Shown: one piece after another, positions 1-64,000 of the stretch
Layout: each line of letters begins with the position of its first letter
Numbering within the stretch: position 1 is the first letter of the stretch
Assembly: GCA_973895155.1 (NCBI GenBank)
Contig: OZ316897.1
Location: 6,686,470 to 6,750,469 of the forward strand
DNA from: Marsupella aquatica
Taxonomy: Eukaryota > Plantae > Marchantiophyta
Length of the DNA: 64,000 nucleotides
Direction: 5' to 3'
Position numbers and translations under genes: made by a program
The notes under the pieces: model-generated
What the model was told of the DNA's origin: nothing
What the model saw: only the letters and a program-made list of their open reading frames with translations
Databases searched by the model: none

Positions 1-3000
1 TTGTAATCCAATATAATTTTAATGGCAAAGTACTTAAAAGCTGTAAAAACAATTGGGCACATGTTTTAACTTAAAAGCTTTAAAAACATTGGCCTCAACT
101 TGGGCACTAGTGTAGACAAGGCTGCTAGCTAACTGCTCTTTCTCTGGCAGGATTGATAGTGCTATTTGGTCCCATAGCATAACTCAAACTTTCTCCTTGA
201 GTTCTCTTTCATAAGATGTTTAGCAACAATTGGATTGAGTGATGACAATGTATGTTTCAAGATAACGCTACCCGCGCCAGTTCTCACTGCAACTCATTCT
301 CCATGATACTGTTGTGAATGTTCATGCTATATTTCAATGTACACAGAGTGTGCGGTGAGACATTCAATTCAAAATCTCATCAAAATCATTGAGATGACTG
401 AACGCACTATAACAAGAAATTGTTTCAACAGTTATCACATAATTAGTGGGTTGTTAGTGTAGATCTAGATGAGACTTTTTCCAGGCCTCGTTACCCCCTT
501 GAGGGCTCTCTTGATCAGAGAGGTTAGGATCATTTCCTGCGTTTTGGTACTCGGCTCCTTTGGCTGTTTGTGGTGGTTGATTGTGATTCACTCCTAGGCT
601 CAAGGTGTTTCATTGTATCCTTGGGGCAACTCCTGCCACTGCAAAACTTGGTGGTAGTGTGCTTTGGCTCCTTGGGGTGGTTTTTTCTGTGCCCTGTTGG
701 CCTTTGATGCGGAGGCCCATAATATAAGTTGTTGCACTGCTGCCCCCTTTAAAATCAATTGTTGCACTGCTGCACCCTTTAAACAGGTATAACCACCATG
801 CCAGGAAACAGTAAAAAGGAAACAGCAAACAGTAAACAGCAAATGGATGAGAATTTTTTGAAATTTTTTTTGAAATTTTTTTGTTGGAATTTATTATTAT
901 TTTTTGGTTTGTATTTTTGACATTTTTTTACTAGCTTGGGGCGCTAGTAATAGTAGCGTCTAGCGCTAGCCAAAAATAATCGTTTTTAAAAATATTTTGA
1001 AAATTTTGAGTTTTAATGAGAAATTTTTTATATTTCATTTTTTCTCGTAAATATAAAATTTTGCTCATAACAGGAAATCATTTTCCTGTTTCCTGGCACG
1101 GTGTAAAGCCTCCTTTAAACAAATTGAAAAATTAAATGAGGCTGTCTTCTTTAAAGAGATCCTACTATCTATTTAAATTTTGATTTGTGTTCTTGAGGAG
1201 TGTCTCTCAAATTTATGATGTTTTCATGGCTTATCACTAAGTAGCTTGTATGTTAGGATCAGTGAGGCGGTGCCTCTTTGTGGCATTGCATCCAAAGCAA
1301 TTTGAAGGTCAGTCCCCTTTGACATGCATATGGGCTGCTCCAAAGTGTTTACAAATGTTGAGTTCTAGGTGAAATATCAAGAGTCTTATGGAAGCTAAGC
1401 TAGAGGTTACTTTACAAGAAATGAGTAAGAGCAATAGAAGCTTCTCATGCCTAAACTGGTAGTCTATCTCAAGTGCTTTACAATACACAAGACAAAGCAA
1501 ACCTATCCAGATGCCCTTGCATTGCACACAATATGTGGAGGACAATGTCAAAGAGAGAAAAAATCTCAAGGCAAGGCAAAAACATTAATGAGAGACAAAG
1601 ATAATGAGAGAAAAAGATATTAAGGCAAGCAAATTTAGTTGAGGCAAGACATATTAGGCAATTACGTAGTCTTAGGTCTAGAGTTACTATGTAACCAAAG
1701 TTAGCTTAATTGCAGTTAGTCTAATTGTAGCCAAATGGCTCAGATAAATTTGTTCCTCTTGTACTTGTGGCATAGGAACCAGCTCGGTCCATGATTGGAG
1801 CACCTCCTTGTATTGCATTATGAACACCATCGTGATCAATCTCCCATTCAACAAGATCCGGGATATGACATTTTGGTAATGCATTTATTCTTAGCTCTAC
1901 AGTAGAGTAATACTGTAGCCAAAGTTAGGCTAGTTGTATTCACAAATTAACCTTGTTCGATTAGTCATGCCTTGTCTAATATACACAAGTAGTGTTTGCG
2001 TGTGGCCTGGCGTGTGGAGGAGGTGTCGCTCATTGTTATTGAGTCACTTGAAAGATTGGGAGAGCTTATGTTGTGGAGGCTTGGTATGGCCAATAGGCAG
2101 TGGTGGACCTAGTCACCCAACCCCTCACCAAACCCAATACCTTTGCCTAAATATTCTCGGTGCATGAATGTCTACACAAAACTCCACAAGCAAGCACCTC
2201 TGTGCCCTTATCACCACCAGCGGCAACTCCCATATAAAGTTGCACTTGCTCCTCAATACGACTGTCACTCAATGGCCTCTACTACCTGCACCAGCAACCA
2301 ACCCAATTGGTAAGTAACTTGTTTTGAACTATGATCCCAAGACCATTGTCTTGCCTCAAGCTCAACAATCATTAGTAGATAGGACCGCGGATAAAGTCTC
2401 TTAGGCCCCGCGTAACCTTGCCATAAACTGAAGCCAAGCTAGGTCTGCACCCATTGTATATATCTAGAATAGCCCCTTTGTCAGGTGTCATCCAAGTTTC
2501 TTCACTTTGTAACTGTCATTGGTTGACCGCCCTGTCTCTAGGACATGCCCATGGCCCAAATAGCTAGCTTATCTCAAGCGTCAAGACCAACTTGGCCCCA
2601 ACTCTAGCAATCATCTATACGGATCCAACTCAACCAAGAGTCCAAAGGCATGTCTAATGCACTTGGACCTCAACACCCATGCCTAGTACGTCCGCTTTGC
2701 CTCCCCAATGCAAGCTCACGTCGTAAGAAACTGAATGCATTTGGTTGTTGTTTCGATAGGATTGACAAGCAAGCAAGATAGCCCTTGCAACTTGTGAGGA
2801 TTTAAAGCACCCCCAGATCCAATTGATATGAGAAGGATGTAGTCCTCCTTGAGAGCTTTCCAATGCACCCCAAGAAGTACTCAAATGGATTTCCTATTGA
2901 GGAGATATTGTTGTTTTTGTTTGACATTTCCCCTTGGTAGTGCAACTGTCGTGCCTCAACTTGGACTCACCCCTTGGCCCACCTCTATTGCTCCCCTAAT

Positions 3001-3459
3001 ATATGTTTCTGGATACCTGCCACCCCCGTACCAACTTTGGTCCCCTAGTTTTGGCCCCCACCAAGACTCCAACCAAGTCGATTGGACACGCAGTTAACTT
3101 GCTAGGCTTGTAACTTTCTAGTCACGTATCTACAAGTGAAATTCTTCAACCCGTTGTGACCGGGCCAACGCAATGCTCATGCCTGGGCCCTCAGGGTTTG
3201 TCACCCGTCAGGGGTCCCGAGCGGCTCCACCCAAGCGACGCCCATTCTTAGGCGTAAAGCGTTTGTTCCGTATGAAATGAACTTCTATGCACATGTGCCC
3301 AAGAGGAGCTCTCACTCAAGCCCTTAGAACTTGTAGTCCATTTGGGGGTCCGAATTGTCCACTCCAAGCCCAACCCACCTCATGACCCAACCAACCCTTA
3401 ACTTAAGTCCATAACCCTTTTACTCTAGCTTGGCACCTAGCCTTTGCTGTTGTCCACAA

Positions 3460-3679
3460 GTACTTCTCACTTGTGAGGCATTGAAAGGTCATCTTTCAAT
3501 GTTGAGCCTTGGAGAGAGAGGAGCTTGAGTGGCTATGGTGGCTGTGAGCTCCGCTTGTGTAACGTGGATTCCTTGAGTAGTGCAAAGTGCGTTGGCTTGA
3601 CATACGTGTGTGATCGGATCGGTGCGGGATCGATGGGGTATTGTTGACCGGGATTGTTGTGCCGATTGTATGGAGATTA
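3460..3679 (+). repeat. Repeat A1 (5'-truncated) of element 1
   Basis: Near-identical to 12152-12371 (gtactt(c/t)tcacttgtgagg...tggagatta). Confidence 0.92.
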
Positions 3680-3690
3680 CATTGAAAGAT
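3679..3690 (+). promoter_or_regulatory. Putative self-priming primer-binding site of element 1
   Basis: ACATTGAAAGAT directly after A1 is the exact reverse complement of ATCTTTCAATGT (3491-3502) inside A1. No TGG-starting tRNA PBS is present here. Confidence 0.7.
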
Positions 3691-4287
3691 CATGAGCTTC
3701 AAACTCTATTGTGTGGACAGAAGCTCAGTCTGAGTTTGTCATTGACGGTGACGGTTCATGGTAGCTCGAATCAATTGGATTTGTGTTTGACGCGGATTCA
3801 TGTTTCTTGAATCGTTGGTTCTATTGTTTGAGTACTCTGTTGCTATTCGATCTGGTTTTGGCCAAGCTTGAATGGTGTTGGATCTGGATCTGGTCTAGAT
3901 CTGGATCTGGATTGAGTCGGAGTCTAGATCTGGATCTGGAAAGAGATGGCCGAAGGTTGCTGCTTGTATCGCACTGCTATTTTGTGGACAGATCTGTTGG
4001 AATTTTGAGTGCTCGCAGTGTTTTATTGTCAAGGGACGCTCGTGAAATGTCCCAGAACCGTGCGCGACAGGTTTGTAGAGGTCGAGAGCCATCGACATTG
4101 CCGTTTTTGTGAAGGAAATTGTTGCTTTCGAGTGGCAAATATTGTCATTTCTGAGCCCGACGACTTCTGTTTTGTGTACACACACAACTGTGCGCGCATA
4201 AGGCGGCGCATAAGGTCACCCATCCCGAAAGTGCTCCCAACCACGAGCGCGAAGTCACCCATCGCGAGCGCAAGCAGACGCGAGGTC

Positions 4288-4450
4288 GAGGTCACCCATC
4301 CCGGGGCTATTCCGGGTTGTGAGCGTGAGGGGAGGCACGAGGTCGAGCGCGAGGAGGTCACCCATCCTGGGGCTATTCCGGGTCGTGAGCGCGAGGGGAG
4401 GCACGAGGTCGAGCGCGAGGAGGTCACCCATCCTGGGGCTATTCCCGGCC
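4288..4450 (+). repeat. 66-bp tandem repeat (~2.5 copies) in the 5' leader of element 1
   Basis: GTCACCCATCC(C/T)GGGGCTATTCC at 4291, 4357 and 4423. Confidence 0.9.
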
Positions 4451-5069
4451 GCAAGCGCTTAACTGGCAAGTTCTCATCCCACCTTGTGTACACACAAGTT
4501 TTCACAACTTATTGTTTAGATTCAAGCGCCAGAGGGCTTTATACACTTTCCGGTTTGCTTAGAGCCTTGTTTCGGGCCAAATCAGAGGCTCTTTAGTGGT
4601 TTTTGATAGTTATGAGTTCATCTAAATACACAGATTGAACCAATTGTGCATGGTTTCTCATCTATAACATTGGGACATCATGAAGCCTATTATGAAGGCC
4701 TTTCATTGAACATTATGAATATTTGTTTGATCAATGTGTGATCACTCTTGGTGTGGAGAGTTAGTGTTTGACTATTCTTGTTGATTGGATTCTCTCCACA
4801 CTTGTTTCCTGTTTATGCGCCATGTTGGTTCGGTGTGGGCGCTTGATTCCATAGGAGTGATCCGGGTTTGCAACTGGATATTCTAGTGTGCTGTGTATTT
4901 CTCTCCTGGTGATGTTGGAGTGATGCCCAACACACCATGGTGAGTGCTTGTGGTACTGACAGGAATAGATTGCCCTTAGGGTTAGCACATAGATTAGGTT
5001 AGGGTTGGTTACCACGGATTCTTCTGGTGCTGCTAGATTACTCGATGGGCACAGTTTCGGCCAGCGGCA

Positions 5070-7679
5070 TTGGTAGCAGTCAGCAGTGCAGCTTCAGACA
5101 GTGATTCTGATGAGGACTCAATGACCAGTTCTCCTCATCATCAGGTGGTTGCACCTTTGTTGTGGGATATGGACGAGATGTACGGGGCTACAAAGGGCCC
5201 ACGACGATACTCTGGTGCAGTTGGCATGATTGATCTGGATGACTTCATCCAGGAGTTTGATACGTGGTGCGATATGTAGACATTGCGTAACGCCACATTG
5301 TTTACCCCTTTCATGGCATGGAAGGGATTATTTTAGCATTTGGAGGGGCCACCCATGGATGACTACCATGAGTTTTGGAAGGCTCATTTGGTTGAGATTG
5401 AGGCATGGAGGCAGCATTGGTTGCCTAATTACGTGTCCATCACCTATGGCACTAGTGTGGCTGCCCAACCCATTGCCACAGTTGCTGCTTCTTCTAGCAG
5501 CACTAGCCAGAGTGGCACACCATCCACCAGCAGCACTCCAGCAGCATCCACCGCTACTCCTGCCGGTGTGATTGTGATAGGAACTGGAGTTGCGCCAGCA
5601 TTTAACCGTGTGGTGGAATTCTTTGAGGTACTGAAGCAGAACTATCAGGGTGTAAGAACTGATAAGTTGAAGGGTCTTCAGGAGTTCCAGCGCAAGACTG
5701 GAGAGAGTCTACGTGAGGCATACACTCATATGCGCAGATTGATCACTGTCACCAAGGGAGTGACAGAGGCTCAGGCAGTCCAGTTTTGGTATGCAATTCT
5801 GGACAGAGAATTGTGACGCAGAGTGAGAGATGTCACTCTGCTTAGGGATGCAGATCCCACATTAGCAGTTATTTTTACACTTTCTGAGCGCATTGAGCTC
5901 AATATGGTGAATGAGAAGGTGGTGACTTCCGGATTTGCCAAGGAAGCTCCAAAGGCTGCATCCACATCCACACCATAGCCTACTGCATGGAAGAGCCAGA
6001 GGGAGAAGCCTACTGCACGAGAGTCTACCAGCCAGAGACCTATGCCCTCTTATGCTAGACAGCAGTCAGGATGTTGGACCTGTGGTGGGGATCATGCACA
6101 AAGATATTGCCCAGATCATAGAGGATTAGGGGGAGCATCTGCGCCTAATCAGCGATAGTGTGATCACTGTGGAGCTCTTGGACACACCAAGGATAGGTGT
6201 TTCTCACTCCATCCTGAGTTATGGAGAGGAGGATCCCGTACACATGATCAGGGAAGAGGAGGAGGAGGTAGAGGAGGTGGACGTGGTTGTGGCATGCCAC
6301 ATGCAGGGAGACAGGGAGGTGACGCTGCCCCTACTGTAACCATAGATCCAAAGGATGCTAAGATTGCTCAATTGGAGCAATAGCTAGCTGCCATGGCTAG
6401 TTCCCAAGTGAGACCTACTTCTGGTGATGGGGCATGAACATCCTATGGACCTTCCACATCCCATGGTCCTTCCACATCTTATGGAGCTGATGGAGACCTT
6501 GCCACCATGGGATTCATGTGTGGCACTGCACATATTGATGCATCAGCAGCTTTGACACGTAGGGCAACCAAAGCTCTTGAGCCCCGAGGAGCAGTAGTGG
6601 AGTTAGATCCACAAAGGGGGGATGCACGTCGGCAGACAAAGCTTCCTCAGTCTTTTACATTGTCAGAGATAGTTCAGACTGCCTCTATGAACCTGGTTCG
6701 GACAAACCATGATGTGTGTAAGTTGGCAGAATCAGGTAGTGATGCAGCAGGGATGATAGGTACCTTGCTGGGGGCGGCTACTGCCATGGTACGCGCCCCA
6801 TTATTTTCAGCGACAGACATGCTGAACTTGGGAGTTGGTCCTGCAGAAGTGTTCAGATTGGTAGCTACACTCTGTGAGGATACTCCAGTGGTTGCTTCCC
6901 ATGCAGAAGCAACTTGCAGTGTCGATGCAGTGAAGACCATGCCACCTACTGCTGCTAGTGAGACATGGCATGCAGCAGCAGCGAGGTTGGTGGATTTACC
7001 AGCACGCCCTGCATTTGAGAGGACTAGGTTTAAACCTAGTGTTGTATCATTGGATAATCAGAGTGGTATCTTCCGATTAGTTGGGCCTTCTGGAGAAGTA
7101 TACCAGCCAGAGAGGGTGTTACTGGATACTGGTGCTCAGCCCTTGATCTTGGGAAAGTCTGCCATACGTGGATTGGGATTGCGTCTAGAGGATTTGGAGG
7201 ATTGTCCCTTTCCCATTCAGACTTCATTGGGGGGACCTACACCTACACAGCACATTACCAGGAGACCTCTTGATTTGAGGATTCAGGAAGGTCATACCAC
7301 AGATAGCTCACAGATACAGGCGCAAGCTATTCTGACTAAGGCAGAGTCATATGATGTGTTGGTGGGATGTACAGTGCTCTACCCCATGGGATTTATTCTT
7401 GATTTTTGGGAGGAATCAGTGTCATATAGACCTAATTGGCAGTCAGGAGATGCTCAATTGAGAAAATTGCCAGTGAGATTTAGTGGACCTGTGGGAGGCC
7501 CTAAATCCACACCATTGTCTTTGGCAGCATTCAGTGGTGTAATTGTTGGACCTGATGATTTGATTGAGGGTAATGCGCATGCAGTAGATGTTCCATCATT
7601 GGAGAAGTCTCATAAGGAGCACATCATGCAAAGATTACCTGTTGGCAGTGTTGTGCCACCAGTGTGGGACACTGCATAG
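5070..7679 (+). pseudogene. Gag (two Cys/His zinc-knuckle-like motifs) and aspartic protease of element 1; in-frame stops
   Basis: ORFs 5070, 5340 and 6507 share one frame. CWTCGGDHAQRYC (~6072), CDHCGALGHTKDRC (6159), protease VLLDTGAQ (~7120). Confidence 0.88.
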
Positions 7680-7775
7680 GCCTTGCCACAGACAGCAGCA
7701 CGATTGGTACATGATGCATGGCGTCATGCTTTTACACCATAGTCAAGAGCATAGCAGCCTCTTGCAGATGGACCT

Positions 7776-8700
7776 ATGACTCTTTCACCATTGGATACCA
7801 TTCCTATTGCTTGGCAGTATCCACCGAAGGGTATTTGTTTGTTGGATCTTTTTTGTGGGATTAGCACTGGATTGGCTGCTGTTCTTCAGGAAAAAATTCA
7901 TGTGCGTTGTTATTTGTATGTAGAGTCAGATGAGACAGCACGGAGGGTCTCATTGCGACATGTGGCTATGTTGGTGGATAGATATCCACAGTTGCTGCCA
8001 GTGGATGCTATTCATGGTTATCAGCATGCACTACCTGCTGATATTTCATTGCTGGGGGCAGATCATCTGCATCGTGTTGGCCCCATTGATTTGGTGATTG
8101 CTGGTTGGCCATGTTAGGGCCAATCTAGAGCTGGTGTTGGGCATGGACTTCATGATCCATGCTCTGCATTGTTTTGGGAGATGTTACGGATGCTACGTCA
8201 TCTCCAGCTACATCCGACACAGTCTCCAACATACATTTTGGAGAATGCGCCAATGTTAGGTGATGATCGTAGTCGGATTGTTGCCAGTGTTCACCAGGTG
8301 AGGTCTTGGGTTGGACCTACTGTGTTATTGGATGCTGCACGTGTGGGTTCTCGTGCACATCGTCCACGCTTGTGGTGGACTAATTTGATCCCATGTGAGG
8401 TGCTGAAGCGCGCATTTGACAGCATTCCACGCTCACCAGCCTTAGTGGTGGATAATATTTTGGATCCAGGGCGTCGTGCACAGGGTGTGACCCAACCTGA
8501 TAGACCTCCATTGGCAATGGTCAATGCAGTTGGGTGCCCACGTTGTGCATTACCCACTCTTGTAAGCCACTCTACTTCATATGCATTCAGAGCAGGTGGC
8601 CCTGGACTTGTGTGGGACACAGCTCTCTAGTAGTTAGTGGAACCTACTGCTGATGAGAGAGAGCGTGCTATGGGATTTTTGACTGGCACCACTGCAGTTG
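7776..8700 (+). pseudogene. C5 cytosine DNA methyltransferase domain (DNMT3/DRM-like) inside the element 1 polyprotein; motif X lost by deletion near 8720
   Basis: Motif I LDLFCGISTG, motif IV IAGWPC(Q>stop)G, motif VI YILENAP, motif VIII AHRPRLWWTNL, motif IX EPTADERERAMGF. Same frame as gag-PR. Confidence 0.9.
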
Positions 8701-10287
8701 CCTCTGTGTCGCATGCATCGATTCTTGAAGAGTTACTGGAATTGTTTTGCATTTAGCATGAAAGATTTGGGGACATTAAAGGGTCCTGGTATTCAGATTG
8801 AATTGGCTAGTGATGCGCCAATATTTCGTAGGCCATACCGTTATAGTGACATGGAGAGAGCTCTGATTCAAAGCAGAACTCAAGATTTGTTGGAGGCTGG
8901 ATTGGTGGAGATTTCATATGGGGAGTATGCATCTGCCACAGTGATGCCAGCCAAGAAGGATGTGCATGGCAATTACACAGATAGGCGCATGTGTGGTGAT
9001 TATAGACCCATTAATCGCCAGACAAAATCTGATAGATATACCATGCCCACACCTGAGCAGATCTTTGATGCTGTAGGGCATGCAAAGGTTTTCAGTTCAT
9101 TGGATCTGAGGGCAGGGTACCATCAGCTTCCAATTAGGCATGCTGACAGGTCCAAGACATCATTATGGGGGATTGATTCTTATGGCAAAGATCGTTTGTA
9201 TCAGTGGTTATTCTTACCATTTGGGTTGAAGAATGCACCAACTGAGTTCCAGAGAGTCATGGATCGAATCCTTGCAGGTTTGGATTTTGTCAGATGTTAT
9301 ATTGATGATATTTTGGTCTATTCTTCTACTGTGGAAGAACATCAGCAGCACTTGCAGACTGCGTTGGAGAGATTGAGAGCACATGGGTTGAAGCTCCATC
9401 CTAGCAAGTGTAAGTTCTTCCAAGACCAGATTGAGTATTTGGGCCACACTATATACCTAGGGGGATTGGGTGTACAGCAGACTAAAGTGGAGGCCATTAC
9501 ACAGATTCCTTATCCTACTGATGTGAGTAGAGTTCGTGCATTCTTGGGATTGGCAAGCTACTACAGGAGGTATGTTAAAGGATTTAGCCAGCTTGCTAAA
9601 CCTTTGACCATACTCACTAAGTTGGATCAGGAATGGATTTGGGGTGATGACCAGGAGCATGCCTTTCAGGAGTTGAAGCAAAGGTTGGCATCATCCCCTA
9701 TTTTGAGAAGACCTATTTTAGGCAGACCATTTCAGCTACACACTGATTGGAGTGGAGTAGGACTTGGAGCAGTGCTGACTCAGAAGGATGATGAGGGGAA
9801 TGAGTTTGTTGTGGCTTATGCTAGTAGATCAAACAATTCAGCAGAGGCTAAGTATAGCTCTTATGAGGGAGAGTGTTTGGCAGCAGTGTGGGCTGTTGCA
9901 CACTTTCGTTGCTACTTGTTTGGTAACCCCTTCACCTTGATCACTGATCATCAGCCTCTTAAGTGGTTAATGGAGTCTGACAAGCTTACAAGGAAGCTTG
10001 CACGATGGGCATTGTTGTCACAGGAGTATGATTTCCAGGTGGTGCATAGGCCTAGAAAAGTGAACTTGGATGCAGATGGATTAAGCCGCAATCCATGTAC
10101 CAATCAGCAGGATGAGACTGGAGCCAGATGGCATGATGAGTCAGATAAGGAGATGGTGCTAGGATGGCATGCATCTGCCTTTCTTTGTTGGGTGCCAGCA
10201 TACAGTGGATCTGTGGACTCTACCTCATTGGATGGAGTGGATGATGAGTCTTCAGATGTGGATGTTGGTGAGGTAACTTTTGGATAG
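8698..10287 (+). pseudogene. Ty3/Gypsy reverse transcriptase and RNase H of element 1
   Basis: RMCGDYRPIN, LDLRAGYHQ, LPFGLKNAP, YIDD, LHTDWS, YEGECLAAVWAV, TDHQPLKW. Confidence 0.96.
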
Positions 10288-11733
10288 CAAGATATTCACA
10301 ATGATGTGAGAGTGTTGGAATATTTGCGCAGTGGTTCTATTGTTGGCAGTGTTGATGCCAAAGAACGTGACAGGGTTCTATAAAGAGCCAAGAGGTTTCG
10401 ATGGGAGGGAAATCATCTTTTGAGAGTACTGCATGATGGTAGGGTGTTGGTGGTACCAAAACCATCACAACGAGTATATTTGGTGCGACATGCACACGAG
10501 GAGTTGGGTCACTTTGGTGTGAAGCGCACTTATAGCTTGCTGCAGACATAGTATTGGTGGCGTGGTATGCACACTCATGTCCAGCAGTTGATAGCTAAGT
10601 GTGTGGTATGCAATAGAGTGAGAGCATCATTTAATGCTCTCACTCCCCAGTTGCACCCGTTACCAATCATGGGTTTGCGATATCATTGAAGTTTGGATTT
10701 TGCTGGTCTATTACCTCTTACCCAATGCCATAATCGGTATGTTTTGGTCATGGTGGAGCACTTCTCCAAGTGGATTGAGCTAGTGGCATTGCCAGATAAA
10801 GCCAGTGGAGGAGTTGTTGCTAGATTTTTGGATCGCGTACTCAGTCATTTTGGAGCACCAGCTGAGGTGTTGACTGATCAGGGAACTGAGTTCCGTGGAG
10901 AGTTTGAGAGTTTGTGTGAACAAGCTTTGATTGATCATCGTACTACCTCTCGTGATCATCTTGAGGCAGATGGATTATCTGAGAGAGTTGTGCAAACTGT
11001 GAAGAGAGGATTGCGTAAGTATGGCTTGCAGGTTGGTCATCTGGGAGATTGAGATCTCTAGCTACCTTGGTTAGCTATGGGCTACCGTTTCAGTCGGCAA
11101 GCATCACTTGCATCCTTCTCACCTTACTTTTTGCTCTATGGTAGAGAGCCAGATTTGCCAGCAGCTATTCGTCGTGATGCTGCACCAGTTGTGAACTTGG
11201 ATGATCTTGATGTTTGGGTCAAGGTGTGTTCAGAGAGAGCACGGGTATTTCAGAGAGTGATGCCCATGGCTTTTGACAACCTTGCCATTGCCCAACATCG
11301 TGATACTTTGAGGCATGCCACTATTCGTGGAGGAGGTTACCGTGCAAGCATTCGACGATTTCATCCTGGTGATTATGTTTATTTGCAGCAGATAGCACCC
11401 ACAACACTTGATGTGACCGCAGGCCGGACAATCTTACGTGTGCGTGAAGTGTTGCTTTCTGGTGTCCTGATGTTGGAGGGACGCGATGGTATGGTTTGGA
11501 AGGATCATGTGCGCAACTGTGCACCATGTCACCTTCCCAACATTGATGGTACAGTAGATCCAAGCTTGGCACATGTTCGTGCTGGCTTGAAATGTATGTT
11601 GTGTGGATCTGCTCAGGGAGCAGCTACTATGTTGATTTGTGATAAGTGTTCTAGAGGATGGCACATGTCATGTTTGATACCACCATTGCAGGTGATTCCT
11701 AGTGGATCATGGTTGTGTCCTCAGTGTCGGTGA
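10288..11733 (+). pseudogene. DDE integrase (HHCC zinc finger, rve core) with C-terminal PHD finger (11593-11727), element 1
   Basis: HEELGHFG...CVVC; DFAG...LTDQGTEF...DGLSERVVQT; SPYFLLYGR; C4HC3 CMLC...CDKC...HMSC...WLCPQC. Confidence 0.93.
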
Positions 11734-11897
11734 AGCCGACTAGTTATCAATTGTGTTCTCTTGGCAGATATGGATTGCAGGTAGGTGATCGATGGGGCTC
11801 ACTTGCACCCGACGTCCTGATCTTCACACCTAAAAAGGTGTCTATCAACCTTGTAGAACTCATGGCTAGCTAGAGTTAGGGGACCTTACTCCCAGCT

Positions 11898-12492
11898 AGG
11901 GGGGCGATTGTGGGTTTTGGACATGTGTGGACATGAGTTCCACTTGTATTCCATTCTCTTTTTGTGATGTGGCAGTGTGACTATGTTTGGATGTATGTGA
12001 CAAGCGATGTATGTTGTGTAGCGATGTGTATGCGCACGACAGCTGTCACACCATTCTAGGTAGTGTTAGAGTGTATCGTACTATCTAGATCCGTATGTTT
12101 GGTATGTGTGCTATATGAGCCGATAAGGTTCCGTCAGGTTTGTGTGAGAGGGTACTTTTCACTTGTGAGGCATTTAAAGGTCATCTTTCAATGTTGAGCC
12201 TTGGAGAGAGAGGAGTTTGAGTGGCTATGGTGGCTGTGAGCTCCGCTTGTGTAACGTGGATTCCTTGAGTAGTGCAAGGTGCGTTGGCTTGACATACGTG
12301 TGTGATCGGATCGGTGCGGGATCGATGGGGTATTGTTGACCGAGATCATTGTGCCGATTGTATGGAGATTATTGTGGGTTTTGGACATGTGTGGACATGA
12401 GTTCCACTTGTATTCCATTCTCTTGTGTTTGTGATGTGGCAGTGTGACTATGTTTGGATGTATGTTGTGTAGCGATGTGTATGGGCACGACA
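11898..12492 (+). repeat. 3' terminal block of element 1: PPT (AGGGGGG 11898-11904), B1 (11907-12041), GC, A2 (12044-12371), B2 (12371-12492)
   Basis: Direct comparison of the repeat copies; junction CACGACAGCTGTCA at 12035-12048. Confidence 0.92.
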
Positions 12493-12544
12493 CTATGTAT
12501 GTACTCAAGAACAAGAATGAGTTCCAAGTCCAAAGGCATGTCAA

Positions 12545-12670
12545 TAGTGTTTTACAATGTTCACAAAAACCTAGTTTGCAAGGGTGTAAACTAGAAATCA
12601 ACCCATGTTTGTGGACAATTTCCAAACCTTTCTCACTCATATGTCTCATCATAGAGTGCCATGAGTGAGT
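12545..12670 (-). pseudogene. Ty1/Copia GAG-pre-integrase domain remnant
   Basis: WHSMMRHMSEKGLEIVHKHGLI...LGFCEHC matches the WHxRLGHxS...CxxC pattern. Confidence 0.7.
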
Positions 12671-13842
12671 CAATGGGATGTTTTTAGGCATTTAATCTTC
12701 GGTCTAGAGTTACTATGTAACTGCAGTTATTCTAACAATTGCCAGGTGCTTAGCTAAGGTTAGATGTGCCACCACTTAATACACTAGCATGACTTAGTTA
12801 GTGATGAAACTTAGGCTCATTAATATAGAGCCAATTTAGAGGTAGGGAGAGCTTTAGTCTATGGAGACTTAGTATAATTGACAAGCTTAGAGTTCAGTTC
12901 AGTTTTCTTGTGTTTCCCCGTGCACATAGCCTCTTGTGAGATCAACCACATATTTCTTGTGTTGAGTACTTGTGTATTTGGTGGATGTTGCATATTTGCA
13001 TGTTATCCTATGAGTAGAAGATGTTTTACTTAACAAAAAACTTGTCTTAGGCATGTTATATGCAATTGTGGCCAATTTGGCCGATATATACACATGCAAT
13101 TGTCTCCGGGGTCTCACTGTGTGGAGGCCTCCCCATCACTTGCAATTTTTGTAGGCCTAGGACCCCCTCAAATGTAAGATTTTATTTTTATTTTTTAACC
13201 TCTATAAAGTTGGAATATTCCAAGTTTTTTATTAAAAACACCGTCTTGTTCCTCTGAGAAAATTTGTAAGTTTTCCCTTGGAACCAATTAAACAACCCTA
13301 TCTTTCTTCGCACATGATGTGCCATTTTTGTAGAAATAAAACCCCCTGAGGCAATTGTTTTATCCATGAAATTGCTTCTACCATGTGGTCATTGTGGCCA
13401 TAAGCATAGTGTTGTCATGCAAGTGAAATTTGTTGGGGAGGGCAAATGTGAGGGCATGGGGACATGAAACAACAACTACATCACAAACTTCAAGCACAAT
13501 TGGTGACAATTTAAGAGGGAGTATTTCTTTGTTTTTCTTCAAATAAATAAGTGTTTTTTACAGTTGAATATATATATATTTTAATTCAAAAATTTCAAAT
13601 TTCAGGGCATCTTGGGCAGACAGTAGATAGAAGGAGTGTATGGGTTTATTTATCAATGCTAAAAAGCCAGTTTTGATGACAACCCAGGATTGGCTCTGGC
13701 CTGTTTCTCATTTTATAAATGGATGAAAGAAGTTTTTGGCAAGAGAGGATATTAGGATGTTTGATGAGGCCAAAATGTTACTTAATGGTAGGACCTGGCC
13801 AGGCCAGACCTTAATAAATGCAAATTGAGTTCCCAAAAATGT

Positions 13843-14310
13843 TGTCACACCATTTAGAGTGGTAGTAAAGTATATCATACTATCTAGGTATAGAGGTTTT
13901 GTATGTGTGCTATATGAGCATTGTGTTTAGTTTGAGTTGGTGTGAGGGATAGTTATCCCCTTTGTGTTGGCTCAAAGGTCTCATCTTGCAATGTTGAGCC
14001 TTTGAGCATGAGCTTGGTGGCTATGGTGTGGCTGACCAGGTTGTGTGCATGTAACGTGGATTCCTTGAAGCACAAGGTGCGTTGGGCTTGACATACATAT
14101 GTGATCGCGTCAGATGGGGTCGTTGTTGGATTAGCACCGATCGTTGTTCGATTTGCACTATTGAAGAAGATTATTGTGGGTTTTGGGCATGTATGGACAT
14201 GGGTTCTATTTGTAGATCATTCTCTTAGGTTTGTGTTGTTAGATTGTGACTATGCTTGGATATGTGTGACAAGCGATGTATGTTGTGTAGCGATGTGTAT
14301 ATGCACGACA
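13843..14310 (+). mobile_element. Solo A+B unit of a family related to element 1
   Basis: Begins TGTCACACC and ends GCACGACA. Colinear with A2-B2 of element 1 (A 13843-14172, B 14173-14310) but diverged. Flanks ATGT/CTGT (4-bp TSD with one mismatch). Confidence 0.85.
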
Positions 14311-14670
14311 CTGTAGGCAATTTCCAAATGTGGTCCCAAGGTGGTCTACTTCTCCTCTCCACCTCAACGTTAAAATGGGCCCACTAATAGCCGTGTAGGA
14401 TCAGGGCGTCCTGCTGCAAAAGCATATAATCTATTCTTGTAAAAGCCAATTGTAGGCTAAGATTGGATCAAATCCCTTAAAATGAACGGCTAAGATTTGA
14501 TCCTAGTAAAAAACTATAGGGTGGCCTTCACATGAATCTTGAAAAGCCCCCTAACTATATATCCACATGAGCCTGAATGGCCATTCTTTGAATATTAATA
14601 GAAAGGATGACAAAAATCACCATGCATAAATAATGGGATATACAATATATCCCAATGTTTTTTCCATCCA

Positions 14671-14860
14671 CATAAATTTGGGTGGGACACTAGAGTCATA
14701 GTCTAGAGGCTTAAGTCTAGAAGCCTAGACCCCAACTTTAGCTTCTCATCACAATTTATTAGTAACATAAATTTTGGTGGGGCCCTAAAGTCACGGTCGC
14801 GAGGCTTCACTCTAGAAGCCTAGACCCCAACTCTAGCTTCTCATGACAATTTCTTAGTAA
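14671..14860. repeat. Diverged ~95-bp tandem duplication
   Basis: TCTAGAAGCCTAGACCCCAACT...TTAGTAA occurs twice. Confidence 0.75.
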
Positions 14861-15270
14861 GCTATGTGGGCTAGTCACTTGTGGGTCAATTTTGGCCCAC
14901 AACGGTTGACTCTTTAATGCCCTGTAAGGTGAAGGGGAAAAATGGTCCCTTAGCTTATATATGTGTATGCAGACAATATGGCATTGTTTAAGATAGTAGC
15001 TTAGTGGTTGCCCCTTTACCCTTAGTCAACAACCCTAAGGCTAGCTTTTCAGTGAATATTATATAGGGTAGATTATTATGTATTTTGGTATGCTAACTCT
15101 GCCTAGGCCGTGGATCTTGGTCAACCATGCCATGATCCTACACATATAGTTTGAATGTTTGAATGCCACCTGAGGAGGAGTTCTGGAAATTGAATAAGGC
15201 ATTACTCAAGGCCTTCTTTGGCAGATTCTCCATGCCCAGGCTTAATCCATTGTGGATGAATCAGGGTTAA

Positions 15271-15583
15271 GGCCCAACTCACATGTACGTCCTGAAGAAT
15301 GCAGCCCTGAATTTCATAGTTGCCCAGCATCTGAGTGAGCTAGAATTACATGCTTGAACCCCTCTTGTGCCAGGCTTGACGGCAATATTTGTGGAATCCC
15401 CAGGGCAAGGGTCAGAAACTTTCCTACATTTGAGCTCCTGACCTTTTATCTCAAACTAAAACAAAAGCAGACGTTGCAAGGCAGTAGATCCTGTTGCCAA
15501 TCCAAATGATATGTGCTTTTTGCCAATGATTTTGCGTGTGCTTAGGGCAGCATTCTTCAGGGCTGCCACATGCAAGTTAGGTC
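15271..15583. mobile_element. Probable MITE (Tourist/PIF-like)
   Basis: Imperfect ~45-bp terminal inverted repeats (ggcccaactcacatg..ctgaagaatgcagccct / agggcagcattcttcag..catgcaagttaggtc), flanked by TAA/TTA. Confidence 0.5.
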
Positions 15584-18500
15584 TTACACTGTTTAGCTCT
15601 TGATTGCTAACTGAAGTCTAAACTTCAACACACAAAAAATTACTTTTTAACTTAGATTTACTAATGGCTAATGTCTTCCCCCCAAATCAATGCCCAAACT
15701 CTCTATTAAAAATGGAGAAAAGTAACAACTGCTTGGAGCAGGTCAATGTGTCATGCTTCATAGATGCTTGTGGTAGTTGTTAAAATCATATAAAAATATT
15801 AATCTAGTGGGTTTCCCTGTCTGCAAGCTAGTTGCACAACTTGCTCAAAGACAGTTAGAAAATTTGGAAAAACTACAAACCAGTAAATGATTTTGTTCAA
15901 ATACAGTGTCCATTTTATTAAAATGCCCTGGCTTAATTTCTGCAAAGGGTGTAGTAGTGTTGAAAATAGGACTCCATGTTTTTTGAAATGGGCTTTGTGA
16001 TTGATTGGATGCTCAGTAATTCTTGTTAGGAGAAGAGGTTACCGGTGTGCAACCATTTCTGCAGGGGCCTGCTATAGTTATAATCTGCTGTCCTGAAAAG
16101 TAGAGCCGGTAACCTCTTTCCGGGTAGGAGTTACGTATGCTAGTGCAGGGCAGGGCTGGGATTATAGACTCTAACCTGCTCCCGGAATATTCAAAGAAGC
16201 TTTCCGGCTGCCGCCAGTCAGCTTCTTTTCATATTCCGGACTCAAGGTTACAGCCTAGTAACCCTGCACCCAGACCTGTATTACCCTATACATCATAAGA
16301 GTTTAGAATATGCTATTATTCAAACATCTCTTCAAATAGAAAGTCCTTTTCTCAAATAGAACACCTTATCTAGAGGGGTTCTTAAATTTTCTCGATGTTC
16401 TGTCCTTTGTGTTTGAAACTCAATTAAAAGTTGTCAAGTGACCTCTTCTGGAATAGAGTGCCTCTGAGCATATTACTAAATTCTAGGACTCAATTCTAGG
16501 CCCGGGCCTTTGTTTTGGGTGAAGACCACAGTACACAAGGTTGTAGAATTTTACCAAGCTCTAACTATTATTTTCCTAGTCTGGCACTTTTTGTTCTTTT
16601 GCACTCTGATATCTATACTATCTGTTGTGTTGGGGACAGTTTCCCGCACAGCTCAACTGACAAAAACATTTCCAAACCAAATGTGAATTTGCAGAAGAGT
16701 TACTATTCCTTCGTATTGTAGCATCATTTCTACAAGTCACAACAAAGCTTTTTATCTCTTTCCCAACAAAGTCTGCATGGCTCAATTTTTTGGCAAAACG
16801 CTGCACAAGAAGGTTCTACTTTGCATTGTTGCGCTATGTAACCCATCACTCTAGTAACTATTGTTCTATGTTTATCTTTCTAATAATAAAGTTCTATCAA
16901 AAGCCTAGAATAAGGGCCAACAGTCTAGAGTGATACCTCCTGGGCAATGTTATGATCAGGGATGAAATTGGAAGGGCATGACGGTACTCACAATCGATTT
17001 ATGAGTAAGGTTTGGGCATCCAGGCTAGTAAAATACAATACAATAGCTGGCCAAATCAAGTGTGACTTGCTAGAAATTGAGACAGGAAAAGTGAAAATGT
17101 CAGCTTACTGGGCAACGAGAGGGGCAACCGGAGGTCTATAACAAACAAGACAAATGGTTCGAAAATCAAGCGATAGTTAAATAGACCAAGCTTGTCAGAT
17201 GCTGATGGCGTTGGACAGTTGGACTGGGGCGGGTCTGAAATGGCGGGGGTGGACAACGCCGACTATTGCCCATCTTTAGTGAAGCCAGATCTGACGGTAA
17301 AAAAGGGCACTGAATTCCATACCATGACTCAGACCGTCCATCTCCAAAGGGAAGGAGCCGGCTCAGGTCCGGCCAGTACAAATGCCGCCACTTTAGCGGG
17401 GGTCCTCAAGTCGCCACTTTAGCAGGGATGCGAAAGTAGAACTTCAGACACTGTACCGCCTGGGTGAGCTGAGCCGTTGGATTCGAGGATCCCAGGCGGG
17501 GATGATTAAAGCCTTAATGATGATTATTATCAGGTGCTAAGCTGGTCTGGCGCTTAAGTAAATGGCCGAAATTAGCGAGGACTGTGGCGAAACACACGGG
17601 GAGAATGGGGGTTTAAGTCTGTCGGGATAGGGACAGAACCAGTCTGCAAAGGTTAAAGAGGAGATTATGGTAAGCGGGAGACAGGTAGCTTAGGTGGTAT
17701 GTGAGACTGCGCCCGAAGCTACTTCCTTCGCAAAACCGTGAGTTCGGGGCCAGCAATTGTGGTCCATTTTGTTCTCCTCCTTTTTCCCTGGTATCGGATC
17801 CTTCTTCTTCCTCCTCTTCTTCCCTCGATCGATCCAGCTGGGCCGGTCCCGGTCCCGGTCCCTATTCCTCCCGCAGCCGGTTTCGCTTCTCCTACGCGAT
17901 CGTCATCCTTTTCTTTCCCGATCCTTTTCTTTGGGGGTCGGTCGGCGTTTTGTACCGAGGTTTGATTTTGGCGCCGTGTTGTGATCATCTCCTCGACTCG
18001 AGTCGCGAGGTGTATGTTTGTGTACAGCGCCGTGTCAGTCCAGGAAGTTGCACCATTGGGTTTTGGAACTGGGAACTTGGAAGGAAAGACGCCACCCGGA
18101 GAAGAAGGCGTTTGTTTAGTCATTCGTGGGTTTGATTAATATCGTGCTGCTGCTGCTGCTGATACTTTGCAAGCTTAGCGTATCTGAGCAGAGCTGGGAG
18201 AGGAACGAAGATGTAGGCAATTTTTTTTGAAATTTCTCTTCACGGTGAGACGAAAAATGCCTTCAGGCGCCTGCCGCAGGTTGCTGCAGCTGTAGCCAAC
18301 ACAAAACACACACAACCTACTTTTAGACGCGTTGTCTGTGGGAAGGATTTTCTCAATACCGCCGTTCTCTTCCTTGCTCTCACTATCTCTCTTTTCTCTC
18401 TCGATCTGCCGCGCATTTTAAGCTCGGAGGTCGTGTGACTTTGTCTTGAGTTGGCTCCTTTCTCCTCTCTTACGGGCGAAGGAGTTTTCCCTACCGCGCG

Positions 18501-19687
18501 AATTGCCGAATCCAATTTCCGCCTTCCTCCTGCCTGTCTGTCACGGCGCATTTCGATCAAAGAGGTCTTCGCCTCGTCAGGGATGTCAAAACTTCTTCAT
18601 TACTTCTGCCTGCAAAATTCTCCTTGCTCACTTTGAATCCCATCGTCATAGCCGTGCGGTGTGTAAAAAGATCACTCGCTAAAGGCTCGTCCACGGGCAT
18701 CAGTGGTCTCGAAGGCTATCCTTCATCCACTGTTGTTTCTGCCTGCCCTACGATTATTTTGTGCCGTGGTTGTGATGTTCTCATCCCTCCCTCTCGTTTG
18801 ACAGAGGCGCTACTAGCCCGGTTCCCGGCTGAAGCTCTGAAAGAAACGGAGGCAGGCTGTCAAAGCTTCTTCACAGGGAGTCATGTTTTAGTCGTATTCT
18901 CTTGTGACGTTTTGGGAACTACAACAATTTTGGAGTGTTTGCAGCGCTCATCTTCCATCGGCAGCTTTTTTAGGTCAAACCACATTCTAAATGCGAAGAA
19001 GTACTTCTGCCGCAAACGGGAGCAGTATGCGTCTTCTACATTTCTTCTGCTGGCTGGCTTGACCCTCTTTGCGATAGCCACCTTGTCTGCGTCGATCTAG
19101 CGGTTCCTCTACTTACATTGATATACATTCGAGAAATATTTGCCACATGCGTTGAGAGTTTTTGTCGGCAACTTTACTGTAGAGCATAGAAAACGGAGAG
19201 AGTGTCTCCTTCATCCTGGTGTTGCCGGATCAAATTGCGAGCAAACTGTGCAATTCAAAATCAGTTGCGTTTTTCTAGGTGTCAGCTCATCACCTCTGGA
19301 ACTCCATTCCCACTTGTTGTTCCTCCTGCGAGCCAACTCGGCTGTAGACATTCCCATAGTCCTGGCTTAGAACAGAAGTCCCAAGGGAAACAAGTTCCTG
19401 ATGTTCACATCGAAGTGAATTATTATAGGTTGGTTGTGTATATTGCGATAGGGAGGGCGAGAGATTTTGTACAGCGTCTGCCACAGCATTTCTGAGGGAG
19501 AAAGGAAGGGGCGAGGTCTTGAGAGGCCGAGACGTGTAGAGACAGTGGCGGAGGTGTTCCCTATCGAGAATTTTGTTCGTGCCATACCCGTTAGTCTTGT
19601 CTGTATCACCATCAGATCCTACCGGGAGCAATATCCCGTCGACTGCCCTGTGAAAAGAATAGTGTATAGGAAGATAAATAGAGAGAA

Positions 19688-22135
19688 ATGGACAAGAGGA
19701 AAGCGCAGATTCCTTTGGTTTGCCACGGTCACTCCCGGCCCATTGTGGATTTGTCTTACAGTCCTATTACGCAAGATGGCTTCTTTCTCGTCAGTGCTAG
19801 TAAAGGTACTGTACTGGATCCATCCATTTGAGTTTTGTGTGTTTGTTCGTGTTCACCATTAGGATTTTAGGTTGTGAAACAGAGAATTTCGCTATAACAA
19901 ATCTAATCGTTGCACGTCTTTAATATCTTTGACCGACTCCTTTCTTTGGTGGCTTGAGATGTCTACCACGATGTGTTACATACCGACCAAGTGAGCATTG
20001 AGTAATGATCAGGCTATCGCGCAATCCTGCTGGGCTGCCTCTTTGCTTGTACTCGTTTCTGCGGTTTTTGGGAATATCCAGATCGCTGAATTTGAATTCG
20101 AAATGCCTTCTCTCCTAGCTAGAATTCCATGAATTCTGAGCGTCGGACTGCTCTCCTACTATCTGTAAATCAAGTAAGACCGTGTGCTATTTCTCTCGTT
20201 GTGCACACATTATTGTGCTTTTAATTATTCACTTTAAAATTCTGCAGATGGAAAGCCAATGCTGAGAAATGGTGAGACTGGGGACTGGATTGGAACTTTT
20301 GATGGACACAAAGGTGCTGTATGGGCTGCTTGTCTTGATACCCCTGCACTGCGTGCAGCCACAGCATCTGCAGATTTCAGCGCGTAAGTCCTTGAGATTT
20401 CAGTCAAAGACTATACTTTCCGAGACAATTCTGAATGGTCTTAGTCAGATATTCGTTGGTCCTGTTTTCTACCTGCGGTCTACCTTCAGGCAAATGACTT
20501 TCGACTAAAACTACATACGCCGGAAAATTTTAAGTGTGCAGCTCATCTAATATGTTGGATGCCAGTCATGGCTCATGCTCTATATTGGAAACGTCAAAGT
20601 TTTTGTAGTTTCACACGTGTATATGGGTTGCCAAACATGTGCAGTCGAGTGTGGGATGCATTGACAGGGGATGAGCTGCAAGCTTTTGAGCACAAGCATA
20701 TAGTCCGAACGTGTGCCTTCTCGGAGGTTGATTTCCAAATATACCCTACTCTTTTCAACCAGCGATTTTCTCCTAGCCTTGACGATTCAGTGTAGTCCTG
20801 TAGAGAGATTCGTGTTGATTCTGAAACATTTGTACTAGAGATTGTGCATGTGTGAGAATTTATATGTGCAGCCTGCTCATGAGTGGCATGATTTTTGGCA
20901 GAGCACAACTTACCTGTTGACTGGAGGTGCAGAGAAGAAATTACGCATTTTTGATTTGAACCGTCCAGATGCCCCACCCACAGAGATTGATGCACTAGGA
21001 ACAGTTAGAGCAGCAGTATGGCACCATAGCGATCAGACTATTCTCACTTCATCAGGGGATTCTGGAGGAATCAGGTAAAAACATTGCACTGGATGATTGA
21101 CTTCGCTCCTCTTCTTTCGTGGGATATTCCGGTTACTTCTGTGCTCTATTTTGTGGCCAAAGTAGCTTTGTAGAAATTATAAGTTAAATTTTTAGAAGAC
21201 TTGAAGCCGGATCTATGTCCACGAGAAACTGGGGAGAATTCTGTTTCGTCACATTTCACAGGAGTTTAGGTTTTAAGGCATTGGCAAAATCTTCTGTTAC
21301 AGGGTGTGGGATGTGCGCACAAAATCTGTAGTTCGGAATTTGGATACCAAATCGCCCTGCACGTCTGTAGAAGTGAGCCGAGATGGCTGTTTTATCACGA
21401 CAGCAGATGGAAATACTGTGAAGTTTTGGGATGCCAATCAGTAAGTACAGCTGCATCATTTATTAAAAATTCTGCATGCCTAGGTGGTGCTTGTGGTATG
21501 ATATGTGCGGTTTGATAATCAGTATTTGCATTTTGAAACTTGAAGTTTTGATTGGACAGTCAAAAAGTATTCTTGCGCGCTCAAAAAGTAGAATTCTGCT
21601 GATGCTTTTGACTTCGTATTGTCAGCTTTGGGTTGGTGAAGAGCTACGCAATGCCAAGGCCTGTGGAGTCTGCATCCCTCTATCCTGGGCTTGGCAAGTT
21701 CATAGCAGGAGGGGACGACATGTGGGTGCGACTCTTTGATTTCGACACTGGAGATGAGATGGGTAAGCTCTAGCCATATGGTTTCGTGCTAGGGAGGTTT
21801 ATGTCAATTGACTGTTTTGAGCATGGGGGTCTGGGGAGCGGAAATGGATTGTGGCAGTGATAGGGTTTTCGTTTGCTTGTTTGTTTGCAGAATGTAACAA
21901 AGGCCATCATGGTCCAGTGCATTGTGTCCGATTTTCTCCTGGGGGAGAATCTTATGCGTCGGGCTCTGAAGATGGGACAATACGAATATGGCGGACCATT
22001 GGACCTGGCACAGAGGGTCACGATGCTGATGGCCATGATAGTAGGGTCAGAGTTGGAGTTGAGGAGGTTGCTAGAAAGGTAGAAGGTTTTCACATCAACA
22101 TGGATGGAAGTATGGACAATGGGTATAAGCATTGA
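19688..22135 (+). CDS. STRAP: Serine-threonine kinase receptor-associated protein (WD40); exons 19688-19805, 20248-20383, 20645-20726, 20902-21074, 21303-21440, 21626-21762, 21891-22135
   Basis: [22 protein letters not shown]...[26 protein letters not shown]...HKHIVR...[35 protein letters not shown] introns keep the frame. Confidence 0.95.
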
Positions 22136-22945
22136 TTGACCGATGGCCAGGCGCTGTTTTTGCGTGGAAGTGTGGATGGCCGTTTGAATAATAGAATGAA
22201 CACGTGTGCCTCCTAAAGGCAGTTAACTTCACATGTCAGGTTTCCAGCCTCTATAAGCCAGCCAGTTCTGTTGTCTCTATTGAAGCGCAGAAGATTGGCT
22301 ATGGAGGGGGGCAACGCCACTATTGTCAAGATTGTAGGTTTCATTTATGGAACTGGAGCCCACCATTTTGAAGTAGTGTTTTAATATCACTCCGCAATTG
22401 GAAGTACGACTTGTCGTTCAAAGTGGCTCCATATAACTCGGATTTGTGAACTAGCTTTGAAGTAGTCTGTGTCTGATGCTGCACAACCTGTCAGTAGATG
22501 ACGTTCGTTTGCAAATAAGATGATAAGATCTGATTTCAGTCGGCTAACCATATCTTATGATTGAATCATGTTTCTCCGAGAAGATATGATCTCAGTCTGC
22601 TTATCGTGTTCCGCAGGCTTTGTGTAATTGTCCGTCAGAAACAAAAAAGAATTTATTGAATCAGAGCACAAAATGATACAGCATAAGAAGACTGGAGACT
22701 CACGAGATGAATACTCTAGGCTTTCCACGTTACTCTAAACTCGCAGTCAAGTACAGTATCTGGCCTTCAAACACGACCAAAAGGTACTGTCTTCGTCAAC
22801 ATCTGATATGGTGGCCCGGTTTAACTTCTGCTCGTGTTTTCCGTATGTATTTTACTCTACGACAAGGCACCCTTTAATAATGATCTGCCATTCCCTCAAC
22901 CCGAAGTTTAAGCATTGGTTTGTAGCCGCACAGAGTACTATGGCA

Positions 22946-23290
22946 TTTCACATTTTTTAGTATAAGTTTCTTGTAGTTTTGTTTGCCGTGTTCCTTTATG
23001 TGATGACTAGCTGTTCAATCACCCCTGAAGCAAGTTGAAATGACCCTAAGTGTAAATTGGTTGGAGCTTTGAAATGGAGGCAGCCGATCCCAATGGTCAC
23101 AAGGAGTATGGATATGACTTTTCACATTTTTTAGTATAAGTTTCCTGTAGTTTTGCTTGCCGTGTTCCTTTATGTGATGACTAGCAGTTCAATCACCCCT
23201 GAAGCAAGTTGAAATGACCCCAAGTGTAAATTGGTTGGAGATTTGAAATGGAGGCAGCCGATCCCAATGGTCACAAGGAGTATGGATATG
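22946..23290. repeat. 174-bp tandem duplication
   Basis: TTTCACATTTTTTAGTATAAG...GGATATG at 22946 and 23120. Confidence 0.92.
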
Positions 23291-26200
23291 CCTACTGCAG
23301 ATCTGCAAAGCCAACGAAGAGGAAATTACTAGCAGATAACTCAGCATATTGTGTAGCACTGGGAATAATGTTACTTCCTAATAATGTGGATCACGCTAGT
23401 GGCCACTACGCTTACATTTAGGAAAAAAAGCACACTAATTATATGTACCTCCATTTTAAAGAAATGCCAAATATTGTCCACATTATTTGCATTCGCTATC
23501 CATTTTTGGGTGGCAAAAAAGAAAATGGGCTCGAAGGGGAAAAAAATTCTTGACATCTTAACCTTCATACAAGTGCAAGACAGGGCAGAGTACATTGAAC
23601 CTAAATGGTGTCAGTTTCACAGCTGTGCTTTAGAAAGCTCGTGATAGACAAAGCAATGTTGCTGCAGAATATTTGATCATGTTACTTGGAATGACCTGAA
23701 AAAACGCATCGGCAAGCTAAAAAACGTTTCAGATAGGTCAGATGTCAGAAAATAGAGCAAAGTGACTCAGTCCAGTCAGTGTTTTAAAAGCACTGTATAC
23801 TGATAGAGCAAAGTGCTTGGGAAAAGCAGTCAATGTGTACACCAAAATGCTTGGAATATTCTTGTTATTCAAATCTTGTTATTCAAAATTTATTCACATA
23901 GCAGGTAGTGTTTGCATTGTTTTTAAAATGAAAAAAATGAAACAAGAGAACAAGAGAAGAATACCTTGGGAAGCTAAGCCAGGATGGACTGATACATTGT
24001 CCATGCCAGTCCTCATAAACTGCGTAAAGCAATCACCGTTTTTACACCAAAAAGAAAAAGGAACCAGTCGCAAATTGCAGCTGATGACTTTGACTACCTT
24101 GTGGAGAAAATAATCAAGACGTCATGATGTTTTTGAAAATAACCTCAATTTAGTGTAATGGCTCAATAATGTTGCCAGAGAAGATTGAAGCTTCTTTATC
24201 TTGAAACTCCAATTTCAATCCAATTGAAAGCAAGCAAAATGGATCAATGAAATGAAAAATGTGATTGAAACCACTTGCACCATTCCATTGCTCCCATATC
24301 ACGTATTTGAGTCTGCCGCATAAGAAATTGTCAAGCCAGCATGAACTTCACAAGTACAACCCGCATTTTCAAAATGTGCATGATGTCCAAGTCGTCAACT
24401 GTTAACGACGTAAATCTTACTTTTGAATTTGGCAGATTGGGTTGATTTATTTTAAGAGCTCCTGGATCTCTGTTTAAGCTGAAAGTTTTCCAGCGTGGTC
24501 TCTGATGTACAATCTATTGCATGACAAATGTTGAGACTTTTTTGAAGTCATTTGCTTCATTTCTGATCAACACAAAAGATGGTCAAATATTGTAAATCAT
24601 GATTTCACTTTACACTAGGATATTTTCATGTGGGTCAACTGAAAATGAGTGTTCATGAGTAATGACAAGATGTCATGAGGTCTGGCTTTCAAGTTCATGG
24701 TAGTCAAGTCATCAAGTTATCAAAGAGACCAGTTCCATAATGTAAGTGAAACTGGCTGCAAGCAATTAACAGACCGTTTACAGGTTACATTTTAGTCAAA
24801 AGTGTACACAAGATTATCTGAGTCAAAAGACAAAGTGAAAGTACATCCGGGCATTAGTTTCATACCCTGGTCTTGCATTATGTACCCAACTAAAAATAAT
24901 TCATGTTTTGCACATGAGCAAACCAGGATAGCAAGATGGCACTAAGGCCCACTGTGTCCGTGGTAGGACCCACCAAAGAACCTAGGTCCAATGGTACAAT
25001 TAAGTAGGTCTAGGCTTTACCTTGTGACGGTGTCCCACTTGGGTCCAGACCTGGTCCAGTAGGCCTACTGGCATTTACCCACGTGGTGGGCTGCCCTTGT
25101 ACTTCCTTGGGTTTTTCTTCTCCCAATACAAACACTCATTCAAGGCACACAGAGGAAGAAGAAGGTTGTGGGTTGCAATGTTTGGCTTCTGTTTTTGCAC
25201 AGCAGATCAAATTCACGTTTTCAGTGGGCAATCTCGTCCCCACAGCAAGAAGATAGTTGGAGAGCTCTTGTAGGAGTAATATTGCAGAGTTGACAGGGCT
25301 CACCAACTTCAAAATGCCAACACCGTCCGCAGCAACCGTTCGCCCAAATCCGGTCGAGTCTTCCACATTGATCGAGGAAGGATGCAGTTCCCTTCTTATT
25401 TCTTGTTTGGCCTCCTGCTTTTCTGCTTGCCTGTGTGCTTGCTTGTGTGATGGATAAATCAGCTCTGCTCAAACTACCCGGTTGCGGCAACGAGCACAAT
25501 TTTGCTGTGGGAATGATAAGTAAGGGACCTGTCTTGGTCATGTCCTCGTCACTTCAGCTCAGCGCCATTCAACTCAATTCACTTCAATCCAGCTCCGGTC
25601 GATCGATTCAGTTCACTTCAGCGCAACTACATTCAGGTCAGTTGGAATTGGTTGGAAACCAGCTACTGTACGCCAGCATCTATTCGTGTGCAGTGCAGTG
25701 TGCACTATGGGGTGGTTCACGGTCAGACTGCTTTTTGTAAACGGCGTCAATGTGGAAGATGTGCTTGCCATGCCAAAGCTTCTTTTGAATGTGCCTTCCA
25801 ACCTCTTGGACCTCCCGGATGCTAAGGATAAGTCACCAGCAGTGTGCACTCCTCTGCCGCCGAGTGAACACATAAATTGCATTCACGCCATTTGCGATCC
25901 TGTCCCTGATTTCTTTCTGGACTTCATTCCCGATAGGAAAGATCCTGCCGTACTTCTTTTTGTGGTCATTGGTGGGATTCTGATGATGTCTTCAGAGGTG
26001 GTGGGCTATCCCTCGGCAGCAGCTGAAATTTGCGTATGCTCCTAGGGAGCCTTCCGGAGGTCTCTGATGGGCTGTTTGTGGAGGATGTACTGCAAAGTCC
26101 GGGTGGAGGTGGAGTTATAGTCATCGACGTACTGTTTTGCCACATGATAGGAGCATTTTCTGGTGAGGCATGTGCGATGCCGAATTGCCTATCAACAAGC

Positions 26201-27850
26201 GTGCCCTGCTTGGTGCACATTTTACACGGTCGGAGTTAGCTCCGGCTTGCCCTCTCTGGAGCTGGTGGCCGCCTTCGGTCAATGTCTTGATGAACTGGCT
26301 CGCGATCTCTTAGTTCACGACATTTGTTCCCGTCACCAGGGAGTGAATAAGTGTCCATTGCTCCCTCAAAATTTTGTCCAAAATCAAGCCTCGGTCTCCT
26401 AGAAGTATCGTCTATTTAAGTATCATGCGAAGTCGTTTCTGTTAGCTGTAGCTCGCTCCTATAATTTAGCAGTACCCTGTGAGCTGGGAGTGATCTCCTT
26501 CACTTGGCGGTGGCTTTCTTCACTAAACGATAGTCCAGAGCATCGGATGATGGCCTTTCGGCACTGTACCTACTGTTGTGTTTTCTTCAACTATGCTAGA
26601 AATCTTTACTCTGGTACAGTAGCCACTGCCAAGAGCATTGGCAAAATACATGAATGTGCATTCAAAAAATCGTTGAGTCTGTCAAACCAGTCTTCAATGC
26701 GGTAAATGTATCAGAAAAGAGAGGATGGATTGACATAGAAAATGACTTACTGTTGAGTAGGACTCTACGGGATGAGTTGGTTGCAATTTAAGACATGGCC
26801 AATTGACTTGATGCAATGTACCGAGAATTAGTTAGGAATTTGGGTTTTTTAATTCTGAGTTGAAGATGCCCGACTGTGCACTCAAGGGAGAGCTAAGAAT
26901 TTGATTCTAAACTCAGCTGTACATGATCGGTACTCTGAATTAAAACGATGGGAAAGCCGGACAGATGAAAAATCTGCATTGTCTGTGCGGTCGCGTGTAG
27001 GAGTGGACAACGCGATAGATGGGAGCAAGTTATGAGAACATGAGGTTCTACCCTCTTGAAAGCATGTATCCAAATTAATGGCAAATGTTGAAAGCATGTA
27101 TTCAAATTAATTGCTGTTCAGCCTGCTCTTCCATGACTTCCATCTTCTCGTGCAGCAGGGGGCGTTCATGTGCGTTGTTGGGATCGAAGTGGGCCCATTT
27201 TTGTTAGAAAAGAGCAATTTAATTGTGGGGGATATTTCAGCGATTATAAAGGTATTAGGTTTGCGGCCATTCAACAGCGAAAGATACCGTTTCATGGGAG
27301 TCGTGCTGTGACTACTTTCCAAGGTGACCCTAAACCCATTATTCAAGCCTGACGGGTCGTTAATTGTGTTGATAATGTGGACCTTATTTTGTGCCTTTAC
27401 CTTCAATAGTATAATGTTCTATTCGATTATTTGTTTACGGAGCTTGGCTTGACTTGCTCTTATCAAAACTTGTCTTTCTAATGCTTTCATCAGAGTGTGA
27501 CCCATGGACTTTAAAGTCTATCCATGCTCTCGAACACTCAGGAGGTCCGTCCTTTCTTGTCCGTTGTTTGTCTTTGTCATTCAAGCCTGAATTTTATCAC
27601 AGAAACAAGGCTTGGCGATGGGCATATATGTTACCTTGGCTGGCAATGTGTTCATTTGGTTTCAGGTCTGGCGGCTCAATAGCTAGATTTGATGTATTGT
27701 TAAATCTAACAGCATTGCGTAACTTTTGGAGGAGTCTCGAGACTTGGATCTCAAGATTAGGTTCATATGCAAGGACTTAATCCGCAGACACATCGTGATC
27801 AAAGCATTGTGGTGTTTGAATCTGCAGGGTGCGAAGGAGTGATCTTAAAT

Positions 27851-30145
27851 ATGAATGGAGATGGACAGTGTCAGGGAGTAGTGGTTGCAGGAACCTTTGA
27901 CAGGCTTCACGTTGGGCATACTCAACTGTTAATGAAAGCTCTGTCCCTAGTTGCGGAAGGGGGGCGTCTAATAGTTGGCATCTCCAACGGGAAACGCCTT
28001 TCACAAAAGCCACTGAGTGAGGTAAGCTTACCCACATCATACGCGAAATTGCCAATTTCCCTGGTTAGTCTTGAGTTGTCTCTAATTCACTGTCCTGTTG
28101 GTGAATTCTAGTTAGTCTCGACTTGTTTCTGAATCACTGTGTGCTAGTTGGTGAATTGTAACGTTTGCTGCGATTATCCCCTCGAAGTTATGGGAGTCCT
28201 TTCTCGATAATCCTGGACCCTCTAATTACCACCCCGTGAAGGTAAGTTTGACATAATCTGAGTCCACTGTTGAGTCCTTGCAGTTAATTGAACCATTTTA
28301 CGTTCGTGTTGGAGCCGTGGAGCAATATCTTAAGGAGTTGGCAGAATCTCATGGGCAATGTATTGACATTAGATGCCTTGAGATTGAGGAGGCTTTTCCC
28401 AAAGGAGTTGTTTCCGATCCCCACCTGGATTGCATCGTTGTTAATCAGTATACTGAAGAGGGTGCGCTTGCGTTCAACAAATATCGTTTCGCCACGGGAC
28501 TTTCTCCACTGAAGGTCAGCTTTGTTTCGTCAAGCCCACAATACATCGTTTCCGCAACCTCTATTCTCAAATGCTGTCAGTGAGACTGAAAGCTCAGGGC
28601 ATTCCTTTTAATTTCACTATTGAGAGTGTACAGTTTCCTCGCTTGTTTTGGTGCGAATTATGTATGCGTCATGTCTCAGACATGGTCTTTACCGTGGCAG
28701 GTCGTTGTGGTCGCAATTGTCCACGATAAGGAATCAAAAGGACTAAAATTCAGTTCCTCCTCTCTCCGTCGTCAATCTCTGGGTACACATATTCAAAGGT
28801 GTTGTCCTCTGTTCCTCCTTTTACAGGTTGTCGGGGATGGATATCCCTGTCTTCTAGCTCTCATGGAATTAATTGTATGCACATGATTTATCTTCCAATG
28901 TCTCAGGCGAAGTTTTGCGTTTGGCTTTTATGCTGGCAAGGAACAAGCCTAATTGAAATGCGGTCTGTCGTTGCTTCAAGATTGGCTGTATGGCAGTTTT
29001 TCTGACACAGTTGCCCTAAATGGCTCTCTGGGGTTGACAGGGACAAAGGAGAGAGGCTGTCCGGGGGTCCTCTAGTTACTAGTCCTTACATGGTCGGTCT
29101 CACTGGGGGAATTGCAGCGGGCAAATCATATGTCCGTGAACTGCTGAAGGATAAAGGGGCATTTGTGATGGACTGTGATTCCCTTGGTCATCTCTCATAT
29201 GTCCCGGGGACCCCAACCTATCAGGCCATGGTTGCAGCTTTTGGACAAGTGATCGTCAATTCTGGTAGACCTATGTTGGAGAAGAATGAGCTACAAATGT
29301 TGAAAAATATATTAATCACTGGTGTCCTACTTATTGACCTGAATATGTTTTGTCATGTCCATGAGTTTTATTGCAGAAAACAGGTTTTTTCATCAAGTAG
29401 AAATTGGAGACCTTCTAGTGTTGTGTGCTTTACAGTATTGCGTTGTGCCCACCCTCTGTTATTTCTGCAGTGAAACCGCGCTTACCAGCTGAATGATTGT
29501 ACAGTGGATGGACAGATTGACAGACAAATCTTAGGCTCCATTGTTTTCGCTGATCCCGTCAAAATGGACGTCCTGAAAAGGATTGTGTGGGCTGCTGTGG
29601 AAAATTTGGTTGCCGAGAAGAGAGAAAGGGTTGCTGAGCAGGGACAGCCGATTTTTTTTGCCGAAGCAGCTCTTCTACTAGAGGCTCACTGGGAGAAGGA
29701 GATGAACGAAATTTGGGTGGTTTTTGCACCGCAGGATGTATCGCGCCAGCGCTTAATGTTGAGAAATCAGATTAGTGAAGAAGAGGCAAACAAGCGTATC
29801 AGATCCCAGGTAGGATGAGAATTGCCAATATTGCGTTTCAGCACCAAAGTGGTACTGAAACTAAAAGAACCTAGATTAGATGACTATTTTTTGCTAGGAG
29901 GCTGGTCTTGTGATTAGAAAATGGTTAATCTCTTATGATCTACAGACGTCTGCTGTAAGATCTGGTGATTTCTGCAGATGAGTAGTGAGCAACGAATTGC
30001 GCTTGCGGATGTTGTCCTCTATAATGGCTGGACAAAGGATGAAACCAAACAACAGGTTGAGAAAGCATGGGAACTTCTCGTCCAACGTGTGAGTTTGATA
30101 TCATCCCAAGGTGATGCACTAAAAGCAATTCTGTCTATTTTGTGA
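27851..30145 (+). CDS. COASY: Bifunctional coenzyme A synthase (phosphopantetheine adenylyltransferase + dephospho-CoA kinase); exons ~27851-28021, 28284-28514, 28701-28798, 29041-29264, 29505-29809, 29978-30145 (start and stop uncertain)
   Basis: AGTFDRLHVGH (HxGH nucleotidyltransferase motif), KFSSSSLRRQ, then P-loop GLTGGIAAGKS, DCDSLGH, AALLLEAHW, RIRSQM, QVEKAWELL. Exon phases are compatible. Confidence 0.88.
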
Positions 30146-30968
30146 CATACACTTAGACTAGACTCTGGAAGGTTCTTTAACATTAAAGTGATGTCTGAAA
30201 AAATTAAAACTTGGATTCAAGTGCCTACTTATAAACTCGTATCATTCCGCTAGAGACTATGTCTGCACTGAGGTGACCACTTCCTCAACTTGTTCTTGTA
30301 AATTCAAAAGTAAATCAGACTGGCTCAATTTTTTGTTATTCTAGCTCGTCCAATTACGATCTGTTCTTGAGTCGCAAAATGACCTGCTTTGCAAGGTTTT
30401 AACTATTTAGGTTGTACGTGAGGTCTTATTTTCTGTAGTGAAACGATCCTGTGTTGAGATCTACGACGGGCTGATAAGTTAGTATGTACCGTCGGTCTAA
30501 CTTAAATGAAGGACTTCCCCAAACCACAGAAAAGTTCCTCAAAATAACAATCAGAAGGTTTCTTCAAATTGAAATTGACATTCAGTCGATATGTCCAGAC
30601 ACTCATTGAAGACAGCAGTTAAATCTTAATATCTTATTCAATCTCCCGCAATCTGTAGTCCCCTCTTCCTGCTTTAGGACCATGCTCCACAAGATAAGAC
30701 CCATACTCCTCAACTTATGACGTTCAGGGCGTTCAGGGCCTGCCTCCCCAGCATTGAGTTGAACCTCGCAGTGCCGGGAAGTAGAAGTTTAGGGGGAGAG
30801 CATGTATAAACAAACAACTGTGGAGTCTTAAGTTTGCCTCTTCCGCAGCAGGGAAGAATGACTTTGACCAACGCTTTTCATTGATGACTAGTGAATGAGC
30901 ATTTGACATCATCTCAACAGCTAGTGATTGGGTATTTGCTGCAACAGACAGAAGCCTCTATCACAGAA

Positions 30969-32568
30969 ATGGAACCAGAAAAGGGAATGGATTGTCAATC
31001 TAGAGGACTTTCCAGTAAGGTACAAACCACGACAAAAAAGTATAAAGTAATATCCTCAATTCAGAGTGTACTTCTTGAACTTGAAGTTTGAAGTTTGAAG
31101 GAGCCCAATCGAGAGTTGCAATGAGTTGAACAGCAGGGCACAGAATGTATAGCTGTTGAATCTACTATATCGATATGCGCAGGAAAGAATGAAGGTCCTC
31201 TTTGGGTCAGGTGGGCAGGGCTTATGAGACGCCTCTGCATTAATGAGGACGTTGCACTCGAGTGGTGGTTGAAACTAAAATGCAAATATGGAGAGCCTTG
31301 GCGTCATTACCACACTTTCATGCATCTTCAAGCACTATACGATCACTTTCATGAGTAAACTGTTCACCCTAGACCATATTGGGTGCATTGAATTCAAAAC
31401 CAAGTGTGGTGGAAAGTTTCCCAAATTTATACGAACAGTTTGTGAGGATCCCCACGTGAGAAAGTCTGGTTGGATTATGTCAGCATCCATGTCCCTCGTG
31501 GGTTGGTGATTTGTGAAGTACCACTGTGTTTGGCTGTGCTTAGAAAATAGATGAGGAACTAATTGTTTCCTCTGGATAATGATTTACAGATACGCACATT
31601 TTATCGCAGAGCCACGCATATTCCAACTTGCGATTTTCTTTCATCGAATAGTCTATCATCCAGCTGGTGTCAATTCATGCGAAAATGAGCTCTCCAGTGC
31701 GGTCAGTTTTGATGAGTTTGCCAAAGAAGCTTCTGTGGGGGCCACAGATGTAAGCACAGTATCTACAAATTCAATCGTTCTGAATATAAGATGGTGGCTA
31801 GCTGCTGTCAATGCAATGGATACTATCGTATTTTCGTACTCTTGAGTGGCTTTGGCATCTAGGTATTGATTGAGTAGATACTGCAGCGGATTCTGCTTTT
31901 CTTAGGTTCTTTCTTAGGGTATCTTCTGGATGAACAGTGATGTCAGGATCATCAGGAAACTTTCGGTGCTCATTTTCAATTTTCTAATAGATAGAGTGAG
32001 CTCTTTTTCAGATAGAAAAGGTAAAAGCTTTCATTCTCTTCAACGGGCAAGACATTTCTTGTGAAGTCGCTGTGACTGGAGATTTGGCATTCTTTCTTGA
32101 CTTCAACCTTGGTAACTAAAAAGTTCACTCAACCTTTCCCTGGGTCTATCTGATATTCCGACGCGGCCCCCATTTAAGAGCTGCAAAGAATTGAATCTTA
32201 CACGCCTGCATAATTTTCTCGTAATTTTTGGCGAGTTTTCTGCACGTTTGAATGATATAATCTGTACTGGTTGGAATCTAGTTTGTCTGAATAATCGATT
32301 TTTGTGCTGTGTTAATTTCTACCGTTGTCCTGCAGCTGTGCTGGGAAGTGGTCCCAAAGAATATAAGGAGTACAAAGCCAAAATTCGAAAGGAGTTCCAA
32401 GATTATGATGATGAGCACTTCCAAATGTTATTCAAGAATCACTTGCAGCATCATATAAGTCACACACAGATCTTTTACACCAGCACATTTCAATTGGAAT
32501 ACTTCACTGCAGCTCAGGCCAATCTCTGTGAAGACAATTCTCTCAAATCGCTAACATCATGCTTATGA
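30969..32568 (+). CDS. Divergent HD-superfamily predicted metal-dependent phosphohydrolase (COG4339-like); possibly pseudogenised; exons ~30969-31014, 31183-31354, 31590-?, 32336-32568
   Basis: WWLKLKCKYGEPWRHYHTFMHL; LAIFFHRIVYHP...NELSSA; AVLGSGPKEYKEYKAKIRKEF...AQANL. The end of the third exon is unresolved. Confidence 0.6.
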
Positions 32569-34271
32569 CATGCTGTCATGTAGTTATTTCAATGCCATTA
32601 ACTAAGTTATGTTCCATTCCATCAATATCCTGTACCAGCATCATGCAATGTCGGTTAAATGAACGGTTGCAACTAACAGAAAAACTCTACGATTCAGAAT
32701 AGGATATCTCAAACAAAATAAGTTGTTTTCAATTGCAATGTGCTTTGCTTTCCATGGGGGTCGGCGGTTGTTAAGGCAACAGTTTCGTTTCTTTCTACTC
32801 GACAACTGTGAGTGGGAGATGAAGTAAAACAATTAGATCTTCAGTTTGCTTAGAGCTCTAGTTGCCCTTGCATAAAGCCTTCGCCACCAGAAGTTAGACT
32901 CTTGGAAGTGGCGGTGTGCTACTACTGCTACAGAATCGGCTATAGAGCTTCATGTGATAACTTTTAAAAACTGCAACAAAAGTGCAAACGAGAATGGTTC
33001 TCAATCTCATGCAAATTCAATCGAGTTATGGTGAAAATTAGCGAATCCTGATCTCACAAAAAATCAACGGACAAACAACATATCTACACTTGGAAAAAAC
33101 TTGCCATCAAGTCAGGCGTTTCTTTGATTACTCTTCCATTGTGTACACACAATGTTCAGAGTGCACTTTAGCTAGTCAGATATTTATAGCAGAAGCTCTG
33201 AGCCTTTTCTGTACTCTTTCTTCCATACTCACCAGGCTTGTCAGGTTCCTGCTCAGTAGAGCTTCAGTTCAAGCTTCAGTTCTTTTGCTTTGTAGGGACT
33301 CTTGGACTTTTTGGCTCTTTGATCTTCTTGGGGTTTCGCCTTTGTTTTATCCCCTTTATTGGGTCTCCTGCGTTTGGGATCCTTTGGGATCGTGTCTCTT
33401 GGTTTGGTGCATTTTTTGTTTGGCAGTGTGATGTAGTCGTCTTTGTAGCTAGCCCTTCTCGTTCTAGTTTCACCTCCTGCCTTGTCACATGGCAGCAGTC
33501 TCTTCTCACTAGTCTCTCCTCTGACTCAATGACAATCTGGTGATCTGCTCATGTCCTTCATTCTGTGACAGTTTTGCTGACCCCATTGTCTCTTCCTTGC
33601 TGGTGACCTTACATGGGTGCTGTGTTACTATTCTGAGTGGGAGTAATTACTGTATATGACACTTCATATTGCAACAATTTTCCCACAGGCAATATGCATG
33701 GGCAACAAGAAGAGTCTGACTTGGACTGAGAAAATATAAAGTGGACTTTGTGTTGGGGGTTTCCATCAATTTCCAGCTGCACAAGAATAGTGGGCTCCCA
33801 ACCTTTATGCAAAGAGGGAGGTTCTAATGTAGTACCTCTCTCAAAACTAACAACAACAAGAATTTGCCTATGACCCACTATGCCCAGAGGGATATCAAGG
33901 CACAAGATAGCACATCATTTACAGACATTACTCAGTGCACCAAGCACGTTATCTTTATTATCGTGGATGTCATCAAATCTGTTTTACATTTCTTATTTCA
34001 CTATTTGGTTCCATCTATTTACTGAATAGTAAACACAGAAAAGGCTTTCCAAACGCTGCCCATGTCAATTGATTCCTTTGGGCCCTCTTTTCTGATCCAA
34101 GTTTGACCAGCAAGAGATTAGTTTTTACATTTCTGGGAAGGAGGCAAAATTGGTACACTTCCCAAAATTAGGGAGGGGAACTGGTTGGCCTCCTATTGTC
34201 TACCTAGACATTGTGAGATCTCTTTGCATCTTTGAGAGAGCCATTAGATCTCAACTGGCATCCAGGTTTTT

Positions 34272-37200
34272 TTTCTTTTTTTTTTCTTTTTTGTTTTTCA
34301 AAAAGGGGCAAGCCCAAAACTTAATTAAGAGGGGCCAAACAAACCACCTGTCATGGGGAAGAAGACAGCCGAAGGAACAAAGCAAAATAAGGGGGCTAAT
34401 GGAGAGGGGCAACCCCCAACCCAGAACTCCAGTGAGAAGGGGCAGATCAGAGGAGGGTGGGGGGCCCGAAAAAATAGTCATTAAGCAACCTAACTAAAGG
34501 ACCAACCTTGCACCAAGAGCAGAAGCATAACCTAGAAGCAACCAAAAGAACAGACCCAGGAGCAGCCCACCACTCCATCCCCTCAGACCGCCAAAACCAA
34601 GACACCAGCAGCCGAGTCCCCACTGATGAGCAATCTCCCATTCCTGAAGGGGAAGACCAAGACCCCCCGAAATCCGGATGGGGAAACCTGGAGAAGAGAC
34701 AGCCCCCCGAACAGAGCCACATAAGGATGAAGGAGTCATGGTCGGTGGGACCCTCAAAATATGGTGAGCGCCACGCGAATAGAGCCATATCCGTAGATCA
34801 CCAGAGGGCAAAGAAGTGCATAATGAGGAGAGGAGCCCTCCCGAGTTGGAGCCAAAGAATCAGTGATTCGATATAGTCGGGGAATAGTCCAAACCACCAG
34901 GAAAAAGTGGAAGAATTCGCAGTGGGTAGCACATATGAAACTTGGAGACTGCACGACCGCCAGGAGGGAGGGAGGACCATGCCGGAACCGGCTGCAGGGC
35001 CTCCAACGGATGGGGGAGAGACAAGGCCAAACAGATAGGAGTCCCGACTGCCAAAGATATGCCTGCTCAGTAACACAGACCATGAACCAGTGCCCGGGCA
35101 TTGGCTAGCCCAGAGGAGGAGTGGACTGGATCCCCGAGAATGACCGATGGCTGCAACCAAGCCATGGATACAACGAGTGGAGCAGGTCAGCCAGAGAATG
35201 TAACATCTAGAGTGTAACAGAAACTATTGAGAGAGAAATGTATCCCATCCCAGCAGACAAGGTAACCAAACTAGTCTTACTATCAGTGCCAAATAAGAAC
35301 GTTCCATAGCAAATCATTTGTACTGAGTCATTGATACGATAATCCAGAGCAGAATGAGCAACAAAGCCATCCGAGAGGCCGCGAGCTAGGGAGGAGAGGT
35401 CCGGGCGAAGGGCCAGAGATAGAGCCCAGGAGGTGGGGGGCAGAGGCCGAAACACCAGCATAGGAATGGGGCAGGGAGAAGGGGTCCCGAGATCAAATTG
35501 AGTGAGGAGAATCCGGGGGAGAACCAGAGACCAGAGACCCCTGAGCCCGAGCAAGAGATCTGGTGTGGTAGATCCCGATCGAGGACAGGGAGGGAAAATA
35601 GTGAAACTTCCAGAGCCCATCCAAAGGATAACAATGGGCAGAAAGGAACCAGATAGGATACCCAGGTTCGGGAACGCAGATGGAGAGAGACAAAATTGGG
35701 GAAGGGTGCAGAAGTCCCACAATACCAAAGATAGACGATGAATAGGGGAGTCAGTGGTGGATACAAGGGGACTAATGGAGGAGCAGAATTAAGCAAGAGG
35801 GGAACACAAAAGGATATATCCCAGGGATACGGGGGATCGAGAAAGAATCTAGAATCATGGTCAACGAAGGGGACGAGAGGCTAGAGGATGAGAGATGAAT
35901 TTAACTGCATAATGTAGCCTCTGTTTTTTTTTTAAACTATTTGAGCAATGGCCTACTGAGTGAATATGTTGAACCACAGATAATGCAGCTGCGTAGGGAG
36001 AGAAGATGATTGTTTCCCCCTGGAACAACCAACTATTCCGGTGTTTCCAGAGCAGCCAAACTGTTTCATAAACCACAAACAACCGAGCTGATAGCCGAGG
36101 GGATCGGCCAAGAGCCAAGTCCAGGATATTCGTGAGGGAGGAACCGCCATGAATATGAGAGAGGGCAGGCAGGCGCTCGTAGAACCATATAGTCCTGTTC
36201 CAGACGGAAGTAGCTTGAGGACAAGAGAAGAAGATGTGTCGATTGTCTTCCAACGAGCCCCGGCAGAAAGGGCACGAGCCATCTCCGTGACCACATTGAA
36301 GAGCCCGTTTCCCTGTGAACAGGCCAGCCGCGAGAACTCGCCATAGAAAATTTTTCCCCCTATTTGATAAATCAGATCTCCATAACCTCCTCCAGCGGCG
36401 CCTCCAAGTGACAGCATCATCGGTAGATAGCCACCTAGAGTTGAAAGAGCCAAACTCGCCAGAAGAGCGATCGAGGAGCCGATATGCCTGGGCACTACTT
36501 AGATAAGCCGGTCGGTTGTGATTATCTATGCCCAGGTGCCATTTCCATTGAGAATCCACGAACAAGGGAGAGAAAGAGGGATGCGGGCCGCATTGAAGTA
36601 GTTGGATGAGGTCCAAAATGATCGTTCTCCCGGCCGGACTATACCCCCGCAGCCTCCTAGTACCTGGTAAGAAATCCACCCAAGACCCAGATCTCCAATC
36701 CCACAAGTCATAAACATATCGGAGGTTAATTCTATTATACGCAGACAGGATCCAAGGTAGAGACGAAACTGGGATCCCCAATGAGATGGACGATCGTTGG
36801 AGCAGATCATTGATACTCCATCTAGCGGGAATAGCACTAGAGGTGGAGGTCCATTGCAAGTTACTCCTGATCCGTTCCCAAGCAGACCAAATGCCGGCTA
36901 TGTAGTTCATACCTCGAAAGCTTGATGGGGAGGAGAATAGGAACCGGTCCATCATGGTGTATCCAGAATTGCGGAGAGCAACAAAGTTCTTCCATGCAGC
37001 CAAGCGGAGGTTAGCTGTAAACAATATAGCCCATTCAGATGAGGGGTTAGAGATCATACGAACTGCCCACCGGGCCAGCAAGGCCGCTGCTTGAGTCTGG
37101 ATGTTCTTGAAGCCAAGGCCTCCCAGCTCCTTCCTGAGGCACATACGGTCCCACGAAATGAGAGGAGTCTTCCGGCCACCATCTTTGTTGAATCCCCATA

Positions 37201-38321
37201 AGAAATCTTTTCATGTTTTTTGGATCAAATCAAAAAGCCCTTTCTCGTGATGCGCATACATCATGTGATAAACATTCATGGAAAGCAAAACTTGTTTGAC
37301 CAGGATGACACGCCCCGTGAAGGAGAAGTTCTTGTTTGACCAACTAGCAAGTCTACGATTTAGCTTCTTCAAACAAAATTCCTGAATCTGAATCCTGGAT
37401 AAATCCTGCCCGAGCGGGGCACCCAAGTAGCTAGAGATGTGTCCCGGAGTTATTATGATACAGTTGGATTGAGTGAGCCAATCCGGAGGGGATTTCATGC
37501 AGAATAAGAGAACCTCCGTTTTCTCTATATTTAACCTTGCCCCGGCTGCTTGTTCATACAGTGTCATCGAGTCGCGGATTTCAAGGAAGCAACATTCCTT
37601 GGCTGGGGTAAAAACACCCAGGTAGTCAGCAAAAAATCTGTGGAATAGCGTGAGGTGGTGGTTGATTGTGATTTTGTGCACTTTCCCATCCTTGAGAACC
37701 GCTTCGAAGAATTCCATCAATGGTTGTGTGGACAATGCATACACAAGGGGAGCTTAGGGGCAGCCTTGACGGACTCCTCTCATGAGATCTATTGGCTCAG
37801 TAAATCGACCGTTCACATGGATCTTTGCGGAAGCCTGATTCATGAGGCCCATGATGATTCTGATTAGAGAAGTACTTAGCCCAGAGATTTCCAAGGTATC
37901 TCTGATGAATCTGTGGTCTACTCGGTCAAACGCTTTGGAGAAATCCATTTAAAAAAATAAAGCGGGGACATTATTAGTGATAAGCCAGTCAATTGCCATC
38001 CAAGTAATTGAGATGTTATCCAGTATATTCCTCCCGGGGACAAAACCTGTTTGCTGAACATTTACCATTTTGGGGAGAACCTTGCGCAACCTGATGGCAA
38101 TCAATTTAGCTATTATTTTGTATGATATATTTAATAGAGTGATTGGCCTCCAATCCGTGAGCCTCGATCGATCTGCAGATTTTGGAACCAACTTGATTAC
38201 ACCATCTAAGAATCCTGGTAGCATAATTCCATCGGACCAAAATGATACTAACATTGCTAGGAAAGCGGGAGATATAAAGTTCCAACAACCCAAAAATACT
38301 TCAATAGTTAGGCCATCGATC
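34272..38321 (-). mobile_element. 5'-truncated L1-type LINE: decayed RT and zf-RVT, ~1.6-kb 3' UTR, A-rich tail
   Basis: PGIDG, WRPITLLN, QTGFVPGR, DFSKAFDRV, GVRQGCP, FAD(Y), YLGAPL, GGLG, CPFC...HIFFSC. T-rich tract at 34267-34299. Candidate TSD CCAGGTTTTT at 34262-34271 and 38322-38331. Confidence 0.9.
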
Positions 38322-39972
38322 CCAGGTTTTTGACAAATTTGTTTTGCATCTTTTCCCATAGTTTTCCGTGGTACTGCTCACCATCAATATCCTAAGTTGC
38401 CCTGCCTCGTTGAGACATTGGAGCGTCTGAACCCATAAGCACCATACTGAACACATTGCCCAACTCACCTCCTGCCAGTTGCCCTTCATCCAATCTCACT
38501 TGTCCATACCAAAAGGAGGGTCCGATGCTGGGCAGAGTTGCGGCTGCTACAGGAGGGAGAAATGGTTCAGTGTGAGCTCCAAGCCCCCAAGGCAAGCACA
38601 CAACAAACTATAGGTTGTCCACCTTAGAGCGACCTTACAAAAAGGCCAAACAAACTTTTCCATCAAATAATGATCCATATGAACCGTGCTTCAATAAAAG
38701 TGGTACAACCTAAGGGACTATACCCTTAAAGGGATTTAACCTGATTTGTTTTGAGTGAAACCAGGGACTAAAATTCTCATCCTCCCATTATGTAGCCAAT
38801 GCCAGCAGTACAGATCTCTACTCACTACAATGCAATGGTGAGATGGCCTCATTTGAGAATCAGACCAGGGTGTTAAGAGGCACCTACTATTCTGGCAGAG
38901 GAGGGCATTCTGGAAATAGGGGATACAAGGATGTGGTGAACATGGAAGGCAGAACCCTGCCCTAGAGGACCAGTAGTGGGGGTGTGTGAGTGTTTGATCT
39001 GAGGGTGATGAAAACCATCATCTTGTTCAATATGACAATCTCTTGTGGCTAACTGTCAAGGGGGAACTTTGACTACAAAATGCATGGCAACTACATGCAA
39101 GTAAGAGTAGGTATATTTGAGTGATATTTGCAAAAGTTGTTAAAAGCGCCGGAGATAAAAGATGGTAGTATACAATCATATATTAAGAATATTCTCTAAT
39201 ATATACTTTACATAACATAAATATGCAGGTAAAGATGTACTTAAAGTCAAAATTAATCTATGGACCCCCATGTTATTTTAGAGAAAGTTATCTAGAAACT
39301 GAAGCCTAGATGGACCTCCAAATCTAAAGAAAAAAAATTCAAAAATTATGGACGAGTCAATGTTTGACACTTGAAACAATTGCCAAACTTACCAAGACAA
39401 CCATAATTAACATCAATCACAAAACAAGCTGCAATGTGAACTACTGTTTAATGTGTGGGCAACTTAATTGCCCACTTTAGGAAAACGGTGTTCGACGGTT
39501 TCCTCCACGTTATCGAAGGGATGTTGGATGCATTCAGGTTGCATCGAAAGTAATCACTTTTCAATTCCTACATGCAGATAGACAAAGAGAGAGAAATCAT
39601 CGGTGTCATCAAATCACTAACCTTGCATAATTGTTTAAGACAAAAAGTTTCATGGAAACAAATTTCCAATTGTGGAATTTAGAATGGATCAAAAGCTAGA
39701 GAAATTTAGAAATTCATGACCACTTTAGTACTTGATAAAATCTCCCAATGTCACACTCAATGGAAAGCTAGAGAACATTGGAAACTTATAATCTCCTCAG
39801 AACTCAACTAAATCTATCAATGTTAAGTTCATTAAACAACTAAAGAAATTCTAAAATTCATAATCTCCTTAGTACTCGATAAAATCTATGAATTTTAGGT
39901 TCATTCTCATGGAAGGGGTCAACATTTCAGGGGTTGTACAACAAAAAAAATTATTCACATTAGAGATTACAA

Positions 39973-40220
39973 AATCATGGGTAAAATCTATTTTTCAAAT
40001 TATTTACTCAATTCTGATCGAATGGTGACAATGTTGAGCTCATCACGATTGTCTCTTCAAGATCTTTCCAACGCCATATTATACGTGAGTTTTCATAATC
40101 ATGGGTAAAATCTATTTTTCAAATTATTTACTCAATTCTGATCGAATGGTGACAATGTTGAGCTCATCACGATTGTCTCTTCAAGATCTTTCCAACGCCA
40201 TATTATACGTGAGTTTTCAT
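39973..40220. repeat. 124-bp tandem duplication
   Basis: AATCATGGGTAAAATC...GAGTTTTCAT at 39973 and 40097. Confidence 0.92.
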
Positions 40221-41865
40221 TATGATTTGACTCAACAATGTCAAATCAAAAATTGTTGTCAGGAAAATTTTATGTTTTGAATAAAATCAAAATGGAAATA
40301 AAACCGTTATTGGGAGCAGTTTTACCTCAATCTTTTTATCTTTTGGATTGCAAGTCAAATTTTTTTACATTGTTTTTTACGGCATGGCGTCCTAGTTTTT
40401 ACAACAAAGTTGCCACAAACACGAATGTAGAAGTTAATTTTATCCAAAACAAGTCACTCCTTCCTGTTTGTGGCGTGTCATGATGATGTGGCGTGTTGTG
40501 GAGCCAGGAATTTTGGAAAGGACCTCTATTGGGGGTCCGTAATTAAGAATATTTCTAGAATATTATAGTGACATGGTATTTAAATAGACTAGGATCGCAA
40601 GTGGTATCCCAAAGTAAACACTTAGTTACATTGGGATAACTAAGTAACTAAGACTAACCAAGGTTAAGTGACTTACCCCGTGAAGAAAAAGTCATGACAA
40701 AAAAGTGATATTATAGTAAAGCCTAGTATGTGCCATAGGCAGTTGTGGCAGCTGTAGGAATTTATATAAGGAAAAGGAACCAGGGGTTCTTTTTTGCTTA
40801 CAAGTTATGGTACTTCTGCAGCTAAGTACTCACAGCTAGCTAAGGAGTTTGATAACTTTTAATTTCTTGTCTTAATTGAGGAGTTTATGCAAAAGAGCAT
40901 CAAATCTTTTTGTCGTCTGTCAATAAAACTCATTTCCATTTAGACACAAGAGGCATATAGATTCTTTTGGGGTATAAAACTTAATACACTTCAGCATAGG
41001 ATAATTGTGGCACACTAGGGGATAGTCGTTGGTTTCCCGGTCAAGTCATCGTAAGGGGAGGCGATGAGCTTGAGTGATGTCTGGTTCCGTTTGGCATCAA
41101 GATGTCGTGACATATAGTATCGTAGCCATAGTGTATCAAAAACATACAAGTCACCGGCAATGCATATGTGCAAGCTGCTAGCAACCAACATGCATAGAAA
41201 AAGTCCAATCACATTCCCAAGTGCCAAGAAAAAGCAACTGAGGTGGTATGTACGTAGTGGAGGTGTAAACCTCTGTATCCCCCCTGTATAAAAGGCGTAA
41301 GAGAAACAATCGTACTGAAATCGAATCAAAAACCGGCGGGATGCCAAGATCGGTCGGGAGCATCTAACGAATCACTGTGTGAATCCCGTGTATGGAACTA
41401 ACGAGCACTGTCTGAGCTTTGTCAACAGCGATTCAAGAAGAACTGAAAACCGACAAAGAAAGACATGCCCTAAGTAGATCAAGTCAAGGCGTCACACTAA
41501 CAAGCACGTTTTGCTTCAAGAACGGCCCAGACTTGCTACAAGAACATGACACTAACTCAAGTAGTACACTAGCCCTAACTACATACCTAGCGGGCATGCG
41601 AGGGACATGCCAATGTGCACAAGCGGCACTGTCCCTCGGCATGACAGCTGTCGTGACATATAGTATCATAGCCATAGTGTATCAAAAACATATGTAGTCA
41701 CCGACAATGCATATGTGCAAGCTGCTAGCAACCAACATGCATAGAAAAAGTCCAATCACATTCCCAAGTGCCAAGAAAAAGCAATTGAGGTGGTATGTAC
41801 GTCGTGGAGGTGTAAACCTCTGTATCCCCCCCCAGACCATAGTCACAAGGAGGGCTGAGGAAAAG

Positions 41866-43404
41866 TCAGGTGGCATGTGGAGCACAGGAAGGGCAAAACC
41901 ATAACCCTTCTGGCACCTGGGTAAGTTCAGGCCGCAGGCAGAAAAGATGGTACCCTCCATTGCAATTATCACATAGCAGCATCTGGTCAGCATCGTCAAT
42001 TTGCAAACACACTTTGCAAGGGTAGTCCATAGGTGGAATCCAGGTAGAAGTCATAATGGTGGGATCCAGGTTAGGCAGATGACAAGGGGCGCAATTCTTG
42101 GCATTGTCAACAATTGTGCGCCCATCTACCCCTTGTAACTCTAGCACTCCAGACGGTCGAATAGCTTTAACCCTGAGAATAGTATGACTGGTAGAGGTGT
42201 CCTGGGTGTCGTTAGCTTGCCGCTGCAAGTACACAAAATCTCCCACATCAAACTTCCTGACCTTGGGCTGAAAAGTGCCCCCTCGTGTGTGTGCATAACG
42301 CAGTGTGTCCATATGTTGTGCAATGGCCAAATTCTCCATGGCCATGGGCATAACCCTCCTGAATAGGGCAGCCCTCTCAGAGATCACATCAGACCAAGTC
42401 ACAGCTGAATCCAAGTCCACCACCTGAAGCATGTGAGCAGCAATAGCAGAAGGTGGAACTGGGTGACGACCAAACAACAAGAAGTAGAGAGAAAAGTTAG
42501 ACAATGATGCATGTCTAGACATCCTATACCCCATGGCAATGTAGGGTAAGGCCAGGTCCTAATCCTCCTTGTTTTTGGTGAGGCAAATCTTCCGAAGACC
42601 CTTCTTGCATGTCTAAACCATGCGCTCTGCCAAGCCATCTGCCTGTGGGTGATCTCGTGATGTCCGGCGATGATCAATGAGGGCCTGATCAAGCAGCTCC
42701 TGGAACTCTCCTCTAAACTCTGAGCCCTGGTCAGTGAGACATTCTGCACAAGCTCCAAAGCGGCTGAGAACTTGTTGCAGGAATGCCTGGCTGGTGCTAC
42801 GGGAGGTCTTATCCGGCAATGCCACAAGTTCTATCCACTTGGAGAAATGCTCTATCATGATCATGATCTAGAGATTACCCCGAGATGTGAGGGGTAATTC
42901 TCCAGCCAAATCACATGACCAACGATAAAACATGCCCTAAATAGGGAGTGGATGAAGTGTGGGTTGCCGAGATGTGAAAGAAGTCCTTACCCTATCACAC
43001 TGCTCACACCGGGCAATAACATCTCGAACCTGGCCATGCACACCTCTCCAATGATAATGAGGGACCAAGAGGCTGTAAGTCCTCTTAACGCCAAAATGAC
43101 CAAGCTCAGAATGTACCTTACGGATAAGGCCAACCCTCTCATGAATGGGTGGAACCACCACTTCCCTATCTGGCAAGCAGCGCACAAGATGATCTCCCTT
43201 CCACAAGTAGCACTTGGACCTTTGCTGAATTCGGTCTCTCTGGGCAGCAGTAACATGGGTGGGGTACTCCCCATGCTGCAGAAATCTCAGAGTGTCGTTG
43301 TCCTCCCATATGTCCACCACAGGTTGGTCAACAATGTAGCATGGCAGCAAAGCAAGATAGGTAGATGCATGAAATGTAGGCAGGATGGAAACCTGGTCAA
43401 AATC
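41866..43404 (-). pseudogene. DDE integrase with C-terminal PHD finger (41884-42018), element 2
   Basis: HSELGHFG...CEQC; EHFSKWIE...LTDQGSEF...DGLAERMV; CKVC...CDNC...HLFC...WFCPSC. Confidence 0.93.
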
Positions 43405-45050
43405 CTACCGTGCATCTGAGGAATCATCAGAGGCAATCAAAGGGCTGCGAGACATAGTGTCAGCATTTTGATGTGTCACACCAGGCCTGTGAATTACCTC
43501 AAAATCATACTCCTGGAGTATGAGCGCCCAACGAGCAAGCTTGCCAGTAAGCTTGTCGTTGGTCATCAACCACTTCAAGGGCTGGTGGTCGGTGTAGAGG
43601 ACAAACCTGGTCCCATAGAGGTGGGGCCTGTAATGTATGACAGCCCACACAACAGTAAGGCATTCACCCTCATACGAAGAATAATGATTCTCTGCCTGAT
43701 TGTTGCTCCTGGATGCATAGGCAATGACGTACTCTTTACCTTCCTCATCATGTTGGCCCAGAATGGCACCAATCCCAAGGGCACTCCAATCTGTGTGGAG
43801 CACAAAGACCTTGCTGAAATCAGGTCTTCTCAGCACCGGGTATTCTGAGAGCTTCTCCTTCAAAGTGGCAAATGCTGCCTCAGCATCTGTACTCCATGTC
43901 CAAGTCACATTCTTTTTCAACAAAGCATACAATGGGTGTGCAATGGTGCTGAAATCTTTGATGTAGATCCGGTAGTAATTGCACAACCCAATAAAACTCC
44001 TCAAAGTGTGAACATCGGTAGGAGTGGGCATTTCCAAGATGGATACCACCTTGGCCCAGTGAGCCATGGTTCCATTTGGAAGAATGCGGTGCCCAAGGTA
44101 TACTACTGATCTGACAGCAAATTCACACTTCTTGGGGTGTATCTTTAGGTTCACCTTCTTAAGCCTCATGAATAGCTCCTCGAGGTCAAGTAGATGCTGG
44201 TCAAATCCTTTGCTGTGGACCAACACATCATCAATGTAGCATTTCAGAAACTCAGCACCTTGAAGAACCTGGTCCATGACTCTTTGAAAGAATATGGGCG
44301 CATTCTTCAAGCCAAATGGCATCACCAACCACTCCCATAGTTGGTTACTACCATGGAAAGCTGTTTTCTTGCGGTCCTTTGCAAGCAGCAAAATCTGGTT
44401 AAAGCCTTGCCTTAGATCCACAAGAGTGAAGATGTCTGAGTCTCCAATGTTGTCAAATAGCTCCTCTGGCCGTGGCATGGGGTACCTGTCCCGGGGTGTG
44501 ACCAGGTTCAGTGGCCTGTAGTCCCCACACATGCGCTTCTCTCTCCACAATCCATTGGAATCCTTCTTTGCTGGCATCACTGTAGCTGCTGCAAACTCTG
44601 ATGTAGATGGCTGAATAAGACCAGCTTCATATAACTCTTGGCACCTCTCATCCACCAGCTGCCACTCATGCTTACTCAAAAGATGTCTTCGCCTGAAGAT
44701 AGGTGTTTCATCAACCAACTCAATGGAGAACTGCATGGTCTTGCACTTACCCAAGTCCTTCATAGAGAAAGCAAACACGTTCTCATGCTTGAGGAGCAAA
44801 TTCAGCAGCTGGTCCTTCTGTCTTTTACTCAGGTGGTTGCCCATGAAGAACGTGTAGTTGGCAACACTAGGAATAGGACCTGATGTACTCATGCTTGAAG
44901 AGCCAGAAGTGCTAGCCTCTCCACTGTCCAAGCTGCTAGCATGCTGCTGATAAGGCGATGAGGCCTCTCCAAGGCCTGTTGTATCTGTTGCTCTGGTCTG
45001 ATCCACACCATGAAACTCATAAATAATATCAGCCACGTTACAAGGGACCT
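43405..45050 (-). CDS. Ty3/Gypsy RT-RNase H of element 2 (this segment is open)
   Basis: RMCGDYRPLN, VDLRQGFNQ, MPFGLKNAP, YIDD, LHTDWS, YEGECL, TDHQPLKW. Confidence 0.96.
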
Positions 45051-45194
45051 CCTCCCCCCCAACACTTGGACTGAAGCGATTCATGAGTGTTGAATAGAGG
45101 TAAGTGCACTTGGTCTGGATGCCATGTAGCAGCACCATGGAGTGGTAGGGCTGGAACTCCTGATGCTGGATGAATGTACATCTGAAAAAGGATG

Positions 45195-46145
45195 CAAGTG
45201 ACCAGAAGCCAAGTGAGAGCATTAAGATCCATTACCCTGCCAACTAAAGCATTCCTGGCCAGCTTGGTGATTTTGGTGTGGCATGTAGTACCGGGTTGGA
45301 AGCCCATAGCCCGTTCTCTCTCCTCAGGACTAGGTTCATCCCATGTACCGGTAGAATGTCGGTAAACCAGGCCAGGACCATCACCCTGAAAAGCATGTGC
45401 ACCTGGAAAGGACACAAATGTAGGCCAAGCAGCACGGGGCTGTCCAATGGTATTGGCTAGATACCAAGGTGCTGGCTCTTGCCGTGTAACTGGTTGGCAA
45501 GAACTGTCAGGATCCAAAATCTGGTCCACTGTGAGGTTAGTGTCCCTGGATGTGTGGTGAAGAGCTAACTCCAACAAGGAAGGTGGTGCAAGGTTAGTCC
45601 AAAAGTTACGAAGACGATGTGCATAAGAACCACAGTGCACTGCATCAATGAGAAGGGGTGGTCCCAAGTAGTGCTGGACCACACTGAAATCCTCTTTGAC
45701 CTGTGGTCGCTGGTCAAACTGAGATGGAGTATTCTCAATGATATAACCAACAGCAAGATAAAAGGATTGAGCCCAGGTGAGAATCTGAACCAATGCTGTG
45801 AAAAGGCCAGAACGAGAATCATGCAGTCTAGCACCGTGACCAGCAGCTGAAAACCCTTGGCATTCCCAACCAGCTATTATCACATCAAGGGAGCCAAGAA
45901 GGGTTAAGTGCCGGTGCTAGACAAGCTGGATATCTGGAGGAAAGAAAGAAAATGCAGACTTTCATGCACTGTGTGGAAACTGCTGAGGAAATCGCTCTGA
46001 AAATTCCAGCAAACGGGATTCAGCCACTTGCCTTGCACCTGGATCAATATCCACATAGATGTACTGCTTCACCACCATGCCAGACTGTAGGAGAGCTTCC
46101 AGGCCTGTAGAAATGCCACCAAAAAGCTCAAGTAATGTAAGGCCA
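45195..46145 (-). pseudogene. C5 cytosine DNA methyltransferase domain (DNMT3/DRM-like) of element 2, motifs I-X, two in-frame stops
   Basis: LELFGGISTG, YVDID, IAGWECQG, YIIENTP, AHRLRNFWTNL, EPSPEERERAMGF, RNALVGRVMDL. Confidence 0.92.
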
Positions 46146-49024
46146 TCCGGAGTAGGAGTCCATGTAACTGGTGCGCTCAAGATTGGGGCTATTGGCTGTC
46201 CATTGTGCTGCCCAAGGTCTTCAAACTTGCGCAATGCAGCCACCAAAGGTCCATGGGCTGCTTGGAGCCGTTGTACCACCTCTGGTTGATGATCCACGTT
46301 GCTGGAAAGTGCTGCTATACGTGCAGCAGCATGTGCAGCAGCCACCTCATCGTCATCCTCCTCAATCCAATCTTGCAATGGGTGGTTGACATAGGTAGCT
46401 GTGTGCACTACTTTCAACACACAGTGGTGAGCCATAGGTGTATGGGCACCATGCAAATCAAGTGGAATGTAGCCCAAGTGTGAGCCATCAGTATGTCAAT
46501 CAACTTTGTAGTATGCATGCTCATGCCAGTTGTCAATGGTAAAACCTGGTGGGAACAAAGCCTCCTGGCCAATGAGCACATCATACGTAGTGGCATTGGT
46601 AACCAAACATTTGACTGAGAAATGCAGTTCCTGATCTGTACCTCCATTAACAGTGAGAGTGAGTAAAGTAGAACTCTCACCCAACACATCCTCCACAGTG
46701 CCACTAGCAGTCCGAACGTGCCACTTGGATTGCTATAAATGATCAGTCAACAGTCCCATCTTCTTGGCAAACTGAATGCCCAATATCACTCATTGAGCAC
46801 CTGTGTCTAGCATGACCACCTGAGGAGTGTGACCCTCCAACTTGACCACTGAATTCCTGTTACAGTCAACAATGGCAATGGTGGTGGAAACTGAAGTCCT
46901 GTCACTAGGCACCACTCTCGGCAAATGATGAGGTACCTTGTGAAGGGAGTTAGTGTCCACGGTCTTTCCACTCAACAACATAGCCAGGAAAGATGGAGCA
47001 GCATGACCAGAATCAAGTGTAGCTCTGGTCACACAATCAACAGCAATCGGTACTGGGGGCAGCCAAACCAGTGGAAACATGTAAAGGAGAAGAAGGTCCA
47101 GTATGTACATGAGATTGGACCTCCAAAACCGGTGTCACAGGGGCTAATGAAGAATGCAGTGAACCCTCTAGCACCCTGAGGACAGCTCTAGCATCCAGCT
47201 GTAAATCATGGCAACTGAAAAGTGGAGTTGTAAGAATCCTTTGTGCCATATCGGAGGTGAAATGCTCAAGCAGATCAGGAGAAACAACTCCCTGTGGAAT
47301 GTCAGCAGCACCTAGTGGTGGAATGGATGTAGCTGCAGCTCCCTCCCCCCTCGCCAACAAGGTGCGCTCTTTAGCAAGTGTGAGTGGCTGAAAGGATTGG
47401 GCATGATAGCCCAAGCTTCCCTAGCTCTAGTCATAGGACCGGCAGCAAGACCATCAGCCTGTACAATGCGGCGTGTGGGAGAAATACGGGAGTTAGCACT
47501 GGCCTGCTGGTAAGCAAAATAGGAAGGGCAGAATGAATCTGAAAATTCTGCTGTAAGGCCAGGCTGTGGAGCAGAGGACAACACACACTCACCCATATGA
47601 GCATCAAATGGCAAGCCATAGAAAGAGCGGGGTAGAGGTGCTAAACTGTCAGTGGTGCCTGGGCCAAGGATGGGTTGCACGTGACCAGCCAGTTGAGAAG
47701 GACCAGTAGAGGCAGTTGACTTGCCTTTGATGTTGGCAAGTTGGGCACGTAGGGACTCAACCTCATGAGTCAGAGACTGGAGTTGAGTTGCCTGTGCGTT
47801 GTGAGCCTCCTTCTGAGCTGGTTGCTTCTGTTGCTGCTTGGGCGGTTTGTTGGCACTGGATGCTTTGCCACTAGAAGGAGGAGCAGTTGATGCAGTAGGA
47901 GCCCTCCTAGCTGGTGGGGGAGTGGAAGCAGGAGCAGGAGGGGGGGCCTGCTATCGTAGTTGCTTCCTCTCTGGGAATTTGGCAAAACAAACTGCCTCCA
48001 AGTGACCCACTTTTCCGCAAAAATCACAAGACAGGTCCTCAGCAACAATATCACAGTCATTAGCCTTGTGATTGGGGTTACCACAGTAGTTGCAAGATGG
48101 CAGCATGAAAGCAGCATGGGCTGGCTTGGTCTTGGAACCATACTGTGGCACACGGGAAGGGGTGGCTAGTGTAGGGGCAGCAGCCTAGTACCTGGATCGC
48201 GGTGGACGTGAAATACTGGCCTCATAATGTGCATGGGCCAACTCAAGTTTCTCAGCAGTATCATAGACATTGAGCAGGGTGTAGCTGTCTCCAAACTCTG
48301 AGAATACTTGCTGCAACACTTGCGAATGGAGAGCTGGTGTGCCCTCCAATGCGCGAAGATAGCAATGAGCAGCTTCCAGGTCAGTGATGCTTTGGGTGTC
48401 CTCCTTCAGCTTGAGAAGCCGGCAATACATCATCTTCAAGGTTTCATCACGCTGCCTCACAAAGGTGGCCAACTACATGATTTTGTTAGCACTCTTGATT
48501 GGGAATTCCAATTCAAGAACCTGGAAAAACTCAGCCACTGGATCAGCAAAGGCAAGGGAATCAATGGTGGGAGAAATGCCTGATGTAGCCTGTGCCAAGA
48601 CGGTGGGAGTAACTGGTGCAGTGGTGGGAACTGGAGTAGGAGGGGAAGTGGCAGGAGCAGCAGCATGGGCTGCAATGGCATTCTATAATGTCAACTGTGA
48701 GGCAGCCGCAATTGCAGTGGCATAGGCAGGGTTAGGCAATTGTGTGACAGCAAGCAACCGTTGAGAGTGCTGCTCATACACATCCAAAGCCTCGTGGTGC
48801 ACATACCTGGCTAGCTGCTTAAATGCAAAAGCATTTGTGAAATTGCTGCCATACTTCAACTCCAATTCGTAAACGATAGTGTAGAAAGTGGATTTGAACT
48901 CATGCAAAGAAACAGTGCCTGGCCGCCCACTGAAGCGCTCAATGCGGCCAGATGAGTGACTGGCATCCATGCTGTATGTCGGTGAAGCTGGAACAATCAC
49001 TGATGCAGAAGGAGTAAAGGGCAA
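46146..49024 (-). pseudogene. Gag (two CCHC knuckles) and aspartic protease of element 2
   Basis: RFSGRPG; CNYCGNPNHKANDC; CDFCGKVGHLEAVC; VMLDTGAQ; YDVLIGQEALFPPGFTIDNW. Confidence 0.88.
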
Positions 49025-50756
49025 AGAAGCAATAGTAGGCTTTGGGGTAGTGGTGAAGCGACCGCCAAATGTAGCAGAAGGGTTGCGTGATGTGGGTGCT
49101 GCTGATGTCTACTGACGTCATCAAAATTGCCGAGACTCCAATGAAATGGGCACCAACGGTCGTGGATCACTCCGTAAGTGGTACCTGGGCGTTGGTGGCG
49201 ATGAGCTGCTACCTCCCGGCTCGTCTGCTGACATGCTGCATGCTAACCCGGGTGCCAAATGTACAAAATGTGTGAACACACATAAAAACCGTTACAAAGA
49301 AAAACCGTTGGAGAAAATGACCCTTAAAAGCGCAAATTCAGCCCCCTTCGCATTTGCCTATTATATGCCAAATTGACCATCTGATGTGTAGACACAGGAC
49401 CCGCAGCGGTATGCAGATGATCTGACGTCGGCGGAAAGGAGGGCCCCTAAAATCTATACACATCAGGCCCCATTGTGGACCCGGAAAGTGCAGCCATTCG
49501 GAATGGAAAGCAAGGGAGGCGAAAGGAAAAGAAATACGAGAAAAATGGGCCTGCCCCTAAGTGTATACACATCGGGTTTAAGGCAGACCGGCCGAATGTG
49601 TATAGGCAAGCAACCTAAACACAACAATAAAAATGGTGTGCGGCTCTATGCTGTCGAGCAAGGCAAGGCGCAGCAAGGCGAAAGGAAAGAATCCAGCCCG
49701 AAAGACAAAGAAAGGGCGAGGCGACGCAGGGTAAGTGCCAAAGAAAAACTGATGCAAAATTAAGGCAAGGGGGAACAGAAAGAAATGAGCCCCTCTTAAT
49801 GGATCCCCAACCCTCCATAGGGCTTCGTGCCCCCCTTTATGAACTCCCAAAGAGAAGCTACGAGCTCCCTCTCCCCTCCTTAATGATTCCTGTTGGGCCT
49901 TGTGCCCTCTCCCTCGCTTTGCTTCTGGCAGGGCTCCTCCTCCCCACTTAATGCTCCCTAGGGCTTGGTGCCCTCCTTTTGCTTCCCCCTCCTTCCTTAA
50001 TGCTTGTGCCCTGCAGGGTGGGACTCCCAAGAGAGGGAGTCAAATGATTACTCCCCTCCCCCTCTTTATTCTCCATAGGGCCTCGTGCCCTCTCCATGCG
50101 CTCGCTTCCCCCCAGCTGCTTTGATTGCTGATAACGGTAGGGAAAAAGAAGGAAGGAAATGTGCGAGGCAAGGGGCACGATGCCCTATGCACAGTCTGCA
50201 CACCAAAGCGAAAGGACTGGCGAGGCAACGAAGGCAAAAAATGGCCAAAAAAAAAGGGCAAAAAGAAAACGGGCGCGCGGCCCTATGTAGTCGAGAAGCA
50301 GTTGCACGGTGGCCGAGGCAGTCTGGAGGTTGTCGCACGGCAGCCGATGCAGGATGGCAACCGCGGCCGGGAAATGGCCATAAAACCAACAAAAAAGGGG
50401 CTTCAAAGGGTCGTTAAAAACTCCAGCAAGAGCACAGCGCCCTGTGCAGTCGGCAGCAAGTCGCCGACGAAGATCACGGCAGTAGGTCGTGACGCAGGTT
50501 GCGGCCGGAAAAGAAAAACCTGGGCAAAACGCAAAACCTCCCGGAAGCGCTCCCCTCGTCTCCTCCTGGGTGTACTCCGCCAGTCCGAGAGTTTAAGTGT
50601 ATACACATAAGTGATGTGTATACAAGGAAAAATCTAACTCTAACCCCATCGCTTGATTTTTCTGCAAAGAAATTGTACCGGCTTCGACAAAAATTGTCTA
50701 GACCAGCATGAGCAGCTGAGAAGCACAACGTTTCTGATCTTCTTCCCTTCACTCGG

Positions 50757-50771
50757 CAGTTCTTCTTGAAT
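50757..50771 (-). promoter_or_regulatory. Putative self-priming primer-binding site of element 2
   Basis: The 15 nt at the A1/internal border are a perfect inverted repeat of 50913-50927 inside A1 (ATTCAAGAAGAACTG / CAGTTCTTCTTGAAT). Confidence 0.75.
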
Positions 50772-51834
50772 AAAAGGCGTAAGAGAAACAATCGTACTGA
50801 AATTGAATCAAAAACCGGCGGGATGCCATGATCGGCCGGGAGCACCTAACGAATCACTGTGTGAATCCCGTGTATGGAACTGACGAGCACTGTCTGAGCT
50901 TTGTCAACAGCGATTCAAGAAGAACTGAAAACCGACAAAGAAAGACATGCCCTAAGTAGATCAAGTCAAGGCGTCACACTAACAAACACGTTTTGCTTCA
51001 AGAACGGCCCAGACTTGCTACAAGAACATGACACGAACTCAAGTAGTACACTAGCCCTAACTACATACCTAGCGGGCATGCGAGGGACATGCCGATGTGC
51101 ACAAGCGGCACTGTCCCTTGGCATGACAAAGACCCCTTGGAAGACATTCGCTTGATAGCTAGGTGAGTATTCCCAAACCCCTCAGTTGAGACAAGTGGGT
51201 GATCTCTCAGGGATAGCGGATACTTTGAAAAATTGAAGACTAAGGCTAGCTATAAGGGTGAACAGGACAGTGCCCAGCAGACCTTCAGCAAAAATACTCA
51301 CATGCTGCCATTTTACTCAAATTGTCACAGAGAATATTCATAATTGGTCTATCCTGGGTCTATCCATCGTCCATCAGAAACTATAATACAGAGTTTCACC
51401 ACTTTTTGAAGTGGTAGTCATTCAAATTTGGAGAGGCTTTTTAAGTGAAAGAAAAGGGAACTGTAAAAAGAGAAAGGAATAGAAAAGAATTATGTTTTGT
51501 GTGAACACTCTTTTCCAAGCAAGAAAAGTACAAAGGCTTCCCCTTTACCATCCATGCTACCCCATGCTCCTCCCTCTACCATCCATGCCATACTATGCCC
51601 CATGCCATATCATCCATGCAAAGGAAGTGTTGCATGTATCATGAGAGGAGTTTAATGACAAATATTTTACATAATCAAGAAAATAGTGCACAATTTAATC
51701 AATGAGACAAAGAGAAGACAAGAAAAATAGTGAAAAATAAGGAAGGTTTTAAAAGATATAAATTACAAAAATAATTTTTAAAATAATTCTCATTTTGTTG
51801 TACTTTGGTGGTGGTTTTTGCCTCTCTTTGTGTC

Positions 51835-52330
51835 ATGACATCTTTCACTCGACAATTTTTTTTACGCAATGAGATCTTTCTAACAAAGATATATTTTTCA
51901 CCATGATATTTTTCAACTACATCTTTAGCACAACGTCATCTATTACGCATTGATGTCTTTGGCCGAACGATATCTTTTTTACTACATCTTTTGCGCAACG
52001 ACATCTTTCAAGCAACCACATATTTTACTTAATGATATCTTTTATTTAACAATATTGTAAATGCAAGGACCTATTTATGCAACAACATCTTTTGTGCAAC
52101 TAAGACTTGATAACATATATGCTAACAACCATCACTTTAGTTATGGACCATTTTGTACTTAACAACAACTTTATACTTAACAACATCTTGGGCATAGTGA
52201 CATCTTTTGTCTCAATGACATTGCGACATGACATCTTGGGTGACATGACATCTTTTCTCTTAACGACATCTTGGGCGTCATGACATCTTTTCTCTTAACG
52301 ACATCTTGGGCGTCACGACATCTTTTGTGC
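51835..52330. repeat. Degenerate array of (AC)GACATCTT(TT) motifs, probably DNA-transposon subterminal repeats
   Basis: Many GACATCTT/ACATCTTT copies at ~15-35 bp spacing. Confidence 0.6.
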
Positions 52331-53199
52331 AACGCACGGGTATTGAGCTCGTGGCAGCATCATATTCACATTACTTATCACCTCTCACATTTCAATTCAC
52401 CATGCCTGTTGTTCTTCCCTCTGGGAGCTATGTTTGGGGCCCTGTTTCTCTCTTAGACTACAGCTTATCACTCTCAAGAGCTTAGTTTATTGGTCAGTAA
52501 AGTTTCCAATTCAGGGCAAAGAGAGCTTTGAACCAGGGTTGGGTGGGTATAGGGTTTTCCCTATACAAGCCAGGTAAACATATTGGGGACACCTCTGACT
52601 GGCAAGGTATGGATGGTACTGGACTGGTCTATAGGCCGCCCCTGCCCCAACCAAATAATAATAATGATAATATCAAGGTATATTCAAAAACAAATTCTTG
52701 GATTTAGACCCGGTATAGGTAGTTTTGGGCGTGACATACTGGGGTAGCAATGGTATATTTGTTAAAGGTATTGTACATTGGGATATACTGCGGTAGTTAT
52801 GATATATAGGTAAAGTAATAGTACATTAGGATATACTGGGGTAGTTATGACATACGGGTAAAGTAATGGTACATTAGGATTCATAATAATAAATAATAAT
52901 ATTGGATCCAAGATTTGAGCACAAATTAACTCAAATATGTTACTACAAAAATGGAAGTTAAATTTGACTTGCACAATTTTTATATAGCAAATTTGATAAT
53001 ATTGCATATGCTTTGACTTTACTCCCTAAAACATCATCAAGACATATAAATGCTACAAGTAGGCCAAGGTGGTCAAGGCTCCTCCTCCAATAATCATGCA
53101 TGAACCAACTATCCTTGGCACCATCAATAAAATCACCTAGAACTGTAACCAAGAAGTCACCAATGATAGCATTGACCAACTCATCCTCTCCAGGATCAA

Positions 53200-53460
53200 T
53201 GATATCACCTTCCGTAGCAAATAAGCCACCAATATTAGCAGTTTGTCTCCAAAATTGTGTCTTTCTATAATCATCTGGCCAATTCTTGGAGATCATCACC
53301 AACATCTTAAAATTTTGCAATCCAAGTCTATGTGGACAAGGGTTTGTCAACACACCAGAAATCAAGATATGTGCTTGCATTCAATGTGGGCGCCAAGAAT
53401 GCCAAGGAATTATTTGAGAACTAGGTACACAAATAACAAATTTGTTTCATCTCTCACATT
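53200..53460 (-). pseudogene. hAT transposase C-terminal dimerisation-domain remnant
   Basis: ISGVLTNPCPHRLGLQNFKMLVMISKNWPDD resembles the ERxFSxAG...RxRL...NW pattern. Confidence 0.55.
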
Positions 53461-54854
53461 CCATTCGAGTGTAGTCTAATCAGAGCTATGGAGTTCTTGC
53501 CAAAATTGGCCATCTCAATGGAGAGAGAGTTATCAATCCAGAAAGACAGATAGACTGCCATAGATCAAGAGAATGTAAGCAGTTGCTGCTTCTATACACA
53601 TTCCAATTAAGCTAGCCTAGGGAGAGAGGCACCTCTCCTTCCCAAACTCTGACACCTATAATTTTTTGGTTTTTTTATGTACCTCTAAAACACTACCTGA
53701 ACTTATTCCTCCTACATACATGGGAGGTATAGGTATAAAACTAAGTACAGTCAACTATAGAGGTTAACTCAGTCTTGGGTTGAACTATTGTTAGTTTGTT
53801 AACTAGGGTTTGCTCTAACCCTAGTTGAAGAGATTGTTTCTTATCTTCTCTATGTTTTCACTGGTGTGAGCACACACTAAAGAGCTCAAGAGAGACCACT
53901 GATAGAGCACATAGCAAGAGATGAGAGCTTGAAGAGGAAGAGCTATTGTGATGCCTCTAAGTAGACACATATTGACCGCTAATAAAGCTTTGTCATTCCC
54001 ATGGACGACCTTGAGGTGAACCACGTAACCATTGAGTAAGTGTATGACAAGCGCATTTTCTTGATCAAATTTCTCCCCACATCAACCATGTCTATCTACA
54101 GGCTCCCAGGAAGAAACCACCAATGCAATATACACTTAAATCCATAGAATGCATTATGCTATAAGTGCACGGGATATCACTTATGAAATTCTCCATATGT
54201 GCATGCACTGCACTACCTAATAAGTGCATGGGAAATTGTTTATGGCCTCATTCACAATTTGAGGGCTTAAAAGAAGCATCATGCCCAAAAATGAACATTT
54301 CCAAGGAAACTTTTTCAAGAATTGGACTAGCAATTTTTTTAGTTTGATGTGATTGACATATTATGGTCTTATCATACTCAAAGTAAACCATATGATGTTT
54401 GAAGGCTCCTAGGTTCCCTAAATCCTCTTGCAGATATATTCCAATGCTTGTCACACAAAGAGTTACGCTACTTAACGTCCAGCAAGGACTTCAATTTGTT
54501 TTTTTCAATGACAATTTTTGAGGGCATGCATAGGACATGATGTCCTGTCAAAATGAAGCGTAAAAATCACAATTTTGACTGAGCCATATTTTGAATGGCC
54601 CTTACTGAGCTCAATTTCAATTGGATAAATGCATGAACCTACTTTATGTACTTGTTTGCTCCACTTATCAATAAACATTTATTATGTATTCATTGTCAAA
54701 ACTGATAAATGCATTCATTATACACTTCTAGATGGAAATGCACTTATATATATGTAGTTCAATGCAGATATTTTGTCATTTAGTGAGGGTCAACCAGCAC
54801 TTAAGCACACTGCATTTTTTTTACATTTACCAAGAAATCCCTGTAATATTCGAA

Positions 54855-55121
54855 GGGGGGTGAACTGAGTGTATATGTTTGGGTACCACGTGTAACCCTA
54901 GCCTAATATAAATACACCTATTTTCTAGAGATAATATTTCAAGAATATTCAATATTTTTAATATTTATTATCTATTTTACTTTATAAAAGATATATATTA
55001 AAGAGTATTCTATAAATGTGAGTTTATAATATCTTCTTTTGCCTTTTACTCTTTACAAACATTTAGCTAGTTTCTATCAAAAATTGCACCTGGTTCCTAC
55101 GGTTTTTGATAGTCGATCCCC
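54855..55121. mobile_element. AT-rich MITE, copy 1
   Basis: GGGGGGTGAACT...AGTCGATCCCC termini; homologous to 61305-61590. Confidence 0.7.
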
Positions 55122-56434
55122 AGAGGTAATATTATACAACTACATGGCCTGCGCTGCAGTCAACCATGGAACTGCACTTATTGATGTTGCACTTAGACAA
55201 AGTTACTCTACAACAAAGTCTATATGTACCATGCCAGGTGTAAGAGCCAACTTACATATGAGTGACCCGTAGTTTTCCAGCCTTCAACCTGACTTGTGGC
55301 AGCACAGAAGTGAGCAAGAGAAAGATGCCTGAACCCTGTGTGTGCCAAGCCTGATAGCAAAAAATGTGGAGTTCCAAGCCAGGGCAAGGGCCGGAATTCA
55401 AGTTTCTGGTCCTTGAGGTCCTGATGTCAAACTTCCTAATGAAACAAAGATTGTACCGTATAGTAAGTAAAAGGACAGAACTAGCCTTGTGCACTTGACA
55501 AATTGCGAGACAACAAATCTGCTTTTTCCCTATTGTTTCGCTAGTGTTGAGGGCTGCAAAGTTGAGGGCTAGCTGCTACCACAACTACATATATGCAAAC
55601 ATAGTTTTCCAAGTTAATGTCTTCCAAAATGTCACCACGTAACGTAAATTCCCTAGCACGTCATCAAAAACATTTACGTCTTCTGGAAAAACGTACATTT
55701 TACGTCGTATCTGATGAGGTAATGTTACGTCTTGTGTTAGGACGTAATGAAGATTAACGTCGTCCCAAACGAGGCGACTTAACATCTTTGTGGGGGTCGG
55801 CTAATGTAAGGTCCCCTGGACATTGCAAGATTGCACTACGTCCTAGTTTGTATTGTAATTAATGTTTCACTAGACATATTAACTAGCTTTGCTTTTGATG
55901 TCGTATTTGACACAACTCTAGGTCCATAAAGCGCGAAGAGAAGACATGCACACATTTTTCATGTTAACAAAAGCAGGTCTGCCAGTTACACAATGGCTAA
56001 CATGTTTGAGGGAGTTTGTGCCATTTTTCTGAGTAGTGATGGGAAGGTGGATACAATCTTTCACTAGTGTGTCCATACACTGGCCCTTGGTGGTGGCCTA
56101 TGGGAGAAACATTTGTCTACACAGACCACTCACATTGTTGCAACTGATTGGGACACAGTGGACCGTTACTTTGATTGGATGGATTTTCTCTTAGCATATC
56201 AGTTTCAGCATAGTCACATTGTAACATGGGATTGGATATTTGCATCAAGATTTGCATGCAAGAAAGAAAATGCAATAGTCGACGTCTTGCCATTCAAGTT
56301 GTACCCAGCTCAGCCATTCAGACAAACTAGCATTACTTCAAAAGAGGACTGTGAGCGCTTTAGGGATGTCATGATTGAGATTAAGGGGTACTAGGATGAG
56401 GTGCTATGTATACAGGAAAAGGGTGCTAGGAAGA

Positions 56435-59400
56435 TGTGACACCGCCGGTACGGCGGGTAATGAGTAATTCGATCTAACCGCGCTTAGCACGCGCGTTAGG
56501 GGTATCTTAGGCAGTTATTATTAGCATAACAACAATATTTAGGTAAGCATTATGAGTAGGAAATCATTAGTCAATAAGGGGAATTCATGTTTGGGCTGGC
56601 GTCGGGTCGCCATTCGCACGACCAGGTTGCGAGCGTGTAATGGGCCCTTTGTCCCTCTCTCTCGGGTCCGTATAACGAACTCCAGGAGGCGGCCACTGAC
56701 ACGAACTGACCTGGACTGGAGAAGGGCCGGTACACTGCGAGCGTGAAAGGCTTGACCTATAATCGACAAGGAGGCATCGGGCGATCGACGAGCTCTCAGG
56801 GTATAAAAGGGATTCGATCCTTTGCAGTGCACCATGCTCTCCAGTCCACGCGCCAGCTTCAATCCCAACTCTCTCGCTTTTCCTTAGTCAGCTGCTATCT
56901 TCCCTGAATGTCGCACACGATCCTTTCCAGTTTGGCCATACGATTCTGGACTCAGTTCCTGTCTATCGGAGGGCACTTGGCCGACTCATTGAAACACGTC
57001 AATCCGCGCCGATATGAGATCGAACGCGAATACGAGAGAGCCATCCGCCTAGCAGGCCGCCACCACTATCTCCTTAACTTTGAGTACCCGTCCCAGAGCG
57101 AGCTTTACCGACCCGAAGAGGTATTAGGGTACTTCTTCGACGGAGGTAAATACATCGGCTTCTGGGAGGCACTGCTTCGGCTTCCGAACGAGGTCTTCAA
57201 TATTCCGAGCACAATTGACTTACAGCGGCACCACTTCGACCACATCCCCGCTCAGGTCCGGGCTATCATCAACGGCGAATTCAACACTACCCGGTCGACA
57301 GGACCATCTTCACTTTCGTCGGAAAATCTCCACCGGCACTTGCAGAACTTCATGGCAACTCCACCCTCAACGACCAGTGCCAGCCAAACCGTGCCCATAC
57401 CCGCACCCGCACCTCCTCGGCCTCAGCCAAGCCGGTCCCCGCCACCGGTTCCACCACCTCTCTGAGTACGATCCGTGGTGAATGCGGTACATATTAGCTC
57501 CGAGGACGAGGAGACTCACCCTCCTCTGAATCGACGACCGCGGGGTATGAACAACCCCGCAGCACCCCAGCAAGCCCGAAGGGACAACACGGTAATGCTA
57601 GCGGCCTCGGCACCAATACTCACGGCAGTCGCGCTACCACCACCTGACCGAGAGGATGGAGAGATGTCCCCCTCTTCTAGTCACCCCGGGAATCAGCCTC
57701 GGGGTAAGAAGAGGAACAAGCCCGCAACCGTATCCGGGTTGCCTTTGGCCACGGTTGCAGTAGCCAAGCTGACCATGCATCGCATGGGGGACAACGTTCA
57801 CAAGAACATCCTCCACCCCAAGCATGCATGCTATCTTAAGACTCAAGGGTTTGAGCACCTTGCCTCTCTCCCTTGGAACGGAAGCAGGTATTACGGACAG
57901 GATATGGCGGAGTTCATTCAGAACTTCGACGAGGCCCGTCAACAAACCCGAGTGCACGGGAGAGTGATGTGTCTCGATGAGGCACGTCTGAGGATGATTT
58001 TTGGCCTACCCGAGGGAATAAACCGGGTAGAGTCGCGGGCTCCTGGGGGCAAGGGAGCTAAATACTAGTCATCTAGCTTCCCGACCGAAGGGGTAGTGGA
58101 CAATGGGTTCTTAATGAGGACGTGCCTCATCCCTAAGGTAGCAGAACGCCTAGAGTTTCAGCGGTATGCCCTCCACATGATGGAACCGAGAGGGGAAATA
58201 TCGGCCGCTTAGGTTATCCAGGTGGAGAACTATCGGCCCAGGAAGTGGGCATCCTTCTTCGTCAAGAAGTTCCACGAGGAGATGGAGCGGAGAAGGAAGA
58301 CTTTGTACCTTGGTGGGCGGGCGTACTTTGCTAGCCACGTCAAAATCATCCTCGAGTGGTACGCTCATTTTGACCGCCGGAGCCTCCCGCGTCTCAATGA
58401 GATCGAGCAGACCCCGCCAAAATGGGTGTTCCCAGCCCAGGTAAGGCGACCGCAGCCCGAGGCCTGAAGTCTGGCAGCTGCAAGTCCTGCTACCCCGGCC
58501 CCGCAACCCACCGCTGCCGCCCCGCCAGGCATACCCATCGACGTCATCGCGACCTTAGACGCAATCAATCGGGACAATGTCGTCGAAGCCGGGCCGAATG
58601 AAGCCATACCCAAAGCAGATACCACGGTGGTCGGGGAGATTCCGCCACCCCCCACGATGGAGCAGGAGAACCACCTACCTCTAGTAGAACCAGCCCCTTC
58701 GACCAACTTACCTCAAGGGCTGGATGTGACCACTCCTACTCCCGCGCGGGTTGGAGTCTGTCCGTGCCCGAATCCAGAGGGACATAGTCTAGACCATCCG
58801 GAACTCTTTGCGTCGGGCACTTTTCTGAACGGGTTGTTGGGAGATTTCTCGCAACAGATCTCTCGGGACACCGGGGAATACATGGCCCAAAGGGTGGCCT
58901 ACTTCTTCAACCAGGAGTTGGTTGCGGCAGTAAGGGTAGGACATGCGCAGGCAGAGACTGCGCAGAGAATAGAGCGATATCGGGTTGAGTCTGCCTACCT
59001 GAAGGACAAAGTGGCAACCCTGGAGGCTGAACTCCAACAACTTCGGCCTCAGGTAACGGCCACGGAGGACCAGGTCGCCAAGGCTAGAGCCCAAGCAACA
59101 TTGGCAGTACAGGCTGGGCTCGGAAAAGACGCCGAGATTTTGCGGCTCCGAACCAAGATTGACAGTTTGCAAGGGCAAGCCGTCAGTTGGCAAAAGGATC
59201 TGGAGGAAGCTGATTCCAGGTCTCAACGGGACACGGCCAAGATTGACGCCCTGAAGGCAAAGGTGGCACGACTTCAAGGAGAAGGCACTAAACAGGCCCA
59301 GTTGGTGGACAAGCTGACAAGCGACACCCAGCAACTGGAGGAGGCATACCAGGAGGCCGCGGAAGAGGTAGACGTGACGAAGTGGGAAAACGAATCTCTG

Positions 59401-60392
59401 TTGGACCAGGTCCAGCTACTCAAGCAGGATGCCGACAGACTCAGAAGCCAGCGGGATAGCCGCTCCCACTCAGGCGGTTCTGGCAAGCGTGCCAGACATT
59501 AGCGGCGGAGTAGGATTAGAGTAGAGTTAGGAATAGCTCAATTAGGCCATAGGGACAGCACCTGCCCTAGTTAGAGCAGCACTGCCATGCTATACAATTG
59601 GCATAGATTAGGATCTTCTAATAAGACAAGCCATTTTCCGGCCTGACAGCCAGCTTAGCTAGGACCTTAGTTAGCGAATCTTTGGGCGCGAGGGCACTCC
59701 GTTCCTCGGCCCTTAGTATTTAGTGCACCCCTCGGTAGAGGCAGGGGGTTTTTAGTCGCAGTGTTGGACATCCGCGGTATGTGTGGGGAGTCCCGACCTC
59801 TAGGAGTGAAAGAGTACCGAGGGGAGGGTGTGGGACTAAGCTCGCTGGGCGAGTGCGGAGCTGGGCTCCGTTGTAGTGTACACCCTTGGCCTTGGACCTG
59901 TTCATTCCGGAGCTTTCGGGTCAACTAAGTGTATGCATATGTCTCCTATGTAGTAAAATCCTTCCCCATTATTTCCTTCGTGTAAACCGAGATTGTATGC
60001 TTGTGTGTGTATGTATGTGTGAATCTCGTGTATAGGTGCCAACGCTTGGCCGAACGCACTACCCAAGTCGGGCACGGGATGTAGCTTGCGGGTAGTGGTT
60101 GCAAGCCCAGGTTGAGTACCTATATCATCAAATCCGGATCGAAGGCGGACAACACGAAGGCTTAGAAGCCCATAAGCCAGGGTCGATCCTGCTATCGACT
60201 AAGGTACGTTCCGGCGACGGAACACAAACCATACCTAGGAGGTCTCCGTATATGACAATAGGCGCACTTAGCGCTAGTTTACGTGAGTTTGGTGCATTCC
60301 GTGCATCCCTCCCTGCCCGAACCCTCATTTTGACAAAGGATATGCCTGTCTAAGCCGAAGCCCGGGTTAAGGCTTAGGCTGACAACGTGACA
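56435..60392 (+). mobile_element. 3958-bp solo-LTR-like insertion (TG...CA, 5-bp TSD GAAGA) with a TATA box and a long ORF
   Basis: TGTGAC...GTGACA termini; GAAGA at 56430-56434 and 60393-60397; TATAAAA at 56802; no internal long repeats seen. Confidence 0.8.
56908..59502 (+). pseudogene. ~864-codon retrotransposon accessory ORF (plant-transposon/PMD-like central domain, Pro-rich linkers, C-terminal coiled coil); four in-frame stops
   Basis: ORFs 56908, 57475, 58222 and 58627 are all in one frame, with stops at 57463, 58066, 58210 and 58465. Motif EFIQNF...VHGRVMCLDEARLRMIFGLPEG; heptad-rich C-terminus. Confidence 0.7.
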
Positions 60393-60756
60393 GAAGAAGA
60401 TGTTGTTCAGGAAGGCTTATGAAGAGAAGGATGTTGCTAAAAAGAGAGAATGGGATGAGTGGCATAAAATTATTTCCCCTCCAAAGTCTCCAGAGCGCTC
60501 AGCGATGAGCTAGGACGTAAAGTTCTTGCTGCATGTAGACATAGCTTTCTGCTTTTGAAGACCACTTTACACTATGGCACATGTATCAGTTTGTGTTTAA
60601 GTAAAGTGAAAATGCCTCGTGTATAACGTTGCTTCTATAATGTAAACTATTTGTGCATAGTCCTATACATTGCATAAATACAATAACATCATCTTGTAAG
60701 ATGTAAAGTATAGGGATCATGGTAATTAACGTCATTCCAAATGACGTCAAATATAA

Positions 60757-63700
60757 TTAACGTCCTCCAGTAAGACTTAAAATAAAATGAACGTTGTATA
60801 TGACGTTGTTCAATAATGCAATGTTGTCGGTGGGAACCCAAAATCCTGTACGCACAACGTAACTTGTAACTCTACTCATCATCTTCATCAAGAGGGATCT
60901 CATGAAGAGTTTTTGCCTACGAGGGAAGACTGGCACAATAACAGACCATGATGGTTGTGTTTCCATGGGTACCATGAAGCACTGATCCACCTAGCTTGGG
61001 AAAACTACCGTGTCACTATATTCTATCCCTGTTGGTGCCCTTTGTGTAGTGTTTACACGGTAAAATCCACACTCATCCTTAACCATTGTGGCTCTACTCG
61101 GAGGGGACATGATTGACTTGTACCATTTCACCTCCAAGACAATTGTGTTGAAAGAGCCAAAGTCCATCTCCAAAATATCCATAATGGTACCGCAGTATGG
61201 TATCTCATTTTCCCCCTCATATGTGGACATGAAGATAGAGTAATTGGATATCATTTTTTTTCATGTGATCAGTTCTCCAAGTTCTAAAGTGATGCCCTAA
61301 ACTTGGGGGGTTAACTAAGTGTATATTTTTGGGTACCACATGCGATCCTAACATAATATAAATAGACCTATTTTATAAAGAAAATATTTCAAGAATATTC
61401 TCCATTTTCAATATTAATAACCTATTTTACTTTATAAAAGGTATATATATATATTAGAGAATATTCTATAAACATGAGTTTATAATACCTTTGTTTCCCT
61501 CCTATGCTTTTTAAAAATTTAGTTAATTTATATCAAAATCCATATTTTGGATTGCACGTGGTCCCTAAGATTTTTGATAGTCAACCCCCCAGGCCTTGAA
61601 TCATACATGTGTGTGTGAGAGATGGTTGTAACAGATGGCCCCCTAATGATGTTTTGTATATCCTCCTCAATGGATGTCGGACCATGTGACCGCAAGTAAC
61701 GGTCCATGCGGTCTTATGCCCAAACACGCAATGAGTGCAGCTGTGATGTTTCCCGTGACAATGTCCATTGGTTATCAACCCATGCTCTATTCACATACCA
61801 ACATGCACACACCTTGTTAGGATTCATCATATCAACAATACATGAACAAGAATAGACTGAATATTCATGAATGGTTTAGGGATTTCATTCTTACTTGTAA
61901 GCCTCTCTCCAAGCAGACATCTCTAGCCAGTTCTCCAGTACATAATTGTGAATCTGTACCTGGAGGATGTCACCTTCAAGGGACCTTTTCTTTGCTGCCC
62001 TTAATAGTTTTACACCATCCCAACCTTCATCTTGTGCTTCCTTCCAAGCTGTGGGGGCCTCCTTGTCCAAGCTTGCAACTATGCCCCCAGAAAGGAATAG
62101 ACATTCATTATGCAAATATCCAAGGGTCATGCTTCCCTCTGGCCGTGCAGGTTGACGAACCCATGACTTCAACACTTTCATGTACCTCTCCACCCAATAC
62201 ATCCACCGAGCATGGACTGGCCCAGCTATGGCCACCTCATCCACCAGGTGACTCACCAAATGGGCCTACATGACAAATTTTTTTGGAGGCAACACTTTCT
62301 CCAAATCACACATCAAAAGTGTGGTTTTTTCTTGCATGGGTTCAATGTCACTCACTTTAATTTCCTTACTGCACACCCATCTGCATGTTTAGGACCCACA
62401 AATCAGTACGTCAGTACTTCTAAAACAACAAAAAAGTGTGGCCCACCAAAAGTACCACATGAAATAACAAGCCTCCATACCTAAACAACCCACACAGGTC
62501 ATAAAGAGCCTGGCGTACTCCCCTCCGCAATCCTTCATCATCACAACAACGTAATACCACAGGCAACACATGTTGCATGAAACTTGTGGTAATCATGGGA
62601 TTTTAACCCAATAGGAGGCGTACTATCATCACGCGTTGTACACCCCCAAATCCGGCCCCATAATGACTTGGGAATTTCATCCCACAAATCATTCCATTCA
62701 TTCTCCTCAATAGTGGTCTAGACAAAGACCATGGGGCACCCGACACTACATCATCACGGGATGTCCAACCCCGTGTCCAACACCCCTTGACCGTTCCAAC
62801 ATCTTTTACATCTTCACGTATGGCCCCCGACTCTTTGTTGCCATTCAAATGTGACACAATGTTCTTGGTCACATTCACCTCAACGTACATAGGGTCTATC
62901 AACCACCTTATTAATAGCATTTGCATTCTCAGACCACATCACAACAGAATCAATGTTGATACTTCCAATTTAAACTTGTCATGATAGCATATGACCCGCA
63001 ATAAACAATGACTATAAAGAGAGATACAAAACCACTCTTACCCTCCAATAAGGTAAATCCCATAGGCAGCTCCGGGAATTCACCCCAGTTTCTTTGGGTG
63101 TCTTCAAACCCTCCTTTACCAATGATGCTAATTGAAGTTGAGCTTTTGCTGAGGGTCCAGAAGGACATTGCCGCAACTCCACATTTCTCCAATGCCTTGT
63201 GTTATGCCGCAAAGGATGATCTAAGGGTAGGTGACGACTTGCTCCCTCATATGTGGTCTTCCGGATTTTGCGTGAGTACCTCCCCCGTAGATTTGGCCTG
63301 CAAGATGGACAGGCAGTACTGTAGCCAGCGACCTTCAGACCAGAAATGGTGTTCATACCTTTAAGACATACCACCTCAAAATGGAACATTATACTTGCGG
63401 ATCATTTAACGTAGCCATTTTGATGTTAATGACACATTACGTCATTCTGAAAGACGTTAAGGTTACCCGAACGTCGTACCTTACGACATTTCCCTCCTAT
63501 TAACTAAAGTTTACATCATGGCAGGCGATGTATAAACTAGGTACGTCCTTCATGACAACGCTAAAAAGGAAACATGGACATTTTTAACCGAACAATTCAT
63601 GTCATGAATACCTAGTGTATAGGGGCATACCTGGTCCATCGGTTGTGCAGTGAGTGAGCATAGCCCTCATTTGGAATGGTTGAGGGCCTTCAAGAACATT

Positions 63701-64000
63701 GATTGTGGGTGCTCCTACCTCCCACAGGTGTTGGAACTCTTCAATTGCAGGTGGCAACCAAACTGAAGGATCTTTACATGCCTGGGGCCAGGTATGATTT
63801 CACGAAGCATAACGTGCCCTTTTTCATTGCATAACAAGGAGAAATATTCTGGTTTAGGAGTATCACAGGCCATGTGGACTTTGGTTTCCTCCTTTGCTTG
63901 TATGGGTTTACTCCATCCAATGCCAATCCCAATCGCACATTCTGTGGCTCCTCGACAAACTTAGGGAAAGTGGCATCAATGTGCTTCCAAGTAGGACTAT
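60757..64000 (-). mobile_element. Decayed CACTA (En/Spm) transposase, continuing beyond the window
   Basis: SPTWKHIDATFPKFVEEPQNVRLGLALDGVNPY (Transposase_21), IDPMYVEVNV, GPVHARWMYWVERYMKVLKSWV (DUF4218-like), YCGTIMDILE...KWY...DECGF (DUF4216-like). TTAACGTC-type motifs at 55610-55790, 60720-60870 and 63400-63560. Confidence 0.9.
61305..61590. mobile_element. AT-rich MITE, copy 2, inserted in the CACTA transposase
   Basis: GGGGGGTTAACTA...TAGTCAACCCCCC terminal inverted repeats; homologous to 54855-55121. Confidence 0.75.

Follow-up and report, generated by a model that had tools for sequence, protein, structure and literature searches.

The retrotransposon at 41103–51128 of the window (the whole 64,000-nucleotide stretch analysed here), which we call el1, is inserted with its repeats in the order A-PBS-internal-PPT-B-GC-A-B, and comparison with its relatives shows that the family is characterized, from Klebsormidium to liverworts, by this layout together with TG...CA ends and a 4-bp target duplication. 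The element itself is a dead, decayed copy belonging to the 'Gypsy-DNMT3' family of streptophyte Ty3/Gypsy retrotransposons. The best explanation, which we regard as somewhat probable, is that members of this family join their cDNA ends head to tail and that the integrase then opens one internal palindrome.

Layout of el1 and its relatives

Throughout, positions in the element are given as read along the minus strand. Repeat comparison within the window resolved el1 into A1-internal-B1-GC-A2-B2, with A1 (50770–51128) as the sole 5′ repeat and no B upstream of it. A1 and A2 (41288–41646) both begin with TGTCATGCC, are equal in length (359 nt each) and are 97.2–97.5% identical. B1 (41649–41825), the putative 5′ part of U3, ends in ...GTCACGACA, the predicted right-end integrase site, and B2 (41103–41278), the terminal copy, ends in CGACA, the 3′ end of the element; the two share ~96% identity over ~176 nt and are each preceded by a G-run. 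Exactly two nucleotides, GC (41647–41648), separate ...GTCACGACA from TGTCATGCC..., forming the centre of the palindrome GACA-GC-TGTC in which the predicted integrase ends abut. The element starts with TGTCA at 51128 and ends with CGACA at 41103, and the same four nucleotides, TCTT (AAGA on the plus strand), lie on either side at 51129–51132 and 41099–41102. An earlier note on this DNA had proposed this arrangement without two terminal LTRs, as well as these ends and an exact 4-bp duplication, and both readings are borne out. Contigs from four public runs show a jump in depth of roughly 1000-fold precisely at 41103, and the flanks abutting 41103 and 41646 are heterogeneous and do not agree with one another, so both outer ends are family-wide. 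Compared with the A1|PBS and PPT|B1 boundaries, the A2|B2 joint holds nine extra nucleotides (ACA + GGGGGG; 41279–41287), a detail absent from the earlier note, which are predicted by neither A1 nor B1 and do not occur at the A-B joint of relatives. The G-run in the joint resembles a leftover of the PPT.

The same palindrome and layout are present in a second, divergent element within the window, which at ~52% RT identity to el1 represents a separate subfamily. The layout is also found in Marchantia and Klebsormidium copies, at Calypogeia fissa loci L004, L005, L060 (two elements) and L061, in the JGI contig L006, and in metagenome contigs, where the 53 loci holding the 20-nt palindrome include ~19 independent insertions, many of these contigs being short-read assemblies through repeats. 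The family palindrome reads ...CACGACA-GC-TGTCAY..., and of 11 copies tabulated from five sources, 9 keep its GC spacer and two have it in decayed form. Ordinary paired LTRs in most members, which the earlier note had named as the outcome that would overturn its reading, are not what the relatives carry, as the order around the palindrome is PPT-B-GC-A-B in about 29 of 29 insertions (window, genome assemblies and metagenome contigs). All seven visible 5′ ends consist of A without a preceding B, six of them in complete copies (el1, L005, L006, L035, L060 and L061) and one in the 5′-truncated A1 of the second window element. Perfect 4-bp duplications flank five full copies, namely el1, L005 (GTCA), L006 (GGTC), L060 (AGTG) and L061 (ATGT), and the duplication of L035 matches at three of four positions.

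Seen in isolation, a single copy could pass for an individual rearrangement or a misassembly of an ordinary LTR element, in which the AB LTR has lost its 5′ B and a tandem LTR piece has been added 3′. This possibility is refuted, and we assign it practically no weight: the layout and palindrome recur in the second window subfamily, in four other species or sources and in another set of about 19 insertions; almost all copies with a readable boundary have the PBS behind A and the PPT ahead of B; and the ends at 41103 and 41646 are shared across the family.

Coding content and affiliation

The frames of el1 are interrupted by many stops and frameshifts, but they encode gag, protease, C5-MTase, Ty3-type RT/RNase H, an HHCC+rve integrase and a PHD finger, in the order gag-PR-MTase-RT-RH-IN-PHD, with domain matches to zf-CCHC, DNA_methylase, RVT_1, RT_RNaseH, Integrase_H2C2, rve and PHD. 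The broken gag region (47954–49108) contains a CCHC zinc knuckle (zf-CCHC, E 1.4e-5) and has homologous gag pieces at related loci, while the aspartic protease region (46499–47134), for which there is no Pfam match, was recognized by an MLDTGAQ motif in the translation and by tblastn matches to relatives. The C5 cytosine DNA methyltransferase domain (45041–46495) is split by a frameshift and scores 23.4 bits against PF00145 (cutoff 22), compared with 30.9 bits in an intact relative; it is located between PR and RT in L006, L016 and L021 as well, and its DNMT3-type label is the family assignment of PMC5890265. Reverse transcriptase and RNase H (43408–45231; RVT_1 1e-28, RT_RNaseH 5e-36) are of the Ty3/Gypsy type, and the closest solved RT structures are those of Ty3 RT (PDB 4OL8/7Q5B, E ~3e-68; 2.8e-68 for 4OL8). 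The integrase consists of an HHCC zinc domain and a DDE (rve) core with an interruption between them (42616–43404; Integrase_H2C2 2e-13, rve 1e-10), followed by a C-terminal region with the PHD finger at its end (41869–42558; PHD E 3.8e-12). The methyltransferase, the PHD finger and the HHCC+rve integrase claimed in the earlier note are thus all present, and the tyrosine recombinase whose discovery in intact copies it had set against its reading did not appear: a search for the Phage_integrase domain gave no match in the frame pieces of el1 or in the ORFs of its near-intact Calypogeia relative L005.

Like canonical Ty3/Gypsy (Metaviridae) elements, el1 has a Ty3-type RT/RNase H, the order PR-RT-RH-IN, an HHCC-DDE integrase, TG...CA ends and a short (4-bp) target duplication, with a PPT preceding U3 and a PBS following U5. 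It differs from them in that the predicted integrase sites are inside U3 rather than at the LTR tips, so inserted copies would be circularly permuted and lack two equal terminal LTRs; in el1 and ~29 related insertions, the 5′ end carries A only and the 3′ end B-GC-A-B. Membership of the Gypsy-DNMT3 family is indicated by the C5-MTase within a Gypsy pol, the DIRS-like repeats and homology to Klebsormidium. The earlier note knew of no described LTR retrotransposon with this life cycle; the layout, however, is on record, since the Klebsormidium element KnitGypsy-Dnmt3 was noted to combine the repeat structure of DIRS elements with Gypsy domains (de Mendoza et al. 2018, PMC5890265, Fig. 4c legend). 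The two share a Ty3/Gypsy pol with an internal C5-MTase domain and A-coding-B-A-B repeats, and the Klebsormidium homologue (K. nitens protein, 47% RT identity) has the same palindrome, GTGACA-GC-TGTCATGCC, and a PPT; el1 differs in being dead and in coming from a liverwort-type genome. That study leaves the layout unexplained and gives no ends, duplications, PBS, PPT or mechanism, and in the literature we found the layout noted only this once, in 2018, and came across no explanation of its origin. What the present analysis adds to PMC5890265 is the palindrome, the predicted self-priming and the one-sided permutation described below.

Split direct repeats of the form A1...B1A2B2 and an implied joined-ends intermediate are also features of PAT, Ngaro, kangaroo and TOC (DIRS order), and the legend in PMC5890265 describes this layout for DIRS-type elements. 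Circular cDNA could accordingly be integrated by a tyrosine recombinase, supplied in trans or since lost, as in PAT, Ngaro and DIRS, with the integrase as a bystander. We judge this to be highly improbable, as neither el1 nor the near-intact copy has a Phage_integrase domain, the RT is of the Ty3 type, and a DDE integrase is encoded whose marks, TG...CA ends and perfect 4-bp duplications, are seen in five copies. DIRS-type elements are not known to make target-site duplications.

Priming of reverse transcription

Directly after A1 lies the primer-binding site TCAAGAAGAACTG (50757–50769), for which no tRNA match was found. It is instead the exact 13-nt reverse complement of CAGTTCTTCTTGA at positions 202–214 of A (50915–50927; A2 counterpart 41433–41445), the predicted self-primer and predicted 5′ end of the genomic RNA. 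This complementarity was reached by 0 of 5000 shuffles, a 15-bp stem between PBS and self-primer closes the minimum-energy RNA fold, and the PBS sequence equals the consensus of the loose ends beside the A end (41288) in other copies of this genome. In all eight copies compared, the mid-A site has its exact reverse complement in the first 11–14 nt that follow A1, at offset 0 (reached by ≤1/5000 shuffles in any copy), and the pair covaries, its sequence differing among the copies. This considerably strengthens the earlier placement of the primer site after A and of the PPT before B. Immediately upstream of B1 is the polypurine tract, eight consecutive G (41826–41833), and the same G-rich tract is present in most related copies, although the old, decayed copy L061 has no G-run before B1.

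From this complementarity we infer Tf1-like self-priming. Both Tf1/sushi elements and plant Tcn1 (Neumann et al. 2019, PMC6317226) would be comparable in this trait, a PBS complementary to the first 11–14 nt of the (here predicted) RNA rather than to a tRNA; those elements have ordinary LTRs. Given the self-primer/PBS pair, the reverse-transcribed LTR would be B-GC-A, with the integrase sites inside U3.

Proposed joined ends and the single permutation

In the life cycle that we propose, transcription would start in mid-A, the first 11–14 nt of the RNA would fold back onto the PBS and prime the minus strand as in Tf1, and the plus strand would be primed by the G-rich PPT before B. In the resulting LTR B-GC-A, U3 would extend from B through GC into the 5′ portion of A, with R-U5 making up the remaining, 3′ portion of A; A1 would then hold the 3′ portion of U3 together with R and U5. 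The predicted cDNA tips, ATACA... and ...TTTTAT in el1 (...CAAT in L006/L035-type relatives), would be without TG/CA, and the two integrase recognition ends would lie back to back inside U3 at the family palindrome. Head-to-tail joining of the U5 tip and the U3 tip would create the A2|B2 joint. The integrase would then nick both strands of one palindrome after CA, the 2-bp stagger leaving two recessed CA-3′OH ends with 5′-GC overhangs in a single step, and ordinary concerted strand transfer would insert these ends and produce the 4-bp duplication. Because the integrase would cut at the palindrome inside the repeat and not at the tips, inserted copies would be the circular rearrangement A-genes-B-A-B.

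The circular joined-ends intermediate is inferred from sequence. In an alignment of 19 insertions, indels concentrate exactly at the A|B joint, where el1 carries its apparent PPT remnant, and this fits a joint that is re-made in each cycle; joint variants partly track sublineages, which may reflect inheritance or later indels. Cleavage of a palindromic LTR-LTR junction by foamy-virus and HIV-1 integrases is described in PMC1180852 and PMC1905944, and there too cutting a CA-NN-TG palindrome yields integration-competent ends, as predicted here. The retroviral palindrome is the circle junction itself, with a 4-bp spacer, and serves a side pathway at most, whereas this family carries its palindrome ready-made within U3, with a 2-bp spacer, and seems to use the route obligatorily.

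A symmetric 2-LTR circle carries two identical palindromes, and random opening would therefore give A-B-GC-A-internal-B about half the time. This permutation was seen in none of about 29 insertions, and in 0 of 10 when only genome assemblies are counted. While the anatomy and logic of the circle-opening reading in the earlier note hold, the second permutation is absent, so an asymmetry must exist either in the intermediate or in how the site is chosen, and the circle model does not account for it.

The asymmetry bears on another pathway, in which the LTR is B-GC-A with internal integrase sites but no ligated circle forms. Here the A|B joint would be made by the RT, the plus strand reaching the U5 tip and jumping end to end onto the minus-strand U3 tip, or by host repair, once the integrase has opened a single palindrome in linear cDNA and both ends have been inserted by it. 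Some joints show 1–2 nt of microhomology (AT) and others small additions, which template jumping fits as well as end joining does, and a polymerase-driven step can be directional and could account for the single permutation. However, one can also conceive of the mirror-image jump, which means that this pathway does not strictly predict the asymmetry, and the host-repair variant entails an interim chromosome break; we consider this pathway rather unlikely.

Returning to joined ends, we are evenly divided on a broader proposal, that a conserved DDE integrase lineage from Klebsormidium to liverworts depends on obligatory joined-ends integration, cutting a pre-formed U3 palindrome with built-in directionality. 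If true, the single permutation would point to an asymmetric step, and the family would represent a naturally occurring, fixed form of the circle-precursor pathway, an old model of retroviral integration reportedly due to Panganiban and Temin (1984) and rejected for retroviruses. The copy-out-paste-in cycle of IS3/IS911 offers a parallel, with a DDE enzyme working on a circular intermediate at a junction where the ends abut, a few bp apart. Those elements are bacterial DNA transposons without reverse transcription, and their junction is formed by the transposase, whereas here it is carried in the element.

Layout and coding content of the element

The Ty3/Gypsy element at 41103-51128 lies on the minus strand and carries split direct repeats, A and B, one A at its 5′ end and B-GC-A-B at its 3′ end. 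Its 5′ flank, TCTT, stands just outside A1 (51128→50770, 359 nt, starting TGTCATGCC), which is followed by an internal region of ~8.9 kb, a run of eight G (41833→41826), B1 (41825→41649, ending GTCACGACA), a GC spacer (41648-41647), A2 (41646→41288), nine extra nucleotides, ACA and GGGGGG, at the A2–B2 joint (41287→41279), and B2 (41278→41103, ending CGACA), with TCTT again just outside. This order was established by repeat search and direct reading. A1 and A2 are 97.2-97.5% identical, and B1 and B2 ~96%. The split repeats, ends and 4-bp duplication described in the earlier note were thus right on every point, and its anatomy lacked just the nine nucleotides at the joint. In contigs assembled from four public runs over 40900-42300, summed depth rises ~1000-fold exactly at 41103; the loose ends at 41103 and 41646 disagree among contigs, and the one adjoining 41288 is consistent and equals the sequence of the primer-binding site (PBS), which directly follows A1.

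The stop-to-stop frames were scanned against Pfam, which returned a CCHC knuckle, C5 DNA methylase, RVT_1, RT_RNaseH, Integrase_H2C2, rve and a C-terminal PHD finger, in the order gag-PR-MTase-RT-RH-IN-PHD. The methylase match is weak because a frameshift splits the domain, and numerous interruptions of the reading frame show this copy to be dead. The nearest solved structures to the reverse transcriptase are those of Ty3 RT, 4OL8 and 7Q5B (E ~3e-68). No tyrosine recombinase appeared in the Pfam scan of these frames, and in a near-intact relative from Calypogeia (L005) three long ORFs carry these domains and no others, so the absence of this enzyme, which had been named as a test, held in both elements. 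Between the PBS and gag is a leader of ~1.6 kb whose open frames (49581-50592, minus strand) are of low complexity and match nothing in Pfam; L005 has a comparably long leader, ~1.7 kb.

By its enzymes the element is Ty3/Gypsy, but it does not have two equal terminal LTRs. The repeat layout is common to DIRS, PAT and Ngaro elements, whose defining recombinase it lacks; these are not known to make target duplications, from which the 4-bp duplication departs. The closest family is the streptophyte Gypsy-DNMT3 group. One figure legend in de Mendoza et al. 2018 (PMC5890265) already gives KnitGypsy-Dnmt3 a DIRS repeat structure with Gypsy domains. A 2026 preprint merely names the lineage, and our literature search found no paper on the ends, palindrome, priming or mechanism of Gypsy-DNMT3 elements.

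Relatives with the permuted layout

Protein relatives were found in Calypogeia fissa, Marchantia, Closterium and Klebsormidium, and their loci were fetched. The Klebsormidium locus reads AGGGGGGA, B ending CGCGTGACA, GC, A starting TGTCATGCC, and B; that of Marchantia has the same layout, with one half of the palindrome formed by the B1 end, GC and the A2 start decayed to CACGATA. A polypurine tract (PPT) followed by B-GC-A-B is present in Calypogeia loci L004, L005, L060 (two elements) and L061, and in the JGI contig L006. Complete copies with a lone 5′ A1 and a perfect 4-bp duplication are L005 (GTCA; A repeats 99.4% and B repeats 100% identical), L006 (GGTC), L060 (AGTG), L061 (ATGT) and the window element (TCTT). 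A1 was not found in the Marchantia locus, the Klebsormidium locus (N gap at 8630-9509) or L004, which are informative for the 3′ half only, and the Closterium locus, with N gaps and tandem repeats, gave no information on layout. L060:1757-2299 is the B-GC-A-B 3′ end of another L005-subfamily element, with 300 bp separating it from the downstream A1 of the L060 element; the insertions there are clustered.

Searching metagenomes for the 20-nt palindrome gave 53 loci, in 34 of which B2 (at least 100 nt) follows A2; discounting repeats of one insertion across samples leaves ~19 independent insertions. Most of these keep a (C/T)GACA end beside unrelated flanks, the exceptions being L008 and L019, with a decayed or truncated B2 end, and L035 and L052, whose ends were not resolved in this set. 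Read separately, L035 has a duplication that matches at three of four positions. The long contigs L016, L021 and L025 stop short of A1. Ordinary paired LTRs in most relatives had been named beforehand as the finding that would count against the proposal, and the relatives show PPT-B-GC-A-B instead. A one-off rearrangement or assembly artefact is rejected, as related copies have the same permuted layout, which characterises the family.

The window holds a second element of the family, from another subfamily (~3460-12491, plus strand; ~52% RT identity to the first). It comprises a 5′-truncated A1 (3460-3679), PR-MTase-RT-IN-PHD (7290-11727), B1 ending GCGCACGACA (~11903-12041), a GC spacer, A2 starting TGTCACACC (12044-12371) and B2 ending CACGACA (12372-12491), all on the plus strand. 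Its palindrome, CACGACA-GC-TGTCAC, is as in the first element, and its PBS, CATTGAAAGAT, is complementary to a mid-A site.

Seven ENA metagenome contigs (L013, L017, L034, L038, L040, L054 and L058) represent a second lineage with an identical 20-nt palindrome. Its order is RT-RH-MTase-IN-PHD, with the methyltransferase between RNase H and integrase, and it has an A of 1526 nt, a B of 178 nt and an open frame of >2693 aa upstream of RT. In L013 the PBS comes next after A, and in the L034 cycle B does; the contigs are ambiguous short-read paths through a 1.5-kb repeat.

Priming and a path from cDNA to insertion

A tRNA-type PBS was rejected: the sequence after A1 does not start with TGG, and self-complementarity accounts for it. 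In eight copies it matches the reverse complement of a mid-A site exactly, over 11 nt in the second window element and L005, 12 nt in L006, L060 and the second lineage (L013), 13 nt in L035 and in the window element (there at A position 202 of 359) and 14 nt in L061. The match starts at the first base past A in every copy, and since the sequences differ between copies, the pairing covaries; for any copy, at most one in 5000 shuffles of A attains the observed length. When the RNA from the predicted start site to just beyond the PBS is folded, a 15-bp stem pairing the two closes the structure. Tf1/sushi elements and, among plants, the Tcn1 clade have the same arrangement (PMC6317226).

The complementarity places the predicted RNA 5′ end in mid-A. 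A G-rich PPT lies immediately 5′ of B1 in most copies examined and is absent from the old, decayed L061. Together the self-primer site and the PPT position give a reverse-transcribed LTR of the form B-GC-A, which on sequence grounds would fix U3 as B, GC and the first part of A, and R-U5 as the remainder of A. The predicted cDNA would begin ATACA... and end ...TTTTAT in the window element or ...CAAT in L006/L035-type relatives, with no TG/CA at either tip. Integrase needs TG/CA inverted ends, and in the predicted LTR these would abut back to back inside U3.

Each outer end of the inserted element coincides with one half of a single palindrome. The order found after insertion, A-internal-B-GC-A-B, includes an A–B joint, which could come only from linking the tip of U5 to that of U3; rolling or 1-LTR molecules would lack it. 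We infer, as the simplest route, that the cDNA tips would be joined head to tail and that both strands of one palindrome would then be nicked after CA; because the GC spacer is self-complementary, this staggered single break would leave two recessed CA-3′OH ends with 2-nt 5′ overhangs, the geometry of retroviral 3′-processed ends. Ordinary concerted strand transfer of these ends would follow and hence produce the 4-bp duplication. The junctions of IS3/IS911 circles, in which the ends abut, offer one precedent for such cleavage. Another comes from foamy-virus and HIV-1 integrase, which cut palindromic LTR-LTR junctions (PMC1180852, PMC1905944). The earlier proposal, integration of a 2-LTR circle through a site in mid-LTR, is partly supported: its structure and logic are sound, the circle is a putative intermediate, and the proposal does not explain the one-sided permutation.

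The textbook rule is that LTR retrotransposons and retroviruses integrate solely from the tips of linear cDNA. If our reading is true, an old, whole plant lineage has its integrase sites inside the LTR and the rule is not general; the family would be a natural system for integrase cleavage of abutted-end junctions, with a tie to IS3-type transposases, and would explain DIRS-like repeat layouts with no tyrosine recombinase. The finding is of high interest for transposon and retrovirus biologists, and the integration and silencing biology of the family is of epigenetic interest because a DNA methyltransferase and a PHD reader are carried. In bryophyte and charophyte genomes, LTR finders that expect two equal terminal repeats will miss or mis-annotate the family.

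The A2–B2 joint, the single permutation and a solo unit

In an alignment of the 19 independent insertions, indels are concentrated exactly at the A2–B2 joint, with just two further indel columns in the 130 nt around it. Nine copies have the plain joint ...TTCAAT/ATACATG, and the others differ by -3, -2, -1, +1 or +2 nt or by a 19-nt duplication. The window element has ACA and six G of the PPT at this point, and L004 a 2-nt overlap. A joint re-made in each cycle fits this pattern, which is suggestive only, because the variants partly track sublineages and the A1 end is absent from most copies. In some contigs of this organism, deletions of 67-115 nt span the joint (equivalents of window 41269-41337 and 41201-41318); they may be larger deletions made with the joint or may have happened afterwards.

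A complete 2-LTR circle holds two identical palindromes. Opening at the PBS-side palindrome gives the observed layout, and opening at the PPT-side one gives A-B-GC-A-PBS-internal-PPT-B. Wherever the context could be read, a PPT precedes B1 and B2 follows A2 (10/10 in genome assemblies and ~19/19 in metagenome contigs), and the PPT-side permutation was not seen among these insertions. This calls for a bias in which palindrome is opened, or for an intermediate other than a symmetric circle. A rival explanation, a directional joint made by the polymerase, with the plus strand jumping from template end to end, could account for the single permutation.

The window also contains a solo A-B unit related to the second element (13843-14311, plus strand; TGTCAC...CACGACA), whose flanks, ATGT and CTGT, match at three of four positions. 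It could derive from recombination between A1 and A2 or, if both palindromes of a joined intermediate are cut, from an excised A–B fragment that inserted directly. Outside the elements, short tandem or dispersed direct repeats occur at 40000-40226, 52149-52328, 14670-14859 and 4288-4419, with units of 124, ~35-83, 95 and 66 nt, respectively.
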